From an uncultured bacterium (GTDB taxonomy: Bacteria; Patescibacteriota; Dojkabacteria; J137), in assembly GCA_963700155.1 (NCBI GenBank), contig OY969472.1, positions 66,058 to 130,057 on the forward strand: a stretch of DNA of 64,000 nucleotides, written 5' to 3'. Each line of letters begins with the position of its first letter. Positions within the stretch are counted from its first letter, which is position 1. Made by a program: the position numbers and the translations under genes. Below the pieces are notes generated by a model. That model saw nothing but the letters and a program-made list of their open reading frames with translations, did no database searches and had not been told where the DNA came from. This document shows, piece by piece, positions 1-64,000 of this stretch.

Positions 1-11
1 AGCATGAAAAA

Positions 12-251
12 TTAATATGATATTGGGTATGAGAGTGTGTATGACTGAGGATAAGAAGGAGTAGTTGAAGTCAAATCTCCAGATTTTTCTTCACTGGTAT
101 TATTACTCAAAACAAAAAATAAAACTAAAATTACGATAATTCCTATAATTGCAATAACAATAGTAGAAATAACCATTAATTTTAGGTATTTTTTCTGTTC
201 AAGTTCATTATTATTTGTATTTGTTACAGTTGGCGGAATTGTATTCATCAA
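12..251 (-). CDS. small membrane protein, hypothetical
   Basis: 79-aa ORF with one central hydrophobic helix (IVIAIIGIIVILVLFFVL); no recognisable motif. Confidence 0.3.
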   Translation of the reverse strand: MMNTIPPTVTNTNNNELEQKKYLKLMVISTIVIAIIGIIVILVLFFVLSNNTSEEKSGDLTSTTPSYPQSYTLSYPISY

Positions 252-322
252 ATCTAAAAATTATATAACTTGTCTAATTTTATAATCATTTACTCAAGAA
301 TGGAAGGCTTATAATTCTACTT

Positions 323-928
323 CTACAAAACCTTCTCAACCCCAAATTCATAATCAGGGTTCCATAACATACTTATATAACCTCTGTGCTGTTCTTTTAT
401 CCTCTTAAAACCTATACCCTTAATAAGCTTTCTGATTTTATTCCATTCATCTTTGATATTACTCTTCCCATCATCGCTTTTTAACTCAAATTCTGCAAAG
501 TGTCCTAAATTTGTAACATCATCTAGAACTATTTCAAAATCTTTATATACATAAACTTCTCTTTTTTTCTCAAGTAGTAATTTATCTGTATAACCTAACT
601 TTTCTAATAATTTTAATGACTCATCCGGTTTATTTGTTTGAAACTCTATTTCGTCTATATTCTCAGCGGTATCCAAAATTTGATCTATAGCAAAAATTTT
701 TAAACAAACAGAACCTAAGTTTTCATTTTCAAATCTTACTCTTAAATAATGTTCAGAATCTTTAAAACCTTTTTTATGAGTATAGTAAAAAGTATTTTTA
801 GGATTATTTAAATAAAATTCTTTTTGATAAATTTCTTTTTCAAAACTGGCGTTCTTTTTCAACCAACTTTTTAATTTTTTAATTTCTGAGTCAACTAAAG
901 CTATTTTTATTTCTATCTCTCTTGCCAT
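323..928 (-). CDS. CYTH-domain protein (CyaB / thiamine-triphosphatase-like)
   Basis: N-terminal EIEIKIAL (ExExK) signature of the CYTH triphosphate-tunnel fold; start placed at the internal Met just before this motif rather than at the ORF-track Met. Confidence 0.5.
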   Translation of the reverse strand: MAREIEIKIALVDSEIKKLKSWLKKNASFEKEIYQKEFYLNNPKNTFYYTHKKGFKDSEHYLRVRFENENLGSVCLKIFAIDQILDTAENIDEIEFQTNKPDESLKLLEKLGYTDKLLLEKKREVYVYKDFEIVLDDVTNLGHFAEFELKSDDGKSNIKDEWNKIRKLIKGIGFKRIKEQHRGYISMLWNPDYEFGVEKVL

Positions 929-1045
929 ATTTCTATTTGTAATAAATAAGCATATAATTCTTATCACAGGTATACCTTTTTATATATTAGAATTTAAAAA
1001 ACAACTCTGGTATACTATGAATGTTCTAATTTTAAGCACTATAAA

Positions 1046-2488
1046 GTGATCCGAAGAGTTTTACTATCATTATTAATCTTTTGTGTTTTTGTAGTTATCT
1101 GTGTATATGTAATAGTTACCGCACAAGGTACTAAAATAGACAACAGTGGGAATGTTGTAAATACAAGCATAATAAGAGTTAATAGTATTCCAAAGGATGT
1201 TTCAGTATATATTAATGATAAGCAAGCATCTCTTACCGAGAATCGGGTGGAATGGCTTGAGCCAGGAACAGTAAAAGTAACTTTAAAAAAGAATGGTTAT
1301 ACAACTTGGGAAAAAGAGGTTACTTTAAAAGCTGGCATAATAGAAGATATTTATGCTCAACTTTATCCTGATAAATTAAATTTTGACAAGTTAACTTCAA
1401 TTAATGTTGATAAATTTTTCTTTTCAAATAATACAGATTACATCTTTTATTCTGTAATTAATGCTGTAAATTCAAAAGATAATGGCTTTTGGAGATTAAA
1501 ACTTACTAGGAATTTATTAGACATTGGAGCAATAACACCAACAAAAATATATACATATAATTCTGATGATCTGAAAATGTTAAGAGAAAATACTTATGAA
1601 GCACAAATTTCAGATGATAATTCGAAAGCAATAATCTCTTTACCTGAGGCCAAAATTGCTTATTATCTTGATTTTAATAATCCAGTTTTAATATCACTAA
1701 ATGACATCCTTACGTTCTTTCCATCCCAGATCAATTGGCTTAATAATTCTACAAATGTAGTTGTTACAGATGGGAAATTGCTTATCTATTTAGATGTAAA
1801 TTCGAGACAACAAAATCTCATTTATTATTCCCCAGACAAAAAAATCACATATTCAGTAAATGGGAATAACGTTTATTATTATAGAAATGATAAAGAGAAA
1901 TTGTACGCATATGTCAACGGGCAAAGTACAGAAGTACAATTTCTCGCTGACTTAAATATAAAAAATAAAATTTCAGAAATACTTACTCCTACAAATAACA
2001 ATTCACTAATTTATTTTCTAGCTGGAAATTTATTATATATTTACGATTTAAATAACCATGCTACTTTAAATATTCAAGACGTTAAAGAAGTAAAAGCATT
2101 ATCTTCTAATGGCAAATATCTTGCATTTGAAGATATTGAAGGAAAACTAGAAACTTTAATTTTAAAATCATCAGCTGACTTAAAATCCTATACAAATAAT
2201 ATCTATACTATTTCACTAGATCCTTCGAATTTAGTCAGTCTATCTTATACTCCATCCGGGAATAATTTAATTGGTCTAATCAAAGATACAAAAGGTGATA
2301 ATGCACTATGGTTTATGGATTATGATGGAATGAATCCTGTAAAATTAATTAATGGCGAGAAAATTATTAATAATAATTTTGCAGTTTCAAGTAATGGGTT
2401 AGACCTATATCTTCTTCTGAACGATAGTAGCAATGATGTAACTTCAACTCAAAGCATATATAACTACAGTCTTGAGCTTAATCAATAG
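1046..2488 (+). CDS. membrane-anchored secreted protein with PEGA-like domain and beta-propeller-like repeats
   Basis: N-terminal TM helix; the segment VNSIPKDVSVYINDKQ...TVKVTLKKNGYTTWEKEVTLKAG resembles a PEGA domain; the remainder is repetitive and beta-rich. Confidence 0.4.
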   Translation: MIRRVLLSLLIFCVFVVICVYVIVTAQGTKIDNSGNVVNTSIIRVNSIPKDVSVYINDKQASLTENRVEWLEPGTVKVTLKKNGYTTWEKEVTLKAGIIEDIYAQLYPDKLNFDKLTSINVDKFFFSNNTDYIFYSVINAVNSKDNGFWRLKLTRNLLDIGAITPTKIYTYNSDDLKMLRENTYEAQISDDNSKAIISLPEAKIAYYLDFNNPVLISLNDILTFFPSQINWLNNSTNVVVTDGKLLIYLDVNSRQQNLIYYSPDKKITYSVNGNNVYYYRNDKEKLYAYVNGQSTEVQFLADLNIKNKISEILTPTNNNSLIYFLAGNLLYIYDLNNHATLNIQDVKEVKALSSNGKYLAFEDIEGKLETLILKSSADLKSYTNNIYTISLDPSNLVSLSYTPSGNNLIGLIKDTKGDNALWFMDYDGMNPVKLINGEKIINNNFAVSSNGLDLYLLLNDSSNDVTSTQSIYNYSLELNQ

Positions 2489-4390
2489 TTAAATATTATT
2501 TACAAAATAATCAGATTCGTCACTTTCACTTCTCATATCAATATTTTTATGCACAACAACTTTACCTTTTTTTGAGTACTCTTCATCTAGTTCCTTCAAT
2601 TTGCTCATTACATCATCGGCTGTATTACAAACAATATAAGTATTTGATTCTGTATCATTCAATTTTAGGGTACTCTTTAAACTTGACATAAGATCGTTCC
2701 AAGATTTACCTAATAGAATTACAGGCTTATGTTGACCAAAGTAAAGATAAGCATTTGCAAGAATTGTAAACAGTAGTGATAAATTAGATAAACCTCTAAC
2801 TTCAGGCAAAATAAACACATCTGAGGATTTTATTAAATATTTAAGTTTTGAATCTAAATCGGAAAATACCGCAGTTGTGTAATTATCAAAATTTAATTTT
2901 GATTTCGGTTCATCAGTATAATCTGAGTAGAATGGTTTCAAGTACACTCCTTTGATTTTTACAGTTTTGTAATCCATAACTTTATTTAATAGATTTTCAC
3001 CATAACCTCTTCCGGAATCTACTGTTATATTTAAATTATTTGAAGCAAGCTTTTCAAAAAGTTTAATTAACTCATCATTCAAACCTTGATTTACAAGATC
3101 AGTATTTAATCCAACTAAAGCCACATTGTCAAATACTTTAAAAGTACCAATACTCTCTTTTTCAGATTCAGGAATTTCTTCAACAACAGGTTTTATAGAT
3201 GTTTCTGGGATATCAGGTTTATCATCATTTTGATATTCATCGTTTACGGCTTTTTCAATATTACTAAAAATTTCTTTGTCTAAATCAGCTTTTTCATCAA
3301 CTGGTCCTCCCTCTACAATTTTTTCTTTTTCAGAATGATCAGGTATATCAGTCCTTTCTGGATTTATAGTTTCAGAACCTTCTTCTTGATCCTTGTTTTC
3401 GAGAGATGAAACATCTCCTTCTTTTTGTTGATCTGTACTCTCAGGAACTTCCTCTTCATTTCCTACAACTAAAGTGTCTTTGATTGCATTTTCCGGTTCC
3501 GATTTACTAACATTATTTGCATCTGTTAAAACATCTGTGTTGTTAGAATCATTAGATTCTGTCAAAGGTTTACTTAAATTATCTTCTACTTTACTACTTG
3601 TCTCTTGTAAATCATTAATATTTGTAGATTCTGGTGTTGTAACTTTATTTTCACTCTGATCATTGGTATCTAACGTAGATGATTCAGGTAAAGTATTTGT
3701 TTCAACTTCAGTTGTTGGCAAATTTTCTGTCTGAACAGGTAAACTTTCCGTTGAAACTTGTTGAGGAACTACGTCTTGATCAAAATCTGGTTTATATTGT
3801 AAATATTCTGAGCTTTGTTCTTGCTGACCTTGAGGGGCAGCTGCAGAAGAAGCTTGAGTCATATCAGGTAATTCTGGCAGCTGCCCCTCTTGTGTTGTGG
3901 GTGCTACACTAGAATCACTTTGAACTTGCTGTACAGATGTATCAACTTGAGGATTATTTGAGATATCTTGTACTTGTTCAACTACTGGCTGTGTTACAGC
4001 TTGAGAATAATCTGTTTGAACTGGAGCACTTGAGTTTGTATCCTCTCCAGGTAAAGGTGGTAAATCTCCTGAATAATTTTGGTTTTGTGATGAATTATCA
4101 TATGTTGATAAATTAGGATTTGGATTAAAAGTTTGACTATTAGGTGTATATTCAGAATTTAATGTATCAGTACCAGTTGGATACTGTGCTGGTAAAGGCT
4201 GAACTGAAGATGACATCTGGTCTTGAGTAGGTTGTTGCATTGGATACTTGACTTCAGAAAATGGAGTAGATACTAACCTATCGCCTTGTTGTGAGTCATC
4301 TTGAACTGTAGTTTGAACAGAAGTACCATTTTGTACTTGTGAATTATTTGTACCTGAACTTGATTTGGTAATAAAATCGAACAATCCCAT
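2489..4390 (-). CDS. LOG-family (TIGR00730, lysine-decarboxylase-like) Rossmann protein with about 380-aa low-complexity N-terminal extension
   Basis: C-terminal 230 aa has LOG-like motifs (DSGRGYGENLL ... ILPEVRGLSNLSLLFTIL ... PVILLG); N-terminal two thirds are Q/S/T/P/E/D/N-rich and disordered. Confidence 0.5.
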   Translation of the reverse strand: MGLFDFITKSSSGTNNSQVQNGTSVQTTVQDDSQQGDRLVSTPFSEVKYPMQQPTQDQMSSSVQPLPAQYPTGTDTLNSEYTPNSQTFNPNPNLSTYDNSSQNQNYSGDLPPLPGEDTNSSAPVQTDYSQAVTQPVVEQVQDISNNPQVDTSVQQVQSDSSVAPTTQEGQLPELPDMTQASSAAAPQGQQEQSSEYLQYKPDFDQDVVPQQVSTESLPVQTENLPTTEVETNTLPESSTLDTNDQSENKVTTPESTNINDLQETSSKVEDNLSKPLTESNDSNNTDVLTDANNVSKSEPENAIKDTLVVGNEEEVPESTDQQKEGDVSSLENKDQEEGSETINPERTDIPDHSEKEKIVEGGPVDEKADLDKEIFSNIEKAVNDEYQNDDKPDIPETSIKPVVEEIPESEKESIGTFKVFDNVALVGLNTDLVNQGLNDELIKLFEKLASNNLNITVDSGRGYGENLLNKVMDYKTVKIKGVYLKPFYSDYTDEPKSKLNFDNYTTAVFSDLDSKLKYLIKSSDVFILPEVRGLSNLSLLFTILANAYLYFGQHKPVILLGKSWNDLMSSLKSTLKLNDTESNTYIVCNTADDVMSKLKELDEEYSKKGKVVVHKNIDMRSESDESDYFVNNI

Positions 4391-4495
4391 CTTTTTTAAT
4401 TAATATCTATTATAGATGAATTAGCTATAAATCCACCTTCAAGTTCAGGATACAGGAAGTAAAAATAAAATGCAATGAAGTAGTGATTTAAGAAT

Positions 4496-5041
4496 TTAAC
4501 TTTCAATACCTTTAATTAGAGAATGAACACCTCGCTCGATTGATCGATTTCTATGTAATAAATTTTCTGCAGTTCCAATAATTCCACCAGATTTTTCATT
4601 TATTATTCTGTTTAAGTTTGATAAATTAGGTTTAAATTCACCAATACTACCAATGATTAATGAATCATCAACTACACTTTCAAAAATTACTCCTAAGACT
4701 CTTGAAACCCATATTCTATGATGACCATTTCTAATAATTACACAATCAATTTTTTTACCATTTGAATTAATTCGAGAGAAGGGAACAATAATTGCTGGAT
4801 AATAAAGAATACCTGGAGTAGCGAGATTATGAATTTTAATCTGATCATTTAAAGAAAAATAACCATTATTAATAACTCCTTTTTCAAAAGCCAAATTGAT
4901 AAACGCTATAGCTCTTCCGAGCTTCTCACTGTCCCATGTTTCCTGAGTCGTATAAATTCTATCATTCATTTCTGAGCCAGGATTTATGTTAATAGTCTCA
5001 ACTTCATTTAGATTATTTTCTACAAGTCCTAATAGTCGCAC
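4496..5041 (-). CDS. ParB/Srx-fold nuclease-like domain protein
   Basis: DCVIIRNGHHRIWVSRVLG contains a DGHHR-type ParB-nuclease motif; paralog of the next gene. Confidence 0.35.
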   Translation of the reverse strand: MRLLGLVENNLNEVETININPGSEMNDRIYTTQETWDSEKLGRAIAFINLAFEKGVINNGYFSLNDQIKIHNLATPGILYYPAIIVPFSRINSNGKKIDCVIIRNGHHRIWVSRVLGVIFESVVDDSLIIGSIGEFKPNLSNLNRIINEKSGGIIGTAENLLHRNRSIERGVHSLIKGIES

Positions 5042-5081
5042 AATAATTGTTTAATATATATTAGATATATTATACAATTTA

Positions 5082-5642
5082 TTACTGTTCCATTCTAGCT
5101 AAATATAGTGTTATTTGACTATAAACCCATCTATTAAAGTTTATATGATTATCTTCGCCTCCTACTTTCTTTAAGGTTTTTTCACTCATTATTTCATTGA
5201 GCTCACGTAAACTTCTAGCATTTCCTATCTCAATTACTCCTGAATTTACATCCAAATCAACCTCTATTGGAATATTAAAAGTTCTTGCAATATTTATTCT
5301 ATGATGACCACCAAAAATTACGAAACATAAAATGTGATTATTTTTACTATCTATCCTGTCAAAAGGAATAAGAGTTGGTGCATCATAGTTCCCACTGCTA
5401 TAATAACGAAGAAATGCTTCTCTTTGTTTCTCGATTGTAAAAATTTCCCCAGGTTTTAAAATATTGCTTGCAAAAGCAAAGTTAAAAAACTTAAATGTAT
5501 CAACTATACTACTACCTTCAATCCAGTTCTGAGTACTATACAAATTTTTAAACGTATCATCATTTGGCATAAGTACTACTGTCCCTTTATTCAATATTTC
5601 ATATAAGAACTTTTTTCTATCTTGACTATACATAATCGGCAA
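5082..5642 (-). CDS. ParB/Srx-fold nuclease-like domain protein (tandem paralog)
   Basis: LCFVIFGGHHRINIARTFNIP, same motif and architecture as 4496-5041. Confidence 0.35.
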   Translation of the reverse strand: MPIMYSQDRKKFLYEILNKGTVVLMPNDDTFKNLYSTQNWIEGSSIVDTFKFFNFAFASNILKPGEIFTIEKQREAFLRYYSSGNYDAPTLIPFDRIDSKNNHILCFVIFGGHHRINIARTFNIPIEVDLDVNSGVIEIGNARSLRELNEIMSEKTLKKVGGEDNHINFNRWVYSQITLYLARMEQ

Positions 5643-5655
5643 ATAATAAAAAAAC

Positions 5656-5671
5656 CTCCCTTTCGGGAGGC
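5656..5671 (-). terminator. intrinsic-terminator-like hairpin CCTCCC-TTTC-GGGAGG followed by T7 on the minus strand, sited about 15 nt upstream of the 5642 start codon
   Basis: perfect 6-bp GC stem plus U-run when read on the minus strand; its position in a 5' leader suggests an attenuator or insulator. Confidence 0.4.
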
Positions 5672-5953
5672 TTTGAATTTAACTTAATTAATTCTTATAG
5701 CGCTAAATACCTCCCATAGCTTATCTTTCCTAAAATGAGGACAAGAATGAGAGAAATAATTTTGTTTAAAGAATTTTTATTCATTATTTTGTTGCTTATT
5801 ATTAATAACGAAACAGGACGATTATATTTTAAAGTATTTTATATTTCAAGATAAAAATTATCTATTTTTCAACTATTTTATATTTATCTATAGACATTTT
5901 AAGTACTTTTTAATAAACTCTGATTGTTAATATTCAAATTAGTAAAAGAATTT

Positions 5954-7378
5954 ATGGCTGAAAGATTAGAAATTCCAACAATCGTAAATATTACTTCAAC
6001 AGTAGAAAAAATTAAAAATGGAGAAATTAAAGTCATTGATTTAATTCAAGAACATTTAAACCGTGCAAAAGAAGTTAATCCTAGGATTAATGCTTTTATA
6101 ACAATTTTCGATGAATCTATAGAAAAAGCTAAAGAATTAGACAAAAAGATTAAGAATAAAGATGAATCGGTAATTAAACTTAAACTTTTAGGAATACCCT
6201 TCACAGCAAAAGACTTATATTTAGTAGAAAATACAAGAACAACATTTTCTTCAAAAATCACTGAAAATTTTATTGCTCCATATACTTCAACAGTAGTTAA
6301 GAAATGTTTGGACGAAGGAGCAATTCTAATTGGGAAAACAAATTCAGATCCATGGGGTTTTGGAGGTAGCGGAGAAAACTCTGGTTATGGACCAACAAAA
6401 CATCCTTTAGACTTTACAAAGACACCTGGAGGCTCCAGCGCAGGCGCTGGAGCCTCCTTATTAGCAGGAGTCGGCTTTTTTGCATTGGCTACTGACACTG
6501 GTGGTTCAACAAGATTACCAGCCTCTTTTTGCGGATTATATGGACTAAAGCCGACTTATGGAAGGAATTCAAGATATGGAATTGGTTCGATGGGCTCTTC
6601 TTTTGATACTCCTGGATTTTTAACAAGGCATATTGAAGATGTTGCGCTTCTTGAAGAAATTATGGCTGGTAAAGATATTAACGACTCAAGTACCTATGAA
6701 ATTCCTAATGAATATTTACCAAAATCTGAGTCTAAAATTAAAATAGGAATTCCTAAACAATACTTTGAAGAAGGTTTAGCACAAGAAGTAAGAAATGAAA
6801 TTGAAAATAAAATCCAAGAATTAAAAAATAAAGGATTTGAAATTAAAGATGTTTCACTTCCAAGTACAAAATATGGACTTGCAGCTTATTATATTCTAGT
6901 TCCTTCAGAGATTTCATCAAATAGAGCTAAATATGATGGAGTTAGATTTGGTCAGAAAGTAAGTGATAATTATGAAGAGAACATGATACAAAGCAGAAGT
7001 AAATATCTCGAAGATGAAGTTAAACGAAGAATCATGATAGGGACTTATTCTTTGAGTGCTGGTTATGCTGATAAATACTATCTACAAGCTAGTAAAGTTA
7101 GAACAAAATTAAAAAGAGAATTCAATAAAGTTTTTGAAGAAGTTGACTATCTAATCGCCCCCGTATCTCCTCTAACAGCTTTTAATCTTGGAGAAAAGTC
7201 TATGGATCCTGTTCAAATGTATCTAGTTGATATCTATACAGTAACAGCAAATCTTGTTGGTATTCCATCAATTGCTATCCCCTTAGGAAAAGACAATAAT
7301 AATCTTCCTGTTGGTTTTCAATTAATGGGTAAAAAATTCTCTGAACCAGAGCTTATACAAACAGCTTCAATGTTGTAA
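5954..7378 (+). CDS. gatA: Glu-tRNA(Gln)/Asp-tRNA(Asn) amidotransferase subunit A
   Basis: amidase signature GGSSAGAGASLLAG and GTDTGGSTRLPASFCGLYGLKPTYG; start set at MAERLE. Confidence 0.85.
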   Translation: MAERLEIPTIVNITSTVEKIKNGEIKVIDLIQEHLNRAKEVNPRINAFITIFDESIEKAKELDKKIKNKDESVIKLKLLGIPFTAKDLYLVENTRTTFSSKITENFIAPYTSTVVKKCLDEGAILIGKTNSDPWGFGGSGENSGYGPTKHPLDFTKTPGGSSAGAGASLLAGVGFFALATDTGGSTRLPASFCGLYGLKPTYGRNSRYGIGSMGSSFDTPGFLTRHIEDVALLEEIMAGKDINDSSTYEIPNEYLPKSESKIKIGIPKQYFEEGLAQEVRNEIENKIQELKNKGFEIKDVSLPSTKYGLAAYYILVPSEISSNRAKYDGVRFGQKVSDNYEENMIQSRSKYLEDEVKRRIMIGTYSLSAGYADKYYLQASKVRTKLKREFNKVFEEVDYLIAPVSPLTAFNLGEKSMDPVQMYLVDIYTVTANLVGIPSIAIPLGKDNNNLPVGFQLMGKKFSEPELIQTASML

Positions 7379-7427
7379 TGTAAAATAATTTTCATTATTA
7401 TGTGTTCATAGCTATTATTTTGAAATA

Positions 7428-8060
7428 ATGAAGAAAGTTTTTATTCTATTGTTTATTTTTGGAATTTTTTTAACATTTGGAATACGAACAGATGCTTTTA
7501 CAGCTGATCCAAATAGCGGAGAATATACTCAAGATACAACTTTAACTTTAGAACTCAAAGCTAAACCTCAAGGGAATGAAAATGCAGTGAGTATTGATCT
7601 ATTAGCTGAAGGTTTAACAATTACTAACTATACTCCACCATCAAGTTCTGATTGGATAGGTAATACATCTGATTGTTCAAACGGTCAGTTATATTCATCT
7701 GACAGAGTCTGTACTAGCATGGCCAAATCTTCAAAAATAGAGGATGGAGAATCTCTTGGAACGATAACAGTACAAATAAAAGGTTCTACATATGGGAAAA
7801 TAACTAAAGGATCAAACAATCTTTATTCTGATTCAACAAATCTAAGAAATGACTTAGGAACATTAGCCGAGTTTAATAAGACTTTTCAAAATAATAATTC
7901 AAGTTCACAGTTACTAAATATACAAATTAGTGAAAATTTACAACCAATACTTATAGCCCTAACATTAGCATTCATTGTAATTTTACTTGTTTTAATGTTT
8001 CTACCAAAAATAAAAACTGTCTTATCAAGCCGTAATGGTGAAAATCCAGGACCGTTTTAA
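7428..8060 (+). CDS. secreted protein with signal peptide and C-terminal TM anchor
   Basis: N-terminal hydrophobic signal, S/T/N-rich body, C-terminal helix ILIALTLAFIVILLVLMF. Confidence 0.35.
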   Translation: MKKVFILLFIFGIFLTFGIRTDAFTADPNSGEYTQDTTLTLELKAKPQGNENAVSIDLLAEGLTITNYTPPSSSDWIGNTSDCSNGQLYSSDRVCTSMAKSSKIEDGESLGTITVQIKGSTYGKITKGSNNLYSDSTNLRNDLGTLAEFNKTFQNNNSSSQLLNIQISENLQPILIALTLAFIVILLVLMFLPKIKTVLSSRNGENPGPF

Positions 8061-8077
8061 TATTAAAATTTACTCTT

Positions 8078-9058
8078 GTGAATATTAAGAAACCAATTCC
8101 AAGAATTCTAAGTTTGCTTTTAGCAATATCGATGCTTGGGTTAATCGGTCTAGTAATCTTTTTCAGAACTCAGACTGAAAATAATAACGCTCCAAATGAT
8201 TCAAATGCAATTTTTGGAGGACGACTAGAAAATGGTTATGAATTTGCAGGTTATGTAATTTCGGATAAAGTAACGAGTATAGAAATTTGTAGTGCAATAA
8301 TAGTATCTCCTACTCAGGCAATAACTGCTGCACACTGCTTAGATAATGATGGGCAGAAATTCGTAGGAATTGGTTCTTATACTAGTGAGGCAACTCAATA
8401 TTATAATGTAGACAGAGTAGTCATACATCCAAATTGGCTTACATTTAATAAAATAGGGAATGATCTTGGGATAATTATCTTAAAAGATCCAATTATACTT
8501 GATCAATATGCTGAAATTGCACAACCTGAAGCTGGATGTAATTATGTAGTTGTCGGTTACGGAAAGCAGAGCAATTTAGATAGTTTTACTCCTTTAAGAA
8601 AAAGTACAGATGTGTGTATAGAAAGTACAGACTATCTTGGTAATGCTATTAGTTTTAGTGGTAGACAAGGAGGATTATGTTTTGGTGATAGTGGAAGTGC
8701 TGTATTTGAAAAAGGTACAAATAAATTTGTTACGATAGCCTCAAGTATTGATTCTTGTTATATAAACAATTTTGCTGCCGGAGCGCAAATTTATCAAAAG
8801 ATAAATTTGCGCAATTCAAGTTTTGAAGATTCCTCAACCGAAGCAGTCCAGTGTGGTTACATTGATACACAAAATAATGGAGTTATAGACAAAGATGATT
8901 TGAAAGCCTTTGTTGGTGACTACCTTAAATATTGTGATAACAAAGGCTTAAATATTACTTTACAATGTGGGCTAAAAGATTCTAACCAGGATAATGTTAT
9001 TAACCTTGTAGATTTGGGACATTTTGCAAAGCTTTATACTGCAGGGACTTGTCTATGA
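8078..9058 (+). CDS. trypsin-like S1 serine protease with C-terminal dockerin-like repeat pair
   Basis: catalytic His motif ITAAHCL and Ser motif GDSGSAVF; C-terminus has two Ca-loop-like repeats DTQNNGVIDKDD and DSNQDNVINLVD, each followed by a helix. Confidence 0.65.
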   Translation: MNIKKPIPRILSLLLAISMLGLIGLVIFFRTQTENNNAPNDSNAIFGGRLENGYEFAGYVISDKVTSIEICSAIIVSPTQAITAAHCLDNDGQKFVGIGSYTSEATQYYNVDRVVIHPNWLTFNKIGNDLGIIILKDPIILDQYAEIAQPEAGCNYVVVGYGKQSNLDSFTPLRKSTDVCIESTDYLGNAISFSGRQGGLCFGDSGSAVFEKGTNKFVTIASSIDSCYINNFAAGAQIYQKINLRNSSFEDSSTEAVQCGYIDTQNNGVIDKDDLKAFVGDYLKYCDNKGLNITLQCGLKDSNQDNVINLVDLGHFAKLYTAGTCL

Positions 9059-9061
9059 AAA

Positions 9062-10498
9062 TTATTTTTCACCAACTACCTGACCTTCTGAAGTATCTTT
9101 AACTATAATTCCAAATTCATTTAAAAGTTTATCTCTTATTTTATCTGATTTTGCCCAATCTTTATTTATTCTTGCGATATTTCTTTCTTCAAGTAAAATT
9201 TTAGCTTCATTTGATATTTCTAATTCTTTTGGATTCTCTATACTCTCTACTAAATTCAACCCTAATACTTTATCAAAATCCTGAATTGTTACTAATTTAA
9301 TTTGAGCAGATAGACTAGACTTTGTAAGTTCCCAAACAATAGAAAGAGCTTCAGGAATATTAAAATCATTTTCTAAAGCTTCAACAAATTTATTTTTAAA
9401 TTCAGAGGAGGGTAGAGCACTTTCAGAATTTTGACCCTTCACTTCCCTGCTCCAGTCTGTTACAAAATTTATTAGACGGTTATATGCAACCTTCGCTGCT
9501 TCCAAACCTTCCCAAGTAAAATTTTGTTTTGAACGATAGTGAGCTTGTAAGAAAAAATATCGCAAGACTAGAGGATTGTAACCTTTTTCGATTATACTTG
9601 AAAGGTTATAAACATTACCTAGTGATTTACTCATCTTAGTTCCGTCAACATCAAGATGTTCATTATGAACCCAGTAATTTACATATTTAACACCATTTGC
9701 AGACTCGCTTTGAGCGATCTCGTTTGTATGATGAGTTGGTATGTGCTCTACCCCGCCCATATGAATATCGATTGTATCGCCTAGATTGGCCTTCACCATC
9801 GCAGAACATTCAATATGCCAACCTGGGAACCCATTACCTTTTTCAACTTCAGGAGATTCAAATGGTGAAGGCCAATACTGTAAAGCATTCTTATGAGCCT
9901 CTGTTTTAAAGAACCATAAAGCGAAATCCTCTGGATTTCGCTTGTTTGTTTCAGTAATTTCTCCATGACCTTCTCCTACTTTATTCATTTCAAGGTTTTG
10001 CCCACTTAGCTTAGTATAGTCAGGAAACTTCGACACATCAAAATATATCGCTTCAGGTGTCAAATAGGCAAAACCTTTATCTAAAAGTACCTTTACCATT
10101 TCAATCATTGGCTGAATATAGTCTGTTGCTCTTGCAGAAATTGTTGGTGGCAAAGTATTTAATAAATTCACATCTTTATCAAATTCTTCGATATATTTGT
10201 CAGCAATCTCCTGTGGGGTTAAACCTTCCCGCTTTGCTCCTTTCTCCATCTTATCTTCACCTTCATCAGCATCAGAAGTTAAATGACCAAAATCTGTATA
10301 GTTTCTTACATATTTAACATCATATCCAAGATAAATTAGACTTCGTCTTATCAAATCTCCCATCACCATCGCTCTCATATTCCCAATATGTTGAGTCCAA
10401 TAAACTGTAGGTCCACATTGATAAAATCTTACTTTACCTTCTTCTATCGGTTGAAAAACTTGAAGCTCTCTTCCCAATGTGTTGAATACTTTTAGCAT
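9062..10498 (-). CDS. cysS: cysteinyl-tRNA synthetase
   Basis: CGPTVY, HIGN and KMSKSLGN class I motifs. Confidence 0.9.
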   Translation of the reverse strand: MLKVFNTLGRELQVFQPIEEGKVRFYQCGPTVYWTQHIGNMRAMVMGDLIRRSLIYLGYDVKYVRNYTDFGHLTSDADEGEDKMEKGAKREGLTPQEIADKYIEEFDKDVNLLNTLPPTISARATDYIQPMIEMVKVLLDKGFAYLTPEAIYFDVSKFPDYTKLSGQNLEMNKVGEGHGEITETNKRNPEDFALWFFKTEAHKNALQYWPSPFESPEVEKGNGFPGWHIECSAMVKANLGDTIDIHMGGVEHIPTHHTNEIAQSESANGVKYVNYWVHNEHLDVDGTKMSKSLGNVYNLSSIIEKGYNPLVLRYFFLQAHYRSKQNFTWEGLEAAKVAYNRLINFVTDWSREVKGQNSESALPSSEFKNKFVEALENDFNIPEALSIVWELTKSSLSAQIKLVTIQDFDKVLGLNLVESIENPKELEISNEAKILLEERNIARINKDWAKSDKIRDKLLNEFGIIVKDTSEGQVVGEK

Positions 10499-10651
10499 AA
10501 TGTAAACTTAACAATTACCAGATTATACACTGTTAGTTATTTAATTTCAGTTCCAATGATTATTAATGCATTAATGTTGAATATACTTATAAATACAATA
10601 TATAGAAGGCACTTATCTGTGTACTTTTTGTGTATTTTACGTGCTTTCTAT

Positions 10652-11296
10652 CTATTGTTCAAAAACATCATACTTGAAAACTTTAACTTTCAATGATTTA
10701 AATAAATAAAAAACAGCTAATGCAGTCAGTAAATGCCATATAGTATGACCATTTATTATTAAAATATTCTGGCTGCAATAAATTTTTGTGTAGTCTCCTA
10801 TCCAAAATAAGAATCCTAAAAAAAATAAAGCTATTCCAATTTTCAGGAATTTTATATCCACTATTTCTTGTTTTTTGAGAATTAAATACATCAATCCTAC
10901 AAATGATATCAATGCGAAAAATAAAATTAGCAGAAGTGAAGTATTCAGCATTATTGATGTTATTAGGAGTATGAAATAACTAACATAAACTACAATTTTA
11001 TTTTTCGCCTTTAAATTCAATATAAATTCCAAAATTATAAAGGTCGACAATAGTACCATAGAAGATAAATCCAATATTAGACCAAACTCAGTTTTAAAAG
11101 TATGAAGTATAATACTTGTAATTCCTAAATAACTAGTAAGAACCCCAAAAAGTACAAATTTCCATGACGCTTTTTTCTTTGAGTTTAAAAGTATTATATA
11201 AATTCCAATAAGAATATAAGGAATGCAGCTAAGGGTATTGAAAGTCTCAATATTATTCGAAAAAAGCGTCTCACACCACTTTAACTCTGATAGCAT
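10652..11296 (-). CDS. polytopic membrane protein, hypothetical
   Basis: six or more hydrophobic helices; conserved His residues (HTIWHLL) but no firm family assignment. Confidence 0.35.
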   Translation of the reverse strand: MLSELKWCETLFSNNIETFNTLSCIPYILIGIYIILLNSKKKASWKFVLFGVLTSYLGITSIILHTFKTEFGLILDLSSMVLLSTFIILEFILNLKAKNKIVVYVSYFILLITSIMLNTSLLLILFFALISFVGLMYLILKKQEIVDIKFLKIGIALFFLGFLFWIGDYTKIYCSQNILIINGHTIWHLLTALAVFYLFKSLKVKVFKYDVFEQ

Positions 11297-11368
11297 AGCT
11301 TTATATCTAAATAATAATCTCTAGATTATACTAATTATTGTGATAGAATAAAGTGCACTTAAACTATT

Positions 11369-13063
11369 GTGAGAATGATACAGAAAAAAAGATTCTTAAC
11401 TAAGAAAAAACTTTTACTATTTTTTATTCTTCTTGTCGGAGGTTATATTTTGATAAGCAATAATCTTTCAGCACAGGTTGATGTACCCGACTCTCCAACA
11501 GTAAGTAGTGTTCAAGATCAATGGTGGAACGATGAATATTCTTATAGAAAAAAGATTGATGCTGGTGATTCCACAACAGCAGTATTTGAAATAAATCATG
11601 CAGAAATGGTTGTTGAAGGAAAATCAAATTCTGATGGGAATGATTTGAAAGTTGTAGCTCAAAAAGATAATGAATCATCAATTGTTAGTATTAATTTATC
11701 AAAACCAGATGTAACTAATACCAAAATTGAATTTACATTACTTAAAGATAACTCATATAAATATTATCTATATTATGGGAATAGATATCCTGAACAGACA
11801 AAAGTTTTAGGAGCTACTAAGATTTCTCTGAATACAAATTCCTCACTTGAACTTGAAGAGTCACCTATTTTTACCATAAATACTCAAAAAAAGTGGGTTC
11901 TAAAAGACTCAGATACAAAAAGTATTCTCTTAAGTTTACAAACAAAAGAAAGGATTGAAAATGCATCTGATGTTTATGCTGTAATAAACAATAATACAGA
12001 TAACAAAATTAAATCTATTTATAAAGATGGAATAATCACTGTTCCAAGCGGAGAAGTAAAGGTTGGAAGAGATAAAGTTTATATTCTCATAAAATATAAC
12101 GGAACAACATTTAGAACTAATACTACAATCTTTAATTATTCTTACCCCTTATATGTTGCATGGACAATAGACTGGGAAGGAACAATTCCTGATTATAAAT
12201 ATTTAGGCGATATGGAGAATATTTCAGAAGACTTTTCTATCCCAATGACTCAATACTTTAATCCTAGAATCTATATTAATTTAAATATTACTGATGAGCA
12301 AAGAAAGTATGTTTCAGATTGGTTAAAGAAAAGATATGTTTTAGGTGACGATATTGGGATGCACATGCATATGCAGCATGATATGGTTGAAGAAGCTGGT
12401 GTTAAAGCAAAATATGATGCACAATCTTGGGATAATGGTGTTAGTGGTTATGATACTCCAAGTACAGATTATACTCATGATGAATATCTGAAAATTTTAG
12501 ATTGGGGGAAAAATGAATTAAAGACTCAACTCTCAAGATTTTCGAATTTTGATATCCCAGACCTTCAAGGTTATCGAGCTGGAGGATGGTTTGCTAATCT
12601 TGATACCCTAAGAGCAATACAAGATGCTGGATTTATTTATGATACTTCCGGAAGATCTCCTTTACCACTTGGAGCAAATAAAATTACTCAAACCTGGAAT
12701 TTAAAAACAACAAGTCAGCCATATTATATTTCCAAAGATGATCAAAATTCAGACACTCCTCCAGTAATGGCTTTAAAAGAACTTCCTGACAATGGAATGG
12801 ATTCATATTGGTCAGCTGCTGAGGAATTAATTCAAAATTTTTATTCAAATTATAATCCTGGTGATGTTCTGACTAGTGATAAGATTGTTGTATTTCTGTC
12901 TCACCCAGACTGGTTTTATATAGATGAGCCTAAACTTACAAAATTATTTACTGAGATAAGCAAATATAAAAATGAATATGATATGGGGCCAGTAAAATTT
13001 GTGACTTTGAGAAACTACCTTGCTAAATCTGATTATATAAATAGTTTGGATAAATCAAATTAG
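11369..13063 (+). CDS. secreted protein, possibly CE4 polysaccharide-deacetylase-like
   Basis: N-terminal TM/signal; weak resemblance to CE4 motifs (TIDWEG, GMHMHMQHD, YRAGGW...IQDAGFIYD). Confidence 0.3.
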   Translation: MRMIQKKRFLTKKKLLLFFILLVGGYILISNNLSAQVDVPDSPTVSSVQDQWWNDEYSYRKKIDAGDSTTAVFEINHAEMVVEGKSNSDGNDLKVVAQKDNESSIVSINLSKPDVTNTKIEFTLLKDNSYKYYLYYGNRYPEQTKVLGATKISLNTNSSLELEESPIFTINTQKKWVLKDSDTKSILLSLQTKERIENASDVYAVINNNTDNKIKSIYKDGIITVPSGEVKVGRDKVYILIKYNGTTFRTNTTIFNYSYPLYVAWTIDWEGTIPDYKYLGDMENISEDFSIPMTQYFNPRIYINLNITDEQRKYVSDWLKKRYVLGDDIGMHMHMQHDMVEEAGVKAKYDAQSWDNGVSGYDTPSTDYTHDEYLKILDWGKNELKTQLSRFSNFDIPDLQGYRAGGWFANLDTLRAIQDAGFIYDTSGRSPLPLGANKITQTWNLKTTSQPYYISKDDQNSDTPPVMALKELPDNGMDSYWSAAEELIQNFYSNYNPGDVLTSDKIVVFLSHPDWFYIDEPKLTKLFTEISKYKNEYDMGPVKFVTLRNYLAKSDYINSLDKSN

Positions 13064-13067
13064 AAAT

Positions 13068-13403
13068 TTATTTTGATTCTTCCCATAATAATTTTTGAAC
13101 ATCTGTCCAAAGATAGGTATAGTCAATTATATGTTCATACAAAGTTCCGACTCCTGTTCTAATATCTGACATAAATCTAAAACAATTATTAAAATCTAAA
13201 TCACTGATTAGATTTTCTAAACTTAGAGCTTTTTTTAAATTTGATAAATCAGTAAGCAAAAGTCCTAAACCTTCATTACCTAAATATATTTTAGACTCGT
13301 TTTTAGATCCTTCACTTAATCTCCACAAAGAATCTTGCAAAAGTACTTCGAAATTATCTAAAGATTCATCGAGATTAGCAGGAACAGCATTTAAATTATT
13401 CAT
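13068..13403 (-). CDS. hypothetical protein
   Basis: 111-aa ORF with host-like composition; no motif. Confidence 0.3.
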   Translation of the reverse strand: MNNLNAVPANLDESLDNFEVLLQDSLWRLSEGSKNESKIYLGNEGLGLLLTDLSNLKKALSLENLISDLDFNNCFRFMSDIRTGVGTLYEHIIDYTYLWTDVQKLLWEESK

Positions 13404-13478
13404 AAAGATTTATTAAAATTTATATATTGAATATTAACACAGTTGTTTGAGTTTCAATAAATTCCAGATTTAATACTA

Positions 13479-14927
13479 CTAATCAAACCTTGGGAAAAGA
13501 ATTATAGTTTCTTGTTCATCCAAAGCATTTTTTGCCTTCACAGAACTATCAGGAATTATTGGAGAATATAACTCTATCACTTTATCTAAGAGATATCCTA
13601 AACTATAAAGAGTTGTTACAATTTTGTTTTCATCTTTTTCAAGCCAAGGTTTGTTTTCATCAATATATTTATTTCCATACGAACATAAATCATTCACAAC
13701 TTGTATAGCTTCAAATATCTGATAATTTTCAAAATACTCTTCAAATCTTTTAACTTCTTTATCTACTATTATTTTTAGTTCATCATCAACTGACTCTAAA
13801 TCAGTTAATTTTATTGTTTTCCTATTTGCTAGATGAATTACCCTATTCAAAAGATTTCCAAAATTATTTCCTAAATCTGAATTATATTTAGTTTCTAATC
13901 TTTCAAAATTAAAATCACCATCATTTCCTAATTGAAATTCTGAAAGTAATGCATATCTGACTGCATCAACAGTATATTTTTGTGATAATTCAACAGGATC
14001 AATTGCATTATTATTACTCTTCCCTATTTTCTGTCCATTTACTGTAAAGAATCCTTGAACGATTACATTTTGCGGTAGCTCATACCCTGCAGACTTTAGC
14101 ATTGCTGGCCATAAAATAGCATGGAATTTAATTATATCTTTACCAACTAAATGATGCGCTGCCGGCCAGAACTTTTTATAGTAATCTTTTGCTTTAAATT
14201 CTGGAAACTGAAGCACCGACAAATAATTCGGCAGCGCATCATACCAGACATAAATAGTTTGTGATTCATCAAACGGAACTTTCACACCCCAAGAAACATT
14301 TGCTCTTGTAACAGGAATATCTTTTAAGCCTGCTTTGATTAAACCATGAACATAAGAAGACCATTTCTCAGGTTTAACAAATTCGGGATTTTCTTCATAA
14401 TACTTTAAAAGCCAATCCTGATACTTAGAAAGTTTAAAATAATAATTTTTTTCTTTTGTATATACTGGTGTTTTTGTAGGATGGTTAGGACATTTTCCAT
14501 CAATCAAATCATCTTCATTATAATAGGCTTCACAACTTTCACAATACCATCCTTCATATTCACCTTCATAAATATCACCGTTATCATAAGATTTTTGGAT
14601 TAATTCTTGAGCAAATTTTTCATGTTCAGGATCAGTTGTTCTTACAAAATAGTCGTTTGAGATTTTTAATTCTTCCCAAATTTTTTGAAATTCAGCTGCA
14701 TAATAATCAACATATTCTTTTGGTGACTGGTTGTTTTCTTTTGCTTTTTTTGCAATATTTCCACCATGTTCGTCTAAACCGGTTAAAAAGAAAACATTTT
14801 CATTTCCTAATTTGTTTCGATAGTATCTTGCAATTGAGTCTGCAATAAAGACGTCATAAGCTGTTCCTATGTGAGGAAGTCCTGTTGGATAAAATATCGG
14901 TGTTGTAATGTAAAAGTTATCGTTCAT
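13479..14927 (-). CDS. metG: methionyl-tRNA synthetase (minimal form without C-terminal tRNA-binding domain)
   Basis: PHIGTAYDVFIADSIARYYR (HIGH region), zinc knuckle CESCEAY...CPNH, KIGKS (KMSKS variant). Confidence 0.9.
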   Translation of the reverse strand: MNDNFYITTPIFYPTGLPHIGTAYDVFIADSIARYYRNKLGNENVFFLTGLDEHGGNIAKKAKENNQSPKEYVDYYAAEFQKIWEELKISNDYFVRTTDPEHEKFAQELIQKSYDNGDIYEGEYEGWYCESCEAYYNEDDLIDGKCPNHPTKTPVYTKEKNYYFKLSKYQDWLLKYYEENPEFVKPEKWSSYVHGLIKAGLKDIPVTRANVSWGVKVPFDESQTIYVWYDALPNYLSVLQFPEFKAKDYYKKFWPAAHHLVGKDIIKFHAILWPAMLKSAGYELPQNVIVQGFFTVNGQKIGKSNNNAIDPVELSQKYTVDAVRYALLSEFQLGNDGDFNFERLETKYNSDLGNNFGNLLNRVIHLANRKTIKLTDLESVDDELKIIVDKEVKRFEEYFENYQIFEAIQVVNDLCSYGNKYIDENKPWLEKDENKIVTTLYSLGYLLDKVIELYSPIIPDSSVKAKNALDEQETIILFPRFD

Positions 14928-14970
14928 TTTTAAAGTAAGTAAAATTTAATATTAAAATAATCTTATAAAT

Positions 14971-15396
14971 TCATAATTCTTTGTCCGAGGTAATTCTAGT
15001 AATAATTGATAGACCTTTATCTGGATCTTCTTGATATATTTTAAATGTAGCACCATTCCATCTAAAATAAAAATCGTTACTTTTATTTGAAGCTATCCTT
15101 CTTACCAAATATAACCATTCATTATAACTATAAATTGATAAATCTACTTCTGCATTACTTGCATTAGATAATTGGATATTACATATCTCAAGCGGCATTT
15201 GAACTGATCCGGTACCTCTAATCCGATAAGAACATCGATATACTTTATCAAATAAAATATAAAAAGGTGGATTATATTTATTAATATCACTATTAGAAAT
15301 GTTCTGCTGTTCTAATGCAGAGATATATTCATTAATAATTCTTATTGTTGATTCTATATCTACCTCAAAGTTACTCCAATTGTTAATGTTTTTCAT
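14971..15396 (-). CDS. hypothetical protein
   Basis: the ORF-track N-terminus translates the terminator T-run from a TTG start; a start at the internal Met (MKNINNW) is more plausible. Confidence 0.3.
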   Translation of the reverse strand: MKNINNWSNFEVDIESTIRIINEYISALEQQNISNSDINKYNPPFYILFDKVYRCSYRIRGTGSVQMPLEICNIQLSNASNAEVDLSIYSYNEWLYLVRRIASNKSNDFYFRWNGATFKIYQEDPDKGLSIITRITSDKEL

Positions 15397-15451
15397 ATTT
15401 TTATTATATGATTTACTAAAAAGTTTTGAATAATAAAAGTAAAAGTGAATA

Positions 15452-15479
15452 TAAAAAAATCCCAATTTCTTGGGATTTA
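15452..15479 (-). terminator. rho-independent terminator on the minus strand between the island and the host gene
   Basis: AAATCCCAA-TTTC-TTGGGATTT stem followed by T7 on the minus strand. Confidence 0.45.
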
Positions 15480-15634
15480 AGATTCATATAGGTATGAATA
15501 TAAATCCCTTAGTTGGGAACAGACATCATAATAAAGAATTTTTGTGATTTAGTAATATTCATATTAAGAATTTTATCAGATGAAATTGTTATAGACAAAT
15601 TTTATTAGCTATTTTAAAGATTCAATAGCGAAAA

Positions 15635-15652
15635 GGGGGATTTTCATCCCCC
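15635..15652 (-). terminator. GC hairpin GGGGGA-TTTTCA-TCCCCC after the stop of the truncated paralog, marking the left edge of the island
   Basis: 6-bp GC stem, then UUUUCG on the minus strand. Confidence 0.4.
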
Positions 15653-15661
15653 TTTTCTAAA

Positions 15662-15871
15662 CTATCCTTTCTGAAGAGTTTCCTCTTCACTAATGATTTC
15701 AACAGGCCCATCTGCTGATTCGAGGAACCTCTTAGGTTTCTCAGGTAGATGATTTTTCCTCTTCAACTCGGATTCGTCTTCAGCAAGATTGTCCCAAAAA
15801 GTACTTACCTTTAGTTTTACCCATTCAACCAGAAGTTGATAGAGCAAATTAGGGACTATAATGCAGACCAC
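15662..15871 (-). pseudogene. truncated copy of the island membrane-protein family (C-terminal 69 aa only)
   Basis: aligns with the C-terminal tails of 16097-16621 and 17853-18329 (EKPKRFLESADGPVEII versus EETPKNDLVWHEESLEII); the upstream reading frame runs about 20 further codons, then stops where the sequence becomes AT-rich. Confidence 0.45.
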
Positions 15872-15948
15872 TGTTATAAGCAGCGGAAGTTCAGGGAAAA
15901 CCTTACCTACCGCATAAATAATGAGATTAAATTACTGTTAAGAGCATA

Positions 15949-15974
15949 AAGAATGGTTTAGTTTTAAAAGAACT
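15949..15974 (-). promoter_or_regulatory. island promoter-like box, copy a (plus strand AGAATGGTTTAGTTTTAAAAGAAC)
   Basis: one of seven copies of TTTTAAAGAAC, each 40-200 nt upstream of a minus-strand unit. Confidence 0.4.
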
Positions 15975-16010
15975 TTAGTACTAAATAATTTTTTACATTA
16001 GCACTTAACT

Positions 16011-16073
16011 TTTACCGTTTCGTCTTACCAATTACTTGGAAGACTCTTCAGTCCAGCTTCGCTGGAGACGGTC
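16011..16073 (-). ncRNA. hammerhead ribozyme, type III topology (HHR1)
   Basis: on the minus strand: GACCG-GUC | UCCAGC-GAA-GCUGGA | CUGAAGA | GUCUUCC-AAGUAAUU-GGUAAGAC | GAAA | CGGU; all core positions present. Confidence 0.7.
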
Positions 16074-16074
16074 A

Positions 16075-16091
16075 GGGGGATTTTATCCCCC
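16075..16091 (-). other. GC hairpin GGGGGA-TTTTA-TCCCCC between the stop codon of the 174-aa gene and HHR1
   Basis: 6-bp stem; no U-run; abuts the 5' arm of hammerhead stem III. Confidence 0.4.
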
Positions 16092-16096
16092 TTTCC

Positions 16097-16621
16097 CTAA
16101 ACCATACCTTTCTCCAATCTTTCGTCGATTGTGGCGTCAACCACGAGGAGACTCTCTCCATTCCAATGGAGATCTTCGTTCTTCGGCTTCTCTTCGTTCT
16201 TATCCTTCTCAGGTTCCATTGGGACAAGATATTTCCCAACCCAATGGTAGCGTACTGGTTGATTCTCGTTTTTCTTTTTTTCCTCGTTTCCAGAATTCTC
16301 CCACTTCAATACCCAGGTTAAGATAAGCCGTGGTCCATCAATTACCAAGTTATAGCACAGCAATACCATCACCATTGGTAATAAATCAAACATCCAATGA
16401 TTAAGGTATAGGTCGAGTAGGTGTATTACGAACACCATCATAGGGATACCTATCTTGAGCCATCCCCACACATCTTCTCTTGTTTCATTTTTAAACCAGA
16501 AATCGGTGAAAAAATCGCCAAATAGAACGCCAAAAACGATAAAAAAAAGGACAGCCAGTATCACGTAGATTACTTTCCCGACGACTACAACAACGACTTT
16601 GGCAATACGTTTTACAGACAC
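16097..16621 (-). CDS. island membrane protein family member (174 aa), 2-3 TM helices plus K/E-rich C-terminal tail
   Basis: GTG start 7 nt after AGGAGGG; GC-rich codon use; paralog of 17853-18329. Confidence 0.5.
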   Translation of the reverse strand: MSVKRIAKVVVVVVGKVIYVILAVLFFIVFGVLFGDFFTDFWFKNETREDVWGWLKIGIPMMVFVIHLLDLYLNHWMFDLLPMVMVLLCYNLVIDGPRLILTWVLKWENSGNEEKKKNENQPVRYHWVGKYLVPMEPEKDKNEEKPKNEDLHWNGESLLVVDATIDERLEKGMV

Positions 16622-16661
16622 TTTGATTCCCTCCTTTGCGGGTTGAATATCTTGAGAAATT

Positions 16662-16686
16662 AGAATGGTTTAGATTTTAAAAGAAC
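16662..16686 (-). promoter_or_regulatory. island promoter-like box, copy b (AGAATGGTTTAGATTTTAAAAGAAC)
   Basis: near-identical to copies a and d; 41 nt upstream of the 16621 start. Confidence 0.4.
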
Positions 16687-16942
16687 AATAAGTATTAAAT
16701 AAAAAATTTTACATTAATACTAATTCTTATTTTATTATATCATAAAAAATATATAATGTATATATCGTGTATTAATTAGAGTTTATCAAATGTTTTAGGA
16801 GAAACAAATATCTGCCCTCAAACAACATCCCGATAAAATCAAGATCCCTACCGTGTTTAAGGGCATATATTTACCTACGAATTATACCATTCAGAGTGTA
16901 TTTTAATATTTTTGGACTGTAGGGAAGTCCAATATTATTTTA

Positions 16943-17003
16943 CAAACCTTTCGTCTTACCAAATATGGAAGACTCATCAGTCCCGATTATCGGGAGAGGT
17001 TTT
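16943..17003 (-). ncRNA. hammerhead ribozyme, type III topology (HHR2)
   Basis: on the minus strand: AAACC-CUC | UCCCG-AUAA-UCGGGA | CUGAUGA | GUCUUCC-AUAUUU-GGUAAGAC | GAAA | GGUUU. Confidence 0.7.
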
Positions 17004-17009
17004 GGCGGG

Positions 17010-17387
17010 ATTCATATAGACTTTAACTAAAGTATCCCGCCAATTTACGCCACAGAGTGAATCATTTTGATATCTCCTCTAGAATCGAACATCTGGGCAA
17101 AAGCCCTTTGATCATTCACTTTAGCTAGTGAGACTAAAGTACTCAATAACTCCTTCGATGTTCCATCTTAGGTAGTTGATCAGGTCAAGTTACTGACCCT
17201 ATTGAGTTTGCACTAATATTTTTAGTACTATCGCATCGGCCCCAGAGAATTAGCTAACTCCGTACCGACTTTGCGCACAGGCAGTTTGTGATTTAACACA
17301 GCAGAGGGCTACTAACCACGATTTGAGTAACTAACCCAAACCAACATCTGCACTTATACCCTGTGAATTTTGTAATTCCCTCGAGAA
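17010..17387 (-). ncRNA. ORF-free structured segment between the 90-aa gene and HHR2 (3' UTR or independent ncRNA)
   Basis: GC-rich, no ORF of 60 aa or more; several hairpins (GGGC-AAAA-GCCC, GGTCA-AGTTAC-TGACC, ACTTTAG...CTAAAGT). Confidence 0.3.
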
Positions 17388-17660
17388 TTATTTCAAAGTT
17401 AACTCCTTGTATCTACGGATTCCCTGCACAACGCCTCTATAGAAGCAATCTCCAGCGGGATACCACTGGAGTGAGTCCTGTTCACGCATCTCAATCTTGA
17501 GATACGTTTCGAGTCCCCCATGGTCCTCCACGATGACCAGGAATACTACATGACCCCGTGGGTCTTCAACCAGAAACTCGCAGTATTGACCTGCGAGGTC
17601 AAGGTCGAGCTTTTGAAGCTCGACTGCCGCCGCAATTTCGAACCTTGAGTATTTATTCAT
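17388..17660 (-). CDS. island soluble protein, 90 aa, unknown function
   Basis: ATG 5 nt after GGAGGAG; GC-rich; no motif recognised. Confidence 0.45.
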   Translation of the reverse strand: MNKYSRFEIAAAVELQKLDLDLAGQYCEFLVEDPRGHVVFLVIVEDHGGLETYLKIEMREQDSLQWYPAGDCFYRGVVQGIRRYKELTLK

Positions 17661-17681
17661 CTTCTCCTCCACAGAGAACTA

Positions 17682-17697
17682 CATGCCAAATGGCATG
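17682..17697 (-). promoter_or_regulatory. palindrome CATGCC-AAAT-GGCATG in the 5' leader of the 90-aa gene
   Basis: 6-7 bp inverted repeat about 25 nt upstream of the start; same element upstream of two other island genes. Confidence 0.45.
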
Positions 17698-17750
17698 AGC
17701 TTATAGACATACATCTACAAACTGCTGCCATCTAACAATTCGATAGTATA

Positions 17751-17763
17751 AATTTTTAAAGAC
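17751..17763 (-). promoter_or_regulatory. island promoter-like box, copy c (AATTTTTAAAGAC)
   Basis: immediately downstream (minus sense) of HHR3; 91 nt upstream of the 17660 start. Confidence 0.35.
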
Positions 17764-17821
17764 CCAGTTTCGTCTTACCAAAATTTGGAAGACTCATCAG
17801 TCAGGCTAAGCCTGAGACTGT
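17763..17821 (-). ncRNA. hammerhead ribozyme, type III topology (HHR3)
   Basis: on the minus strand: CACAG-GUC | UCAGGC-UUA-GCCUGA | CUGAUGA | GUCUUCC-AAAUUUU-GGUAAGAC | GAAA | CUGGG. Confidence 0.7.
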
Positions 17822-17842
17822 GGAGAGGAATTTCACCTCTCC
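17822..17842 (-). other. GC hairpin GGAGAGG-AATTTCA-CCTCTCC between the stop codon of the 158-aa gene and HHR3
   Basis: 7-bp stem abutting the 5' arm of hammerhead stem III. Confidence 0.4.
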
Positions 17843-17852
17843 GATTTTGACT

Positions 17853-18329
17853 TTATTTCTTTTTTCTAAACCATCCTTTCTGAGGATCTTCGTCCTCCTC
17901 TATGATCTCAAGCGACTCTTCGTGCCACACAAGATCATTTTTGGGGGTTTCTTCGTTTTTCTTTTTCTTCTCTTTCTCCTCTTTATCCTCTGGAATCTTC
18001 TCCCAGAATCTAAAAAGAAGAATCCTGACTCCATCAACCAGGAGTTGACCTACCATGTAGGTCGCTAACATGATTATTAAAGCTTGGATTACGACTTGCA
18101 CTAAGTCATAATTCATGGGATTAATTGAATTCGTGAACATTATTATTGCTATTGCCCCGATAATAAGGGGTAATACCAATTTGAAAAAAAAGATTGAGGA
18201 GGTATTGCCGTGTAGCATCCACCAGTCCCAATCACCAAAGAATAAAACAGAAAATACCCTCCCCAAATTCTTCTTGGAAAGTCTGATATAGTTGTAAAAT
18301 TTTCGTAGATCCCGACGAGTGATCATCAT
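17853..18329 (-). CDS. island membrane protein family member (158 aa), 3 TM helices plus K/E-rich C-terminal tail (holin-like topology)
   Basis: paralog of 16097-16621 (shared LFGD...W, LLVDGVRIL, EETPKNDLVWHEESL motifs); SD AGGGAG. Confidence 0.5.
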   Translation of the reverse strand: MMITRRDLRKFYNYIRLSKKNLGRVFSVLFFGDWDWWMLHGNTSSIFFFKLVLPLIIGAIAIIMFTNSINPMNYDLVQVVIQALIIMLATYMVGQLLVDGVRILLFRFWEKIPEDKEEKEKKKKNEETPKNDLVWHEESLEIIEEDEDPQKGWFRKKK

Positions 18330-18413
18330 TTACTCCCTAGTAGAAAAATTGAACGAATTGTCATAATCGACATTCTAAGAACTTTGAGTACTCAAAATGC
18401 CGACTATGACTTA

Positions 18414-18437
18414 AGATGGTCTAGATTTTTAAAGAAC
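18414..18437 (-). promoter_or_regulatory. island promoter-like box, copy d (AGATGGTCTAGATTTTTAAAGAAC)
   Basis: 85 nt upstream of the 18329 start. Confidence 0.4.
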
Positions 18438-18472
18438 TTTATATTAATCCCAATGTAAAAGCATAAAAGGTT

Positions 18473-18496
18473 TCTCCCCTGATTTCTCAGGGGAGA
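18473..18496 (-). terminator. perfect hairpin TCTCCCCTGA-TTTC-TCAGGGGAGA downstream of the 337-aa gene
   Basis: 10-bp stem; U-rich tract follows on the minus strand. Confidence 0.4.
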
Positions 18497-18685
18497 GATA
18501 ACGAAATTTCAGACTTTAGTCTATCTCCAATTGGAGATTGTACCTGCACAAGGCAGGATTTTTCTGATCTATTCTTTTCTCAGGTTTATAACGGGTCTGC
18601 TAACCGTACAGTTCAGCCTGGTAAGGTTAGACTAAAACTGTCCCTAAGCTTTATTCAAGTTTAGGTTTGAGATATGAAATTTCAC

Positions 18686-19699
18686 CTAACGTCGATAGAT
18701 CATCCCAGACCCAAAGGCTTTGGGTGGGGATATCTTCATCCCCATTCGAGCGAATACACTTTCAAGGCGTGTTCGCTCTGACTCAAGTTTGAAGTTATCT
18801 CCCCCGGTGGGGAAGAACACAAAAACCTGAGTTTTGGGGTTTTGTTCAAGGATGACACGAATATCATCCTCTCCCGCTCCAACTTGAAGCGGAAACGACG
18901 TTGAAAACGGCTGGGTTTCCACCCAGCCGATAATTTCTGAGAGCGGCTTCAAGCCGCTCGAAGTGTAATCAGGGAGAGTGATGCGAACACCCTCTCCCTC
19001 CGTATAAATTGTCCAGATTCGTCCCTTCTCGCGGAGGGAAAACAGCTTTGCCCAAATCTGGGAATCGCTGCTCTGAGCTAGGACACTGGCGACGTACGAG
19101 TCCAACTCGTAGCCTCCAATGTCCATCCCAACCATACCCGCCGTGTAAGCGAATGCCCCCGCAGCTTGGCGGAGATAAGCGCCGGACACAATGAATGTGT
19201 CCGGCTCCCGTTCGAACCACTCAATGTGGTCGAACACGAACGGGGTCACGGGATCAACCGTGACCTTCAAAAAAGCTTGGTCGTGCTCAACCTGAGCACG
19301 ACCGTTTGCAAACCGGACAGCTTCAGCAGCGATTTTCATCGCTGCCTCCACCGCCCAGTTCGAGTCAGGGTCGTCCGCCCAGCGGGTGACCCATTCTTTC
19401 GAAATCCCAGCCTGGCGTTCGCCAGGCACGGAAACAATAACCCCCCAGCGGAGCTGGGAAGTATTGAGCCATTGCGGCATCGCTGCCGCAACGACTCCCG
19501 GGGTATTTTGCATGACAACCGCCTCGGCAGAGGCGGTAATTGCTTGCTGCTCGATCTCGGTCAACTGACCGATAACTTCAGCTTTGTTGAGCGCGAACGT
19601 AACGTTCGCGCTTCCAACAACTTCGACTTGGATGTGGCCGAAGTCGGTCGCATGACGACCGACAACAAAGAACTTTTTGGTTTGAATTTCATTTGCCAT
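18686..19699 (-). CDS. island 337-aa protein, unknown function (strongly GC-biased codons)
   Basis: ATG preceded by GGGGAGGAG; no catalytic or structural motif recognised from sequence alone. Confidence 0.5.
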   Translation of the reverse strand: MANEIQTKKFFVVGRHATDFGHIQVEVVGSANVTFALNKAEVIGQLTEIEQQAITASAEAVVMQNTPGVVAAAMPQWLNTSQLRWGVIVSVPGERQAGISKEWVTRWADDPDSNWAVEAAMKIAAEAVRFANGRAQVEHDQAFLKVTVDPVTPFVFDHIEWFEREPDTFIVSGAYLRQAAGAFAYTAGMVGMDIGGYELDSYVASVLAQSSDSQIWAKLFSLREKGRIWTIYTEGEGVRITLPDYTSSGLKPLSEIIGWVETQPFSTSFPLQVGAGEDDIRVILEQNPKTQVFVFFPTGGDNFKLESERTRLESVFARMGMKISPPKAFGSGMIYRR

Positions 19700-19710
19700 T
19701 TTGAATCTCC

Positions 19711-19725
19711 TCCCCTTCGTGGGGA
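19711..19725 (-). promoter_or_regulatory. 5-bp GC hairpin overlapping the SD of the 337-aa gene
   Basis: minus strand UCCCC-ACGAA-GGGGA; the 3' arm is part of the GGGGAGGAG SD. Confidence 0.3.
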
Positions 19726-19741
19726 CTTAAAAGAACAGATT

Positions 19742-19759
19742 TCATGCCCATTGGCATGA
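19742..19759 (-). promoter_or_regulatory. palindrome TCATGCC-CATT-GGCATGA in the leader of the 337-aa gene
   Basis: 7-bp inverted repeat; a related TGCCA-A-TGGCA core at 19791-19801. Confidence 0.45.
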
Positions 19760-19900
19760 GTCAGAAAACAAATTTTTGCTTTCAAGCTACTGCCAATGGC
19801 AATCTTCTCTTTTTAGAGTTAGACATTGAAAATTTCGTTTGCAGTTATACTGCTACATTGAAATTAATATTTTATGAAGTTATTAAAATTAATTAATAAC

Positions 19901-19916
19901 TTGTTTTTTAAAGAAC
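19901..19916 (-). promoter_or_regulatory. island promoter-like box, copy e (TTGTTTTTTAAAGAAC)
   Basis: about 200 nt upstream of the 19699 start. Confidence 0.35.
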
Positions 19917-20113
19917 ATCTTCTTAAAAGAAGAGATTAATTTAAAAAGACTAAAATACCCTCTTATTTCAAGGTTCGAGAGGTGGTCTTTAGCCACCCCT
20001 CATTTGTATTCTACTTGATTACTAAAAAAACTTAAGTTTTCAAGTAGATAGACTTTAGACATTTTTCACTCGCACCTATTTCTAGGTTGCCTCTTTGTGA
20101 GTTTTTTGGTGGG

Positions 20114-20527
20114 TTAAAAAGATTCCACCTCATGAACTCCCCCAAGGGGGCTGCTAACCAGCCGGGTCGCCCCGACTGACTCAGCGATCCGATTCAGCCG
20201 AGGACTGACCTCGGCAATCCTCAAAAGGAGGTCACTCTTTTTGGGATCCTCCACAGGAGTATCCCAAAGTTCTTTTGCCTCCTCTAAGGTGTAGGGCATA
20301 CCGCCCTCCACCCTAATTTCGACGCCCACCCACTGGGCGTCGACCTCGAGGTATTTAACCTCGGCTTTGAATCCTTCCTTTAGGAAGGATTGCAAAACCT
20401 GTTCTTTCTTCGCCTGCATACCTTGCAGGCGAACGATCATACCCTCCAAGGTTTTTACACCTTCGAGAAAATCCCCCACCCTAACGGTGGGGTATAGACC
20501 GTCATCAAAGTGCATTGTTACTTTCAT
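20114..20527 (-). CDS. island soluble protein, 137 aa, unknown function
   Basis: ATG 5 nt after GGAGGAG; the ORF-track start at 20566 is the ATG inside the leader palindrome and is unlikely. Confidence 0.45.
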   Translation of the reverse strand: MKVTMHFDDGLYPTVRVGDFLEGVKTLEGMIVRLQGMQAKKEQVLQSFLKEGFKAEVKYLEVDAQWVGVEIRVEGGMPYTLEEAKELWDTPVEDPKKSDLLLRIAEVSPRLNRIAESVGATRLVSSPLGGVHEVESF

Positions 20528-20549
20528 TTTTCTCCTCCTCGGAGAATAT

Positions 20550-20568
20550 TCATGCCCGAATGGCATGA
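20550..20568 (-). promoter_or_regulatory. palindrome TCATGCC-CGAAT-GGCATGA in the leader of the 137-aa gene
   Basis: 7-bp inverted repeat; this leader is about 75% identical over 105 nt to the 90-aa gene leader. Confidence 0.45.
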
Positions 20569-20620
20569 GTATATAGACACAAATCTACATACTACTACCA
20601 TTCAGCAATTTGAAAGTACA

Positions 20621-20634
20621 AGTTTTTAAAGAAC
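20621..20634 (-). promoter_or_regulatory. island promoter-like box, copy f (AGTTTTTAAAGAAC)
   Basis: 94 nt upstream of the 20527 start. Confidence 0.4.
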
Positions 20635-20639
20635 ACTGC

Positions 20640-21350
20640 TTTCACAGAGGTTGATAAACTTTTTGATTTACCAACCTCTATTAAAGCTTTTAAGGACTGC
20701 CCTGCTCTCGCGGGGCTTTTGTCATTCGACTTACTTTAAGACTTTTCTCTTACACCTCGGCCACAACGGCTTGGAGGTAAATTTTGTAAATGCCGAAAAA
20801 CTCGGAATTTACTATTTAATATTTGTCTGCATTATATGCAGCACTTTGCTTCGGACAACTAATGTTACCCCCGACCATAATTGCATCTCTCCTATCACTT
20901 TTCGGAGAGAGGATTGAAAACTTTTTAAAATTCTCAATCCTCTCCCCGAAAATCGGGGAAAGGAAAGTCTTTGCTCAAGTGATAGTAACTTGAGACTACT
21001 ATCTTTTTAACCGGTTAACTGTACCTCGCTTTTACGAGACCACCAGTAATCTAACCGATCATCCAGATAATCAAGTATTTAAATACTTAACTACCTTGGT
21101 AGGGTAAGGTAACAAATATATAAATATTTGATTACCTAAATAGCTAGTTCGTACTCACATTTAAGTGAACCACCGAATTTAGCATTAAGCTTTTGTTTAA
21201 TGGAACAAAGCCTAAAAAACAAAAAAAGCTTAGCGTGACTTAAGATAATTCAATCTTAAACCTTGCTAAGCTTTCTAAAAAAACATATTATATTTTTAAT
21301 ATTAATATGTTCAAGCCAATAAGGTAGGATTTATTATCTTGAGCAAATAT
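20640..21350 (-). ncRNA. ORF-free, hairpin-dense segment of about 700 nt; candidate structured RNA with its own promoter box
   Basis: at least 10 stems of 6-9 bp (AGAGGTTG..CAACCTCT, TCTCTCC..GGAGAGA, GAGGATTGA..TCAATCCTC, CCCCGA..TCGGGG, CTCAAGT..ACTTGAG, TTAACCGGTTAA, AAGTATTTAAATACTT, GCTTAGC..GCTAAGC); box g at its upstream end; the only ORF (88 aa, plus strand) looks spurious. Confidence 0.3.
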
Positions 21351-21351
21351 T

Positions 21352-21366
21352 AAGTTTTAAAAGAGC
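21352..21366 (-). promoter_or_regulatory. island promoter-like box, copy g (AAGTTTTAAAAGAGC), no ORF downstream
   Basis: marks the right edge of the island; followed on the minus strand by the structured ORF-free segment. Confidence 0.3.
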
Positions 21367-21563
21367 ATTTATTACTTTAAAGATATTACTATTATATACC
21401 TAGATATATAATATGTCAATACATGGCAACAAATTTTATATATTTTGACATATCACCTATTCACCCTATCAATAAGGCTATCAACAAATCGACGCTGCAT
21501 TATTTACTATTTTTTCACCAATTAGTGATAGTTTTTATCAAAAATGAGTTAGAATAAATACAT

Positions 21564-23711
21564 ATGATACAAAAAAATAACAAACATCAACCTGATGAAA
21601 ATATTGAAACTCAGGTTGATTTAAAAAGAGAGTTGTTTAGTCTTATAAAATCCTCCATTCTTGCAAGAACTAAAGCTAATAGAATGGACTCATATGATAG
21701 TCAAGAAATTTTAAATGCAATTTTTCACCAATTTCCTCAGCTCAGAAGTGAACAATTGCTCCATAATCATCTTGAATGGAATATAAATGAAGTTGATTGG
21801 AACTCTTCAGATTACGTAAATTACTTTTATGGGAATCCTGAAAATTTAGATACAGTTGTTAAATTTATTACTGATAATATTTGGTCTATTCCATTTTTAA
21901 CACCTAATCTGATAAATGAAGCGAAGAAAGAAGATGTTATACCATCAACTATACAAATCTTATATTCAATAATAGAAAAACTCTTACAGCAAAGAAACAT
22001 TGAATCCGCAAAAACATTAAGCAAGAAAATTCTAGTTAATATAAATCTGCTAGTTGAGCTAGGTGGTCATATATGGGTAAATAAATTATTAGAAGCGATT
22101 TCACTACAGAATCATGATCTTTGGGTAAATATATACGGTATGAAAGAGGAAGAATATCAATATTATTTAGATTATCAGAAAAAGATTGAGGGTATTTATG
22201 AATTCAATTCACAAATTCGAAAGCTTGCAAAAGGTAGAATCAACAACTATTCAAGAGATGAAAATGGAGAATTGATTACAACACGCACCGATCATGAAAG
22301 CGAAATTTGGAGAATTGCTGGTAGGAATATACCTTTTATACAACCAGATGATGTACTAGAAAAAGATATCTCAGAAATATGGAGAAATTACGAACAAGAA
22401 CTAATTAATTATATTACTAAAATAAATAAAAGTGATCCTGGGTGGCAATTAATTATAACCGAAATAAATAAACTGGTAGAATATTTAGGAGATAAGGACA
22501 TCAGAGGTCTACACTTAGAATATCCTTTTTGTTTAAATACATTAAGGCAAAATATATTATCTGAATTTAAACGAAAGATTTATTACGACACAAAAACTCT
22601 ACCTGGGAAAACTCCAGCTCCTAAAGACGATAGAGGAAAATCTACGAATTTTCTTGCACAAAATTCAAGCCAAAATGTTTTTATAAGCTATCTGGCATTG
22701 CGACGCCTTATGTTCCCAGACGAAGATTTAGAAAATATAGATGTAAATTCCCCTCGAGCTCATTTAGATTTAGATAGCGTTTATGAAATAGCAAATTTTG
22801 AAGAATATTCAGAAAGCAAACAACTTGAAAGTACACTATATAGAAGAAATATGATATTAGAAATATTAAAAGAATTAAACCTGAATACCACTCAAATCTT
22901 TGAACTAGGCAGTGGGAGTGGTTGGCTTACAAAACAATTACACGATTCCCTACCTGAAGTCCCTATACACAGTCTGGAAATAAGTACTGACCAAATAAAT
23001 GCTGCAAAAAGATTTTTGAAAGATGCAATAGATAAAGAAAATATAACAATTTCCCAACTATCTTGGGACGAATTATCTAGTTGGGTTCCCTTTATAAATA
23101 GAAACAAGACAATTCCAGCAGTATTACTTTGGATGGGAAGAAGTGCTACACATGAAGAGAGTCAAGATTCCTTTATAGCAACGTTACTTAACTTTTCTAA
23201 GTTTATGGAAAATGGAGATTTTCTAATAATGGATATGCCTGATCCAAATACAGGAACATATATAAAACTAAGACAAAATATGGTTAATGCGTTCAATAAA
23301 ATTGGGGAAAATTTAGACCCAATTGTACACATCGAACTAGAAGATTTTGACTATTTGGTTGATTCACCTGATGGTGAACATAATTATAATAGATTTACAC
23401 CTTCCTATCAGAAACTATTGAAAATTTTTGAATTTATAGGATTAGAACCTCAAATTGTTACATTACCGGAGAATATTGGGAAATCAAACTTTAGGAACCT
23501 TGAACAAACTGATAAGATGGATAAATGCATTTTAGAAAGAGTAAATTCAACAGAATATACTAAACGATCAGATCATTCTAACGGATTAACTGATGAAGAT
23601 TATAATAATCGTAGAAATATGGTTTTTGTATTAAAAAAGACAAGAAATGTAGATAGTTTTATATTAAACAATAAGACAGCATTATTACAAACACCTGGAA
23701 GAAGATTATAA
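21564..23711 (+). CDS. multidomain protein with C-terminal class I SAM-dependent methyltransferase fold
   Basis: motif I ELGSGSGW in the C-terminal third; N-terminal 400 aa unassigned. Confidence 0.45.
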   Translation: MIQKNNKHQPDENIETQVDLKRELFSLIKSSILARTKANRMDSYDSQEILNAIFHQFPQLRSEQLLHNHLEWNINEVDWNSSDYVNYFYGNPENLDTVVKFITDNIWSIPFLTPNLINEAKKEDVIPSTIQILYSIIEKLLQQRNIESAKTLSKKILVNINLLVELGGHIWVNKLLEAISLQNHDLWVNIYGMKEEEYQYYLDYQKKIEGIYEFNSQIRKLAKGRINNYSRDENGELITTRTDHESEIWRIAGRNIPFIQPDDVLEKDISEIWRNYEQELINYITKINKSDPGWQLIITEINKLVEYLGDKDIRGLHLEYPFCLNTLRQNILSEFKRKIYYDTKTLPGKTPAPKDDRGKSTNFLAQNSSQNVFISYLALRRLMFPDEDLENIDVNSPRAHLDLDSVYEIANFEEYSESKQLESTLYRRNMILEILKELNLNTTQIFELGSGSGWLTKQLHDSLPEVPIHSLEISTDQINAAKRFLKDAIDKENITISQLSWDELSSWVPFINRNKTIPAVLLWMGRSATHEESQDSFIATLLNFSKFMENGDFLIMDMPDPNTGTYIKLRQNMVNAFNKIGENLDPIVHIELEDFDYLVDSPDGEHNYNRFTPSYQKLLKIFEFIGLEPQIVTLPENIGKSNFRNLEQTDKMDKCILERVNSTEYTKRSDHSNGLTDEDYNNRRNMVFVLKKTRNVDSFILNNKTALLQTPGRRL

Positions 23712-23728
23712 ATTTTTAGATAAACAAA

Positions 23729-24487
23729 ATGATTAATACAACAGATATTGGAATAACTGATAAAGCTTTTGAACTTTACTCAATACTTTTAAAAAATGGG
23801 CTCTCCACTGTTGGCTACTTAATAAAACAGTCTGGTTATAAAAGAGCAACAGTCTATAAAAACTTATATTCCTTAGAAAGTATCGGATTAATTACAAAAA
23901 TTGATGTTAAAAAAGTAATCAATTTTAAAGCAGAACCTCCCAAAAAATTACTTGAATTAGCAGAAAAAAAATATATTGACACAAGACGTGTCTTATCTGA
24001 TATTGAAGGTCTTTTACCTGATTTAAATTCTGATTATATTTTATCAACTGAAAAACCAATAGTTACAACATTTGAAGGTGTAAAAGGATTAAAAAAGATA
24101 TATGAAGATATGCTTTCCGAAAAAAAGGAAATATTTGCAATTTTACAACCAAGTATTGTTGAACCGGAATTATTTAACTGGCTAAATAAAAATTTTTTTA
24201 AAAGAAGAAAAAAATTAGGAATAAGAGTAAATGCATTAGTATCAACTGGTAGTTGGTCCACTGACTATGTAAAACAAACAGAAAAAGATGATATTGGTAA
24301 AACTAGGTTAGTTTCTAGTCAAAAATATCCTTTCAAACTTGAGATGGATATTTTTGGCGACAAGGTGGCTTTCATTAACTACAAAAAGGGCGAGCCTCTA
24401 ATTGGGATTATTATCCACAATCCTTTTATTGCAAAAACAATGAAAGCCACCTTTGATTTAGCTTGGTTAGGAGCAGCAGATAGTTAA
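23729..24487 (+). CDS. TrmB-like HTH transcriptional regulator
   Basis: N-terminal winged-helix segment (GYKRATVYKNLYSLESIGLI) plus a C-terminal effector-like domain. Confidence 0.45.
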   Translation: MINTTDIGITDKAFELYSILLKNGLSTVGYLIKQSGYKRATVYKNLYSLESIGLITKIDVKKVINFKAEPPKKLLELAEKKYIDTRRVLSDIEGLLPDLNSDYILSTEKPIVTTFEGVKGLKKIYEDMLSEKKEIFAILQPSIVEPELFNWLNKNFFKRRKKLGIRVNALVSTGSWSTDYVKQTEKDDIGKTRLVSSQKYPFKLEMDIFGDKVAFINYKKGEPLIGIIIHNPFIAKTMKATFDLAWLGAADS

Positions 24488-24507
24488 ATAGTTAGAAAAG
24501 AATTTAA

Positions 24508-24849
24508 TTACTGTTCATTAAGAGATAATACTGTAGGTTTATTATAACCTTTAACCTCATAAATAACCCCATTCCATTCAGTATAAACAATCCCGATATG
24601 ATCTTTTGTAAATCTATCCCTTGATATTTCACCCATAAATTTAAACCAAAGATAATTCTCAACATTTCTTTTATCATTTTTAATATACTCAGAATCTGGA
24701 ATATACCTTGTAGCAAATGTTCTACCATCACCTATAACTAACCATTTCAACAGTGAGTTAATATCTTTAAGAAAATATAGGGAATTAAGTTCACCTTCCC
24801 AATCGGGAGTATGCTCTTCTAACTCATAAATAGATTCTAAAGAAGACAT
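24508..24849 (-). CDS. hypothetical protein
   Basis: 113-aa ORF, no motif. Confidence 0.3.
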   Translation of the reverse strand: MSSLESIYELEEHTPDWEGELNSLYFLKDINSLLKWLVIGDGRTFATRYIPDSEYIKNDKRNVENYLWFKFMGEISRDRFTKDHIGIVYTEWNGVIYEVKGYNKPTVLSLNEQ

Positions 24850-24910
24850 ATCTTTAAATTAAAAGTTTCGCAGATATTAACACTTTATTTTGACAGTTGT
24901 AAAGTCTAGA

Positions 24911-25339
24911 TTACTTTTTCCAGTCACATTTTTGCTGAACACATCTACATGAATATCCTAAATCTTTTGGCAAAGGTTGTGTTGGAGCAACACAAACTGA
25001 AACCGCTGGTTCATCTGTTCCACTTCCACAAATTTCAGAATTACATCCCATTACAGTACAATCAGAATCGATATTACAGGCTCCTTTTGTAGAACTCCCA
25101 TAGTATTCAGGAGTAGAAACAGGATTTTCTTGATTATAACTATTTCCATCTATATCGCACTTAACTGGCGAAGTAGCTATAATTGTTCCTCCAGCAGTTA
25201 CACACTCATCAAAGGTGTTTATTGAATTATTAGCTACCTCTTCTTTTTGATTTGCAAAATAAAGTACTACAATAGAAAAAAGAGTTCCTAAGATTATTAA
25301 TATAAAAAATATTAATAAAAATCTTTTATTTTCATCCAT
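24911..25339 (-). CDS. membrane-anchored cysteine-rich secreted protein
   Basis: N-terminal TM helix; 11 Cys in the C-terminal 90 aa (CDIDGNSY...CNIDSDCTVMGCNSEICGSG...CRCVQQKCDW). Confidence 0.35.
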   Translation of the reverse strand: MDENKRFLLIFFILIILGTLFSIVVLYFANQKEEVANNSINTFDECVTAGGTIIATSPVKCDIDGNSYNQENPVSTPEYYGSSTKGACNIDSDCTVMGCNSEICGSGTDEPAVSVCVAPTQPLPKDLGYSCRCVQQKCDWKK

Positions 25340-25378
25340 CTCATTAAAATTAATTTATAAACTTACTATCATTTTATA

Positions 25379-28048
25379 TTAATAGTTTATCGATATCCAT
25401 TTTTTTAAACAATCAAGAACTTCATCTTTTGAAAGGTCTGCTCTTCTCATAATCATCTTTTCATTATTACCTTCTATACCATATCGGACTACAATTTCAG
25501 TATCTCCTCCATTCTCAAAACATTTTTTTAAATTTTGTAACTCACTTTCATCTGTTACACCTCGTATATCAATATTTAATTTTCTTGGTTGATGTAATGT
25601 GTTCCCATGTTCTACTTCATTTACTATAATTGATTTCCTATCGTCGCGAATATTTATTGTACCTCTGATAATTAAAGGTGTTGTTTCGAGAAGCAAATGT
25701 TGAATTTTTTCAAAAGTTCGGGGAAATACAACTGCATCAGCTTTACTTGTGTCATCTTCAAGTGTAAGTATCGCCATCCTTTGATTATCTTTCTTAGTAA
25801 AAGTATATCTTACATTAGAAATAGTACATAGAACTTTAATATTCTTATTGTGTTCTAATTCATCTATTGTGTTTAATTTAACAAATTCTGGGAAAATTCT
25901 TGTCCATCCAAATCTCTGTAAGGGATGAGATGAGATAAAAATTCCTAAAAGCTCTTTTTCCCATTTTATTTTCTCGTTCTCTCTAACAGGATCAACTTCG
26001 GGTAAAGTAGTTGCATTAACTTTTCTTACAACGGGTTCTTCATCACCACCTAAAAGACTAAATAAGTCAGTCTGATTTTCATCAACAGCTTTTGATTTTA
26101 TATTCGCCTTTTGTAAAACTTCTGGCATTACAGTTAAAAGCGCATTCCTATCCCCAAATTCATCTAATGCACCTGAACGTATTAAACTTTCTAATGATCT
26201 TTTATTAATAATATCTGTTCCAACTCTTACTACTAAATCATCCATGCTTGTATATACTCCATTTTCTTCTCTTTCTTTTATAGTCGTTTGACAAACTTTA
26301 ATCCCAACATTTTTTATAGCACCTAACCCAAATCGGATAGAATCTTCGTTTTCAGGGGAGAAGTAAACTTTAGAAGTATTTATATTTGGTGGCAAGACTT
26401 TATAACCCATTCTTTTAGCTTCTTGAATATCAATTGTAACCCTATCTAAATTTTCAAGGTCAGCATGCATCAAAGCTGTCATAAATTCTAAAGGGAAATG
26501 TGCTTTTAAATATGCACATTTATATGCCAACACAGCATACCCAGCAGCATGAGCTTTATTGAATCCATAATCAGCAAATGGCAAAAGCATTTCCCAAAGT
26601 TTATCTGCTACTGCCTGCGAAAAGCCGTTTTTTACGATTCCTTCTTTAAATTTTGGCTCTTCTTTCTTCATTACATCAAGTTTCTTTTTCCCGACGGCTT
26701 TTCGCAGGCTATCAGCTGCACCCATATTATAACCTGCTAAATCTACAGCAACTCTCATCAACTGCTCTTGATAAATCATATATCCATTTGTAACATCAAC
26801 AATATGTTTAAGTTCAGGAATTGGATATTCAGCTTTTTTTAATCCATGTTTTATTTTTATATAGTCAGGGATGTATTTCATGGCACCTGGACGATATGCA
26901 GCAACCATAAAACAGATATCCTCTTGTGTTTCAGGTCTAAGTTCTTTTAGATATTGCTGCATAGGTGGTGACTCAAACTGGAATACACCAATTGTTTCAC
27001 CTTTAGAAAATATGTCAAAGGTTTTTTTATCATCTGAAGGAATATTATAAAAATCTACATTATTTCCATCTTTTCCATTAATTAACTTAAGAGCATAATC
27101 AATAATACCTAATGTTCTTAAACCCAAGAAATCAAATTTCATTAAACCTAACTCTTCAATATATGGACCTTCAAACTGAGTTACAGTTCTACCCTCACCT
27201 CCTCGCTCTTTTTGAAGTGGAACATAGTTTATTATTGGACCTGGAGTAATAAGATGTCCGCAAGCATGTACTGAAGAATGTCTCCCCATATTCTCAATCT
27301 TGCGAACATAATTAGCAAGTTCCTGAAGCTTAGGATTTCCATTTATTATCGAAGAAAATTCTTCATCTGTCTCCATCATCTTGTCTATTGGATAAACTTT
27401 TCCAAATAAAACGTGAACCATTTTAGAAAGCTTATCAGCTAATACTAAATCGATACCCATTACTCTTGCAACATCTCTAATCGCAGCTTTAGTTTTTAAT
27501 CTTCCAATGGCTATAATCGCAGAAACTGCATCTTCACCATATTTTTCTTGAGCATATGCAATAACCTCATCTCTTCTTGTATCTTGAATATCCATATCGA
27601 TATCTGGAGGTGAAGGCCTTTCAGGGTTTAAAAATCTTTCAAAATAAAGTTCCCACTTTAAAGGTTCAACCTCAACAATTTCAAGACAATGAGCAACAAC
27701 ACTTCCTGCAACAGAACCTCGTACTCCCATAAGGATTCCCTGGCTTGCTGACCATTTCATTAAGTCAGAAACTACAAGAAAATAATCATCGTATCCTTTG
27801 TCATGAATAACACCTAATTCATATTCAATTCTTTCAAATAAATCATCACCTAAATAATCTTTTAAAGTTTCATAATTTGCATTATCAATTTCTTGAAGCA
27901 TAAAATCATTAGTTAATGACTTTTTCTCATGACGATATTTAGAATCTTTATATTTTATTATTGCACCTTGATAAGTCTGCTTTTTTAAGTTCATCTCCTG
28001 CAGTGCTTCCTTTTGGTACATTCCAAAACTTTGGCTGAACTCTGTCAA
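25379..28048 (-). CDS. dnaE: DNA polymerase III alpha subunit, polymerase core and C-terminal part (in a different frame from the PHP part)
   Basis: DnaE palm/fingers motifs (GYDDYFLVVSDLM, FDFLGLRTL, KAHAAGYAVLAYKCAYLKAHFP). Confidence 0.8.
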   Translation of the reverse strand: MTEFSQSFGMYQKEALQEMNLKKQTYQGAIIKYKDSKYRHEKKSLTNDFMLQEIDNANYETLKDYLGDDLFERIEYELGVIHDKGYDDYFLVVSDLMKWSASQGILMGVRGSVAGSVVAHCLEIVEVEPLKWELYFERFLNPERPSPPDIDMDIQDTRRDEVIAYAQEKYGEDAVSAIIAIGRLKTKAAIRDVARVMGIDLVLADKLSKMVHVLFGKVYPIDKMMETDEEFSSIINGNPKLQELANYVRKIENMGRHSSVHACGHLITPGPIINYVPLQKERGGEGRTVTQFEGPYIEELGLMKFDFLGLRTLGIIDYALKLINGKDGNNVDFYNIPSDDKKTFDIFSKGETIGVFQFESPPMQQYLKELRPETQEDICFMVAAYRPGAMKYIPDYIKIKHGLKKAEYPIPELKHIVDVTNGYMIYQEQLMRVAVDLAGYNMGAADSLRKAVGKKKLDVMKKEEPKFKEGIVKNGFSQAVADKLWEMLLPFADYGFNKAHAAGYAVLAYKCAYLKAHFPLEFMTALMHADLENLDRVTIDIQEAKRMGYKVLPPNINTSKVYFSPENEDSIRFGLGAIKNVGIKVCQTTIKEREENGVYTSMDDLVVRVGTDIINKRSLESLIRSGALDEFGDRNALLTVMPEVLQKANIKSKAVDENQTDLFSLLGGDEEPVVRKVNATTLPEVDPVRENEKIKWEKELLGIFISSHPLQRFGWTRIFPEFVKLNTIDELEHNKNIKVLCTISNVRYTFTKKDNQRMAILTLEDDTSKADAVVFPRTFEKIQHLLLETTPLIIRGTINIRDDRKSIIVNEVEHGNTLHQPRKLNIDIRGVTDESELQNLKKCFENGGDTEIVVRYGIEGNNEKMIMRRADLSKDEVLDCLKKWISINY

Positions 28049-28964
28049 AAGCTATACTATAATCTTCTATTTGTTCAGATATTTTCATTGTATTTTCTAC
28101 TGCGGAGATTTCATCGGAAAACTTCTCTTCCATCTCTTCAGATGATGTTATATAAGTCCCAACGTAACCTTTTCTACAAGTTTCATCTGAGAGAAGTTTT
28201 CCGTCTTTTATTGCAAATAGTACTGTTTGAACATCTTTATCTTCAGCGTCTAAATAATGAGCGTCTGTAGTGGCTACAAGCGGAAGTTTATATTTGTCTG
28301 CGAATTCTCTTAGCTTTAAATTCGCGAATTTCTGTTGTCTTGCATCATCAATAGATTCTTCACCTGAGTCATCATTTAAGTTTGAGCTAATTCTCGACTT
28401 TTCACCACTAGTTAAATCATCACTTCCATTAAAGCCATGACGCTGCAATTCTAAATAAAAGTTATCTTTAAAAGTATTACTAAAGAATTGCAGCCATTCT
28501 TCTGCTTTATCAAATTCTTTTCTTAAAATATGCCTTGATAATGGGCCAGCCATACATGCTGAAGTACAAATGATGCCTTCAGAATATTTTTGTAAAATTT
28601 CTCTATCAACTCTAGGTCTATAATACATCCCCTCTAACTGTCCAATACTTACAATTTTTAATAAATTTTGATAACCAGTAAAATTCTTAGCAAGAAGTAA
28701 TAAATGATAATATTTTATACCACCGACTGTCTCTCTAAGAGTTCTCTCTTTTGGTGCAAGATAAATTTCGCAACCGATTATCGGTTTTATATGAAAATCT
28801 TTGGAATATTTCCAGAATTCAGCCATTCCATACATAACGCCATGGTCAGTTAAAGCTACAGAATCCATTCCAAGTTTTTGGACTTTATCTAAAAGTTTTG
28901 GGATTCGATTAACACCATCCAATAATGAATATTCTGAGTGTACGTGTAAATGTGTGAACGACAT
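27948..28964 (-). CDS. dnaE: DNA polymerase III alpha subunit, N-terminal PHP domain part
   Basis: FTHLHVHSEYSLLDG PHP signature; overlaps the next dnaE ORF by 101 nt in another frame, with an A6 run in the overlap. Confidence 0.8.
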   Translation of the reverse strand: MSFTHLHVHSEYSLLDGVNRIPKLLDKVQKLGMDSVALTDHGVMYGMAEFWKYSKDFHIKPIIGCEIYLAPKERTLRETVGGIKYYHLLLLAKNFTGYQNLLKIVSIGQLEGMYYRPRVDREILQKYSEGIICTSACMAGPLSRHILRKEFDKAEEWLQFFSNTFKDNFYLELQRHGFNGSDDLTSGEKSRISSNLNDDSGEESIDDARQQKFANLKLREFADKYKLPLVATTDAHYLDAEDKDVQTVLFAIKDGKLLSDETCRKGYVGTYITSSEEMEEKFSDEISAVENTMKISEQIEDYSIAFDRVQPKFWNVPKGSTAGDELKKADLSRCNNKI

Positions 28965-29102
28965 AATAAAGGAATTTTTTGTTAGAAATTTATCTTCATT
29001 ATTACATGAGAACTTAAAATTTTCTAGACAAAATTTTTCTAAGTTGCAGGGCTCCTCCGATCTCCTGCAACAACTAAAAAGATTCTTGCAGCGGATGAGC
29101 CC

Positions 29103-29213
29103 TTACGGGGACCAGCGGAGAATCTGCGGATTATTTGCTATAGCAACACCTATCAGAATTCCTAATAGAACAACAGCTAATAAAGCTGTTGCCATAGCTT
29201 TATAACTTTTCAT
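29103..29213 (-). CDS. small hydrophobic peptide (36 aa) with strong SD, locally GC-rich
   Basis: GGAAGGAGGAG 6 nt before ATG; MKSYKAMATALLAVVLLGILIGVAIANNPQILRWSP; followed by an imperfect GC hairpin. Confidence 0.3.
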   Translation of the reverse strand: MKSYKAMATALLAVVLLGILIGVAIANNPQILRWSP

Positions 29214-29461
29214 TGTGACTCCTCCTTCCCGTTTGGGAAATTATAGCACTAATGAATACTAGTTTTTTGTAATAGATATTTCTGACCATTCAATAGTCTT
29301 GGAATATTTTTTGACCAAACATTATACGAGTTGTTGCTTCTATGAGTGGAAAGAAACTAAAGGTAAATAAGGAAACAATATTTAATAGTGGTTATGTAGC
29401 ATAATTATATTACAACCTAAAATCTTAACTGATATAATAAATCGGAATTTAATATCTATCT

Positions 29462-30979
29462 ATGAATCAAAGAATAAAAACTTTATTTAAGAAGAAAAAT
29501 ATATTTTTATATTTAATCATTTGTTTATTACTACTCTATTTGGTATTTCAATTAAATATCTTTAGAAATTTCACTTGGCAGAATTATATCTATATTCATC
29601 AAGATTTCTGGAGAAGGATGATAGATGCACAGTATTACTTAGGATTAAGAGCTGATCCACAATTTCATCCACCAATTCCTTCTTTGATCTTCTCATTATT
29701 TATTTTACTTAAAAATAATCAGCTGTTTATAATAAATTTTATTTCAAATACTTTATTTGCATTTTTAATATTTATCATTTGCAGAAAATTTACTAAGAAT
29801 TCTATTGCAGCTTTTGTAACATCTATTTTTTACCTAACGAATTATTCTATAATAAATCAGGCAAATTATCTTGGTCTTTATGATCTTCTAGCCAGTTTTG
29901 TAATAACTTTAGGTGTCTTTTTGTTTATTATCAAATCTAGGTCATTAAAGTGGAATTTTATTGTTGGAATTATTTTAGGTTTTGCTGGGCTGATTCAATA
30001 CTCTGGTATTTTCTCAATACCATTAATAATTCTATTAATAATTTTTGATAAGAATCTATCAAAACAAAATAAAATTAGAAATTGTTTAACTTTAATACTT
30101 TCATCAGGAATAATTTTTTCAACTTTTTTTATTTATAGATTTCTATTTTTCGGCAATCCTTTATATTCCCAAGTTGAACATTTTGGTTTTATTGGTTTTA
30201 AACTTTCGAGTCTAGTTTATTATATATTTGCAATTCCTGCATTTTTTAAAATTCCTGTAGTTTTGGTCTCTTTAGGAGGTTTATATAAAATAATAAGAAG
30301 CAAATCTCACTTTAAATTTATTCTTTTAATTTTGCCTTCTGTAATCTTTTTTCTATTTTTATATACTTGGATTGATTGGAGGTTTATGGTTTATTTTATT
30401 CCCATTATTTACTTACTATTCTGTGAAGGATTAATATTTCTTAAACCTTTAATACTAAAAAATAAGATTATTTTTACTAGCTCTATTATTTTTGGAATAA
30501 TTGCAATTGCTTATAACAACCTTTATTCAATTGGGAACTTTGGAATTATTACTGGATTAAATTCTATAATCTCTGAAGACATTAATTATAATAATGGGAA
30601 TCAGTCTTATAGATTTAATAACATTACTCTTGAATCTAATTTTATACCTTACTTTTTAACAGACATCACAAAGATAAATGGTAATGATTCTGAATTAAAT
30701 TATTTCAATAACATTGTAAACTACCAGAATGTGCTCGATATTAAAAATATAATAAAAGAAAGTAGTTTTGAATTAGAACTAAATGATGAAATATTTGTAA
30801 GAGATCATCAATTTAAGGTTGCTTTTGGAAGAGAAGTCCTTTTAAATCCTTCAGTTGAACAAGTTGAAATGTCTGATTTTATCATTAGTGATCATATCCT
30901 ATCTGATAAAAGAACAAAAGAATATACTTTATTAAAACAATTTAACACACTTTATCTTTATACTTTGGTAAAGAATTAA
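29462..30979 (+). CDS. polytopic membrane protein, possibly GT39/GT83-type (ArnT/PMT-like) glycosyltransferase
   Basis: about 11 predicted TM helices with large loops; weak family-level resemblance only. Confidence 0.3.
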   Translation: MNQRIKTLFKKKNIFLYLIICLLLLYLVFQLNIFRNFTWQNYIYIHQDFWRRMIDAQYYLGLRADPQFHPPIPSLIFSLFILLKNNQLFIINFISNTLFAFLIFIICRKFTKNSIAAFVTSIFYLTNYSIINQANYLGLYDLLASFVITLGVFLFIIKSRSLKWNFIVGIILGFAGLIQYSGIFSIPLIILLIIFDKNLSKQNKIRNCLTLILSSGIIFSTFFIYRFLFFGNPLYSQVEHFGFIGFKLSSLVYYIFAIPAFFKIPVVLVSLGGLYKIIRSKSHFKFILLILPSVIFFLFLYTWIDWRFMVYFIPIIYLLFCEGLIFLKPLILKNKIIFTSSIIFGIIAIAYNNLYSIGNFGIITGLNSIISEDINYNNGNQSYRFNNITLESNFIPYFLTDITKINGNDSELNYFNNIVNYQNVLDIKNIIKESSFELELNDEIFVRDHQFKVAFGREVLLNPSVEQVEMSDFIISDHILSDKRTKEYTLLKQFNTLYLYTLVKN

Positions 30980-32541
30980 TGATTAGCAATAGACTTCTCA
31001 GACCATTTAATAGTTTTTGTATGTTTTTGACCTAACATCATTCTTGTTGTAGCTTCTATAAAAGGAAAAAAACTAAAAGTGAACAGTGAGACAATATTTA
31101 AAGGAATTTCTGCTAACATAATAAATAAAAACTTTAATCCTGACATATTTTTTGGTTTTTCAGGTATGACCAAGAATTTATAAAAAGTTGTAGGTAATAA
31201 TAATAAAACAGTAATACTCATAATTGCGGAAATTGTAGTTGGGACAGTATAAGCAAGTACATAATTATTTAGTTGATAGTTGATTAAAAAAACTATTGGT
31301 AAACCAAAAGCCATTAAAAACGCAAACACTTTCCAAAAAACAAAAACTTGGAATAAATGAAATACTTTACTTATCCTTTCGAAAATATTTACATGTAGTT
31401 TTGGACTTAATAATATTTTTAATGCAATTGGAACGCTTATTACTCCCCATCCCCATCTTAAATACTGACTGTATTGTGCTTTATGATTTTTCATATATCC
31501 TTGTTCATAAATTGCATCTGCACTAAGAGGTACAAAAAATACTTCACACTTCCAATCACCATGTAGATAAAAATAAGGTCTCCAATAAAAAGTTGTATCA
31601 TCAATACCTAATGATGTATCCCAATAATTAACATCTTTCATTAGTTTTAAATTCAAAGTGTAACATGACCAAGTTTCTCTTTTGTCTTTCTCTAAAACTG
31701 AAGAAGCCAGAACTGGAAGAGTTAAACTGATTGCAATGATTCGAATCAAAGCCGGTACATCCCAATAATTATTATTAAAAGTATATATTGCTGTTTGGTA
31801 GAATTTATTATTTCTTTTTACTGAAATCAGCCATTGATATGCCGAAGCTGCAAGATATTCTTTGTGGAATACTAAATCTCCATCAGGAGCTGTAATAAGA
31901 AATTTGCTAATATCTTCTCCTCTTTTCTCAAGTTCAGCAACAGCATTTCTTGTTCCCCAGGTTCTATTTGCAGCAGCACCTATTGCTTCTCCAGGAATAT
32001 CATCTGGATGTGTAAATACCATTAATCTATCTCCAAAAAAATCACCGAAATCTTCTCGAAGCTGCTTTTCTCTTTGTGCATATATTGGATCCTTTTTGGC
32101 TTTCCTTGCCTCAATAGAAACTGAAAGATAAATTAGTTCTTTTGGATAATTTTGATTAACTAATGCCTGAATGCTTCGTTTTAGTACAGGATATTCTTCA
32201 CCATAATGAGCTATGACTATTAGATATTTAGGAAGAACTCCTTCCGTAGGAAGGAGTTCTTCCTGTGGAAGCTGTTCTCTCTTAAGTTCTAAACAATTTT
32301 TCTTCCAATCTATATTTATATCTTTCTTATACCTTGCAAATCCTATTACAACTCCAATTGCAGTAAATATTGCCCTGTAAAGCCAATATACAGAAAGAAC
32401 AACCAATATATTAATAATTAAATATGAAATTGTATTTCCGGCAAGTCCTGCAATTATTGGAGAAAGTAATAATAACCAAAGTAAAACTCCGGGTATAATT
32501 TCTAAAAACCTTTCAAATCTATCGTTGGAATCTTCTTTCAT
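30976..32541 (-). CDS. GT2 processive glycosyltransferase (cellulose/chitin-synthase-like)
   Basis: DGD and QYLRWGWG (QxxRW) motifs flanked by TM helices. Confidence 0.55.
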   Translation of the reverse strand: MKEDSNDRFERFLEIIPGVLLWLLLLSPIIAGLAGNTISYLIINILVVLSVYWLYRAIFTAIGVVIGFARYKKDINIDWKKNCLELKREQLPQEELLPTEGVLPKYLIVIAHYGEEYPVLKRSIQALVNQNYPKELIYLSVSIEARKAKKDPIYAQREKQLREDFGDFFGDRLMVFTHPDDIPGEAIGAAANRTWGTRNAVAELEKRGEDISKFLITAPDGDLVFHKEYLAASAYQWLISVKRNNKFYQTAIYTFNNNYWDVPALIRIIAISLTLPVLASSVLEKDKRETWSCYTLNLKLMKDVNYWDTSLGIDDTTFYWRPYFYLHGDWKCEVFFVPLSADAIYEQGYMKNHKAQYSQYLRWGWGVISVPIALKILLSPKLHVNIFERISKVFHLFQVFVFWKVFAFLMAFGLPIVFLINYQLNNYVLAYTVPTTISAIMSITVLLLLPTTFYKFLVIPEKPKNMSGLKFLFIMLAEIPLNIVSLFTFSFFPFIEATTRMMLGQKHTKTIKWSEKSIANH

Positions 32542-32612
32542 AACTTACAGTAGTTAATTCTAATGCATAAATTGTGTTAAGATATTTTGATTAATTTAAA
32601 ATTTTTGGGCAA

Positions 32613-32990
32613 ATGAATAACCAAAATAGCATAACTGATAATACACCGAAAAATTCATCTGTACAAACTTCAGAAAGGACAACAGTTGATGATATTAGAA
32701 AAAAAATTAAGGTAGAAGAAATTGAAGCAGGAATTTTTAGAGCAACAACTGATTCAAGTAACTATATTATTGAATATGATATGAATAAATGTATTGGTGC
32801 TGCATCATGCGCGGTTCTTGCTCCTTTGACATTTTTTATGAATGAAGAGAACCGCGCAGAAATCAAAGATGATGGTACTTGGGATAATGATGAATTAATT
32901 CTAAGTGCCGCAGAATCATGTCCAGTTCTTGCAATAAAAATTATTGATAAACGAACTGAAGATATAATTTTTCCAGTAGATGATATTTAA
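32613..32990 (+). CDS. ferredoxin-like protein with a single 4Fe-4S cluster
   Basis: CIGAASCAVLAP ... AESCPVLAI cysteine pattern typical of mono-cluster Fer4 domains. Confidence 0.45.
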   Translation: MNNQNSITDNTPKNSSVQTSERTTVDDIRKKIKVEEIEAGIFRATTDSSNYIIEYDMNKCIGAASCAVLAPLTFFMNEENRAEIKDDGTWDNDELILSAAESCPVLAIKIIDKRTEDIIFPVDDI

Positions 32991-34240
32991 CAGTCTTTTC
33001 TTATCGGAAAACTTAGTTTGAAATTTGATCCTTTTTTACTATTATCAAGTAATATTTCACCATTAAGTGATTTTACTGCCTTTTCTGCTATGGAAAGTCC
33101 TAGTCCTGAACCGAATGGGTTTACTTTCTGTGCATTTTGACCTCTATAAAATTTTTGGAAGATGTGAGGCTGCTCATTTTCAGGAATTCCGATACCTGCA
33201 TCTGAAACTATGATAATAATATTAGAATCATCTTTTTTTAAATCAATATTAATATTCCCATTATTAGAATATTCTGCTGCATTGGATATTATTGGCATTA
33301 AAGCATAATAAATTAGATCATTTGTTCCGCAAATAATAATATCTTCATCAATATTTGAACTAAATTTTATTTTAAATTTATTCGCTAGCTCTCCCTTGCT
33401 GACAAGCTCTTTAATATATTTTACTATTCTTATCTTATTATTATTTTCATCAACATTTAAGCTATCAATTTTATTTATTGTGAGAATGTTATTTATCATT
33501 GAACTTAAAACTCTTGTTGATCTTAAGATTTCATTAAAGAATTTCTCTCTATCTTTGGTAGAAACTTTAGATTTAATCATTTCATCTACAATTTTATCGA
33601 TATGATTTAAAGAAGATTGTATTGTCTTAAAAGATAAATCTCTAAATTCATTTTTTTTATTTTCTTCATTCCTCTGGTTAGTAATATCTCTTTCAATCCC
33701 TACATAAAATTGAATATTACCTTCCGTATTAAGTATTGGAGCGATACTCACTGCTGCAGTATAAAGTTGACCATTTTTTCTTTTATTTATAACTTCGCTA
33801 ACAAAAGGAATCTTCTTTATACTTATAGTATCCCAAAGTTTTTCATAATAAGGTTTATTCATTCTACCTCCCCATAGATCTTTACTCCCAGCTTTCTTAC
33901 CAATCATCTCATTTAGATCAAAGCCTGTTATTTTTGAAGCTGCTCTATTAGCATAAAGTATTTTCCCCTGAGGATCAGTTACAATTATATGGTCTGAAGC
34001 ATTATCAAAAGCAAGTTTAAGAGCTCCCAACTTATTCTTTATTAACAGCTTTTCCCATGGATCATTAGCTGTAACAAATTCATCATCACCTAATGCTGCA
34101 ATTTTTACCAAATGATCAATTTGTCCACATCTACTGCATTTGGTTTCTATCATCCCATTTTCAAAAGTACCTTTATAAAGAAGCTTGTTACATTTGGAGC
34201 ACCGGTGTTCAAAAGATTTTTCGTCCATAATTAGGCTCAA
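32987..34240 (-). CDS. cytoplasmic PAS sensor histidine-kinase-like protein with N-terminal zinc ribbon
   Basis: CSKCN...CSRCG zinc ribbon; PAS (DHIIVTDPQGKILYANRAASKITG); HATPase N/G1/G2 boxes (DAGIGI, GSGLGL); H-box not canonical. Confidence 0.55.
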   Translation of the reverse strand: MSLIMDEKSFEHRCSKCNKLLYKGTFENGMIETKCSRCGQIDHLVKIAALGDDEFVTANDPWEKLLIKNKLGALKLAFDNASDHIIVTDPQGKILYANRAASKITGFDLNEMIGKKAGSKDLWGGRMNKPYYEKLWDTISIKKIPFVSEVINKRKNGQLYTAAVSIAPILNTEGNIQFYVGIERDITNQRNEENKKNEFRDLSFKTIQSSLNHIDKIVDEMIKSKVSTKDREKFFNEILRSTRVLSSMINNILTINKIDSLNVDENNNKIRIVKYIKELVSKGELANKFKIKFSSNIDEDIIICGTNDLIYYALMPIISNAAEYSNNGNINIDLKKDDSNIIIIVSDAGIGIPENEQPHIFQKFYRGQNAQKVNPFGSGLGLSIAEKAVKSLNGEILLDNSKKGSNFKLSFPIRKDC

Positions 34241-34353
34241 AGCAGTAAAATTTATATTAGGACTTCTAATGAGCCTCTTTCTTAAAATAATATTTCTTAA
34301 ATTGATACTATTAAATAGTATTATTTTTAGACTTTAAATACAAACATTTTAGG

Positions 34354-35415
34354 TTATATTATGTAAACCTTCTGAGCTTTTTTCATAGCTTCATTATATT
34401 TGGATATAGCTTCCAATAAAGAAACATTATTAATAATTCCACCACCTGCTTTTTTATGTCCTTTTAGATCAAAACCATAAGGGGATAATACTTCTGTAAG
34501 ATCAATATTGGCATTATAATTTTTCACACGATATATAAGTTTCACACTTTTAAGATCATTATTTACAGTCAAAATTAAACTGTATGGATAATCTTCAACC
34601 ATTCTCATAACTTGATTAACATAATACCTTGATAAATTCTTAGACTCCCACTCTTCACCAAACGTATTATTTAAATAACTTTTTTTATCCATATCAATCT
34701 CCAAAATAGAAGTCATTGATTCTTTGTAATATTTTGTATTTTCTATTGCCCATGCTGTGAAATCCATCATTTCCTTAGGGATTGAGAGATCAACTGCTTT
34801 ATAATGATCTGCTCCTAAATCAATTAGTTGCTGTGCAAAAGAGAAAGTATCTTTAAAAATTGCATGACTAAATACTCCTGTATCCCCTATCAAAGCCATA
34901 TAAATATATTGAATTACTTCTTGTGGGATATTTATATCTTCATCTTTTAGGAAATAATCATAAAAAACTTTTGCAGTACATGAATCTAACTTTCTTACAG
35001 TAGAATCGGCAATTTCTTCTTCTATTTTTCCAGAAAGGTGATGATCAATACTAACAAATTTATCTAAAGAAGTTAAAGCCATCACCTTCTTGTAATCATT
35101 AGTAAGAAATTGCCGAAATTCATTACCATCGGGGAGTATTATTAAGTCATAATAATTAAAATCAACTTCATTAACATATCTCTGTTCTACAAAATCGATA
35201 TTAGGAAAATGTTTAATATGATCTGGAATGGTTGTAAAAGTATAAGTTGAAACTTCTTTTTTCAAGATATTTTCTAAATACCACCTTATTATCAGAGTTG
35301 TGCCTAAACAATCATAATCTATTGGTCTAGAAGCAATAATTAAAATTGTATTAGCATTACTAATTTTCTTCTTAATATTATTAACCATTGTGAGTAACAA
35401 GTCTGATTCATCCAT
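34354..35415 (-). CDS. DHH/DHHA1 phosphoesterase (NrnA-like)
   Basis: DHH motif SIDHHLSG and DHHA1 GHKKAGGG. Confidence 0.5.
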   Translation of the reverse strand: MDESDLLLTMVNNIKKKISNANTILIIASRPIDYDCLGTTLIIRWYLENILKKEVSTYTFTTIPDHIKHFPNIDFVEQRYVNEVDFNYYDLIILPDGNEFRQFLTNDYKKVMALTSLDKFVSIDHHLSGKIEEEIADSTVRKLDSCTAKVFYDYFLKDEDINIPQEVIQYIYMALIGDTGVFSHAIFKDTFSFAQQLIDLGADHYKAVDLSIPKEMMDFTAWAIENTKYYKESMTSILEIDMDKKSYLNNTFGEEWESKNLSRYYVNQVMRMVEDYPYSLILTVNNDLKSVKLIYRVKNYNANIDLTEVLSPYGFDLKGHKKAGGGIINNVSLLEAISKYNEAMKKAQKVYII

Positions 35416-35448
35416 ATACGGTAATTATAAATGAAGAAATAAGTCTGA

Positions 35449-36018
35449 TTATTGTGCAGTAACATCGATCTCAATTAATTTTTCATATTTTATGCTGTCA
35501 AGGAAGACATCTACCACAACCCTATAATGACCAGGATCTAACTTAACAGTAACTCCTCCAGGCTTATTTTGACTTAAATTTAGTTCAACTTCAGTATCAA
35601 CACTATTACTTGCAAAAGTCCAATAAATATCAAACTGATTTTCAGGATTTCCTCCCCAATCACTACCATTAATCTTAGGAACAGCATTAAATAAATAATC
35701 TCCACCACCTTTATTTTGATAGTTAATATCTGCTGTCAACTCTCTATTTGCACTTACATCTGAGACTCCAGTGGAATTTCTGTTTGCATAAAATATAACT
35801 CCATAACTACCTACTAATAATCCAATTGCTAAAAATACCGCTAACGGTTTACCTAAAAATCCATATCTTGGTTTTTGAAGTTCATTAATTCTTTTATTTT
35901 GAGAGATAATAATAAAACTCATTACAGCAATAATTACTGTGACTATAACGAAAATTCCTACATACGTTGCATATTCTTTATCTATTAATCCCTGTTTTAT
36001 CTGTTCTAATGGATCCAT
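35449..36018 (-). CDS. membrane-anchored hypothetical protein
   Basis: single N-terminal TM helix; no motif. Confidence 0.3.
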   Translation of the reverse strand: MDPLEQIKQGLIDKEYATYVGIFVIVTVIIAVMSFIIISQNKRINELQKPRYGFLGKPLAVFLAIGLLVGSYGVIFYANRNSTGVSDVSANRELTADINYQNKGGGDYLFNAVPKINGSDWGGNPENQFDIYWTFASNSVDTEVELNLSQNKPGGVTVKLDPGHYRVVVDVFLDSIKYEKLIEIDVTAQ

Positions 36019-36227
36019 ATTTACTTAATGTATTTTAATTATATAATTGTAAAGTATAATAAAAAGTTTTGGAAGTAAATTTTTAAATTACCTTAAATGC
36101 CAAAACTAAACCAGAAAAACAAATGCAACAAATTAAAAATAAGACTATAAATATTATAATTGCTAACCCAGTCATTATTTTCTGATCCTTTGTTTTTTGC
36201 ATTAACCTTTAGTAATAAACTATACTT

Positions 36228-36301
36228 TGGAGTCGATGAGACTCGAACTCACACTCCCTGCTATGCCATAGCAGTGCTTTAGCCAGTTAAGCTACGACCC
36301 C
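36228..36301 (-). tRNA. tRNA-Ala (anticodon GGC)
   Basis: cloverleaf folds by hand: anticodon loop AUGGCAU, G3:U70 Ala identity pair, T-loop TTCGAGT; no encoded CCA. Confidence 0.8.
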
Positions 36302-36341
36302 TCACAACTTGATTATATCAAAACAGCATTCAATAAGAAGG

Positions 36342-36992
36342 TCAGCTAATCTTTATATCTTTTACAAAATTTTCAAAAATTTTAACTTGTTCCTGGTTCT
36401 TACTTAAATCTGAATCTAATGATGAAGTATTAATGCAGAATCCTTGCTTAAAACATCCATAAACCTGGTAGTAGATATTTTTATCTGTAACAGGTTGAGA
36501 CTGATCAGAATTTTCATCTCTAGATTCTAAAACTAAAGCTTTATAAACTGCCCCAATATCCTGTCCATTTGAAGTTATTGTTTTTACAACGTCTTTAACC
36601 TCTGGTGCATAAGGCGCTATTAAGAAAGTTGGTGTTGAAATATATAAAGTACTACTCCCATTATTAACAACATAAATTCTACAATCTGTCTGATTTTGTG
36701 TATCACACTTTATCAATGAATTATCGTTATTTTGATATGCAGTTGTAATTTCCCAATTTTTCGGAACATTTATTTTTTTATCTCCTAATTCTAATGTTTT
36801 TGAATTATTTAATTCTAAAACAGTCCCTGTAATTGAGCCAAAGAGCTGTGTGTTTTGTACCTCACTTGTATTATTACTATTCTGAGAATTTCTGTAAATA
36901 ATAAAGAAGATCATTAGTACAATTATTATTATAATGAATACAGTTAACCTGTTATCAAGTTTATTTGTAGGTCTTTTTATTTTGATAGCCAT
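36342..36992 (-). CDS. membrane-anchored secreted hypothetical protein
   Basis: N-terminal TM helix; no motif. Confidence 0.3.
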   Translation of the reverse strand: MAIKIKRPTNKLDNRLTVFIIIIIVLMIFFIIYRNSQNSNNTSEVQNTQLFGSITGTVLELNNSKTLELGDKKINVPKNWEITTAYQNNDNSLIKCDTQNQTDCRIYVVNNGSSTLYISTPTFLIAPYAPEVKDVVKTITSNGQDIGAVYKALVLESRDENSDQSQPVTDKNIYYQVYGCFKQGFCINTSSLDSDLSKNQEQVKIFENFVKDIKIS

Positions 36993-37048
36993 TTAGAAAA
37001 ATAATATTATGCTATACTAACTTAATACAGATTAAACCTTATTTCAAG

Positions 37049-37564
37049 ATGGTATCTAAAATTTTCAAAGCTTCTAGAGCTAATTTTGAGGATATTAAAG
37101 GTTTAATGCTTACTGCGTTAAAAGAAGATCCCAAAGGATTTAGTGTTTCTTTTGAAGAATATAATACCAACTCAGATTTTTGGTGGTTTACTTATATTGA
37201 TCCATACCTTTCAGGAGAAAAAGATGTTATGTATTTGATTAGCACAGATGATCAAGTTGTTGGGATGGCTGGAATAATTTTTGAATTTAGAGAAAGAAAA
37301 CGCCATGTTGCAACTTTAGTTTGGGTATATATAAAAAAAGAATTCAGAGGAAAAGGGTTAGGAAAAGAATTAATTAATTTTATTGTTAATGATTTAAAAA
37401 CTCAGGAAAATATTATTAAATTAAGTCTTCTAGTAAATTCTACTCAAAATAATGCATTAAACTTATACAAAAAATTAGGTTTTGAAACTGCTGGAGTTTT
37501 AAAGAAAGATATAAAAATTGGTGATGAGTTTATTGATACATATTCAATGGAGCTTTTTCTTTGA
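37049..37564 (+). CDS. GNAT family N-acetyltransferase
   Basis: acetyl-CoA-binding motif RGKGLGKELINF. Confidence 0.6.
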   Translation: MVSKIFKASRANFEDIKGLMLTALKEDPKGFSVSFEEYNTNSDFWWFTYIDPYLSGEKDVMYLISTDDQVVGMAGIIFEFRERKRHVATLVWVYIKKEFRGKGLGKELINFIVNDLKTQENIIKLSLLVNSTQNNALNLYKKLGFETAGVLKKDIKIGDEFIDTYSMELFL

Positions 37565-37697
37565 AAATCTAAATATTTTGACATAATTACCCTCCATAAA
37601 CTATAATGATATAACACATTAGAAAATGCTTCACATCAACTTCTTAAAGCTTTTGACACTTTCTTGGAGATAAATTTAGTTCTTATCTAAATAAGCT

Positions 37698-38168
37698 ATG
37701 GATAATCTACAAATTCCAGAAAATGAAATGTTAGTTTCAAATACAGTTTTAAAATTATTAAGATTTTTTAGAGATAATTATGATGAAGGAGATTTATTAG
37801 CATTGTGCGAAAAAATTTCTATTGGGTTTGATGATCTTAAAATTAAACAACAGATAAATATGATCCTCGAACTATATAAAACTGATAGATCAAGAATTTA
37901 TCCTGAAATATATAACTTTTTAGATTCAGATGAAATTTTTCCGCTTCTTGAGCAATCAAATATTGAAGCTTTGCAGAGGTTTTTGCATAATATTGCCTCA
38001 AGAAGACTTCCAGTCAATGCAACGTTAGCTCAAATGCAAAATGAAATAAGAGATTTAATTGGTGAAATTCTAAAAAAAACTGAAAGTGATAAAGTCAGTC
38101 TTGAAAATATTCTAAAACTTATTCTTAATAAACAGATAAGAGTTACACCTACTCAATTAGAAAGCTAA
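37698..38168 (+). CDS. hypothetical protein
   Basis: 156-aa ORF, no motif. Confidence 0.3.
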   Translation: MDNLQIPENEMLVSNTVLKLLRFFRDNYDEGDLLALCEKISIGFDDLKIKQQINMILELYKTDRSRIYPEIYNFLDSDEIFPLLEQSNIEALQRFLHNIASRRLPVNATLAQMQNEIRDLIGEILKKTESDKVSLENILKLILNKQIRVTPTQLES

Positions 38169-38240
38169 ATATTCATTTCTGCTTCACAAATTAAATGATT
38201 TACTTTGATATAATATAGTTATATTTTTTTCAATATATAA

Positions 38241-38495
38241 ATGATTCAAACTGTAGGGGATATTATATTATTTCTCTTCATAACTTTTATAATTGCAATA
38301 ATTCTAGTCCCTATTTTAATTGCTGTATTTTTTTATTTTATTTTAAAAGGTAATACTGGTAAGTTCAATCTGACTGAAACAATTAAAAGCATTTTTACAA
38401 AAATTCAAGGTTTTTTCAAAACAAAAGTAGATCCAAAGAAATATGATAAGAATGGAAATAAAATAGAAGATGCTGAATTTAGAGAATTAAATTAA
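38241..38495 (+). CDS. small membrane protein
   Basis: 84 aa with one long hydrophobic segment. Confidence 0.3.
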   Translation: MIQTVGDIILFLFITFIIAIILVPILIAVFFYFILKGNTGKFNLTETIKSIFTKIQGFFKTKVDPKKYDKNGNKIEDAEFRELN

Positions 38496-39901
38496 TAAAC
38501 CCACATAGCCTCTATTCCAATTATATTATTATCAATTAGTTTTTTATCTTTCTGATCTAAAACTATCAAACTAGCTGAAGAAGGTTTGGTCTGGAATAAA
38601 TAGTTCCTCTGATCCTCGAAATTCAATAGATTTTGCTTAGTGTATCTTTCGATTACAATATATCTATCATCAGGACTGATTCTTGGAAGTTCTAGACTAC
38701 GATCTTCATCCTTTAATAAAACCTTTTCATTTCCTTTATTATCAATTTTCACAATTTCATAAATCCCTTTTGTTGTAGGTAATTCTTTATATTCTTGTGC
38801 AAAAATTATATCATCATCAGTAAAATCATATTCAGGATCAAGAACTGGTACATCACCATTAGTTAATTTTTTTTGCTTTCTGTCAGAAGTATAAACCGTA
38901 AGATATTGAGCTTTAGTATATGTCGATAAAGGATCATATGCTATATAAATTATTTTATCGCTGTCTTTGTTAAAACCACCATCAGCTAAAAACCTTTCCA
39001 ATACTGTTTTATCTGAAGGATTATCAATTGGTATAATGTAATAATATGAGTCACTTGATTTAAATAAAATACTTCCACCATCAGCAGAATACTTCATATC
39101 AATTATCTGTATTGAAAGATAATCACTATTCAAAATCTTATTAGTTCCAGAATCAATATCATATAAATTCAAATCAATCTGGTTAGAAGGTTGGGTATAT
39201 TCGTCTTTTTTTTCAATTTCTTGTGTTAAATAAATAAATTGATTTGCAACTGGTGAAAAATCTAATCTATCAATGGTGACAGAACCCAAATCAAATTTCT
39301 TAATTTCTCCTGTTTTAAGATTTTTAAATTGTAAACTATCAATTCCTTCACTATCTGTAACAACAACAAGATAATCTTTATTTAATGCGAACAGCTTAAT
39401 ATTTGATGTTTGAAATAGAACCTTTGGGTTCTGGAAGTCAGGATCTGCTAAAATTATTTGCTGATCACTTTGTGAGTTTTTTTGAATATAAGCTAAATGT
39501 AAATTTTCTGTTTTGAAATTATAGAGAAAATCTTCTGTTAAATTTTTTCCATAAACATCCTTCATATCCTTGCTGATTTTAATTTGGTAATCAGTTGAAG
39601 CTATTAAATTGCCTTTAAAAATGATAAACAAGGTATTATTTGACCATGATGTAGAAAAATTAGCTGATGGATTTATAGTTACATAGTGGGCCGATGAATC
39701 TTTATTCATCGGCCCACTAAAATATACTTTAACTCTTTGGTCTTTTATTCCTAATGAATTCTGATCTCCATTAATCTCAACAAATCTAACATGTGGAGCT
39801 GTATTCAAATTTAGATACACAAAAATAAGTATCAAAATTAAAATCACTACAATTGAAAATGACATTATAAGATTAAATTTGTCTTTAAAAAAAACCCTCA
39901 T
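38492..39901 (-). CDS. membrane-anchored beta-propeller (TolB-like) protein
   Basis: N-terminal TM helix followed by repetitive beta-rich sequence. Confidence 0.35.
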   Translation of the reverse strand: MRVFFKDKFNLIMSFSIVVILILILIFVYLNLNTAPHVRFVEINGDQNSLGIKDQRVKVYFSGPMNKDSSAHYVTINPSANFSTSWSNNTLFIIFKGNLIASTDYQIKISKDMKDVYGKNLTEDFLYNFKTENLHLAYIQKNSQSDQQIILADPDFQNPKVLFQTSNIKLFALNKDYLVVVTDSEGIDSLQFKNLKTGEIKKFDLGSVTIDRLDFSPVANQFIYLTQEIEKKDEYTQPSNQIDLNLYDIDSGTNKILNSDYLSIQIIDMKYSADGGSILFKSSDSYYYIIPIDNPSDKTVLERFLADGGFNKDSDKIIYIAYDPLSTYTKAQYLTVYTSDRKQKKLTNGDVPVLDPEYDFTDDDIIFAQEYKELPTTKGIYEIVKIDNKGNEKVLLKDEDRSLELPRISPDDRYIVIERYTKQNLLNFEDQRNYLFQTKPSSASLIVLDQKDKKLIDNNIIGIEAMWVY

Positions 39902-39909
39902 AAAATTTT

Positions 39910-40755
39910 TTAGTATATATATGGATTATTAGGTTCATCAATCTTTTCTAGATTATCAGCAATAATAACTAGCTGGTCTTTTCCTTCAATATTCTGAATA
40001 TCAAACTTTCCATGTACTAGAACCCAATCATCTACCTTAAATTCTTTGTCCCAATTCCCAGAAATAACAGGCATACCAACTGGTCTTGCATCAACTGCAC
40101 AACAAGTAATTACAAACCTTGAAACAAGAAATATATTACTTCCTAGTGAGTCTTTTTTGAAAATAAATCCTTTAACATTCACATTTTTACCTTTATAAAA
40201 ACTTAAGTCTGGGTTGTAATTTAGTGAAGTAATCCAATCACCTAAATCATAATTATCTGTGTTTGAAAATGTTTGCACAACTGAGCTGCTTCCCTGTAGG
40301 CTTACAGTATTAAAATCAGATTCTCTTTGATATGCTGTAATTGAAGAAAGGCTTTTTGGCGCGGTAAAAATGAATAATAAAAGACAAATAGTTAATCCAA
40401 GATAACTTATATAAACTGGAATATGAACTTTTTTAAAGAACACTATTGTTAATAATAAATCTAATAAAAGCAAATTAACATTTACTACAAAAGCCAAAAA
40501 GCCCACCACAAACAATATAATAAATTTGCCGATAAACCCCCTATACTTGAGAATCCAAGGTTTTATAGTTTTATAGTTTTTGAATAATAGATACAAAAGA
40601 CCTAATAAAGAAACTGATAAAGCAGTGAGACTTGCAATGTGGCTATATTCAAAGAAATTAGGATTAATATAATTATTTATCTGATTTGTTGTATAAAGAT
40701 AAAGATTATATCCTCCAAAAACTAAAATTATTATCAGCTTTAAAAATAACTTCAT
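39910..40755 (-). CDS. TIGR03943/DUF1980-type membrane protein (partner of DUF318 permease)
   Basis: N-terminal TM helices plus C-terminal soluble domain; adjacent to a YraQ-type permease as is typical for this pair. Confidence 0.4.
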   Translation of the reverse strand: MKLFLKLIIILVFGGYNLYLYTTNQINNYINPNFFEYSHIASLTALSVSLLGLLYLLFKNYKTIKPWILKYRGFIGKFIILFVVGFLAFVVNVNLLLLDLLLTIVFFKKVHIPVYISYLGLTICLLLFIFTAPKSLSSITAYQRESDFNTVSLQGSSSVVQTFSNTDNYDLGDWITSLNYNPDLSFYKGKNVNVKGFIFKKDSLGSNIFLVSRFVITCCAVDARPVGMPVISGNWDKEFKVDDWVLVHGKFDIQNIEGKDQLVIIADNLEKIDEPNNPYIY

Positions 40756-41762
40756 TATATAAAGTGGTTAACAATTAAACCAATTAAAACACTAAACAGT
40801 GTTACAAACAAAGTAATTAAAACTAGAACTTTTAATTTGAATGTGCTTTTCATCATGGTTAAAATTTTCATATCAATCATTGGTCCAAAAACTAGAAATG
40901 AAACTATTGAACCAATCGTAAATGTTCCAACATAAGGTAAAGCTACAAAAGCATCAACATTTGAACAAACTGAGATCACGAATGCAAATAGTATCATGGC
41001 AATAATTGACAGAAACGGGCTTTGCCCTATAGCTGTAATAACATCTCTTGGAATAAATACTTGCGATAAAGCTGCAAAAACCGCACCAATTGTCAGCATT
41101 TTTGCAACTTCAATAAACTCATTTTGAAATATTTCGATTCCTTCAAAAAACATTCCATGATCATGATGTTCATGAACTTCACAAACTTCTCCATAAAATT
41201 CATCAGTTAAGAGTGAATTCTGATCTTTTTTATAACTTATTAATATTCCTATAAAATTTGCAACAATAAAGGCCGAAACTGCCCTAATTAGAACTATTGA
41301 AGTATCAGGTGCAAACGCTTGATAGGTTGCCCATAATGTTATGGGATTAACAACAGGAGCTGCAAGTAAAAAAGTAACTGACTGTGACACAGTAAAGTTC
41401 TTAGCTATTAATCTTCTTGCGACAGGAACATTTCCACACTCACAGACTGGCATTAAGAATCCTAAAAGTGATATTAAAATATGACTTACAAATCTATTTT
41501 TTGGTAAATGTTTATGAAGCCATTCTTCGCTAACAAATAAACCTACTATAACTGAAACAGCAACTCCTAATAAAATGAACGGGAAAGCTTCAACTATTAC
41601 ACTTAAAAATAAAGTTATAAATTCCTGAACTTTTGCAGCTAAAATCTGTCCATTTGGGTCATAGGCAAGATACTGGTCTAAATTAAAAAGTTTAAACAGA
41701 TATACACCTGCTACAATTAAAAGTATTAAAATAAGAAAAGAATTTTGTTTTAACAATTTCAT
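40755..41762 (-). CDS. DUF318/YraQ-type permease
   Basis: polytopic; CECGNVPVARRL and HEHHDHG motifs. Confidence 0.5.
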   Translation of the reverse strand: MKLLKQNSFLILILLIVAGVYLFKLFNLDQYLAYDPNGQILAAKVQEFITLFLSVIVEAFPFILLGVAVSVIVGLFVSEEWLHKHLPKNRFVSHILISLLGFLMPVCECGNVPVARRLIAKNFTVSQSVTFLLAAPVVNPITLWATYQAFAPDTSIVLIRAVSAFIVANFIGILISYKKDQNSLLTDEFYGEVCEVHEHHDHGMFFEGIEIFQNEFIEVAKMLTIGAVFAALSQVFIPRDVITAIGQSPFLSIIAMILFAFVISVCSNVDAFVALPYVGTFTIGSIVSFLVFGPMIDMKILTMMKSTFKLKVLVLITLFVTLFSVLIGLIVNHFI

Positions 41763-41807
41763 TTATTTAGTTTAAAATCTCTATCATTATACTCTTGAGA
41801 TTCATTT

Positions 41808-44288
41808 ATGACACCAATGCAAGAACAATACAATCGAATCAAACATGAATATGGTGATGCTATAGTACTTTTCAGGCTTGGTGATTTTTATGAAGCTTTT
41901 GATGAAGATGCCGTCAGTATTTCAAAAATTTTAGGAATCACACTAACCGGACGAGGTAAGAATGAAACACGAAGACCAATGGCAGGAATTCCACATCATG
42001 CACTTCCTAACTATTTACCCAAATTAATTGAAGCCAATCTGAAAATTGCTATTGCTGATCAAATGGAAGAGCCTGTTGCAGGAAAATTAGTTGAAAGGCA
42101 AGTTACAAAATTAATCACACCAGGAACAATTTTAGATGAAAATTCTTTGGATAGCTCAAAGAATAACTATATAGCTTCAGTATTTTTTGATGAAAAGAAT
42201 ATTTGTTTAACTTATTGTGATCTTTCAACTGGAGAATTAAAAACATTTGAGACCAACTCAGCTGCCGCTTTCAAAATAGAACTAAATAAAATTGCACCTG
42301 CAGAGGTGATTATTCTTGAAAAGCAGAAAGAAAAACTTAATGAAATGACAGATTTTTTTCTAGAAGCTGTTGAAGATAAAAATTCTGACTATAAAAAAAA
42401 CTATGAGTTATTAACTAAACAATTTGGGACTTCAAACTTAAAAGGCTTTGGAATTGAAAATAACGAAGGAATAATCACCTCTGCAGGAATACTTATTCAA
42501 TATTTAATAGATTGCCAAAAAACTGAATTAAATCATATTAAAGATATTAAAATATACAATTATTCAGATTTTATGCATCTGGATATGGAAACCATAAGAA
42601 ATCTCGAGCTGGTTTTCCCTATGAATAATTCAGGGCAAGATTCTACTCTATTTTACTTTTTGAATGGATGTGAGACTTCTATGGGTAAAAGGAAATTAAG
42701 AAACTGGATAATAAACCCATTAATTAATAAAGAAATGCTGGAAGATAGAATAGAATCTGTAGATTATTTTTTTGAAAACCCAATTATTACATCAGAGTTA
42801 AAAGAGAATCTTAGTAATATTATAGATTTAGAGAGGGTTGCTGGAAAAATTGGAGTTGGATCAGCTAATCCAAAAGATCTATATGCTTTAAAACTAAGTT
42901 TAAGATTTGTATTTGAATTTTTTAAAAATTTAAAAGAAATTGATACAAAACTGCCTACGAGAATCGAGCATTTAGTTAACCAATCTGAACAATTAGAAGT
43001 AGAAATTCAAAAGAATATAATCGAACTAATCGAAAAAAGTATTAAGGAAGATCCACCTGCAATAATTAGTGAAGGAGGAATTATAAATGATCAATACAAT
43101 CATGAAGTTGATGAATTAAGAGAAATTAGAACAAATGCAAGGTCAATTTTAGCTAAGATGCAACAGGAAGAAATTGTAAAAACAAGTATCCCCTCTTTGA
43201 AAATTTCATATAACAATGTTTTTGGATATTATATTGAAGTTACAAGAACCCATCTTGATAAGGTTCCAGATTCATATATTCGTAAACAAACTTTAGCAAA
43301 CGCGGAAAGATTTATAACTGAAGAGTTAAAAGTTCTTGAAGAAAAAATATTAAGTGCGCAAGATAATTTATTGAGATTAGAAAGTGAACTTTACAAAAAT
43401 ATAATAGGAGAAATCTCAAAGCATTTAGAAGTTTTATTGGGGCTTGCAGATCTTGTATCTGAAATCGATGTTCTTTCCAACTTTGGTTATATTTCCCGAA
43501 AGTACCAATACTGCAAGCCCCACCTAGTAGATTCAGATATTCTAAACATTGAAAACGGAAGACATCCAGTTGTTGAACGTCTAATTAGTAGCTTTACTCC
43601 AAATTCAACAAAATTTGACAAGAATTCAAAAATACACATTCTTACCGGACCAAATATGTCTGGGAAATCAACTTATATTAGACAAACGGCTTTGATCGTT
43701 TTAATGGCTCAGATTGGCTGTTTCGTTCCAGCAGATAAGTGTGAACTATCAATTATTAACAGAATCTTTACCAGAGTTGGGGCTTCAGATAATTTAAGTC
43801 GAGGTGAGTCCACATTTATGGTTGAGATGAACGAAACAGCCAACATTCTAAATAATGCTGATTCTAAGAGCTTGATTATTCTTGATGAAGTTGGGAGAGG
43901 AACAAGTACTTATGATGGAGTTGCAATTGCATGGTCAATTATTGAATATATTTCAAAGCATTTGAAAAGCAAGACTCTTTTTGCAACTCATTACCACGAA
44001 CTTACAGAACTTGAAAACAGAATGAATTCAATTAAAAATTATAATGTAGAGGTTCTTGAAGATAATGGTGAAATAATGTTTAAACATAAAATTATTGAAG
44101 GTTCTGCAAATAAAAGCTATGGAGTACATGTTGCTATGATTGCAGGTGTACCCAAGGAAGTTGTAACCAGAGCAAATGAAATATTGAAGAATTTTGAGAA
44201 TCCTGATAATAATAAACAGACAAAGGATAAGAAAAACTCTCCTACTACTCCGAAGAAAATTCATCCGGAGCAGTTAGGACTAATTTAA
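41808..44288 (+). CDS. mutS: DNA mismatch repair protein MutS
   Basis: N-terminal mismatch-binding domain (GDFYEAFDEDA) and Walker A GPNMSGKST. Confidence 0.9.
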   Translation: MTPMQEQYNRIKHEYGDAIVLFRLGDFYEAFDEDAVSISKILGITLTGRGKNETRRPMAGIPHHALPNYLPKLIEANLKIAIADQMEEPVAGKLVERQVTKLITPGTILDENSLDSSKNNYIASVFFDEKNICLTYCDLSTGELKTFETNSAAAFKIELNKIAPAEVIILEKQKEKLNEMTDFFLEAVEDKNSDYKKNYELLTKQFGTSNLKGFGIENNEGIITSAGILIQYLIDCQKTELNHIKDIKIYNYSDFMHLDMETIRNLELVFPMNNSGQDSTLFYFLNGCETSMGKRKLRNWIINPLINKEMLEDRIESVDYFFENPIITSELKENLSNIIDLERVAGKIGVGSANPKDLYALKLSLRFVFEFFKNLKEIDTKLPTRIEHLVNQSEQLEVEIQKNIIELIEKSIKEDPPAIISEGGIINDQYNHEVDELREIRTNARSILAKMQQEEIVKTSIPSLKISYNNVFGYYIEVTRTHLDKVPDSYIRKQTLANAERFITEELKVLEEKILSAQDNLLRLESELYKNIIGEISKHLEVLLGLADLVSEIDVLSNFGYISRKYQYCKPHLVDSDILNIENGRHPVVERLISSFTPNSTKFDKNSKIHILTGPNMSGKSTYIRQTALIVLMAQIGCFVPADKCELSIINRIFTRVGASDNLSRGESTFMVEMNETANILNNADSKSLIILDEVGRGTSTYDGVAIAWSIIEYISKHLKSKTLFATHYHELTELENRMNSIKNYNVEVLEDNGEIMFKHKIIEGSANKSYGVHVAMIAGVPKEVVTRANEILKNFENPDNNKQTKDKKNSPTTPKKIHPEQLGLI

Positions 44289-44296
44289 ATTTTATA

Positions 44297-44773
44297 TTGA
44301 TTTTTATGATCGACTTGCCTGATCCAATTTTAGATGACTCTTTAGATTCTTTTAGTTGGGATGAATTATATACTTTCAAATCAAGTTTTGTTCAAGAAAA
44401 TCAAAAAGTACTCGAAGATTTGAAAGTTAAAATAATAAATAAAACATTTGATAATACCGAACTTTTTAAAGATTTTAAAATAGATAATAAACCGCTAAAT
44501 ATTTTAAAAATTGAGCGAGCTAAATTAGATTATTTGTGCTTTAGTCTTGTATTTTTCTCATTTATAAAAACAGGTGATATTTCAAAATTTGAACCCAGCA
44601 TATTAAAATTAACTAAAGAATTTATTGACCACTTTCAAAGTAAAGTTGAAGATGTTTTTTATATTCTAATAGAAAAAGACACTAAACCTTATAATGTTAG
44701 TCGTATGAAAGAGCTTAGCTTAATAATAGATGAAGTTATAGAAGCTGTGACTGCAATTAATGATGCGGTATAA
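44297..44773 (+). CDS. hypothetical protein
   Basis: 158-aa ORF, no motif. Confidence 0.3.
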   Translation: MIFMIDLPDPILDDSLDSFSWDELYTFKSSFVQENQKVLEDLKVKIINKTFDNTELFKDFKIDNKPLNILKIERAKLDYLCFSLVFFSFIKTGDISKFEPSILKLTKEFIDHFQSKVEDVFYILIEKDTKPYNVSRMKELSLIIDEVIEAVTAINDAV

Positions 44774-44993
44774 AAAAGTTAATATCTTTATTGTAGATAT
44801 TTGCTAATTCAATAAGCTCAATTATATCAAGCCTTCTATCACCATTTTCAATTTTTGAGATATATGATGCGTATTTATTAATCTTATCAGCAACATATTC
44901 TTGCTTAAAACCAGCCTCTCTTCTAGCTTCTCTTAACTTTTTTGTAATAAATTCATACTTTGGGTCGTAGATGCTTTTAATCGAGTTCTTCAT
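44757..44993 (-). CDS. XRE-family HTH transcriptional regulator
   Basis: QEYVADKINKYASYISKIENGDRRLDI helix-turn-helix. Confidence 0.55.
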   Translation of the reverse strand: MKNSIKSIYDPKYEFITKKLREARREAGFKQEYVADKINKYASYISKIENGDRRLDIIELIELANIYNKDINFFIPHH

Positions 44994-45184
44994 AGAGAAT
45001 CAATAATATGTAAACTTAGATAATTTAAAATCAGTTTGAATATTAAACTGTAAGGTGTATTTTACCAAAAGAGAAACTAAATTACCTTTAAGAATGTGTA
45101 AATTTTACATTAAAATTTCTGGTTTAGCAGAAACTATCAAGTTCTGCTAAAATATGTTATAAATAACCTGGTTAAAAATACTCA

Positions 45185-45919
45185 ATGGATATAACAGATA
45201 GGCAAAAAAAACTTTTATTAACTATAATTCAAGAATTCATTGAAACTGCTGAAGCAGTCGGTTCAATAAGTCTTCAAAACAAATATAAATTCAAAGTAAG
45301 CCCTGCAACAATTAGAAATGAAATGGCTGAACTTGTCTTACAAGGTTATTTATATCAAAAAAACAGTAGTGGAGGAAGAATTCCTACAACAAAAGGCTGG
45401 AGATATTTTATAGAAACTTTAATAAGTGCTGGTCTTTGGGATGAACCTGATATTGTTACAAAAGAACAGATTAAAACTAATTTAAATAAAGTAAAGTTTA
45501 ATAATAATGAATTAATTAGGAAAGCCATAAATTATCTAAGTGAATTATCTGATAATGCCGCATTTGCTTTAATTGATGGAGACATTTATTATGCAGGGCT
45601 CTCAAATATGGTTGATATACCTGAGTTTAGAGAAATTGGGAAAATGCAGAAAATTTTAGCGCTTTTGGAAGACTATTATACACTTTCAGAAATTGTTAAT
45701 AAACATCTTGTTGATGATGATATTAATATTTTAATAGGTGAAGAAGCCGAACAAACTGAGTTTGAGGATTATGCTGTTGTATTTTCTGAGATCAGAACAC
45801 ATCAAAATCAAAAAGGATATATTGCTGTAATAGGGCCGAATAGAATGCCTTATAATCAAATTATTCCTGCTATCAAGTATCTTGCAGATACTTTACGAAA
45901 GTTAGTTTCAAATTGGTGA
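45185..45919 (+). CDS. hrcA: heat-inducible transcription repressor HrcA
   Basis: N-terminal HrcA wHTH (ATIRNEMAELVLQGYL); position upstream of grpE-dnaK. Confidence 0.75.
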   Translation: MDITDRQKKLLLTIIQEFIETAEAVGSISLQNKYKFKVSPATIRNEMAELVLQGYLYQKNSSGGRIPTTKGWRYFIETLISAGLWDEPDIVTKEQIKTNLNKVKFNNNELIRKAINYLSELSDNAAFALIDGDIYYAGLSNMVDIPEFREIGKMQKILALLEDYYTLSEIVNKHLVDDDINILIGEEAEQTEFEDYAVVFSEIRTHQNQKGYIAVIGPNRMPYNQIIPAIKYLADTLRKLVSNW

Positions 45920-45962
45920 TTTTTAAATATTTTTTTTAAGTAAATTATTAGATTTTTGTTTT

Positions 45963-46889
45963 ATGGAAAGTTTAAGTAATAAAATTAAGAAAATAGTTAA
46001 TGAAGCAAAAGCTTTAAGAGAAAAATATATTTTAGATACTCCAGCTGAATTAGATTATGTTGCCTTATTTACACATAAAAATAAAGAATATGAATTCTAT
46101 TTAGAAGAAGCTAGTAAAATAGGGAAAATAAAAAGTGAAAACAAAACTGGTGTAACTTTTGAGTTAAATGAAAACTATGAAACTATTGATGGTGAATTTA
46201 AATTTCTAAAAATAAGAAAACCTGATGATAAAAAAACACAATTAGGTGCACCCGATTATAAAATTGCAAACTATGAAGAATTTAAAAATAAATATCTTGA
46301 TAATTTTCATTTTATTATAAAAAAGTCATCAGATGGATTTGAGCTTATTGAATTATCTGATAAAGACTTTGATGTTTTGATTTACTTTCCAAGAATTCCG
46401 CTAAGTTCAGAAAAAGAAAATACCAATTCAAATCTAGATGAATTGCAGGAACTAAAGCTTCAATTAACTGAAGAGAAGGGGAAAAGATTGCAGTTGATGG
46501 CGGATTTCCAGAACTTCCAAAAAAGAATAAATGAGGAGAAATCCGCCTGGGGTGCTTTATCAAATATGGCGTTGATCCAAGATATTCTTGAAGTCTTTGA
46601 TGATATTGAGCTAGCCATGAATGATGAGAATTTAACATTAGAGCATGCAAAGCATTCATTGAAATCTGCACAAGATAAAATAATAGCTGCAGCATTAAAA
46701 GCAGGAGTAGAAAAAATTGAAGTTAATGTTGGCGATGAATTTGATAAAGAAAAAATGGAAGCAGTAACAATGGTTCCTGTACAAGATAAAAAACAATCTG
46801 GAAGAGTCATTGCAGTTATTAGTTCAGCATATAAATTGACAAACAAGGAAGGTATCTTAAGACCTGCTAAGGTTGTTATAGGTAAATAA
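45963..46889 (+). CDS. grpE: nucleotide exchange factor GrpE (with N-terminal extension)
   Basis: C-terminal GrpE coiled-coil and beta-domain (LQLMADFQNFQKR ... VMKGY-like); operon context. Confidence 0.75.
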   Translation: MESLSNKIKKIVNEAKALREKYILDTPAELDYVALFTHKNKEYEFYLEEASKIGKIKSENKTGVTFELNENYETIDGEFKFLKIRKPDDKKTQLGAPDYKIANYEEFKNKYLDNFHFIIKKSSDGFELIELSDKDFDVLIYFPRIPLSSEKENTNSNLDELQELKLQLTEEKGKRLQLMADFQNFQKRINEEKSAWGALSNMALIQDILEVFDDIELAMNDENLTLEHAKHSLKSAQDKIIAAALKAGVEKIEVNVGDEFDKEKMEAVTMVPVQDKKQSGRVIAVISSAYKLTNKEGILRPAKVVIGK

Positions 46890-46965
46890 CTTCTTTCTTG
46901 ACAATCAAAAGTTAGCAGGTATACAATTAGAGTGCTAATTTAAAATAAATATTATTAAAATTATT

Positions 46966-48906
46966 ATGGCAAAAGTAGTAGGAATAGATTTAGGAACAAC
47001 TAACTCGGTTGTTGCATTCGTTCAGGCAGGTAAGCCTGAAGTTATTACCAGCAAAGAAGGTTCAAGATTAATCCCTTCTGTTGTTGCTATCGACAATAAA
47101 ACTGAAATTGTAGGAATCACAGCAAAAAACCAGATGGTAACTAATCCTGGACAGACTTTTTATTCAATAAAAAGATTAATCGGAAGACATTATGATGATC
47201 CTGAAGTTCAAAAAGATGTTAAATTACTCCCATTTGATATTAGAAAAGGAGACAAAGGTGGTGTGGAAATTAAATTTGGAGATGAATGGGTTGCTCCTGA
47301 AGTTATCTCTGCTAAAGTTCTTGCAAAGATAAAAACTGATGCTGAAGCTTATTTAGGAGAAAAAATTACTGAAGCTGTTATTACAGTACCGGCTTATTTT
47401 GATGACTCACAAAGACAAGCAACAAAAAATGCAGGTAAAATCGCTGGTTTCGATGTAAAAAGAATTATTAATGAACCTACTGCTGCAGCTATAGCTTATG
47501 GATTAGATAAGCAAGGAGATCAGACAATTGCAGTTTATGACTTAGGAGGAGGTACTTTTGATATTTCAATCTTAGAAATCGGAGATGGAGTTTATGAAGT
47601 TAAATCAACTAATGGAGACACACACCTTGGAGGTGATGACTTTGACCAGGCTTTGATTGACTACTTTACAGATGAATTCAAAAAGGGACAAGGAATTGAC
47701 TTAAGAGAAGATCCTACAGCTTTACAACGATTAAAAGAGGCTGCTGAAAAGGCTAAGATTACCTTATCAAGTTCAGAATCAACAGAAGTAAATCTTCCAT
47801 ATATTACAGCAGATGCAAAAGGCCCAAAACACTTCAGAATGAATATTACAAGAGCCCAATACGAAAAATTAGTTGGAGACTTGGTAGAAAAAACTTTTGC
47901 TGCAGTCGATAAAGCTATAAAAGATGCAGGAGTTTCAAAGAGCGATATTCATGAAGTTATTATGGTTGGAGGAATGACTAGAATGCCTTTAGTTTTGAGA
48001 AGGGTTGAAGAATATTTTGGAAAGAAACCAAACCAATCTGTTAATCCTGATGAAGTTGTAGCAGTTGGAGCTGCATTACAGGCTGCAGTATTAGCAGGAG
48101 ATTCAAATGTTCAGGATATTACTCTATTGGATGTAACTCCTCTTTCATTAGGAATAGAAGTTAATGCGGGGGAAATGCATGTATTAATTGCAAGAAATAC
48201 TACAATTCCAACAGAAAAATCTGAAGACATGTTTACTACTGCAGTTGATAATCAACCTGCAATTGATGTCAAAGTTCTCCAAGGAGAAAGACCACTAGCT
48301 AATGATAATAAAGTTTTAGGCACTTTCAGATTAGATGGCATTGCACCAGCACCAAGAGGAGTTCCAAGATTCTCGATAACATTTAAAATTGATGCAAACG
48401 GTATTTTAAACGTTAAAGCAAAAGATTTAGGGACAAATAAAGAGAAAGATATAACTATTACAGCTTCAACAAACATGGATCAATCAGAAATTGATAAAAG
48501 AGTTAAAGAAGCTGAAGAAAATAGAGCAAAAGACGATGCAGTCGTAGAAAGATTAAAAGCAAAAAATGAAGCTGATACTCTAGTCTATCAATCTGAAAAA
48601 TTAATAAGTGATAATAAAGAAAAAATAGGTGAAGATATGGTAAAGCAGATTGAAGAGAAAGTTAAGATTGTTAAGGATTTGATTTCAAAAGAAGACTTTA
48701 ATACAGAAGAAGTTAAAAAAGCGAGTGATGACTTAATGAATAAAATGCAGGAAGCAGGAGCAAAGGTTTATGAAGATATAAATAAAGCTGAAGCTGCTGC
48801 TCAGGAAGGGTCTAAAGATAGTCAAGCAGATAATCCAGAAGATAAAAAAGATGCTGACAAACCTGCAGAAGGAGAAGTTATAGAACCAGAAGATAAGAAA
48901 GAGTAA
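46966..48906 (+). CDS. dnaK: molecular chaperone DnaK (Hsp70)
   Basis: [24 protein letters not shown] Hsp70 signatures. Confidence 0.95.
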
Positions 48907-48926
48907 AAGCTACAAAATATTAAGAT

Positions 48927-48962
48927 AAAAAAAGGGGGTTTTCTTTGAAAACCCCCTTTTTT
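48927..48962. terminator. bidirectional rho-independent terminator after dnaK
   Basis: A-run, GGGGGTTTT-CTTTG-AAAACCCCC, T-run. Confidence 0.7.
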
Positions 48963-48984
48963 ATAACTACAATCTTTAATTTAA

Positions 48985-49227
48985 TTATTTTGTAAAATAT
49001 TCATAATACTTCTGTATTTCTACATTATAATCAGTATTTAGTGCTGATTCATATACTTCAGATAAAAGAGTAATTGCTTCTTCTTTTAAATTACTTAAAG
49101 TTTCTTGGTCAATTTCTTGATCGAGCTCTTCAGTTAATTTTTTGTAAATCTGTCTAAGTCTATTCATACAATCTTTAACGTTTATTACTTCGTGATTTGA
49201 AGATTGTTTTAAAAATGAAGAATCCAT
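48985..49227 (-). CDS. hypothetical protein
   Basis: 80-aa ORF. Confidence 0.3.
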   Translation of the reverse strand: MDSSFLKQSSNHEVINVKDCMNRLRQIYKKLTEELDQEIDQETLSNLKEEAITLLSEVYESALNTDYNVEIQKYYEYFTK

Positions 49228-49243
49228 ATATATTAAATAATAA

Positions 49244-49699
49244 TTAAGCTTCTAAAATTTTTAGTTCTTTTTTCTTATGGTCTAATAAAATATTCATTAA
49301 ATTACTAACATTAAGTTTAACATCATTTTCGCTATCAACGTTTATAATACCAATATGTTTTAAATATTCTAATAAATTATCATAAAGTGACTGAAAAAAT
49401 TCTTTTAGAATACCTACGGTAATCCCTGAAGTTTCGATAGCGCCTTTTTCAAGATCCACAAAAAGATTCATTATATTCTTCCAATTTTCTTCAAGTTTAA
49501 CTAATTCATTTGATCTCAAAATTGTAGTATTTCTAAAAAATAACTTTCTATTAAATTCATTAAGAAATAGAAGTGATTGTTTTATTTCATCAGGAAGATC
49601 AATTACTTCACAATTGTTTTTAACTTGATTAAACTTTACAAGAGAATCTCTTGCAGTTAAGTTTACCTCGTCAACTGTCAAAGTTTTTTTATTGGGCAT
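49244..49699 (-). CDS. hypothetical protein
   Basis: 151-aa ORF. Confidence 0.3.
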   Translation of the reverse strand: MPNKKTLTVDEVNLTARDSLVKFNQVKNNCEVIDLPDEIKQSLLFLNEFNRKLFFRNTTILRSNELVKLEENWKNIMNLFVDLEKGAIETSGITVGILKEFFQSLYDNLLEYLKHIGIINVDSENDVKLNVSNLMNILLDHKKKELKILEA

Positions 49700-49812
49700 A
49701 ATATGACTATAACATGTAGATTCATTGGATTATATAAACTGTTAAATAATTAATCAAATAATTTTATCTGATATAATCCTTAAATATTTATAGTATTTGA
49801 TATAATAATTAA

Positions 49813-50196
49813 GTGAAAGATAACCTCAAACGAAAAACTGTTTCTAATAAGGGTATTACTTTTCCTAAAGAACTTAATATTTATGAGCATAAAACAGTTA
49901 TAGATGAATCTGTTCTAAAAAATATTGAGCTTTTTATATCAATAATTTATCAACGTATCTTCGACTATAATTATGATATTCCAATCAATTTTAGAGTAAG
50001 AGCAGGACTAGCATATAGAGCTATATCTGAAAGAATGGATTTTAGTAAAGCTATTGAAATTCTCGCAGATTTTGAGGAAATTTATAAAGAGCGATATTTC
50101 GAACATCTTCGAGAAGAAGATTTAAGATTATTTAGAAAAGTACATAATTTAAAAGAGTCATATTTCAAATGCAGAGAAGCATTACAAGAATCATAA
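49813..50196 (+). CDS. hypothetical protein
   Basis: 127-aa ORF, abuts the asnS stop. Confidence 0.3.
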   Translation: MKDNLKRKTVSNKGITFPKELNIYEHKTVIDESVLKNIELFISIIYQRIFDYNYDIPINFRVRAGLAYRAISERMDFSKAIEILADFEEIYKERYFEHLREEDLRLFRKVHNLKESYFKCREALQES

Positions 50197-51510
50197 TCAT
50201 GGTTTATTTAAAACAGTTGTCCTTGGGAAAGGAATTGTTTCTCTAATGTGGTGAACTCCAGAAATCCATCTTACAGTTCTTTCTAATCCAATTCCAAAAC
50301 CAGAGTGAGGAACAGAACCGTATTTTCTAACATTCAAATACCATTCATAATCTTTCATATCATATTTTCTTGCAATTAATTCACTCAACAATTTCTCATA
50401 ATCATCTTCTCTTTGACTTCCGCCAATAATTTCCCTCGCTTCTTCAGGTGCTATTAAATCAGAACAAACCGCTCTTTTTAAACCTCTTTCATCAACATAA
50501 TTTTTCATGTAAAAGGCTTTTACATCAAATGGATAATCTTCAATAAATACCGGGACCTGAAAATGATTTCCTATTTCAATCTCTTCTTCTGTTGTCATAT
50601 CGTCATTATAATCAACTTTCATTCCTTTCTCTTCCAGTAGTTTTTTAGCATCATAATGTTTCATTCTTATAAAAGATTCATTAACTATCTTATCCATTAA
50701 AGAAATATCACGCTCTAAAATTTTAAGTTCAGTTTTACAATTTTCAAGAGCATCTTTAAGGATTCTTTTTACTAATCTTTCTTGTAAATCTTCATTCATT
50801 TGCTGGTCATGAAAAGCCATTTCAGCATCCATCATCCAAAACTCTGAAAGATGATTTCTTGTTTTAGATTTTTCTGCTCTAAAGACGGGACCAAAATCAT
50901 ATACCTTACCAAATCCCATAATTCCTGCTTCCGAATACAGCTGACCAGATTGCGTCAAATACATTTTGGTCCCGTAATAATCAAGATCAAAAAGTTGAGT
51001 TGTATCTTCACAAGAAGTTGGCTGTAAAATTGGAGTATCAAATCTTATAAATCCTTCTTCGGCAAAAAAGTTAGTTATCGATAAAAATACCTGATTGCGG
51101 ATTCTTAGTACTGCCCAGGGAGTTTTTGATCGCAAATAGAGATCTCTATTTTCGAACAAAAACTCCGGTCCATGATCTTTTTTGCCGATTGGATATTCTG
51201 GAGCTAAACTTACAATTTCTAAATCAGTGACTAGAATTTCATATTCATCTTTTGAAGGATGTTTTGAAACTATACCAGATACAACACAAGAAGATTCAAT
51301 TGTTACATCTTCTGATGCCTTCCAAACTTCCTCTGAAACCTTAACTTTTTCTAAAACTCCCTGTGTAAAACCTGAACCATCTCTTAGTTGCAAAAAAGCT
51401 ATCTTTCCAGAAGATCTTTTATTATATAACCATCCCAAAACTTTAACTTCTTGAGCTATTTTACCTTTTAAGGAAGTTATACTATCTACATCTTTTTCTG
51501 ATAATTTCAT
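50197..51510 (-). CDS. asnS: asparaginyl-tRNA synthetase (class IIb; archaeal-type AspRS not excluded)
   Basis: FRAEKSKTRNHLSEFWMMDAEMAF and GFGIGLERTVRW...FPR class II motifs; 437 aa. Confidence 0.7.
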   Translation of the reverse strand: MKLSEKDVDSITSLKGKIAQEVKVLGWLYNKRSSGKIAFLQLRDGSGFTQGVLEKVKVSEEVWKASEDVTIESSCVVSGIVSKHPSKDEYEILVTDLEIVSLAPEYPIGKKDHGPEFLFENRDLYLRSKTPWAVLRIRNQVFLSITNFFAEEGFIRFDTPILQPTSCEDTTQLFDLDYYGTKMYLTQSGQLYSEAGIMGFGKVYDFGPVFRAEKSKTRNHLSEFWMMDAEMAFHDQQMNEDLQERLVKRILKDALENCKTELKILERDISLMDKIVNESFIRMKHYDAKKLLEEKGMKVDYNDDMTTEEEIEIGNHFQVPVFIEDYPFDVKAFYMKNYVDERGLKRAVCSDLIAPEEAREIIGGSQREDDYEKLLSELIARKYDMKDYEWYLNVRKYGSVPHSGFGIGLERTVRWISGVHHIRETIPFPRTTVLNKP

Positions 51511-51525
51511 ATTTTCTTAATAAAA

Positions 51526-51552
51526 TATAAAAAAATCCCTTTTTAGGGATTT
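51526..51552 (-). terminator. rho-independent terminator (minus strand) between the 51670 gene and asnS
   Basis: AAATCCC-TTTTTA-GGGATTT followed by T-run on the minus strand. Confidence 0.55.
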
Positions 51553-51669
51553 ATTATTATTTCAACAATAATAATCCCTCCCATTAATGAGAGTTGTTAT
51601 TTTGATTATTATTGTTAGTATTTATTTTCATCAAAATGATTATATCCTTACCTGTTTTAAATTTCAACC

Positions 51670-51996
51670 TTAGTTAGAAGGATAAGAAACTGGATTCTGA
51701 TTTGAATTAGAATTCTGACTATTCGAAGTTGCATTATTTCCATTACCGAATATATCTGAATTTCTTCCTTGATTAATTTCATCAATTACAACATTTACAA
51801 CATCGCCAATTAGAGGGATCTGTCTCGATCGTGAAATTATAAGTCCCAAAACACCTACTATAATAGTCGCACCAATAATTCCCCCTGCTCCCCAAGCAAG
51901 ACCACCTATTAAGTTATCAATAAAAATCTTACCTCTTGGTTTTTCTGTTACATTATTATATTTATCTTTTAATTGAAATTCTTCGTTATTACTCAT
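51670..51996 (-). CDS. small membrane protein
   Basis: central G/A-rich TM helix; N/S-rich C-terminus. Confidence 0.3.
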   Translation of the reverse strand: MSNNEEFQLKDKYNNVTEKPRGKIFIDNLIGGLAWGAGGIIGATIIVGVLGLIISRSRQIPLIGDVVNVVIDEINQGRNSDIFGNGNNATSNSQNSNSNQNPVSYPSN

Positions 51997-52076
51997 ATTT
52001 GGTAGTATTTGAAAATACTACTAAGTGTATTATATTTTCTTATAGAAATAAAGAATATGGAGCTTTGATAAAACGA

Positions 52077-52292
52077 TTATATTGAAATATTTTTGTTCTT
52101 TTTAATATTAACTTTTTTAACATATCCTGTAATTGTATTTTTTAAATTGGATAAATATTCTTCTTCTAATAACTTCGGCTTTTTTATACCTTTCTTTTTT
52201 ATATTATTATTTTTTAATTTATACTTTTCTTCCAAAATATCTAGTGATGCTTTAACATCGGCAAGTTGTTTTCTACTTTTAACCTTCTGCAT
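52077..52292 (-). CDS. small lysine-rich basic protein
   Basis: 71 aa, more than 25% Lys. Confidence 0.25.
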   Translation of the reverse strand: MQKVKSRKQLADVKASLDILEEKYKLKNNNIKKKGIKKPKLLEEEYLSNLKNTITGYVKKVNIKKNKNISI

Positions 52293-52398
52293 TTATTTAA
52301 TTATTAAAATTTAAGTTAGAATATAAAGTCAACAAAATTATTTAATAATAGTATAAAATTTTAGAACATCAGTAAATTAATTGTAAAAACTTTGTAAA

Positions 52399-52596
52399 AT
52401 GAAAAAAACAAATAAAACATATGCTAATAATCTAAGTGATATAAGGCATGACCTTAAAAATAGTTTAACAATAATTCAAGGATATTCCGAACTACTTTCT
52501 AAAAGAATTAAAACAGAAAAAGAAAAAAAATGGATACAAGAAATTTTAAATGAATCGAAAAAACTTTACGAAATTATTGATATTAGGATAAGATAA
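52399..52596 (+). CDS. orphan HisKA (DHp) domain protein, 65 aa
   Basis: H-box-like IRHDLKNSLTIIQGYSELL with no ATPase domain; converges on the response regulator gene. Confidence 0.35.
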   Translation: MKKTNKTYANNLSDIRHDLKNSLTIIQGYSELLSKRIKTEKEKKWIQEILNESKKLYEIIDIRIR

Positions 52597-52601
52597 CTAA
52601 A

Positions 52602-53270
52602 CTATTCCTTTATTGAATAACCAAAACCTCTTGCAGAGTGTATCAGTTTTTTCTTATGACCTTTATCTATTTTTTTTCTCAAACTACTTATAAAGACATC
52701 AACAACTCTTGTCTCTATATCAGGAGCAAATACCCAAATTCTGTTTAAAATCATTTCTCTTGTTAATACCTGATTCTTGTTTAATATTAAGTATTCAAGT
52801 AATTTATATTCCCTTGGAGATAAATTTATTAATTTCCCATTTCTTGATACTTCAAATGTTTTCCTATTTAAAATAAGATCATCAAGTTTTAATTCAGAGT
52901 CATCACCTTCAGAATTTTTCAATCTAGTTCTGATTCTTGCTAAAAATTCATCAGCAACAAAAGGTTTAGAAATGTAATCATCAGCACCTAAATTAAGCAG
53001 ATTCACAACATCACTTGTTTCGTTTTTTCCAGTCAAAACTATGATAGGCAAATCCTTATGTTTTTTCCTTATTTCTTGACAAACTGATTCACCAGAAATA
53101 TCAGGTAGCTTTAAATCTAAAACTACTAAATCTGGAATTGAGGAGGATAAAATATTTAATGCCTCTGAACCATCTGAAGCTATCTTTGCATAAAAATCAT
53201 TCTCAGTAAGAAGTTCCTTTAAATAATTCTGTAATGAAACATCATCGTCAACCACAAGTATTGTTTGCAT
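52602..53270 (-). CDS. OmpR-family response regulator
   Basis: receiver domain (VVDDD...DLVVLDLKLPD) plus winged helix (LTREMILNRIW). Confidence 0.8.
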   Translation of the reverse strand: MQTILVVDDDVSLQNYLKELLTENDFYAKIASDGSEALNILSSSIPDLVVLDLKLPDISGESVCQEIRKKHKDLPIIVLTGKNETSDVVNLLNLGADDYISKPFVADEFLARIRTRLKNSEGDDSELKLDDLILNRKTFEVSRNGKLINLSPREYKLLEYLILNKNQVLTREMILNRIWVFAPDIETRVVDVFISSLRKKIDKGHKKKLIHSARGFGYSIKE

Positions 53271-53331
53271 TTTTTAGATTTCTAAAATATTTAAATTATA
53301 GACTATAATTTGTAAAATACATAACCTTGAT

Positions 53332-53709
53332 TTAATTAATTGCTTCTTTAACCTTATCTAATAATAATTCTACTTCAAAAGGTTTTTTTATATATCCACT
53401 TACATTAGCTTTTTTTGCAATTTGATCAACCTCATTTAAAGCAGAAATGAAAAGGATTGGAATCTCTCCAACTGAAACTTCCTTATTAATTTTATCTACT
53501 ACTTCCCTACCATCACAACTCTTCATCCAAAGATCAAGTAATATAAGATCTGGCTTAAAATCTTTAACTAAACTTAAAATTCTTTCACAACTAGATGTCA
53601 GTAAGGTCTTATATCCATTATCTTCAAGAATGATGCCTAAAACTTCTAAAATACTTTCTTCATCATCACACACTAGTATTTTTTTCATTTTTTTATTATT
53701 TTTTTTCAT
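53332..53709 (-). CDS. single-domain CheY-like response regulator
   Basis: ILVCDDEESI...DLILLDLWM receiver motifs, no output domain. Confidence 0.7.
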   Translation of the reverse strand: MKKNNKKMKKILVCDDEESILEVLGIILEDNGYKTLLTSSCERILSLVKDFKPDLILLDLWMKSCDGREVVDKINKEVSVGEIPILFISALNEVDQIAKKANVSGYIKKPFEVELLLDKVKEAIN

Positions 53710-53725
53710 AGTAAAATTTTAATAT

Positions 53726-54148
53726 TTAACTATCTTGCTGATGAGCAACTTTTTTATATAGTGGTATTGTCACATAAAATGTTGATCCTTTCCCTTTTTC
53801 GCTTTCAACTTCAATTCTACCTTGATGCTTCTTTATTATTTCTGAAGAGATATATAGTCCTAATCCAAGGCCAAAGAATCTATTTTGTTTATTTTCTTCG
53901 CTAATATAAAATCTTTTAAAAATTTTCTTTTGATCATCTTTATTTATTCCAATGCCATAATCTTTCACACTCATAACAACATTACTCTTCCCTTTCTTAA
54001 TATCAATAATAATTTTATTACTACTCGGGGAATACTTAACAGCATTATTAAGTAAATTTATAATCACTTGTTCTATTCTTCTTTTATCAGCATAAATAAA
54101 TGTTTCTATATTATTTAATTTCACTAATTTATGTGTTGGATAAGTCAT
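53726..54148 (-). CDS. histidine kinase, HATPase_c part (frame-shifted from the upstream part)
   Basis: N box NLLNNAVKYS, G boxes DYGIGI and GLGLGL; the frame extends upstream as VSHLLDVSRLQAGRLSLEK. Confidence 0.6.
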   Translation of the reverse strand: MTYPTHKLVKLNNIETFIYADKRRIEQVIINLLNNAVKYSPSSNKIIIDIKKGKSNVVMSVKDYGIGINKDDQKKIFKRFYISEENKQNRFFGLGLGLYISSEIIKKHQGRIEVESEKGKGSTFYVTIPLYKKVAHQQDS

Positions 54149-54203
54149 TTGAAGATTTTCGATAGTATCGTTTAATAGAACATTAAAATCAAAAACTTGT
54201 TTT

Positions 54204-55877
54204 TCAAGAGATAATCTTCCAGCTTGAAGTCTTGAGACATCTAATAAATGACTTACTAAGATTCGTTAGGTTATCAACTTGTATATCCATTTTTTTTAAA
54301 TATGATAATGATTTTTCATCATCTTCTTTTTTAGATCTATGAATTAAAATCTGGGTGAATGCCTTTATTGTAGTAATCGGAGTCTTAAGCTCATGACTTG
54401 CAATACTCATGAACTCATCTTTTAATCTTTCTCTTTCTCGTGTTTCAGTTATATCACTCGCAATATTTATTGCAAGCTTAATTTTCTTTTGATCATCAAA
54501 AATGCCTGTTGATTTTATTTTAAGCCAACGATATTTTTTCCCCAATTTATCATATAATCTAAATGTTTTATCAACTTCTTTTTTTTCACCTTTTAAAACT
54601 TTTGTAGCTGGGAGATCTTTATTACCTGCTGTTTTACCATTCTCATCAAAAAGTTCAAATCTTGATGCTAAATTTTCTGCTAATCCTTTTGGTTCTAACT
54701 TCCATATTTCTTCAGCTGAACTATACCCCAATAATTCTGCAGCCTTATCATTTAAGAATATAGTTTTACCTTTCTCATCTTGAACTGAAATAGCATCTGC
54801 TACATTTTGAAAAATGACTTCTAGCTGATCTCTAGATTCTTTAAGTTTACGTTCATTTTGTTTTCTTTCACTAATATCCAACACATAGCTTAAATGAATT
54901 CCTTTATCATAATCAATCATTATTCTTGCAACTAATGCTTGAACTCTACTCCCATCTTTTTTTAGGTATACTTTTTCATATGTATCTGTAACACCTTTAT
55001 TCTTAAGAATTTTAGCTTGTTTATTATCAATTTCCTTATATTTTTTTGGGGTTATCTTATTCCAGTTAAGAAATCCTTTATCTAGTTCTTCTCTTGAGTA
55101 ACCAAGCATATTTAAGAAAGCAGTATTTACATCAATAATTTTCCAATTTAAATCTGCAATAACTATTCCAATTACATTTGAATTAACAAATTTCTTATAA
55201 TAAGATTCATTTTTTCTCATCACCTCCTCCCTTTCTTTAAAACTTGTTATATCTCTTAAATATAGAGCTAATCCATTATTCTGGAGAGTTGGGAAAGCAT
55301 GAATTTCGAGCCATTTATTATTATCTGGAAAGTAATTATCAAAAGAAATAGACTCATTATTTGTTAAAGCATTATTAATCATCTTAGAAAAATCAGTTTC
55401 CTTAGAATTTGGGAACAAACTCCAAAAATCTTCTCCAATAATATTACTCTTTGGAGTTTTTAGAAGTACCTCAGCTTCATGATTTAAATAAACAACCTTC
55501 CAAGCTGAATCAATACTAAGAAAAGCGTCATTAATGCTGTCCATAAGAATCTGAATTTTTTCTGAGGAGCTTTTTAAATCTGTTTTCATTTCTTCAATTT
55601 CCATTAGTTGCATTCTGCTTTTTTTTATTGCAGTATGCATATTTTCAGCCAGATAACATATAACTGTTGAAAGTATTAAAAAAATAATTAGAAGAGTAAC
55701 ATCCTCAGTAGTTGCTACCCTCAAAGAACCAACTGGAGACTGCAAAAAATAATTTATTAAGAAAGCCGAGAATAATGTAGTAATTAATCCATAATAAAAT
55801 CCTTGAAACCAAGAAGAAACAATAACACCTAATAGAAAAAACAAATATACCCCACTATTATTTGAATTACCAAACAA
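54204..55877 (-). CDS. histidine kinase, TM, PAS and HisKA part (frame-shifted from the ATPase part)
   Basis: two PAS-like domains and H-box SHELKTPIT; ends 55 nt before the ATPase ORF. Confidence 0.6.
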   Translation of the reverse strand: MFGNSNNSGVYLFFLLGVIVSSWFQGFYYGLITTLFSAFLINYFLQSPVGSLRVATTEDVTLLIIFLILSTVICYLAENMHTAIKKSRMQLMEIEEMKTDLKSSSEKIQILMDSINDAFLSIDSAWKVVYLNHEAEVLLKTPKSNIIGEDFWSLFPNSKETDFSKMINNALTNNESISFDNYFPDNNKWLEIHAFPTLQNNGLALYLRDITSFKEREEVMRKNESYYKKFVNSNVIGIVIADLNWKIIDVNTAFLNMLGYSREELDKGFLNWNKITPKKYKEIDNKQAKILKNKGVTDTYEKVYLKKDGSRVQALVARIMIDYDKGIHLSYVLDISERKQNERKLKESRDQLEVIFQNVADAISVQDEKGKTIFLNDKAAELLGYSSAEEIWKLEPKGLAENLASRFELFDENGKTAGNKDLPATKVLKGEKKEVDKTFRLYDKLGKKYRWLKIKSTGIFDDQKKIKLAINIASDITETRERERLKDEFMSIASHELKTPITTIKAFTQILIHRSKKEDDEKSLSYLKKMDIQVDNLTNLSKSFIRCLKTSSWKIIS

Positions 55878-56070
55878 TAGATACCTTAAAACAAATATGG
55901 CGAGGGCGATAAAGATCGCCCTCGCTACTTTGTAGCTAATTCTTACATATTTATTTTTGAATATTTTTGCTAGTTTTATATATAAAGTTTAATATATAAA
56001 TTCACCGAAGAATAATATTAAATTATATCATGGTAAAATTTCATAAATTTATCTTACTGACAGCTTAAAA

Positions 56071-56781
56071 ATGAATATAGTAATAAAATTTTCAAGAAAG
56101 CCTGGAGGATTCTCCGAAAAATTAGAAGAATTTGATATTTCAAAAATAGACGACTTAAATAGAGAAATATTTGAATTTATAGATCCAGAAACCAATGAAA
56201 GATTGGTTGAAAAAACTAATGCAATATTTAACTTTTTACAACAGCTTGGAATAAATCAAAAAATGATAACAGCTAAATATAGATCTAAAGATTATCAAAT
56301 TTTAGTTGAAAACAATGCAAATGTTCTTGTTATTGGTGTGAAAAAAACCACAACTGCTAAAGATTTAGATTCACTTTTTGGAGTTGAGTTCGATCCAATA
56401 GATGAATATGGCCCAATCTGTGAAATCAGAGATTTTACTTTTGTAGTTAATCCTAAATCTTCAATTGTTATAAACACTTCTAATACTCTTAGATTTTTAA
56501 ATATTATAAAAGATGACTTAGAGAAAGAAATAAAAGACAAATTGACTCATGAGATAGAGGGAAAAGAAAATGAAGCTGAAGAGTCGGATAATACACCGGA
56601 AACTAACAACACTATCGAACATAATCAAACTAGAGTTGAGAATGATTCTACAAAAAATAAGAAAAAACCTAATAGTGAGGAACCAACCAGTGAACATACA
56701 GGAAAGAATTATAGAGAAGGTGGAGAAACTCTCAGAAAGTATTTGAAAGATTTAAAACGAAGGGATCAAGATGAGCCTTAG
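56071..56781 (+). CDS. hypothetical acidic protein
   Basis: 236-aa ORF, E/K/N/T-rich C-terminus. Confidence 0.3.
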   Translation: MNIVIKFSRKPGGFSEKLEEFDISKIDDLNREIFEFIDPETNERLVEKTNAIFNFLQQLGINQKMITAKYRSKDYQILVENNANVLVIGVKKTTTAKDLDSLFGVEFDPIDEYGPICEIRDFTFVVNPKSSIVINTSNTLRFLNIIKDDLEKEIKDKLTHEIEGKENEAEESDNTPETNNTIEHNQTRVENDSTKNKKKPNSEEPTSEHTGKNYREGGETLRKYLKDLKRRDQDEP

Positions 56782-58185
56782 TTACTTTCTCTTCTCTATT
56801 TTTATGCCAAGTTCTTTCAACTGCTCTTCGCTAATATCACTAGGTGCATCCATTACTGAAGTTCTTCCATTGTAGGTCATAGGGAAAGCAATCGTTTCCT
56901 TTAAAGATTCTTCACCAGATAAAAGCATTATTAATCTATCAATTCCTAAAGCTATACCTCCATGTGGTGGTGTTCCGGTTTTGAAAGCTTCAATCATGTG
57001 TCCAACACTTTTTTCAATTTCATCCTCAGAATATCCCATAATTTCATACGTGGCTTTTAAAACTTCAGGATTATGAGCACGAATGCTTCCGCCACCAACT
57101 TCATATCCGTTACATACTAAGTCATATTGATTTGTAATAATTTTTTCTATATTTTCATGTTTTAAAAGCCATTCTAAATGTTCTTCAATTGGAGCACTGA
57201 ACGGATTATGTGTAAATGTCCAGCCGCTTTTGCCATCTCGAACTTCTGCTGCATCTTCTTTATCAACTTTTTTAAAGAATGGGAAATTAACAACCCAGGC
57301 AAAAGCTAAAGTCCCATCTTTCTTTTCTTCTTCACTCCGCAGATCAAATTTATCAGCTCCATACTTTTCAATTGCTTCCTGATAATTTATTACTGGGAAA
57401 GGATCTTGTTTTATTTTTCCTCCGATACTTTTAACTGAAGATTTAACAACATCTTCAACAGTTTTCATAACATCCTCTCTCGAAGGGAAACTCATCTCTA
57501 AATCCAATTGAGTAAACTCAAATCCTCTGTCAGCTCTTAGGTTTTCATCTCTGATACATTTTGCAACTTGGAAATAGTTTTCAAAACCTGCAGTCATTAA
57601 TAACTGTTTGTATTGTTGCGGGCTTTGCGGAAGTGCGTAAAACTTTCCGGGATTCATTCTTGATGGAACTACAAAGTCTCTTGCTCCTTCCATTGTTGAT
57701 TTTGTAAGCATTGGAGTTTCAATTTCTACAAAGTCTCTTTGATAAAGATTTTCCCGCAAAGCCCGCACAAATTTTGATCTTAAATTTAAGACTTTATTCA
57801 TTCGGGTTCTTCGCAAATCTAAATATCTATATCTTAACCTTGTTTCTTCTTTAATGTCATAACCATCACCTTCTACTGGGATAGGCAAAGCTTCTGCTCT
57901 ATTTAAAATTTTGTATTCTTTTACATCAACTTCGACTGTTCCTGTTTCCATATCAGGATTTATCATTTTTTCAGGTCGTTTTTTAACTTCACCAACAACT
58001 TCAATAACAGATTCTACAGTTACATCTTTCATTAACTCATATCCTACAATTTGAATTTTTCCTGTTCTATCACGTAAATCGATAAATGTTAATTTACCCA
58101 TGACTCTTACATTTTCAGCCCATCCTTGTAGTTTGATTGTTGTTCCAACTAGTTCAGTAGTTTGTTTAACTAATGTTCGTTCCAT
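56782..58185 (-). CDS. aspS: aspartyl-tRNA synthetase (bacterial type, short form lacking the GAD insertion)
   Basis: FYALPQSPQQYKQLLM and CIRDENLRADRGFEFTQLDLEMSF; 467 aa. Confidence 0.85.
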   Translation of the reverse strand: MERTLVKQTTELVGTTIKLQGWAENVRVMGKLTFIDLRDRTGKIQIVGYELMKDVTVESVIEVVGEVKKRPEKMINPDMETGTVEVDVKEYKILNRAEALPIPVEGDGYDIKEETRLRYRYLDLRRTRMNKVLNLRSKFVRALRENLYQRDFVEIETPMLTKSTMEGARDFVVPSRMNPGKFYALPQSPQQYKQLLMTAGFENYFQVAKCIRDENLRADRGFEFTQLDLEMSFPSREDVMKTVEDVVKSSVKSIGGKIKQDPFPVINYQEAIEKYGADKFDLRSEEEKKDGTLAFAWVVNFPFFKKVDKEDAAEVRDGKSGWTFTHNPFSAPIEEHLEWLLKHENIEKIITNQYDLVCNGYEVGGGSIRAHNPEVLKATYEIMGYSEDEIEKSVGHMIEAFKTGTPPHGGIALGIDRLIMLLSGEESLKETIAFPMTYNGRTSVMDAPSDISEEQLKELGIKIEKRK

Positions 58186-58383
58186 TTATTTAGGTTTAAA
58201 ATTTAATTTATATTAGTAAATCTCTATTGGATTTTACATTTTTATTTGAATTATTGCACTTGGATATTTTTTAGGGTATAGAAATCTGTCAGCTTTTAGC
58301 TGACACCATCTGAAGTGTTGTTGAAAATAAAAATTCTTCTAAACATAAATTGATTATAGAACTTTCGAATCTATTTTTAAACC

Positions 58384-59694
58384 TTAATTCCCATACTTAG
58401 AAGTCATCCAAGACGCTCCTCCAACACTAGTAATATTTAAAGGAGTAACTGTCTTTGAACTTGTATCTAAATTATAAGTATCAAAAGATTTATCTATCAA
58501 ACTACCGACTCCCTCCATTGGACAATCCTCTTCATTTACACAAGCTTGAAGTTCAGTAAAAGCCAATTTAGTATCACTAATCCAAAAACCGTCTTTAGCA
58601 TTTGTTGCTACTTGAGTATTTGTATTAGTATCCAAATCATAAACGTAAACTTTATGATTTGAATTGTCACTATAAATTATCATATTTGATCCTGTTAGAA
58701 CTGATGGATTATATGAAGTTGAACTAATACCTGTAATTTGGGTTGAACTTGCATCATCCACATTATATGAATAGATCCCATTTGTCGTTGTACTGCTATT
58801 ATTATACTGTCTGTAAACTATAACTGAATCATTTAACCATTCAGGTTGTGTTGCATGTTCTATAGTCTGTGTAGTGTTTGTTGCTAAATTGTAAATATAA
58901 ACATTAAAGTCCATTGGATCACGGGGCGAGGAGGTTGAAATTTCAAACATCTTTGTCCCATCAGGTGAGAATCTAATTTTTTCACTATCTTCAACAAAAC
59001 CTCCTCGCCCATATGCTTCGATATTAATATTTTCTAAAGTTGATTCACTTCCATTATCATTAGATTTAAGTACCCATTTTGTATCAGTTGTATAAAGATA
59101 TGCGAACTTAGTGGTTGAACTAAAGCCTGATACTAATAAATAATCTGAGTTACCTAATGTTTTCTTAGATGTGACAGATCCTGAATTAACGTTTATTGTA
59201 AACACCCCACAGCCAAAATTTCCAGTAACTGTTGCACATTTGGTAAAGCCAACATTATCACCGTCAATTACCTGCAAACTTCTTATATCAATTGATGGGA
59301 GCTCTGTCCCATTCGAATCATAAGCTGGTGTGTTCTGTGGATTAGCAGGATAATTAGTTAATTCTGTACTTGTATGACTATCTACATCATAGGAATAAAT
59401 ATTGTTTCCCTGAACATAATAAATTTTATTATCTACTGCTTCTGGTTGATTAGTTTGTTGTTGTGGATTTTGATCAGTATTTGTCTGAGTATCATTTGCA
59501 GACGAACTTGGATTATTTCCTAGATTATTATTACTCGCGCTATTGCTTAGCAAAATATATAAAACTACTAAGACAATGATAATAAGACATAAAAACACCA
59601 GAGCAACTATTATTAGCAATTTTTTATTTTTACTAGATTTAGTTTGTTCGGTAGGATTTGCCGGCATTGGCGGATTTGGAAGTTCGTTGGACAT
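58384..59694 (-). CDS. membrane-anchored beta-propeller (TolB-like) protein
   Basis: N-terminal TM helix, low-complexity linker, repetitive beta-rich body. Confidence 0.35.
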   Translation of the reverse strand: MSNELPNPPMPANPTEQTKSSKNKKLLIIVALVFLCLIIIVLVVLYILLSNSASNNNLGNNPSSSANDTQTNTDQNPQQQTNQPEAVDNKIYYVQGNNIYSYDVDSHTSTELTNYPANPQNTPAYDSNGTELPSIDIRSLQVIDGDNVGFTKCATVTGNFGCGVFTINVNSGSVTSKKTLGNSDYLLVSGFSSTTKFAYLYTTDTKWVLKSNDNGSESTLENINIEAYGRGGFVEDSEKIRFSPDGTKMFEISTSSPRDPMDFNVYIYNLATNTTQTIEHATQPEWLNDSVIVYRQYNNSSTTTNGIYSYNVDDASSTQITGISSTSYNPSVLTGSNMIIYSDNSNHKVYVYDLDTNTNTQVATNAKDGFWISDTKLAFTELQACVNEEDCPMEGVGSLIDKSFDTYNLDTSSKTVTPLNITSVGGASWMTSKYGN

Positions 59695-59764
59695 TTAGTG
59701 CATTTTAAGAAATGAAATACTAGTTTAGTATATCAAGTTTAAAATGAGATTTGGAAATAAAATT

Positions 59765-59836
59765 CTGAGCAGGTAGGACTCGAACCTACACTCCTCCCGT
59801 TAACAGCGGGGTGCTTTACCATTAAGCTACTGCTCA
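59765..59836 (-). tRNA. tRNA-Asn (anticodon GTT)
   Basis: hand-folded cloverleaf: acceptor TGAGCAG/CTGCTCA, anticodon loop CUGUUAA, T-loop TTCGAGT. Confidence 0.75.
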
Positions 59837-60311
59837 TCAAGACAATAGTTTTATAAATTAAATGTAAAAAAACTATATTGTCGCATTAGTCCCGATTTAT
59901 CGGGGCTCAACAAAGTATCTGTTAATTATAAACTAAATAGGTGAATCAAACCACATTTCCTGATGAAAATCTAGAAGAAAAAAAGAAACACATATGATAC
60001 AATCTACTCCCTGAAGATATAACTTTCTATATTTTTATTAGTCTCCGGTACCGGAAATTTCCGAAATAGCTTGACATAGGTTCGCGTACATATTGCGTTA
60101 CCACCTACAGTATCGCAATAACTTACCATAACTATTCCGAAAATATCTGACATAATATTAACAAGAATAAAATAACTGGTCAACGTAAATCTGAATAGAA
60201 ATTAATATACTATAAAAAGAAGTTATATATTACAAATATGTCTTCTATTTTAAATAATTATCGTGAAATAAACTATTAGCTGGAGTGTTCACTTAAAGAA
60301 AATTGAAAAAG

Positions 60312-61595
60312 TTATCCTTCTTTTTCAATTTTCTTTTCGATTTGCTGAATTGGTTGACCATTATACAAAGGAAGTCCTAGTGTGAATGTACTTCCTTCAC
60401 CTACATTACTTTTGACGTCTACCTTCCCATCCATAATCTTAATTAGATTGAATGTAACGAATAATCCCAAACCAGTTCCGCCAGGTCTTACAATTTCAAT
60501 TTGGCTTTTAAGATCTTGATGAGCAGCAATTTGCTCTTCAATATACTGCCTTGCTCTAAAGAATTTCTCTCCTAGTCTTTTCATATCTTCGTCTGTAATA
60601 CCAATCCCAGTATCTTTAACTGAAAGATATCCCATTTGATCATCTTTGGATAAGATTATTTCAATTGTTCCTTTGAAAGTATACTTTACAGCATTGCTAA
60701 CAAAATTATCAGCAGCTTCTTCAACACGAGTTTTATCTGCATAAATAAATATTGGTTCTGTTGGAGGATTATAGATTACTGATAGACCTTTCTTTTCTGC
60801 ATCTTTCTGAAATCCTTCTAATGACTCTTTCACTACATCAAGTAGATTTACTTTTTCTAGAGTTAGCTGGAAACCTTTTCCTTCAGTTTTAGTTGCAGAA
60901 AGGAGTGTTTCAATTAAATCTACTTCTCTTCTTGTTGAATCAATAGCCATTTCTAAATATTTAGAAAGATTGGCAACGGATTGGGTATTATCTTTTTTAG
61001 CAGACATATCCATCATTAAGAGTGCATTTCTTGCTATTGAGATTGGAGTTCTTAATTCATGCCCCATAATGTCTATCATATCTCGTTCATGACGTCTTAC
61101 TTCTTCAAGTTGGCCTAAAGCCGTCTCAAGATTTTTTTGAACCTCCTGTGAAGTTTCGTAAAGATTTGCATTTTCTAACGCAATTCCGATTTGATTGGCA
61201 TAGGTTGAGAATAACTGTTTCTCATTATCTTCAATTTGATTTATATCTTTATTTTTAAGGAAATAAGCTAAGACACCGATCGTTTGTCCTCGGGAGATTA
61301 CAGGATATACTGCTATAGACTTAATATTTAATATTGCCGATACAGCAGGAATAAGTTGTTTAGGAACAGGAGGAGACATATAATCTTCTAAATTAGTAGT
61401 GAATTGTGGTCTACCTGTTTTTAATACTACTGTCCCAATATTATTAACATATTTAGAATCATTTATATTTACTATGTATTGACTAAAATCACCGATTACT
61501 TTCTCCACTTGATAAGATAACTGGTTTCTACTCGAAGCAATAATTTTTAATTCTTTTTTCACCTCATCAAAACTACCCAATGCTGCTCCTATCAT
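60312..61595 (-). CDS. soluble GAF-domain sensor histidine kinase
   Basis: GAF-like N-terminal half; H-box GHELRTPIS; G boxes DTGIGI and GGTGLGL. Confidence 0.7.
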   Translation of the reverse strand: MIGAALGSFDEVKKELKIIASSRNQLSYQVEKVIGDFSQYIVNINDSKYVNNIGTVVLKTGRPQFTTNLEDYMSPPVPKQLIPAVSAILNIKSIAVYPVISRGQTIGVLAYFLKNKDINQIEDNEKQLFSTYANQIGIALENANLYETSQEVQKNLETALGQLEEVRRHERDMIDIMGHELRTPISIARNALLMMDMSAKKDNTQSVANLSKYLEMAIDSTRREVDLIETLLSATKTEGKGFQLTLEKVNLLDVVKESLEGFQKDAEKKGLSVIYNPPTEPIFIYADKTRVEEAADNFVSNAVKYTFKGTIEIILSKDDQMGYLSVKDTGIGITDEDMKRLGEKFFRARQYIEEQIAAHQDLKSQIEIVRPGGTGLGLFVTFNLIKIMDGKVDVKSNVGEGSTFTLGLPLYNGQPIQQIEKKIEKEG

Positions 61596-61850
61596 ATATT
61601 CATTCTGTGGTAAGGAATCAACAGCTGATTGTGCTACTTCTCTTGGAATAAGTGTTCTAGAAATATTTGTCCTATAATTTTTTCAACTTGATAAGAAAAT
61701 TGATTTCTACTTGTAGCGATTACTCTAAGTTCTTTTTTAACATCATTGAAACTACCTAAAACTGCTCCCCATCATCGATTCATCTTGTGGAAGAGAATCA
61801 ACTGCTGCTTGAGCTACTTCTCGTGGATTTAAAGTTTTTGATACGTTAGA
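61506..61850. repeat. diverged tandem duplication (2 copies of about 165 bp, period about 178 bp, about 80% identity) spanning the 7TM/GAF-HK gene junction
   Basis: copy A 61506-61669 and copy B 61684-61850 align base by base. Confidence 0.6.
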
Positions 61851-62801
61851 GGTTAGGTTGTATAAGGATTTAGTGTTTTTTAGCTCAACAGACATTGCAC
61901 CGGATGCATCTTTAAGTGCTTTATTAACTTTAACTAATTCTTCACTTTGTTGCTTTTCCGTAAGGACACCTCGGACCAAAATTATTGAAATAATTACAAA
62001 AAAGGTGAAGATAATAATCTTTACTACTTGTTCTAATAAATTATTACTTAAGGCTAAGATATCTATTATTAATAAAACGCCTATAATACTAATAAGAAGT
62101 GCAGTTAATGTAACTTTCACCCCTAAAAATTCACCCTTAAGTATTGCATATGCTGTGAATGCCAAAAATAAAACTGCTGAATAATCACCTAAATGTTGGT
62201 ATTCAGCTGTACCTAGAATCGTTGGGGATAATATATTAAATATTACGTTAAAAACTATAAGGAAAAATGTCCCTATTAAAAAATATATTACTTTCCTTTT
62301 TTCAACAAATGTAAGTTTAAAATAACGAGAGACAAAATAATAGACTAGAATTCCAGTAATTAAGACAGCATATAAATTAAAATAGAGATTTATTGGACCA
62401 AAATTAATCTCATTACCCCATTCTCTTCTGATTACCCCTTGTATAATACTATCTGTAAATAATGATAAGAAAATGAATATCAAAGTAAGTGCTATCAATA
62501 AACCCTTAAATTTTTTATTAGAAATCTTTAAAAAATTTTCAATATAGAAAATGTATGCTGCAAGAAAAAAACCAGCGACAAATGACCAATTAATTTTATA
62601 AAATAAAATAGCTGCTGATAAATCATTATTTGAATAACCAAGATAGGCAAAATCAACCCAACCAACTAAGAATAAAGTCATCACAACAAACCATCTATAT
62701 AATGGTTCTTTTAGTGAATTTGCTAAAACAACAATTACAAGGAAAACACTTGCAGCGTTAATTAAAGCTAATATTATTCCCTCAACTAAATTAGATGTCA
62801 T
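61752..62801 (-). CDS. 7-8 TM membrane sensor module (receptor half of a split sensor kinase)
   Basis: polytopic N-terminal region; its cytoplasmic tail ...REVAQAAVDSLPQDESMMG parallels the sequence just upstream of the GAF-HK start. Confidence 0.5.
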   Translation of the reverse strand: MTSNLVEGIILALINAASVFLVIVVLANSLKEPLYRWFVVMTLFLVGWVDFAYLGYSNNDLSAAILFYKINWSFVAGFFLAAYIFYIENFLKISNKKFKGLLIALTLIFIFLSLFTDSIIQGVIRREWGNEINFGPINLYFNLYAVLITGILVYYFVSRYFKLTFVEKRKVIYFLIGTFFLIVFNVIFNILSPTILGTAEYQHLGDYSAVLFLAFTAYAILKGEFLGVKVTLTALLISIIGVLLIIDILALSNNLLEQVVKIIIFTFFVIISIILVRGVLTEKQQSEELVKVNKALKDASGAMSVELKNTKSLYNLTSNVSKTLNPREVAQAAVDSLPQDESMMGSSFR

Positions 62802-62803
62802 TT

Positions 62804-63673
62804 TTACAGTTTAAATATTATTTCTCCTATTATAAGGATAATTGGCCAAAATATATACTCACCATCAACAACAATATATGAAAGGGTTCGCAAATCTTTC
62901 TTCTGAATATTTTGGCTAACTATAAGATAAGTAGTTCCATAAATTATAAAAAATATGAGAATTATTCCTTCTAGTGGAATTACTTTATTAAGAATACCTA
63001 ATAGTAATGGTATAAGTGATAATAAATTAATAAGTTGTAGTATCATTATTGTTTTATTTTTACCAAAGTATACTGCCATCGTTTTAAGTCCTAACTTTTT
63101 GTCACTTTCTATATCTTTGATATCAAAAAAAGTAGAATTAACAATCCATCTTAAAAGTACAAAAATAAAAAAATAAATAAAAAACAATTCTAAATCTAAT
63201 CCATAGTAAATAGGCACAACTAATATTATTAATGCCCAAAAAAATGAAGTATATATATTTTTGAAGCCTAAAAGGTATTTAGAAAAAAAATTCTTAATGC
63301 CTTCTGTATAAAGAATTCCAAATAAAACTATAAAAAGTATAAATAAAATTGTTGGAATATTTGTGAGTGCTAGCAATATAATTAACACTACCGAATAAAA
63401 TATAAGTGATAGTTTTATAAAGTTAGACCTCTGTAGAATATGCTGAGATCTTTCTGGATTTGAAAGAATGTCAACACCTAGCTCCTTATAATGATTATAG
63501 GTGTAAATAATTTGTGAACCTAAATAAGAAATTGCAAGAATTATGAAATTAATCGGTAACCCTAAAAGCAAAATAACTGTCATTACAATTCCTGAAGCGC
63601 CTAGAGATAATAAATGTCCGCCATAAACAAACTCAACACTTAGTTTTAAAAATATACTTTTCACTAAATTCAT
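62804..63673 (-). CDS. UbiA-family prenyltransferase
   Basis: YNHYKELGVDILSNPER (NxxxDxxxD-like) and DIKDIESDKKLGLKT (DxxxD...GxKT) motifs within polytopic helices. Confidence 0.5.
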   Translation of the reverse strand: MNLVKSIFLKLSVEFVYGGHLLSLGASGIVMTVILLLGLPINFIILAISYLGSQIIYTYNHYKELGVDILSNPERSQHILQRSNFIKLSLIFYSVVLIILLALTNIPTILFILFIVLFGILYTEGIKNFFSKYLLGFKNIYTSFFWALIILVVPIYYGLDLELFFIYFFIFVLLRWIVNSTFFDIKDIESDKKLGLKTMAVYFGKNKTIMILQLINLLSLIPLLLGILNKVIPLEGIILIFFIIYGTTYLIVSQNIQKKDLRTLSYIVVDGEYIFWPIILIIGEIIFKL

Positions 63674-64000
63674 TATACTTATAAGAAATCTTTGTTTTAT
63701 TAGTAAGTATACAGCTTTGAATAAATTATTTCATTCCAATTCAAATATTCTTTAGATGATTTTCATTTAACTCAAAGTGATTAATTATATAAAATTTGGC
63801 TCTTCTTTTTCAGCACTTACTAATGAAGTACAATAAGATTACAACGTCAGACTTCAATAACAAATATATGTATGTTAGATTTTGCATAAAAGTGGTTTCG
63901 ACTAATATTATGGATATATGCCTGAGTAAACAAAATTACTTTATTTTTAAATGTATTTCATTAATAATATTATTTTCTAACTATTGCTTTTTGAAAAATT

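Follow-up and report, generated by a model that had tools for sequence, protein, structure and literature searches.

Prophages carry tandem hammerhead ribozymes, and cleavage in vitro was obtained with constructs derived from three bacteria (Perreault et al. 2011; PMC3088659). The locus described here, a 5.8-kb island on the minus strand at 15612-21419 of the window (the whole 64,000-nt stretch analysed, from contig OY969472.1 of an uncultured Dojkabacteria bacterium), shares with these arrays several hammerheads in the same orientation between single small variable genes, and a transcript presumably cut to gene length (PMC3088659). However, the island differs from them in its CPR-type host without prophage or integrase context, in an extended stem II with sub-threshold Rfam scores, in a conserved box 3' of the ribozyme and in the conserved non-coding frames that surround unrelated ORFs in its relatives; moreover, compared with the phage arrays tested, only the island has hyper-structured genes and UTRs.

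In RiboJ-type synthetic insulators and ribozyme-processed operons, a hammerhead upstream of the leader removes the upstream context, leaves a structured 5' end and allows independent expression. RiboJ is engineered, whereas the arrangement of the island is natural and adds a 3' helix right before the cut and pairing of the whole message. In hok-type mRNAs of type I toxin-antitoxin systems, 5'-3' fold-back pairing produces a compact, stable message for a membrane protein of under 60 aa. The membrane cassettes of the island also combine predicted end-to-end pairing with a membrane-protein message, but their proteins have 158-174 aa, their 3' end is predicted to be ribozyme-made rather than trimmed, and no antisense RNA gene was identified at the island. 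Retrozymes, viroid-like RNAs and Obelisks share with it type III hammerheads, units of 0.7-0.9 kb and heavy secondary structure, and a related array (L007) further resembles them in its successive ribozymes with identical stem III; nevertheless, the island lacks LTR/PBS/PPT-type features as well as RT and RdRp, and its ribozymes are not interchangeable. Integron arrays and CALINs likewise contain small, mostly unknown same-strand ORFs, one promoter, a repeated junction element, modularity and decay, but the island has neither IntI nor attC architecture, and shows instead a box of 9-12 nt and RNA-level structure.

About seven small-gene cassettes, all on one strand, make up the island, with hammerheads, predicted to be self-cutting, as ribozyme separators. 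Its features and neighbours are as follows:

21391-21419, minus strand: sigma-70 promoter TTGACA-17-TATAAT, pointing into the island; the sole 12/12 match in 15300-21700 (promoter scan).
20640-21390, minus strand: C0, a leader RNA of about 750 nt (GC 33%), rich in hairpins and free of ORFs, which begins with boxes at 21376-21384 and 21356-21364.
20114-20635, minus strand: C1, with box 20624-20632, a 77-nt leader, palindrome 20551-20567 and a 137-aa ORF at 20527-20114.
18473-19914, minus strand: C2, with box 19906-19914, leader palindrome 19743-19758, a 337-aa ORF at 19699-18686 and a 3' UTR that ends in a terminator-like hairpin, 18496-18473.
17764-18435, minus strand: C3, with box 18427-18435, a 158-aa membrane-protein ORF at 18329-17853, 3' hairpin 17842-17822 and hammerhead HHR1 at 17821-17764.
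16945-17762, minus strand: C4, with box 17754-17762, leader palindrome 17682-17697, a 90-aa ORF at 17660-17388, a 3' UTR and HHR2 at 17001-16945.
16685-16944, minus strand: AT-rich spacer between C4 and C5, GC 0.26.
16762-16734, minus strand: promoter-like TATACA-17-TATAAT with TG extension, inside the AT-rich spacer; a consensus match only.
16014-16684, minus strand: C5, with box 16676-16684, a 174-aa membrane-protein ORF at 16621-16097, a 3' hairpin and HHR3 at 16072-16014.
15612-15971, minus strand: C6, with box 15963-15971, a decayed third membrane-gene copy (69-aa ORF, 15871-15662) and terminal box 15612-15620.
15652-15636, minus strand: intrinsic terminator in C6, hairpin plus U-run (terminator scan).
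21564-23711, plus strand: gene for a 715-aa protein with weak methyltransferase-domain matches, divergent from the island.
23729-24487, plus strand: gene for a TrmB-family regulator (Pfam TrmB, E = 1e-8), divergent from the island.

The ORF of C1 would have 150 aa if its start were taken at 20566, and that of C4 94 aa from a GTG at 17672.

An earlier note, made from the sequence alone, had described a GC-rich island of about 50% GC in low-GC surroundings. The enrichment is real, with 41.1% at 15631-21390 and 29.4% in the window outside the island, but the figure of about 50% holds only for the 137-, 337- and 90-aa genes (0.48-0.54; peak of 0.59 within the 337-aa gene in 300-nt windows); the membrane-protein genes have a GC of 0.38-0.41 and the ORF-free parts 0.26-0.41. 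The AT-rich spacers that it pointed out were found again (GC 0.27-0.28 at 16.6-16.9 kb and 19.75-20.05 kb), as was a codon usage unlike that of the flanks, with GC3 of 0.39-0.59 in the six minus-strand ORFs versus 0.15-0.23 in 14 flanking genes. The functional unit reaches past the GC borders of the island, and the boundary string TTTAAAGAT (plus strand) is present on both sides, at 15613-21 and 21376-84 rather than at 15623-15631 and 21377-21385 as first given. Both junctions are spanned by an independent Logan assembly (ERR11571143, 11,257 nt) that is 99.98% identical to window positions 14464-25720; the island is not a chimera. Reading it as an acquired or selfish cassette system was right as to the cassettes, which recur elsewhere, but gains no support as to acquisition or selfishness: mobility genes are absent, and a target-site duplication cannot be demonstrated. 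As the note had stated, no integrase, transposase, RT or Cas protein was found in the island; phage, integrase and transposase genes are likewise absent from the island and its adjoining genes, and the neighbours encode CysRS, MetRS and DnaE. TrmB-family genes also adjoin the related arrays L007 and L009, the three TrmB-family proteins being mutually only 24-27% identical; an association of such genes with the arrays is suggestive only.

The three hammerheads proposed earlier were recovered, as type III copies, at 17821-17764, 17001-16945 and 16072-16014 (minus strand). Their Rfam scores of 38, 34 and 32 bits (E 1e-5 to 5e-4) do not reach the gathering score of 48.5, the cores are intact at every nucleotide (HHR3 core CUGAAGA), and our own model of 13 copies, the island's three included, scores HHR1 at 73.2, HHR2 at 78.8 and HHR3 at 73.3 bits. 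Cleavage is predicted at 17816/17815, 16996/16995 and 16067/16066, respectively. Over these 13 copies, paired cells amount to 98.7% and compensatory changes occur at 12 of 19 pairs, with a covariation score of 0.674 versus 0.21 in shuffles and 0.03-0.09 in slid controls. Stem II is extended and conserved, GUCUUCCA...UGGUAAGAC with a bulged U. Stem III is different and non-interchangeable among the three window hammerheads, and is one and the same in all four hammerheads of L007. In 10 of the 13 copies, a hairpin of 5-10 bp (10 bp at HHR2) lies directly against the 5' strand of stem III; in the remaining three, its place is occupied by a 16-bp helix linking the 5' and 3' ends of the cassette. 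The ribozyme is absent at three of the six internal cassette junctions, where the 13-copy model detected no decayed copies.

The repeated box and the palindromes of the earlier note also withstood analysis. The box (TCTTTWAAA), 8 of whose 26 window matches fall on the island minus strand, stands at every cassette junction and at both island ends as a junction element of 9-12 nt, with a predicted accessibility that is moderately high only. The palindrome CATGCC-N4-5-GGCATG has three copies, all in island leaders, against a chance expectation of 0. The C1 and C4 leaders are 81% identical and share a consensus fold, a 23-bp hairpin with two compensatory changes, which is predicted to sequester the Shine-Dalgarno site in the C1 leader.

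The most unusual feature of the island, missed by the earlier note, is that its coding sequences are, as judged from folding models, hyper-structured RNA. With synonymous shuffles, and the 337-aa gene taken as two halves, their z values are -10.8, -10.0, -8.0, -4.8, -3.7 and -2.2, versus +1.4 to -1.1 in host genes; the 137-aa and 337-aa genes reach -8 to -11 (137-aa gene, -10.8, and -10.4 with dinucleotide shuffles) and the 90-aa gene -3.7. The two ORF-free structured stretches noted earlier hold up, with z = -16.2 at 20640-21392 and z = -7.3 for the whole unit C4, which contains the other stretch as its structured 3' UTR of 384 nt (17387-17004). C0 has no Rfam family match and folds at -248.9 kcal/mol (MFE; z = -16.2, dinucleotide shuffles) versus -214.5 for its antisense, with 26 versus 13 GU pairs; in the island, folding of the sense strand surpasses that of the antisense by 12-25%, and GU pairs are about twice as numerous. 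Paired positions have a GC3 of 0.67-0.69, unpaired ones of 0.33-0.37. Since the GC excess lies in paired positions and synonymous-shuffle z values fall to -11, selection on RNA structure would explain much of the compositional contrast; the contrast taken earlier as a sign of foreign origin is real, but the GC excess is concentrated at base-paired positions of an exceptionally structured transcript. Pairing of 5' and 3' ends is significant only in the membrane cassettes, and weakly. In a GC-rich prophage-like contig, a gene block is equally hyper-structured without hammerheads, so structure and ribozymes are separable traits. Leviviricetes also fold coding RNA into hairpin trains far past chance, and for MS2 an "ultrastable" ssRNA phage folding of z = -19 has been reported (PMC13082091); the same kind of measure gives -29 for a 3.6-kb island transcript and -1.9 for a host control, although whole-sequence shuffling inflates the z of compositionally patchy sequence. 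For the island RNA, the prediction is a fold no less tight than that of an RNA-virus genome. Unlike Leviviricetes, it is DNA-encoded, with sigma-70 promoters and Shine-Dalgarno sites, and no replicase, maturation-protein or coat-protein homologues were detected in the island.

The cargo seems to consist of small accessory proteins: a pair of membrane-protein paralogues whose tails are charged, a 337-aa protein with a rare domain and two orphans. The duplication noticed earlier is borne out (158-aa versus 174-aa, 28% identical, E 5e-7, with two to three hydrophobic spans each), and repeats and alignment identify the 69-aa ORF as the decayed third copy, repeats D4, D5 and D6 linking C6 to C3 and C5. 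The statement that no protein could be placed in a family is correct for Pfam, PHROG and PADLOC, but the 337-aa protein falls, with its N-terminal 165 residues, into an unnamed family of 281 clusters. This N-domain has a confident predicted fold; its homologues lie in prophage-like regions, where SSB, beta-clamp, serine recombinase and Mom genes are their neighbours, on contigs with a GC of 50-64%, and it was not found in 2.9 million viral contigs or 50,697 phage records. Among 5.8 billion proteins, the 137-aa ORF (AF2 pLDDT only 55) has no relatives and the 158-aa ORF none besides its in-island paralogue; the 90-aa ORF, searched against Pfam, PHROG and PADLOC only, has no match. Every island ORF shows GC1 > GC3 > GC2 periodicity and a GGAGG site 6-9 nt 5' of its start. 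With no relatives detected outside the genome for the 137-, 90- and 158-aa ORFs, it is just periodicity and Shine-Dalgarno sites that point to translation of the two orphans.

Similar arrays or single cassettes, recognisable by the long-stem-II hammerhead, are present in WWE3, Saccharibacteria and further metagenomic contigs. This hammerhead was found only in CPR MAGs (WWE3, Saccharibacteria) and in contigs without assignment, and neither it nor the UTR frame common to the cassettes was found in 2.9 million viral contigs (IMG/VR). The layout that recurs in CPR comprises a leader, a Shine-Dalgarno site, a small GC-rich ORF, a structured 3' UTR, a hairpin and the hammerhead, together with the junction box, which in the arrays L007 (units of about 740-850 nt) and L009 lies directly 3' of stem III. 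The frames of L005, L006 and L008 share about 90% identity as far as the third codon and once more beyond about 10 nt past the stop, and enclose three unrelated ORFs; since conserved non-coding frames hold unrelated ORFs, the cassettes appear modular. The cargo ORFs of the relatives have z values of -4.6 to -8.8, versus about 0 for adjoining genes. A perfect TTGACA-17-TATAAT lies upstream of the L008 cassette, and near-consensus promoters were seen at L006 (TTGACA-17-TATGCT) and L009 (TTGACA-16-TATCCT), all read by eye outside the promoter scan.

The island probably represents ribozyme-delimited, structure-stabilised mRNA cassettes of a family found in CPR (Patescibacteria-type) genomes. Judging from the sequence, transcription would proceed on the minus strand from the sigma-70 promoter at 21419-21391, with weaker starts possible within the AT-rich spacers, and, by hammerhead chemistry, the nascent RNA would be cut after C17816, C16996 and C16067. 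The upstream product of each cut would have a stable helix near its 3' end, then 4-6 nt and a terminal 2',3'-cyclic phosphate, and the downstream product would begin with a 5'-OH paired in ribozyme stem I, followed by the single-stranded box, the long leader hairpin, the Shine-Dalgarno site and the ORF. Ends without a ribozyme would carry the same hairpin with a U-run terminator behind it in C6, or a terminator-like hairpin in C2. Each unit would be base-paired at both ends and through most of its interior, coding sequence included, which could yield long-lived, nuclease-resistant and mutually insulated messages, GC richness being largely the cost of base pairing. Nevertheless, heavy pairing should hinder ribosomes, and this may make "stable mRNA" doubtful as the purpose of the structure.

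A remnant prophage or integrated element from a GC-richer donor, with ordinary phage tandem hammerheads and GC of foreign origin, is an unlikely source. In its favour, tandem hammerheads around single genes are documented in prophages (PMC3088659), many such arrays were found in IMG/VR contigs, the N-domain homologues sit in prophage-like, GC-rich regions and GC3 differs about three-fold from the host. However, the island has no phage, integrase or transposase genes, the hammerhead subtype, UTR frame and N-domain are missing from the 2.9 million viral contigs searched, hammerhead-flanked genes of ordinary phage arrays are not hyper-structured (z +0.75 to -3.2, same as controls), and the concentration of excess GC at paired positions argues against a foreign composition. 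It is quite improbable that the units are templates for circular or autonomous viroid-, retrozyme- or obelisk-like RNAs, in which hammerhead-to-hammerhead RNA would be excised and ligated, by RtcB or the ribozyme, into ultrastable circles; such circles may be translated, packaged or spread via an RNA intermediate. RtcB joins 5'-OH and cyclic-phosphate ends, the type of substrate that the predicted cuts would leave. From hammerhead to hammerhead, the two units of the window span 820 and 929 nt; those of L007 span about 740-850 nt, and its four hammerheads have the identical stem III that monomer circularisation requires; the 16-bp helix of L005, L006 and L008 joins the cassette ends right beside the cleavage site, and the transcript z of -29, on a measure inflated by patchy composition, exceeds the -19 reported for MS2 RNA (PMC13082091). 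Against circles speak the non-interchangeable stem III of the window hammerheads, single cassettes in which a ribozyme is present at the 3' end alone and a promoter defines the 5' end, the lack of any detected RT, RdRp or coat-like protein, and a DNA repeat unit bounded by the box and the ribozyme end instead of by two cleavage sites.

An integron-like DNA cassette array, with the box as recombination site and the hairpins as folded single-stranded DNA substrates, would account for small same-orientation ORFs after one strong promoter, the short conserved box at each junction and both ends, modular cassettes with swapped ORFs and one decayed copy. It is nevertheless very improbable: no integrase or other recombinase was found, the box GTTCTTT does not match the attC core GTTRRRY and lacks an inverse partner, the hairpins occupy coding sequences rather than junctions, and the sense-strand GU excess indicates pairing of RNA, not DNA. 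The chance is just as slight that the island is mostly non-coding structured RNA and its orphan ORFs are accidents of stop-less GC-rich hairpin trains. The lack of relatives or families for the 137-, 158- and 90-aa ORFs and the low pLDDT of the 137-aa protein fit such an origin, as do long ORFs on the opposite strand as well and an RNA motif at the membrane-gene ends that is conserved even though the stops differ in position across the three copies. However, every ORF has three-base GC periodicity and a properly spaced GGAGG, the 337-aa N-domain represents a genuine protein family whose fold is predicted with confidence, yet it is equally structured, and the 158- and 174-aa proteins are similar at the protein level, with conserved hydrophobic spans.

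No description of the combination of ribozyme-cut and hyper-folded messages was found in the literature searched. By analogy, we infer that the island cassettes may be a natural counterpart of synthetic ribozyme insulators. Together with its CPR relatives, the island would represent a new variant of the prophage tandem-hammerhead arrangement, one that occurs without phage or integrase genes.

Outside the island, the window is a segment of a low-GC chromosome (29.4% GC) that carries core genes, including those for CysRS, MetRS and DnaE and two tRNAs. From about 15.6 to 21.4 kb, GC averages 41%, with 300-nt peaks of 0.59, and the six ORFs located there have GC3 values of 0.39–0.59 versus 0.15–0.23 in 14 flanking genes. 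The compositional contrast described in an earlier note on this DNA is, thus, present, but at a mean of 41% and not of about 50%, and the single orientation that it reported holds for all six ORFs, which lie on the minus strand. The borders drawn there from GC content need to be widened, since the functional unit spans from a promoter at 21419 to the last copy of a junction 9-mer (the box, TCTTTWAAA) at 15612, past both GC borders, and one boundary coordinate was 10 nt off. A Logan assembly (ERR11571143) matches window 14464–25720 at 99.98% along 11,257 nt, both junctions included; as this independent assembly crosses them, a chimera is very unlikely. The island is a real feature, not an artefact, and is organized as a series of successive cassettes, C0 to C6.

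Anatomy of the island, read along the minus strand (z, folding-energy z-score versus shuffles; HHR, hammerhead ribozyme)
21419–21391, minus strand: sigma-70 consensus TTGACA-17-TATAAT, the only perfect match in the region, directed into the island
C0, minus strand: 750-nt ORF-free RNA of long hairpins, z = −16
C1, minus strand: box, 77-nt leader, 137-aa ORF
C2, minus strand: box, leader, 337-aa ORF, terminator-like hairpin
C3, minus strand: box, 158-aa ORF, hairpin, HHR1 (17821–17764)
C4, minus strand: box, leader (81% identity with the C1 leader), 90-aa ORF, 384-nt 3′ UTR, HHR2 (17001–16945)
Between C4 and C5, minus strand: AT-rich spacer with a promoter-like site inside
C5, minus strand: box, 174-aa ORF, hairpin, HHR3 (16072–16014)
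C6, minus strand: box, decayed ORF, hairpin and U-run terminator, then a final box

The repeated elements of the earlier note are all found. The box occurs eight times on the minus strand of the island, out of 26 matches on both strands of the window, and the palindrome CATGCC-N4-5-GGCATG occurs three times, always in an island leader, with none expected by chance. In the C1 and C4 leaders, the palindrome constitutes the 3′ arm of a 23-bp hairpin with two compensatory changes, and a second small hairpin is predicted to sequester the Shine–Dalgarno site; a GGAGG site lies 6–9 nt ahead of the start codon in every island ORF. The box shows moderate accessibility in the predicted ensemble, with six of the eight copies within the top 15%, and could act as a ribosome standby site, an RNase site or an internal start, or be a recombination scar. 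The duplicated membrane-protein family is likewise borne out, the 158-aa and 174-aa proteins being diverged paralogues (28% identity, E 5e-7) that have charged tails and two to three spans of hydrophobic residues; the 69-aa ORF of C6 represents what is left of a third copy, its decayed tail. In these membrane cassettes, a motif that immediately follows the box is predicted to pair with the region of the stop codon (duplex z of −2.7, −1.8 and −1.5), and this nucleotide motif is kept while the stop codon shifts, which suggests a constraint at the RNA level. Pairing between the 5′ and 3′ ends of C1, C2 and C4 is no better than in shuffles.

The three hammerheads are matched in Rfam as type III ribozymes (RF00008; 38.3, 34.3 and 32.3 bits, E 1e-5 to 5e-4), with scores that fall below the 48.5-bit gathering threshold, an annotation cut-off and not a biochemical criterion, because stem II is extended by 12–14 nt. 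The RF00008 core is defined by C3-U4-G5-A6-N7-G8-A9, G12-A13-A14, an A15.1-U16.1 pair and H17 (not G), and each of the three window copies presents CUGA(U/A)GA ... CGAAA with U16.1 and C17, the A at position 7 of HHR3 being permitted by the consensus. The layout is also that of type III, in which the core is surrounded by three helices, with loops capping stems I and II and with stem III left open (CAGU/ACUG, AACCU/AGGUU and ACCGU/ACGGU in the window). When the three copies are aligned with ten from related loci, standard pairs occupy 98.7% of cells and 12 of 19 pairs have changed on both sides, giving a covariation score of 0.674 versus 0.21 after shuffling and 0.03–0.09 with partners slid one to three columns. 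Judged by their core and covarying stems, the window ribozymes are genuine hammerheads, for which cleavage is predicted between 17816/17815, 16996/16995 and 16067/16066. A helix ends 4–6 nt before the cleavage site in all 13 ribozymes, consisting of a local 5–10 bp hairpin in ten of them and, in the other three, of a helix formed between the 5′ and 3′ cassette ends. Within the island, the 90-aa gene lies between HHR1 and HHR2 and the 174-aa gene between HHR2 and HHR3, and the 158-aa gene is followed by HHR1.

A covariance model built on the 13 copies recovers exactly the three island copies in the window (73–79 bits) and detects no decayed ones. It also gives a weak match at 46301–46355 on the minus strand (20.9 bits, E 0.0025; surroundings of 20% GC), with CUGAUGA and GAAA present and a poor stem II, which is probably a chance match. 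Decayed hammerheads suspected by eye at about 20040–19975 and 20690–20640 were undetected by this model even at E = 10. At the gathering threshold, Rfam finds two tRNAs in the window and nothing else, and at E up to 10 it yields no credible match past the three hammerheads, with the same outcome for the related loci.

The coding RNA between these elements is predicted to be exceptionally folded. Synonymous codons were shuffled within each gene, which preserves both protein and codon usage, and the native island coding sequences fold far better than such shuffles.

Predicted folding of coding sequences against synonymous-codon shuffles
137-aa gene: z −10.8
337-aa gene, first half: z −10.0
337-aa gene, second half: z −8.0
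158-aa gene: z −4.8
90-aa gene: z −3.7
174-aa gene: z −2.2
Four host genes: z +1.4 to −1.1

The 137-aa coding sequence, with a dinucleotide-shuffle z of −10.4, is predicted to fold into a train of 7–11 bp hairpins. The sense fold is 12–25% better than the antisense one and contains about twice as many GU pairs, which points to selection on RNA. Moreover, third codon positions are 67–69% GC if paired and 33–37% if unpaired, so that much of the GC island is a footprint of pairing. The 3.6-kb C1–C4 transcript reaches z = −29 against mononucleotide shuffles, versus −1.9 for a host control, although whole-sequence shuffling of a compositionally patchy sequence inflates z, a problem from which the per-gene synonymous shuffles are free. 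Values of −19 for MS2 RNA, −5 for 23S rRNA and about −1 for E. coli mRNA are given in a 2026 preprint (PMC13082091). The sole other spots of the window with GC of 0.40–0.45 and a 200-nt MFE below −60 kcal/mol, at 3701–4100 and 6301–6700, both lie within ordinary long ORFs.

One genome per species (GTDB) and JGI metagenome contigs were scanned for the conserved long stem II (CTGANGAGTCTTCCA...GGTAAGACGAAA), which returned six loci, located in two MAGs named as candidate-phyla-radiation (CPR) bacteria (candidate division WWE3 and Saccharibacteria), one unclassified "bacterium" MAG and three metagenome contigs; this hammerhead subtype was not found in IMG/VR viral contigs. Two of the loci, L007 (Saccharibacteria) and L009, are arrays of three to four hammerheads each, with small GC-rich ORFs, long leader hairpins and a box, (A)GTTC(C/T)TT, immediately 3′ of stem III. 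In L007, flanks of about 30% GC surround an island of 45–55%, and ORFs reach z of −8.8 and −4.6 in this locus and of −7.3 and −5.9 in L009, with neighbouring genes near 0. A second type of cassette end is seen in L009 (1865–1935, 2810–2850, 4235–4275 and 4790–4835), a hairpin YTTATTGRGYYCAT...GGATYCATAGAG followed by the GTTCTTTG box, which stands where other cassettes have a hammerhead and has no Rfam family match.

The other four loci (L005, L006, L008 and L010) read as single cassettes behind sigma-70-type promoters, namely a perfect TTGACA-17-TATAAT in L008 and TTGACA-17-TATGCT in L006; the L005 contig stops before the promoter region. In L005, L006 and L008, a frame that is about 90% identical, made of a 5′ UTR of about 170 nt and a 3′ UTR plus ribozyme of about 300 nt, encloses unrelated ORFs, the identity running up to the third codon (ATG GCT AAC/ACC) and resuming from about 10 nt past the stop. 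The 16 nt at the 5′ end of this frame pair with the 16 nt directly ahead of ribozyme stem III. At the nucleotide level, the ribozymes alone match between the window UTRs and those of other loci, and the leader palindrome gave 76 matches in IMG/VR, approximately the chance estimate for 15 specified bases, none of them with an associated hammerhead. In L006 (3720–3793, minus strand), about 25 nt separate the end of the single cassette from an opposite-strand tRNA gene, and the loci L007 and L008 contain tRNA genes too.

A TrmB-family regulator gene adjoins the array in the window, L007 and L009; this association may serve as a lead and is not put forward as a result, since the three proteins are 24–27% identical. 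The window island is further neighboured by a protein with weak methyltransferase matches and by aminoacyl-tRNA synthetases. The former is a 715-aa protein (21564–23711, plus strand), divergent from the island promoter and co-oriented with the TrmB-family gene, whose sole matches are weak SAM-methyltransferase ones at residues 430–505 (E ~0.01). Farther on, DNA polymerase III alpha (25379–28964, minus strand) is split into two overlapping ORFs, with the PHP domain in 27948–28964 and the remainder in 25379–28048; a frameshift or a sequencing error could explain this, or the gene may be genuinely split.

As for the cargo proteins, the earlier note could place none of them in a known family, and every island protein is indeed without a match in Pfam, PHROGs and PADLOC. 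Among 5.8 billion proteins, the 137-aa protein matches itself alone and the 158-aa protein has no relatives beyond the island; a single-sequence AF2 model of the former has low confidence (pLDDT 55) and does not show a coat layout. In the 337-aa protein, residues 1–165 constitute a conserved domain (the N-domain), for which a word-indexed search yields 14 homologues and an exhaustive profile search 281 clusters, the majority being stand-alone proteins of about 150 aa. Three homologues have prophage-like surroundings, with genes for SSB, beta-clamp, serine recombinase and Mom next to them, and the N-domain has no tblastn match in 50,697 phage records and none in IMG/VR by pattern-seeded search. 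A common 3′ UTR element, CTCGCTTTCGCGAGA ... GCCTTA..GGTCGGGA ... TTGCCTTC.CAAAC, follows N-domain homologues in two further contigs, L116 and L117 (about 860–960 in both); the box-like GCACTTTAAAAA stands at the start of L117, which also encodes a near relative of the N-domain.

Outside the window, the cargo of L008 and L009 gives weak PADLOC matches to Csx16 (E = 0.005 and 0.04), with no Pfam match and no PDB sequence match, and may resemble the DUF1874/B116/AcrIII-1 ring nucleases. A Csx3 identity considered for the L005 cargo had no Pfam support. Cold-shock-domain proteins are encoded in or beside cassettes in L005 (about 150–1, minus strand) and L117 (2965–3870, plus strand), with similar N-termini (MASKIFRWNSERGFGF... 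and MPKIFNYRPERGFGF...); such cargo fits RNAs in need of melting, as a correlation only.

The nearest described arrangement is that of prophage tandem hammerheads flanking single genes (Perreault et al. 2011, PMC3088659), with which the island has in common multiple same-strand hammerheads around individual genes. However, the island differs in context, because it is without phage or integrase genes, and no phage or integrase families are found within about 10 kb on either side; the extended stem II, the junction box, the frames around swapped ORFs and the hyper-structured coding RNA are not reported in that study. Folding also separates the two, as hammerhead-flanked phage genes from seven IMG/VR contigs have z of +0.75 to −3.2, equal to controls, and hyper-structure is, thus, no general property of such genes. 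Nor are hyper-structured blocks confined to CPR genomes, since a prophage-like JGI contig of 64% GC (L002, in 3300003465) contains six same-strand genes (8001–12213, plus strand) with synonymous-shuffle z of −3 to −15, including the N-domain homologue P0006 and lacking hammerheads, between flanks (serine recombinase, IS66 transposase and others) with z near 0.

An integron or CALIN would offer attC sites with a GTTRRRY core and R″/L″/L′/R′ boxes, whereas the island box, (A)GTTCTTTWAAA, has no inverse core partner; without attC, and with no IntI tyrosine recombinase beside the array, the island is not an integron. Retrozyme circles need identical or interchangeable end hammerheads, which are missing in the window, where the stem III sequences differ, and are found in L007, which would allow circularization. 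No Leviviricetes RdRp, maturation protein or coat protein is matched by Pfam or PHROG in the island, and in full-text literature searches no paper was found to connect hammerheads with CPR, Patescibacteria or Saccharibacteria. The island is best filed as a ribozyme-punctuated gene array with a striking RNA-structure signature.

From the promoter consensus, the ribozyme cores and covarying stems, the pre-cut helix, the Shine–Dalgarno sites, the predicted sense-biased pairing and the conserved non-coding frames, a mode of working can be proposed. The array would be transcribed from 21419 and its RNA cut co-transcriptionally by the hammerheads. Each upstream product would end in a helix and a short tail with a 2′,3′-cyclic phosphate, and each downstream product would begin with a 5′-OH buried in stem I, followed by a single-stranded box, a leader hairpin and the ORF. 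In the ribozyme-less units, terminator-type hairpins would provide the ends. The outcome would be insulated, exonuclease-resistant and long-lived messages.

We know of no agreed function for natural bacterial hammerheads, and this locus and its relatives offer a compact design rule, in which a stabilizing helix precedes the cut, the 5′ end is paired after it and the message between is almost fully paired. Such hyper-structured cassettes are candidate natural parts for stable mRNAs. Standard annotation is blind to the locus because its ribozymes are under the Rfam threshold and its proteins are orphans, and DNA-encoded coding RNAs folded as tightly as RNA-phage genomes may cause false positives or unexplained matches in structure-based virus discovery. 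A further reading, which we regard as improbable, is that the islands represent an unrecognized class of CPR elements, DNA-encoded and ribozyme-released ultrastable RNA modules in which the non-coding frames, and not the interchangeable ORFs, are the selected unit. These modules would be, for example, RNAs built for persistence, circularization, packaging or transfer from cell to cell, episymbiont and host among them, and would form the cellular equivalent of RNA-phage or viroid-like RNAs; some unclassified "ultrastable" metatranscriptome contigs would then derive from such loci. Selection on RNA folding, and not foreign origin alone, can underlie a sharp GC island of an AT-rich genome, which bears on the reading of "genomic islands" and "GC-rich intergenic regions" in CPR bacteria.

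Follow-up and report, generated by a model that had tools for sequence, protein, structure and literature searches.

What the hundreds of self-cleaving ribozymes encoded by bacteria and phages do has yet to be settled (review PMC6765202). Among the closest described systems are the clustered hammerheads that flank prophage genes in Clostridium scindens, Azorhizobium caulinodans and Agrobacterium tumefaciens (Perreault et al. 2011, PMC3088659). Cleavage of such clusters in vitro and in vivo has been published together with the processing hypothesis that we also favor (PMC3088659; PMC6765202). Because clustered prophage hammerheads were described and shown to be active in 2011 (PMC3088659), the locus presented here is a new example and not a new kind. 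It lies in the window, by which we mean the whole stretch of 64,000 nt that was analyzed.

Three type III hammerhead motifs

The three motifs, HH-A, HH-B and HH-C, are found within 1.8 kb, in one orientation, and flank the small genes p94 and tm174 (Table 1). The first-pass annotation had recognized three type III hammerheads in the same orientation; the motif details hold on the sequence, the ends agree within 3 nt, and the cleavage positions predicted then were derived again. Each copy has the core C3 U4 G5 A6 N7 G8 A9 and G12 A13 A14, the A15.1-U16.1 pair and the G10.1-C11.1 pair, as had been claimed. H17 is C in all three (not G), and N7 is U, U and A, respectively. Stems I and II are closed by loops and stem III is open, which is the type III topology. 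Stem II does not vary among the three copies (5 bp, a bulged U and 2 bp, with a loop of 6 to 8 nt), stem I has 6 bp and a 3-nt loop, and the differences in stems I and III are fully compensatory, so this part of the annotation also stands. A strict type III descriptor run on both strands of the 64 kb returned these three sites alone, compared to a mean of 0.05 in 100 shuffles, and the exact stem II pattern occurs 3 times, compared to 0.00 in 100 shuffles.

Table 1. Positions of the ribozymes, structured elements and genes in the window (a slash in a ribozyme sequence marks the predicted cut)
Feature	Positions	Strand	Details
Compositionally foreign island, ~5.5 kb	about 15620..21420	minus	42% GC; flanks 29-30%
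Sigma-70 consensus promoter	21391..21419	minus	TTGACA-17-TATAAT; 12/12 matches; directed into island
ORF-free leader, 745 nt	20640..21384	minus	~13 consecutive long hairpins; MFE -248.9 vs shuffles -158.1 kcal/mol, z = -12.7
p150/137-aa ORF	20114..20527	minus	53% GC; GGAGG ribosome-binding site
p337 ORF	18686..19699	minus	up to 61% GC
Terminator-like hairpin after p337	18496-18473	minus	terminator scan
tm158, small membrane protein	17853..18329	minus	charged tail; tm174 and p69 are paralogues; hairpin and HH-A come next
GC hairpin before HH-A	17822..17842	minus	GGAGAGG-UGAAAUU-CCUCUCC; 1 nt before HH-A, 10 nt past tm158 stop
HH-A, type III hammerhead	17765..17820	minus	CAGUC/UCAGGC-UUA-GCCUGA CUGAUGA GUCUUCC-AAAUUUU-GGUAAGAC GAA ACUG; triplet GUC; predicted cut 17816/17815; stem III 4 bp only; sequence, descriptor scan, Rfam, model R1, fold
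Junction motif	17753..17763	minus	GUCUUUAAAAA; directly after HH-A
p94 ORF	17388..17660	minus	about 90 aa from ATG 17660; between HH-A and HH-B
ORF-free structured stretch, 387 nt	17004..17390	minus	from p94 to HH-B; z = -3.6
GC hairpin before HH-B	17004..17041	minus	GGCGGGAU...AUCCCGCC; directly before HH-B
HH-B, type III hammerhead	16944..17002	minus	AAACCUC/UCCCGA-UAA-UCGGGA CUGAUGA GUCUUCC-AUAUUU-GGUAAGAC GAA AGGUUU; triplet CUC; predicted cut 16996/16995; sequence, descriptor scan, Rfam, fold
Promoter-like site	16734..16762	minus	TATACA-17-TATAAT, upstream TG; AT-rich spacer, HH-B to tm174
tm174, small membrane protein	16097..16621	minus	between HH-B and HH-C
GC hairpin before HH-C	16075..16091	minus	GGGGGAU-AAA-AUCCCCC; 2 nt before HH-C, past tm174 stop
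HH-C, type III hammerhead	16014..16072	minus	ACCGUC/UCCAGC-GAA-GCUGGA CUGAAGA GUCUUCC-AAGUAAUU-GGUAAGAC GAA ACGGU; triplet GUC; predicted cut 16067/16066; core CUGAAGA (N7 = A); sequence, descriptor scan, Rfam, fold
p69	15662..15871	minus	C-terminal, remnant-like; paralogous to the membrane proteins; lies past HH-C
Intrinsic terminator	15636..15652	minus	GGGGGAU-GAAA-AUCCCCC, then UUUUCGC; terminator scan, repeat family D3, alignment A4

The covariance-model match that had been anticipated was borne out in rank and not in score. With Rfam RF00008 the sites are the best three local matches (38.3 bits for HH-A, 34.3 for HH-B and 32.3 for HH-C; E-values of 1.3e-5 for HH-A to 6.3e-4 across 8 kb). 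All three remain below the gathering score of 48.5 bits, and a run at the gathering threshold reports nothing there. The shortfall is a matter of the score threshold and not of an absent structural feature; the curated threshold misses the subfamily found in the window. Model R1 gives HH-A 69.9 bits. The hammerhead is the minimum free energy (MFE) fold of HH-B and HH-C, and the MFE fold of isolated HH-A is a competing, noncatalytic one. A search of Rfam for other ribozyme and noncoding RNA families between 14 and 22 kb, at the gathering threshold and with E up to 10, gave none beyond hammerheads, tRNAs and chance-level matches, and with E up to 0.5 the whole window yielded just the three hammerheads, two tRNAs and chance-level matches.

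Relatives were retrieved by the stem II pattern and aligned (alignment A2, 17 sequences). In these sequences stem I is 100% paired and 6 of its 6 pairs are changed on both sides, as are 6 of the 8 pairs of stem III, which makes 12 such pairs for the two stems jointly; G-U pairs are among those in the covarying stems. Overall, 95.4% of the cells are paired, compared to 35 to 40% in slid controls. The identity of stem II among the relatives carries no weight, because stem II was the search pattern. The last base of loop I is an A in all 17 sequences. No Watson-Crick pairing between loops I and II is evident; this invariant A and the conserved bulged-U stem II are no more than candidates for the tertiary loop contact that would support activity at low Mg2+. 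The relatives with the same stem II come from candidate-phyla-radiation (CPR) type genomes and metagenomes. HH-A, HH-B and HH-C appear to be members of a subfamily that keeps this stem II (GUCUUCC...GGUAAGAC) and that in these searches was found only in CPR-type bacterial genomes and metagenome contigs. No viral contig carrying such a long stem II was found.

Every in silico test agrees that the window elements are type III hammerheads. This identity, as first annotated, is supported by the complete core, the site-specific covariance signal, the MFE folds of two of the three copies and the covariation across the family; self-cleavage itself is a prediction from sequence. The covariance model and about 25 relatives can now be used to survey CPR genomes and their phages.

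The island and related arrays

All three ribozymes are carried by the foreign island, together with six small minus-strand ORFs that are orphans or without function by annotation; about 60% of the island is noncoding. The same junctions are present in a separate public record, an 11.3-kb Logan contig with 99.98% identity. The island is absent beside the three closest orthologous TrmB loci, and since those loci have no hammerhead, the island is an insertion. The TrmB relatives include sequences named Gottesmanbacteria and Parcubacteria; together with the chromosomal GC content of 29%, the 1.14-Mb contig and the hosts in which the ribozyme relatives occur, they suggest a CPR-like host.

The genes of the island say little about its source. 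p150 matched only itself among 1.84 billion representatives and tm174 is an orphan in 5.8 billion sequences; p94 has no homologue in the loci compared and is absent from the public gene call. p69 is 33% identical to residues 84-152 of tm158. The N-terminal 160 aa of p337 form a conserved domain that is present in phage-like contigs; modelled with a pLDDT around 90, it gave no significant fold match in PDB or BFVD and no sequence match in PDB. Pfam had no match in the eight ORFs scanned, which lie in the island and its flanks, hence no recognizable reverse transcriptase, and the island proteins had no match in PHROGs or in the phage GenBank collection. Neither an integrase nor a recognizable phage structural gene was found in the island with Pfam and PHROGs, and no recombinase in the island or the scanned window ORFs (20 of the 40 ORFs that reach 180 aa, and also the small ORFs of the island). 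The case for phage origin is indirect for this reason; the island was probably acquired horizontally, from a phage or another mobile element.

Each ribozyme is preceded, at a distance of 0 to 2 nt, by a GC hairpin without a U-tract. The first-pass annotation was right about such a hairpin before two copies, but it had HH-B preceded by an ORF-free stretch of 380 nt alone, and there too a GC hairpin stands directly before the ribozyme. In alignment A4, the hairpin after tm174 leads into a hammerhead, and its homologue after p69, where the island ends, carries the U-tract of a terminator.

The hairpin-hammerhead module recurs in a Saccharibacteria MAG (L006) and in a groundwater metagenome contig (L015), in arrays of 3 to 4 ribozymes with one orientation, about 0.7 to 1.7 kb apart. 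The stem II of the array mates differs there (GCUC/GAGC, GUCC/GGAC), and L015 also has a ribozyme-flanked membrane-protein cassette. No cargo or noncoding RNA is common to the arrays; the ribozyme module alone matches. A TrmB-family gene adjoins all three arrays. We rejected TrmB as an obligatory partner, given the three orthologous loci without a hammerhead, and the link is unproven. We also retrieved 28 IMG/VR viral contigs with a related short-stem-II core. Of these, 26 have the full hammerhead motif, six of them in 2 or 3 copies spaced about 0.8 to 2.3 kb, phage genes are found near the modules, and in most a start codon follows about 20 to 25 nt 3' of the ribozyme.

Other elements recur in the island as well. 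The junction motif after HH-A has six further copies of the form G(T/C)TCTTTWAAAA, with starts at 21366, 20634, 19916, 18437, 16686 and 15973; model R1 and the descriptor found no extra or degenerate hammerhead at the other four junction motifs. A GTTCYTT motif follows most array ribozymes, and the homology between leaders begins exactly there. It was rejected as a sigma-70 promoter, as neither a -10 nor a -35 box occurs consistently, least of all in L015, where the GC content is higher. It was likewise rejected as a phage motif: CGAAACNNNRAARGTTCYTT had 62 viral matches, compared to about 56 estimated by chance if the collection is taken to have about 6e10 bases, and among the contigs matched one had a descriptor match, apparently a spurious one. 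The ribozyme processing discussed below leaves the GTTCYTT motif unexplained. The membrane-protein cassettes have inverted repeats at both ends, and this 5'/3' complementarity and the 745-nt chain of hairpins are further unexplained extras.

Proposed transcript processing and its alternatives

We think it reasonably probable that functional type III hammerheads punctuate the polycistronic transcript of a mobile element. Transcription would begin at the consensus promoter and run along the minus strand through the island, with the promoter-like site between HH-B and tm174 as a possible second start. Because the hairpins have no U-tract, RNA polymerase should read through them, after which the ribozyme would cut the nascent RNA 6 to 8 nt past the hairpin. 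The upstream message would keep a 3'-terminal hairpin with a 2',3'-cyclic phosphate and should resist 3' exonucleases, and the downstream message, which would have a 5'-OH and then the folded body of the ribozyme at its start, should be attacked poorly by 5'-end-dependent RNases. One transcript could in this way give separate mRNAs for tm158, for p94 with its structured 3' region, for tm174 and for p69, with their stability and translation uncoupled. The rule pointed to is that a hairpin and a ribozyme make a terminator-like 3' end without stopping the polymerase, and the locus is an unusually clean natural comparison in this respect, as homologous hairpins stand with a hammerhead inside the island and with a U-tract terminator at its end. 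The terminator-like hairpin after p337 and the promoter-like site after HH-B suggest that some genes may not need one long transcript. The 4-bp stem III and competing MFE fold of HH-A weigh against punctuation, as do the Rfam scores below the gathering threshold.

It is doubtful, but conceivable, that the arrays of the window, L006 and L015 form a distinct, undescribed kind of CPR island: GC-rich arrays of unrelated orphan mini-cassettes, inserted next to the gene of a TrmB-family regulator, with a fixed junction composed of the GC hairpin, the type III hammerhead and A(A)AGTTCYTT, and with a membrane-cassette 5' leader that would pair with its own stop-codon region in a hok-like fold-back. 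If so, the ribozyme would be part of a conserved system of cassette expression or exchange and not a free-standing processing site, and some factor would bind, or recombine the DNA, at the junction motif. Should the composite junction and the TrmB neighborhood prove systematic, the arrays would offer a new way to study gene flow and mRNA processing in organisms for which culture in isolation is not yet possible.

The ribozymes may instead silence what lies downstream. Active ribozymes would sever read-through RNA, which would go untranslated or be quickly degraded, so that each cassette would need its own promoter; the ribozyme would then substitute for a terminator and shield possibly toxic membrane-protein genes from leaky expression. 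The position of the hairpin-hammerhead, which is that of a hairpin and U-tract terminator, fits this idea, as do the promoter-like site between HH-B and tm174 and the small membrane proteins flanked by two of the three ribozymes and by those of L015. However, the leaders after HH-A and HH-C have no convincing promoter, and in the viral modules the short distance from ribozyme to start codon leaves no room for one, which argues that the cleaved downstream RNA is a translated message. We regard insulation as unlikely.

Cleavage might also depend on conditions, set by competing folds, by Mg2+ or by a factor bound to the conserved stem II or to GTTCYTT, and so tune the flanking genes when a signal arrives. 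For phage hammerheads, the idea of regulated cleavage has been raised (PMC3088659). The noncatalytic MFE fold of HH-A, the bulged-U stem II shared by the three window copies, the invariant A of loop I in the 17 relatives and the conserved motif after most array ribozymes are consistent with such control. Against it, the ribozymes carry no aptamer-like extension, HH-B and HH-C by themselves take the canonical fold, and outside the window stem II is invariant by construction. Regulation of this type seems quite improbable to us.

Two neighboring ribozymes could in principle release an RNA of 820 or 930 nt to be circularized by the ribozyme or by an RtcB-type ligase. A 5'-OH and a 2',3'-cyclic phosphate are the ends that suit RtcB. 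The spacing of about 0.8 to 0.9 kb in one orientation and the structured RNA in between fit such units, and circular RNA replicons typically have the type III topology (bioRxiv 10.1101/2024.05.16.594327). The stem III sequences are mutually incompatible, however (CAGU/ACUG, AAACCU/AGGUUU, ACCGU/ACGGU), so the ends of a unit do not fit together into one hammerhead that could self-ligate. In addition, the units are not repeats of one another, the eight ORFs scanned with Pfam include no recognizable reverse transcriptase, and Perreault et al. sought circular or spliced products of prophage clusters and found none (PMC3088659). We judge circular RNA very unlikely, given the incompatible stem III arms.

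Equally hard to credit is that the hairpin, ribozyme and GTTCYTT together form an integron-like recombination site in the DNA, with RNA activity secondary or absent. Small unrelated ORFs of foreign composition in one orientation, separated by structured repeats, would suit such a site, as would the leader homology that starts exactly at GTTCYTT and the inverted repeats that bracket the membrane-protein cassettes. However, scans of the island and its neighborhood turned up no recombinase, and a perfect catalytic core and RNA-helix covariation with G-U pairs are not required of a DNA site. An integron attC site was rejected outright, as GTTCYTT violates the GTTRRRY of the attC core (GTTRRRY/RYYYAAC) and there is no integrase among the ORFs scanned. 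Finally, inactive relics in decaying mobile DNA, for which the truncated paralogue p69, the large noncoding share and the low Rfam scores could be cited, are most improbable, because every core nucleotide is kept in the three copies and stems I and III have diverged by compensatory changes only.

Comparison with known systems

The window copies share with RF00008 (clan CL00010) the catalytic core CUGANGA ... GAAA, with U16.1 and H17 identical, and the three-way junction in which only stem III is open. They differ in their scores (32 to 38 bits), in a long and sequence-conserved stem II, in a 6-bp stem I whose 3-nt loop ends in the invariant A, and in being encoded by a bacterial chromosome and not by a circular RNA replicon. 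Retrozymes and viroid-like circular RNAs (PMC4918200, PMC5680766) also have type III hammerheads in direct orientation that delimit 0.6 to 1 kb of RNA. In contrast to those, the window copies are not identical repeats and have incompatible neighboring stem III arms, and the window differs from retrozymes in having neither LTR-like repeats nor a reverse transcriptase and in carrying protein-coding cargo with ribosome-binding sites.

The phage modules of IMG/VR are a further close system. They are type III, a GC hairpin ends 0 to 2 nt before stem III, they occur in arrays, and their short-stem-II core GCUC-AAAA-GAGC is identical to that in the CPR-type arrays L006 and L015. The window copies have the long stem II, which was found in none of the viral contigs; in the viral modules an A-rich leader and an ATG come immediately after the ribozyme, without a GTTCYTT motif.

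The clusters of Perreault et al. (2011) are close as well. There, as in the window, several ribozymes that all point one way lie around single genes or small groups of genes within foreign DNA, the functions of these genes are unrelated and mostly hypothetical, and the proposed role is the processing of polycistronic RNA. The fixed spacing of hairpin and ribozyme, the junction motif and the hairpin-terminator homologue of the window were not found described in the accessible part of PMC3088659, and a full-text literature search found no paper that mentions hammerheads together with CPR or Patescibacteria. Unlike the prophage clusters, the window island has no integrase or recognizable phage gene, and its host has a small, AT-rich, apparently CPR-type genome, which extends hammerheads to the reduced genomes of such bacteria.

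Three hammerhead motifs and their subfamily

The three hammerhead motifs on the minus strand of the window (HH-A, HH-B and HH-C) are real and far beyond chance, since the window contains three copies of the exact stem-II-plus-core pattern and none of 100 shuffles contains any, and a strict type III descriptor returns exactly these three on both strands of the 64 kb (mean of 0.05 per shuffled window). They are also the top three Rfam hits of their 8-kb region in E-value mode, and the hammerhead fold is the minimum-free-energy structure of HH-B and HH-C; HH-A, with a stem III of just 4 bp, prefers a competing fold in isolation. All copies have the order stem III 5' arm, U16.1-H17, stem I, CUGANGA, stem II, GAA, A15.1 and stem III 3' arm. 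Stem I has 6 bp closed by a 3-nt loop, and stem II (GUCUU-CC ... GG-U-AAGAC) has 5 bp, a bulged U and 2 bp, with a loop of 6-8 nt. The first-pass annotation had claimed three complete hammerheads with identical stem II, and reading of the minus strand of 15500-18400 bore out their coordinates, cut sites and stem II identity. In the covariance-model check that it proposed, all three hits belong to RF00008 (Hammerhead_3; E = 1.3e-5 to 6.3e-4), but their scores of 38.3, 34.3 and 32.3 bits are under the gathering score of 48.5. At gathering thresholds, Rfam reports two tRNAs only and no hammerhead, and the whole-window scan added no further ribozymes.

A search of public collections with the core plus stem II as the query found this pattern in seven genome assemblies, five of them titled as members of the candidate phyla radiation (CPR; Dojkabacteria, two Saccharibacteria, WWE3, and a Microgenomates-group MAG), one binned as Bacillota and one unclassified. 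A further 14 matches are metagenome contigs, which come from activated sludge, groundwater, and sediments, and the pattern was found in no viral contig. When 17 distinct members are aligned, 100% of stem I cells are paired, with both-side changes in six of six pairs, and stem III has such changes in six of eight pairs. Overall, 95.4% of cells are paired, versus 35-40% after shifting the partners by 1-3 columns, and no shuffle reached the observed covariation score. The invariance of stem II in this set is by construction, as stem II was part of the search pattern; among sister ribozymes of the same arrays elsewhere, stem II varies (GCUC/GAGC, GUCC/GGAC). Loop I ends in an invariant A in the 17 members; this base and the bulged, sequence-conserved stem II are candidates for a tertiary contact. 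R1, the covariance model derived from the alignment, matches only the three known sites in the window. At the RNA level, the three are type III hammerheads of canonical form, and their distinctive subfamily is missed by the curated Rfam threshold. At two further loci (L002 and L005), a single hammerhead of the same subfamily lies next to a convergent tRNA gene, with 20-100 nt between the end of the hammerhead and the 3' end of the gene; the vicinity of tRNA gene 3' ends is a typical integration-site position of mobile elements.

The island and its hairpin-ribozyme modules

The window is a piece of bacterial chromosome (CysRS, MetRS, Asp/Asn-type tRNA synthetase, DnaE, MutS, DnaK, GatA) with 29-30% GC and is part of a 1.14-Mb contig. 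The island of about 5.5 kb has 42% GC, with single ORFs of up to 61%. Both of its junctions are reproduced in a separate public record, an 11.3-kb Logan contig (L008; 99.98% identity), and the three closest TrmB orthologue loci in other genomes, at which the methyltransferase-TrmB pair is conserved, have no island and no hammerhead. The island is therefore a strain-specific, horizontally acquired insertion.

Features of the window and related loci; numbers in parentheses give the order of features along the island
Feature	Positions	Strand	Remarks
Island	15620-21420	minus	all features on this strand
Promoter (1)	21419-21391	minus	perfect sigma-70 consensus, TTGACA-17-TATAAT
ORF-free hairpin chain (2)	20640-21384	minus	745 nt
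p150, p337, tm158 (3)		minus	p337 at 18686-19699; tm158, membrane protein
Hairpin before HH-A (4)	17842-17822	minus	
HH-A (4)	17820-17765	minus	predicted cleavage 17816/17815
p94 (5)		minus	then 387-nt structured ORF-free stretch
Hairpin before HH-B (6)	17041-17004	minus	
HH-B (6)	17002-16944	minus	predicted cleavage 16996/16995
AT-rich spacer (7)		minus	second promoter-like site
tm174 (8)		minus	membrane protein
Hairpin before HH-C (9)	16091-16075	minus	
HH-C (9)	16072-16014	minus	predicted cleavage 16067/16066
p69 (10)		minus	C-terminal remnant-like paralogue of membrane proteins
Hairpin with U-tract (11)		minus	intrinsic terminator
Junction motif, window	21366, 20634, 19916, 18437, 17763, 16686, 15973	minus	first bases
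Junction motif, L006	5118, 6773, 7497		
Junction motif, L015	1533, 3247, 3975, 4273		
CTARACCAT, leaders	18424-18416, 16673-16665, 15961-15953		
CTARACCAT, ORF ends	17874-17866, 16105-16097		
RAGAAAGG(U)AURGUUUAG	17882-17866, 16114-16097, 15673-15657		3' ends of membrane paralogues
77-nt leader repeat	17762-17686, 20632-20556		before p94 and p150
CUCAUGCCA hairpins	17699-17682, 19760-19743, ~20568-20550		
TrmB-family gene region	21564-24487; L006 3316-4062; L015 13-822		
DNA polymerase III alpha, ORF 1	27948-28964	minus	PHP domain
DNA polymerase III alpha, ORF 2	25379-28048	minus	polymerase, finger, OB domains; both ORFs within 25379-28964
Phe_leader match	5645-5771	minus	sub-threshold
Hammerhead array, L006	5053-7494		four copies
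Hammerhead array, L015	1478-3970		three copies
Identical 31-nt stretch	L006 5926-5956, 6657-6687; L015 3216-3246		
L002 hammerhead	124-184		tRNA 286-359(-)
L005 hammerhead	3635-3698		tRNA 3720-3793(-)

Directly downstream of the perfect promoter, the ORF-free chain consists of about 13 back-to-back long hairpins (minimum free energy, -248.9 versus -158.1 kcal/mol in shuffles; z = -12.7). It matches no Rfam family, and weak microRNA matches merely reflect the hairpins. Elsewhere in the window, the two overlapping ORFs of DNA polymerase III alpha could result from gene splitting, a frameshift, or misassembly, and the Phe_leader match upstream of a 186-aa ORF (39 bits versus a gathering score of 55; E 0.006) is probably due to chance or to a terminator-like structure.

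All three ribozymes start 0-2 nt after a GC-rich hairpin without a U-tract. A hairpin had first been noted before two copies, which is correct for HH-A and HH-C, but HH-B too adjoins such a hairpin and not only the structured stretch. At the nucleotide level, the three membrane-protein paralogues (tm158, tm174, and p69) can be aligned at the 3' ends of their genes. Downstream of tm174, the hairpin GGGGGAU-AAA-AUCCCCC is followed by HH-C, whereas the homologous hairpin downstream of p69 leads into UUUUCGC and is scored as a terminator. Inside the island, the ribozyme thus takes the place that the U-tract has at the island end. The element RAGAAAGG(U)AURGUUUAG at these 3' ends is kept despite three stop codons and reading frames (KGWFRKKK*, KGMV*, and KG*); because the same nucleotides are read in three different frames, its conservation looks to be at the RNA or DNA level and not at the protein level.

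Hammerheads in one orientation, about 0.7-1.7 kb apart and between small ORFs, also form arrays in a Saccharibacteria MAG locus (L006) and a Hainich groundwater contig (L015). A strong GC hairpin lies just before six of these seven hammerheads, and one ORF of the L015 array is again a small membrane protein. The short-stem-II core of these arrays retrieves 28 IMG/VR viral contigs, 26 of which have the full motif. In about two thirds of the viral contigs a strong hairpin is immediately upstream of the hammerhead, and in most an A-rich leader and then an ATG follow about 20-25 nt downstream; six carry 2-3 copies, and nearby phage genes include GroEL and moron-type genes. The arrays have the ribozyme alone in common, as cargo and other DNA are unshared. 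L006 and the unrelated L015 share one 31-nt stretch of this hammerhead type (CUGAUGAGCUCAAAAGAGCGAAACAGAAA...) at 100% identity, and apart from it the two arrays share no match.

None of the six island ORFs has a match in Pfam or PHROGs; tm174 has no homologue among 5.8 billion proteins and p150 none among 1.84 billion. Relatives exist only for the N-terminal ~160-165 residues of p337 (14 among 5.8 billion proteins), and residues 1-165 contain the motifs VGRH, QNxPG, SVPGxR, ANGRAK, and VTVDPxxxFxFxHIEW. The three homologue loci examined (L009-L011) are on high-GC, phage-like contigs with SSB, DnaN, Mom, and serine recombinases as neighbours and have no hammerheads. For this domain, which AlphaFold (AF2) models with a pLDDT of ~90, PDB and BFVD gave no significant match of either fold or sequence.

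Junction motif, leaders and neighbouring genes

The island has seven copies of the junction motif A(A)AGTTCYTT(W)AAA, and the rest of the 64 kb has one. Six island copies fit G(T/C)TCTTTWAAAA, and the one after HH-A is shorter (GTCTTTAAAAA). The motif is present upstream of every island ORF and within 2-4 nt after about seven of the ten array ribozymes of the unrelated arrays in the window, L006, and L015 (six exact, one degenerate), and homologous leaders have their 5' edge exactly at it. Viral hammerheads are not followed by it. As a promoter it was rejected, being not sigma-70-like. The 77-nt leader repeat has 81% identity, and a conserved hairpin, CUCAUGCCA-N2-3-GGCAUG, just precedes the ribosome-binding site (GGAGG) of p150, of p337, and of p94.

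Within the 64 kb, CTARACCAT is confined to the island, which has five copies: three lie in leaders, and the two at ORF ends appear as AUGGUUUAG. Complementary sequences bracket the membrane-protein cassettes, CUAAACCAU in the leader and AUGGUUUAG at the stop-codon region. The leader/tail duplex has z values of -3.1 (tm158), -1.8 (tm174), and -3.4 (L015 membrane cassette) and is not significant in the other ten cassettes. It is possible that this complementarity reflects hok-like 5'/3' fold-back pairing or DNA inverted repeats.

A TrmB-family gene with host-like GC adjoins all three arrays. The TrmB gene of the window's lineage is accompanied by a methyltransferase-like gene of 520-770 aa, and this pair is kept in relatives that have no island (L116-L118 among them).

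Probable transcript punctuation and known hammerhead clusters

The best-supported explanation, and probably the correct one, is that the ribozymes punctuate the transcript of a mobile element. Observed are the motifs and their covariation, the constant distance from hairpin to ribozyme, the homologous hairpin with a terminator, and the module's recurrence in phage DNA; transcription, cleavage, and effects on stability are inferred. The polymerase would transcribe through the hairpin that lacks a U-tract, and the hammerhead would then fold and cut the transcript. The upstream RNA would have a hairpin-protected 3' end, consisting of the hairpin plus 6-8 nt with a cyclic phosphate, and the downstream message would start with a 5'-OH and the folded ribozyme.

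An insulating or silencing role of the ribozymes is unlikely, and conditional cleavage more so. Production of circular RNA is very improbable, as neighbouring copies have stem III arms that are unable to pair, which prevents the two ends of a unit from rebuilding a ribozyme, and the units do not repeat one another. We give equally little weight to a cassette junction acting at the DNA level, because neither the island nor the ORFs scanned yielded a recombinase and the junction motif, tried as attC, disagrees with the attC core sequences. Inactive relics are just as improbable, given that the cores are perfect and the stems compensatory. The junction motif, the TrmB neighbours, the bracketing complementarity, and the 745-nt hairpin chain would also allow the arrays to be a class of their own in CPR genomes, made up of cassettes delimited by ribozymes; we consider this doubtful, and orthologous TrmB loci have no arrays.

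Transcript punctuation was already proposed in 2011 for clustered prophage hammerheads, and their cleavage was demonstrated in vitro and in E. coli (PMC3088659). The function of such hammerheads is still regarded as unproven (PMC6765202). A full-text literature search found no paper linking hammerheads to CPR/Patescibacteria. The arrangement of the island matches that of the clustered hammerheads flanking genes in prophage-like DNA, as described in 2011 (PMC3088659), and what is new here is the host group, the comparison of hairpin-ribozyme with hairpin-terminator, and some accompanying features.

Follow-up and report, generated by a model that had tools for sequence, protein, structure and literature searches.

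The window analysed here, a stretch of 64,000 nucleotides of contig OY969472.1, carries in a GC-rich island three hammerhead ribozyme motifs that share one orientation and bracket single genes. What hammerheads do in bacteria has been a question since their discovery there in 2011, and this locus raises it in a concrete form: whether cleavage at three such sites would process an island transcript, would release unit-length RNAs for circularization, would act as a switch, or would have no present role at all. An earlier note, made from the DNA letters, had put forward the first two of these readings.

Three hammerhead ribozymes on the minus strand

Direct reading of the minus strand revealed three complete type III hammerheads.

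17761..17823, minus strand: hammerhead 1 (type III), cut between 17816 and 17815; stem III of 4 bp plus 1
16942..17003, minus strand: hammerhead 2, cut between 16996 and 16995
16011..16074, minus strand: hammerhead 3, cut between 16067 and 16066; core CUGAAGA, in which position 7 is the variable one

Each copy shows the same order of elements, namely stem III 5′ arm, U16.1, C17 (the cut site), stem I, CUGA(U/A)GA, stem II, GAAA and stem III 3′ arm, and cleavage is predicted after C17816, C16996 and C16067. In all three copies, stem I consists of 6 bp with a 3-nt loop, and stem II (GUCUUCC...GGUAAGAC) is long and contains a single bulged U. The catalytic core (C3 U4 G5 A6 N7 G8 A9 ... G12 A13 A14) is complete in every copy, and U-C precedes each cut, in agreement with an A15.1-U16.1 pair and an H17 that is not G. 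The window contains the combined core and stem II pattern three times, whereas the expectation by shuffling is 0.00.

Rfam family RF00008 (Hammerhead_3), used as an independent model, matched the minus strand at 17762-17823, 16943-17003 and 16012-16074 with 38.3, 34.3 and 32.3 bits, respectively (E-values of 1.3e-5, 1.8e-4 and 6.3e-4 in an 8-kb search against all 4227 families), and the alignment spans model positions 1-54 of 54. None of the three reaches the RF00008 gathering score of 48.5 bits, which is an annotation threshold and not a biochemical criterion; about 35 related hammerheads at 15 other loci do not pass it either. The long stem II is penalised. In minimum-energy folds of the isolated motifs, stems I and II were closed by their loops and stem III was open. 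In native context the hammerhead fold is the minimum-energy structure for hammerheads 2 and 3, and the context fold of hammerhead 1 shows a competing helix. Taken together, the three motifs are real hammerheads by core, stems and order of elements, with cleavage itself being predicted. A scan of the whole window with our own covariance model and filters off yielded no fourth copy; the next match (46298-46357, 19.9 bits) lacks a hammerhead core and was regarded as chance, as was a core match at 38647. Besides the three hammerheads, no other ribozyme was found in the region 13-21 kb with Rfam in E-value mode.

Composition and gene content of the island

ORFan genes abound in the island (about 15.5-21.4 kb), which is GC-rich. 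Its GC content of 40-58%, against 29% in the genome, marks it as compositionally foreign, and it was probably acquired horizontally as an accessory segment, which forms part of the explanation that we favour. The genes next to the hammerheads are as follows.

17853..18329, minus strand: 158-aa membrane-protein gene, upstream of hammerhead 1; paralog of the 174-aa and 69-aa genes
17388..17660, minus strand: 90-aa ORF, an ORFan, with GGAGG 5 nt before ATG
16097..16621, minus strand: 174-aa membrane-protein gene, an ORFan
15662..15871, minus strand: 69-aa gene, whose product resembles the C-terminal half of the 158-aa protein

Seven island proteins generated no Pfam or PHROG match, and the 174-aa and 90-aa proteins remained ORFans when 5.8 and 1.8 billion proteins were searched. 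For the 337-aa protein, 14 relatives were found that cover its N-terminal half only, and the relatives of this N-terminal domain sit in phage-like early-gene modules; its AlphaFold model is confident (pLDDT about 90 for residues 1-165) and had no PDB match at E ≤ 0.001. The 150-aa and 94-aa proteins were considered as paralogs and rejected, their homology being limited to their 77-nt leaders. A comparison with 50,697 phage records gave no DNA or protein match to the island, neither an integrase nor a phage hallmark gene lies within its reach, and no convincing att-type direct repeats were found at its borders. Elsewhere in the window, the housekeeping genes include DnaE, MutS and DnaK (NCBIfam) and a MetRS-like ORF read from the sequence.

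Units defined by the predicted cut sites

The earlier note had divided the region into units of 820 and 929 nt, which we confirmed to be exact: cut sites at C17816, C16996 and C16067 give products 17815..16996 (820 nt) and 16995..16067 (929 nt). In addition to the genes above, the following features lie in the units or beside their ends.

17822..17842, minus strand: GC hairpin without U-tract, ending 6 nt before cut site 1
17682..17697, minus strand: palindrome P1, CATGCC-N4-GGCATG, within the 77-nt leader that is duplicated at 20556-20632
17004..17387, minus strand: 384-nt non-coding tail ending in a GC hairpin at 17004-17041
16075..16091, minus strand: GC hairpin without U-tract, ending 8 nt before cut site 3

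The contents reported for each unit likewise held up. The 820-nt unit carries a box at 17753-17764, P1, the 90-aa ORF and the 384-nt tail, and the 929-nt unit carries an AT-rich spacer (22% GC at 16600-16799), a box at 16675-16686, the 174-aa ORF and the GC hairpin at 16075-16091. A GC hairpin precedes each cut, as had been described, and ends 6, 8 and 8 nt before the three sites. The 384-nt tail folds better than shuffles (z = -4.4), and no relatives of it were found in other loci.

Predicted promoters, boxA-like elements and terminators

Predicted signals along the island are listed below, in the direction of transcription.

21391..21419, minus strand: predicted promoter at the island head, TTGACA, 17 nt, TATAAT (12 of 12 matches)
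21355..21366, minus strand: boxA-like GCTCTTTTAAAA, at about +19 to +30 of the predicted transcript
21209..21276, minus strand: predicted intrinsic terminator of the leader, long hairpin 21276-21223 followed by UUUUUUUGUUUUUU (-23.6 kcal/mol, z = -3.8)
20623..20634, minus strand: boxA-like GTTCTTTAAAAA, 5′ UTR of the 150-aa gene
19905..19916, minus strand: boxA-like element, 5′ UTR of the 337-aa gene
18426..18437, minus strand: boxA-like element, 5′ UTR of the 158-aa gene, preceded by a hairpin at 18473-18496
17753..17764, minus strand: boxA-like variant GGTCTTTAAAAA, overlapping the outer end of the hammerhead 1 stem III 3′ arm
16734..16762, minus strand: candidate internal promoter in the AT-rich spacer, TATACA, 17 nt, TG, TATAAT (10 of 12; consensus match only)
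16675..16686, minus strand: boxA-like GTTCTTTTAAAA, 5′ UTR of the 174-aa gene
15962..15973, minus strand: boxA-like element, 5′ UTR of the 69-aa gene, 44 nt after hammerhead 3
15630..15652, minus strand: terminator-like hairpin that closes the island and has a short run of U; another lies at 15457-15478

The head promoter is the only perfect sigma-70 match in 15000-21700. In the predicted leader it is followed at about 25 nt by a boxA (21366-21355) and, about 80 nt beyond, by the terminator (21276-21209). The 5′ UTR of each island gene contains a boxA-like element, and six of the seven matches to KYTCTTTWAAAA in the window lie inside the island on the minus strand, compared with 1.74 expected. 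Three boxes, at 18427, 19906 and 20624, match the boxA consensus GYTCTTTAANA (Baniulyte et al. 2017, PMC5725501) perfectly. The four other island boxes depart from it, three by an extra T (GTTCTTTTAAAA twice and GCTCTTTTAAAA once) and one as GGTCTTTAAAAA. The island boxes are called boxA-like by sequence match only. In other genomes, the 16S rRNA leader of a Microgenomates bacterium (L149) has AGTTCTTTGACAATT after a hairpin, and the 16S leader of L139 contains a degenerate boxA-like motif; the window itself holds no rRNA operon. Whether the box could be a promoter was also considered. In a further genome (L134), hammerhead, boxA, AAGGAGG and ATG all fall within 30 nt, the box lying between the ribozyme and a Shine-Dalgarno sequence and ATG just 10 nt away; this order places the box in the 5′ UTR, and the promoter reading was rejected.

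A long-stem-II subfamily in other genomes and probable selection on its stems

The window copies belong to a subfamily recognisable by a 6-bp stem I with a triloop and a long stem II, GUCUUCC...GGYAAGAC, with a bulge. It was found at 30 genome loci, mostly in Patescibacteria, and was absent from 2.9 million viral contigs of IMG/VR; standard Rfam annotation misses it entirely. Of 47 genome hammerheads, 18 have a boxA-like motif that starts at most a few nucleotides from the stem III 3′ arm (p about 4e-30). An independent metagenome set showed the same association (8 of 53, p about 1e-11), and none of 130 phage hammerheads did. Hairpins upstream of the ribozyme are enriched in the family (Mann-Whitney p = 0.002), with 21 of 29 ending 5-9 nt before the cut. 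Both associations are frequent in the family but not universal. The subfamily often forms co-oriented arrays, as in L154 (seven hammerheads), L148 and L133 (four each) and L140 (three). The position of the ribozyme relative to hairpin and boxA is constant across many unrelated genomes whose islands otherwise share nothing: no conserved non-coding RNAs common to other islands were found, and blastn showed only the hammerheads, with or without boxA, to be shared. What looks new here is this family-level pairing of hammerhead and boxA in a Patescibacteria-rich subfamily. No natural pairing of the two was found in the literature, where full-text co-occurrences amounted to one engineered use and one review.

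Covariation was investigated in 32 family members, with stem II, fixed by the search pattern, being uninformative. Paired cells made up 93.3% in these members and 70.1% in shuffles, and the covariation score of 0.587 (0.132 in shuffles) was reached in 0 of 500 shuffles; slid controls paired in 34-42% of cells, compared with the observed 93%. Across the 32 sequences, stem I was 100% paired with compensatory changes in all six pairs, and stem III had compensatory changes in six of seven pairs. Stem III is short throughout the family, and only its inner four pairs are always formed. The three window copies themselves differ by compensatory changes in stems I and III, and the paralog proteins encoded near them are only 28-35% identical. 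Compensated stems next to so strongly diverged neighbours argue for selection on the ribozymes.

Proposed processing of an island transcript and alternative explanations

A promoter with 12 of 12 matches, a boxA and a strong predicted terminator within one leader make a read-through transcript plausible. We consider it probable, at roughly 60%, that the hammerheads serve as punctuation in one long minus-strand transcript of the island and yield single-gene mRNAs, where we infer transcript continuity, cleavage and Nus binding from the sequence. Transcription would start at the consensus promoter (21419-21391), the boxA in the nascent leader, repeated before each gene, would recruit NusB/NusE-type factors, and RNA polymerase would read through the leader terminator and the GC hairpins, which lack U-tracts. 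Each hammerhead would fold as it emerges and then cleave itself. The upstream message would end in a GC hairpin and a 6-8 nt tail with a 2′,3′-cyclic phosphate. The downstream message would carry its 5′-OH on the stem I hairpin itself, with stem II and a boxA next in order. With a hairpin-tailed 3′ end and a stem I-capped 5′ end, both products would be structured and resistant to exonucleases, and the downstream RNA, once cut, would stay tethered to the polymerase by a boxA of its own. The outcome would be single-gene mRNAs of about 820 and 929 nt, each stable and translated independently of its neighbours, and the scheme would be a natural counterpart of the synthetic "ribozyme insulator" idea. 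At three other island junctions a hairpin and a boxA occur with no ribozyme, and cleavage is thus not required for the expression of every gene. The candidate promoter at 16762-16734 could free the 174-aa mRNA from read-through, which is a counterpoint to processing; the 4-bp stem III and competing helix of hammerhead 1 and the sub-gathering Rfam scores are further counterpoints.

A more far-reaching form of this reading is that hairpin, hammerhead and boxA constitute an undescribed punctuation system of Patescibacteria islands, in which self-cleavage would be mechanistically coupled to Nus-factor antitermination. Each cut would sever the RNA tether to the previous boxA, the new boxA right after the ribozyme would reload the polymerase, and NusB/NusE beside the short stem III may gate the cut. 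We regard such coupling as tentative and less likely than not. If it is true, ORFan cassettes strung behind one promoter could be expressed as separately stabilised mRNAs.

Of the two readings in the earlier note, processing with 3′-end definition was strengthened by the promoter with its boxA, the hairpins free of U-tracts and the hairpin-hammerhead(-boxA) module in many Patescibacteria, whereas unit-length circles failed every applicable sequence-level test. The latter reading supposes that double cleavage releases unit-length RNAs with 5′-OH and 2′,3′-cyclic phosphate ends and that an RtcB-type ligase then closes them, as happens with retrozymes, satellites and viroid-like RNAs; the circles would be stable (m)RNAs or would serve mobile cassettes as RNA intermediates. 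The co-oriented type III copies are 820 and 929 nt apart, which matches the size of retrozyme circles (600-1000 nt). Against 20 shuffles each, the two units also fold better (z = -8.75 and -4.67), and the ORFan genes between the hammerheads resemble exchangeable cassettes. However, the units are unlike each other and carry ORFs with ribosome-binding sites, while retrozyme and viroid units are non-coding, and LTR-like repeats are absent, the sole repeats around the ribozymes being 49-nt ribozyme-plus-hairpin cores of 69-73% identity. Unit ends that rebuild a hammerhead are conceivable in the L154, L148 and L140 arrays, whose stem III arms are near-identical (CUGU/ACAG), but this arm is the family consensus in singletons too and is therefore not circle-specific. 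In the window, the 820-nt unit has the 3′ end AAAACCUC, which is unable to pair with ACUGGG, the hammerhead 1 arm, and the 929-nt unit has UGACCGUC, which is likewise unable to pair with AGGUUU, the hammerhead 2 arm; the unit termini are unpaired in centroid folds. Circular or spliced products of prophage clusters were sought by Perreault et al. (PMC3088659), who found none. Circle formation is accordingly very improbable here.

Somewhat less improbable, and still unlikely, is that the ribozymes are conditional switches, in which NusB/NusE on a boxA abutting or overlapping the stem III 3′ arm, or another signal, decides whether stem III forms and thereby sets the ratio of polycistronic to cleaved RNA and the expression of distal cassettes. 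In favour of a switch, boxA begins 0-3 nt after, or overlaps, a 4-6 bp stem III arm, the hammerhead 1 box GGUCUUUAAAAA has two G residues in common with the arm, and stem III is short family-wide, with only the inner four pairs constant; hammerhead 1 also has its competing helix, and regulated cleavage was raised as a possibility for phage hammerheads (PMC3088659). This reading is purely inferential, however, and boxA lies 270 and 44 nt from hammerheads 2 and 3, which makes gating by boxA impossible there, and most family members have no adjacent boxA. Ranking between a switch and circles in our estimate, at about one in ten, is the view that the hammerheads are passengers or relics of a cassette-delivering mobile element or phage, or selfish small elements, with no present role in island expression. 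The foreign composition and ORFan content of the island, the three junctions that work with no ribozyme and the phage-like setting of the relatives of the 337-aa N-terminal domain are all compatible with relics. Against this stand the perfect cores in all three copies, stems changed by compensation despite the strong divergence of neighbouring genes, and a fixed position relative to hairpin and boxA in many unrelated genomes with nothing else conserved between the islands; together these indicate selection for function. Processing into single-gene mRNAs thus remains the reading that we prefer.

For the role of bacterial hammerheads, the comparison provides a testable link between a ribozyme, a 3′ protective hairpin and a boxA/Nus antitermination signal, in a subfamily that is concentrated in the poorly understood, ultra-small CPR bacteria and punctuates GC-rich ORFan islands. 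If confirmed, processing would explain how acquired cassettes are expressed in reduced genomes and would offer a source of compact natural insulator parts.

Comparison with known systems

Co-oriented hammerheads that flank single genes in prophages were described by Perreault et al. (2011, PLoS Comput Biol, PMC3088659), who proposed processing or the formation of circles or splicing; the prophage clusters were shown to be processed, both in vitro and when cloned into E. coli. The layout of ribozymes flanking genes in the window is therefore not new, and the earlier note overlooked both that this layout and its two readings had been published in 2011 and that its "boxes" match the boxA consensus. 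As in those clusters, several co-oriented copies lie a few hundred to a thousand nucleotides apart and flank single genes of varying identity; here, the 90-aa and 174-aa genes lie between the three copies, all of them on the gene strand. Tandem hammerheads are also common in IMG/VR contigs (L050, L051, L017, L038 and L070). The window copies differ from the prophage clusters in their setting, a GC-rich ORFan island on the chromosome of a 1.14-Mb bacterium, where neither an integrase nor a phage hallmark gene is in reach. Members of their subfamily also often have a boxA immediately behind them, in contrast to phage hammerheads.

Retrozymes, viroid-like RNAs and satellite RNAs resemble the locus in that type III hammerheads of the same orientation delimit units and the cleavage chemistry leaves ligatable ends. 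Retrozyme units are 600-1000 nt long and non-coding, with LTRs of about 350 bp, PBS and PPT (Cervera et al. 2016, PMC4918200; de la Peña and Cervera 2017, PMC5680766). The window units, in contrast, have no such LTRs and no target-site duplications, and PBS or PPT motifs are not evident in them; they are coding, are not copies of each other, have heterologous stems III and occur in a bacterial host.

The boxA-like elements agree with the consensus of boxA/Nus antitermination in rRNA operons and lambdoid phages (PMC5725501; NusB-NusE-boxA structure, PMC3177189). As in the boxB-boxA order of rrn operons, the island motif follows a hairpin, and its leader copy is located, as in known boxA systems, just after a strong promoter and before a terminator, both predicted. 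It differs from known boxA in that seven copies, one for each 5′ UTR, occur among the protein-coding genes of a single island, and in that the motif is joined, across the wider family, to the 3′ side of a ribozyme that cleaves itself.

Synthetic ribozyme insulators of the RiboJ type, reportedly introduced by Lou et al. in Nat Biotechnol in 2012, follow the logic of the mechanism proposed here: a hammerhead in front of the gene removes the RNA from further upstream, and the 5′ end that remains is structured. Whereas RiboJ is engineered, the module in the window is natural and multi-copy, and it comes with a hairpin at the 3′ end of the upstream message and a boxA in the downstream message.

Three type III hammerheads in the island

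Reading of the minus strand between 15700 and 18200 revealed three complete type III hammerheads. Every copy begins with the 5′ arm of stem III, U16.1, C17 (the predicted cut site) and stem I (6 bp with a 3-nt loop). CUGA(U/A)GA comes next, then a long stem II (GUCUUCC...GGUAAGAC, one bulged U), and GAAA leads into the 3′ arm of stem III. Position counting placed the predicted cuts after C17816, C16996 and C16067 (minus strand), with a GC hairpin ending 6, 8 and 8 nt upstream of the cuts of hammerheads 1, 2 and 3, respectively. The earlier note had delimited units of 820 nt (17815 to 16996) and 929 nt (16995 to 16067); a recount returned the same sizes, and all the contents listed for both units were present on inspection.

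The independent Rfam model Hammerhead_3 matched all three copies, in each case along the whole model, with scores of 38.3, 34.3 and 32.3 bits (E = 1.3e-5 to 6.3e-4). As all three lie below the gathering score of 48.5 bits, a default Rfam scan is silent on them. The pattern of core plus stem II occurs three times in the window (0.00 expected), and scanning the whole window with the full model brought up no fourth copy. Folding prediction in the native context gave the hammerhead fold as the minimum-energy structure for hammerheads 2 and 3; hammerhead 1, with a stem III of only 4 bp and a competing helix in its context fold, is predicted to be a weak copy.

Genes and signals of the island

By its sequence the window is bacterial chromosome, with genes for DnaE, MutS and DnaK (NCBIfam) and a MetRS-like ORF (sequence reading). 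Its GC content is about 29% and rises to 40-58% in the island (about 15.6-21.2 kb), the ORFan-rich block whose genes all lie on the minus strand.

Features of the island
21419-21391, minus: predicted sigma-70 promoter at the island start, TTGACA-17-TATAAT, the only perfect consensus in the region
About 25 nt after the head promoter, minus: box GCTCTTTTAAAA in the island leader (motif match)
21276-21223, minus: hairpin with U-run, strong predicted intrinsic terminator about 80 nt beyond the leader box
20640-21200, minus: non-coding, well-folding leader of about 700 nt; a long hairpin occupies 20885-20966
17682-17697, 19743-19758 and about 20551-20570, minus: palindrome CAUGCC-N4/5-GGCAUG (sequence)
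18686-19699, minus: gene for the 337-aa protein, whose N-terminal part (about 160 aa) is a conserved alpha/beta domain
15662-15871, 16097-16621 and 17853-18329, minus: three diverged paralogous genes, each for a small membrane protein whose C-terminal tail is charged
17004-17387, minus: non-coding, well-folding tail, 384 nt, z = -4.4
15652-15630 and 15478-15457, minus: predicted terminator-like hairpins closing the island

The island proteins had no match in Pfam or PHROG. Protein database searches returned zero relatives for the 174-aa and 90-aa proteins, and the small membrane-protein family had none among 5.8 billion proteins; a hairpin of the GGGGGA or GGAGAGG type comes after each of its three genes. 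Relatives of the 337-aa protein cover the N-terminal domain only (motifs VGRH, QNxPG, SxPGxR, ANGRAK and VTVDP) and are located in phage-like early-gene modules; the domain gave a confident model, yet no PDB match at E ≤ 0.001. Neither an integrase nor att repeats were found for the island, and the 384-nt tail and the leader of about 700 nt matched no Rfam family and lacked relatives in the other hammerhead islands. Elsewhere in the window (25379-28964, minus strand), two ORFs apparently share DNA polymerase III alpha: one of 889 aa, whose match to the model starts only at position ~300, and one of 338 aa that overlaps it on the upstream side. A frameshift, an intein or a split gene could account for this.

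The window contains seven matches to KYTCTTTWAAAA; six fall within the island, minus strand (1.74 expected), and a variant, GGTCTTTAAAAA, directly follows hammerhead 1. Together these make seven boxes: the leader behind the head promoter has one, and every one of the six island genes has one in its 5′ UTR. By motif, the boxes of the earlier note match boxA, the NusB/NusE antitermination signal: three of the seven fit the published consensus GYTCTTTAANA (PMC5725501) perfectly, and the 16S leader of a Microgenomates genome (L149) carries the same type of motif, AGTTCTTTGACAATT, after a hairpin. A promoter function was ruled out by another compared locus, L134, where the box has the ribozyme on one side and an AAGGAGG-ATG just 10 nt away on the other; it is therefore a 5′ UTR element.

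At the island head, promoter, boxA and intrinsic terminator lie within about 200 nt (21209-21419, minus strand), an attenuator-like gate which suggests that island expression depends on antitermination. The palindrome precedes the start codons of the 94-aa, 337-aa and 150-aa genes by 20-45 nt, and a 77-nt leader running from boxA through the palindrome is duplicated (17686-17762 and 20556-20632, 81% identity); these elements probably serve a regulator, as an operator or as an RNA hairpin.

A hammerhead subfamily in Patescibacteria

An exact-pattern scan of GTDB contigs (one genome per species) for core plus stem II base yielded 30 loci, mostly from Patescibacteria/CPR (Saccharibacteria, WWE3, Woese-, Ames-, Falkow-, Dojka- and Paceibacteria, Microgenomates). 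The identical scan yielded 65 loci in metagenomes and none in the 2.9 million viral contigs of IMG/VR. In an alignment of 32 copies, 93.3% of cells held standard pairs vs 70.1% in shuffles; stem I was 100% paired with compensatory change at 6/6 pairs, and in stem III the inner four pairs formed in every copy. None of 500 shuffles reached the observed covariation, and slid controls fell to 34-42% paired. Stem II was uninformative because the search pattern fixed its sequence. Compensatory differences in stems I and III are found already among the three window copies, amid paralogous membrane proteins with only 28-35% mutual identity, which argues for selection on these ribozymes.

About 35 hammerheads in 15 subfamily loci were scored, and none reached the Rfam gathering score. 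The sequences thus scanned point to a mostly patescibacterial subfamily that annotation pipelines have missed; we found no earlier description of it and, in the literature searched, no paper tying hammerheads to CPR taxa.

The hairpin-hammerhead-boxA module

Searches with a covariance model of the 32 copies found co-oriented arrays to be common in these genomes (L154, seven hammerheads within 4.4 kb; L148 and L133, four each; L140, three). Several, including those on the Saccharibacteria contigs L148 and L154 and that of L140, lie in GC-rich ORFan stretches adjoining AT-rich host genes, and some flank accessory genes, e.g. for a DinG-like helicase or a Fic protein. Nothing is conserved between the islands beyond the ribozymes, with or without boxA.

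Directly observed in these genomes were the anatomy of the module and its conservation. A hairpin lacking a U-tract is enriched just upstream of subfamily hammerheads (Mann-Whitney p = 0.002), ending 5-9 nt before the cut in 21 of 29 hairpins. On the other side, 18 of 47 genome hammerheads, from nine genomes, have a boxA-like motif that starts no more than a few nt from the 3′ arm of stem III (p about 4e-30 at a background of 0.46% per window). Among 53 distinct metagenome copies the adjacency recurred in 8 (p about 1e-11), replicating the result; among 130 viral-contig hammerheads it was seen in none. The subfamily appears to reside in chromosomal GC-rich ORFan islands, outside recognisable phages, and is often fused to boxA, again with no earlier description found; the literature searched contained no paper pairing natural hammerheads with boxA.

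The same arrays contain a second hammerhead class (L154 2270-4433, L148 5903-7496, L140 256-844, L137 5101-5157), with a 5-7 nt AUGUGUA-like loop on stem I and a short stem II (GUCC/GCUC-AAAA), which also precedes boxA-like GUUCUUUGA or GAUCUUUAAAA. At L139 5455-5514 and L149 1113-1172, a subfamily hammerhead is directly followed by an intrinsic terminator, with no boxA; that of L139 is on the strand opposite to the 16S rRNA gene, about 150 nt past the 3′ end of that gene.

Processing or circle formation

The earlier note left the choice between RNA processing and circles undecided. Context and comparison best support co-transcriptional punctuation, to which we assign a probability of roughly 0.6. 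A polymerase modified by Nus/boxA would pass the leader terminator and the U-less hairpins, after which the hammerheads would cut. The upstream mRNA would close with a hairpin and a tail of 6-8 nt bearing a cyclic phosphate; the downstream one would begin with a 5′-OH directly on the stem I hairpin and retain its own boxA. In this scheme the cuts and the binding of Nus factors are inferred from sequence. The model is limited by the weakness of hammerhead 1, by a candidate internal promoter in the AT-rich spacer (16762-16734), and by three island junctions with hairpin and boxA that have no ribozyme. A coupling of ribozyme and antitermination is a doubtful reading. A variant of the processing model, in which NusB/NusE binding beside a short stem III would control the cut, is an attractive but speculative candidate for copies of the hammerhead 1 type.

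Retrozyme-like circularisation of the units is highly improbable, failing the tests that sequence allows. The stem III arm CUGU/ACAG is common to other arrays of the subfamily but also to singletons, and is therefore family consensus, not an adaptation to circles. The arms at the unit ends cannot pair (AAAACCUC vs ACUGGG for 820 nt, UGACCGUC vs AGGUUU for 929 nt), and both units have unpaired termini in centroid folds. Circular or spliced products were sought from prophage hammerhead clusters by Perreault et al., and none were seen (PMC3088659). A ribozyme-bearing contig that is unrelated to the window, L054 1-2996 (IMGVR_UViG_3300031092_000002; 2996 nt, hammerhead 2264-2296), has about 121 nt of terminal redundancy and is thus circular or concatemeric; with one long ORF containing a GDD polymerase-like motif, it looks like an ambivirus- or mitovirus-like RNA replicon.

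Retrozymes have LTRs of about 350 bp, each with a hammerhead, together with PBS, PPT, target-site duplications and a non-coding core of 600-1000 bp (PMC4918200; PMC5680766), whereas the only repeats around the window ribozymes are the 49-nt ribozyme cores (69-73% identity), and the two units are unrelated to each other and coding, both with ORFs and ribosome-binding sites. In the form given in the earlier note, the finding is a further case of a known arrangement. Classically, processive antitermination combines a promoter, a boxA and a terminator in the leader with a long operon studded with hairpins; the island has this layout, which makes the read-through minus-strand transcript assumed in that note plausible.
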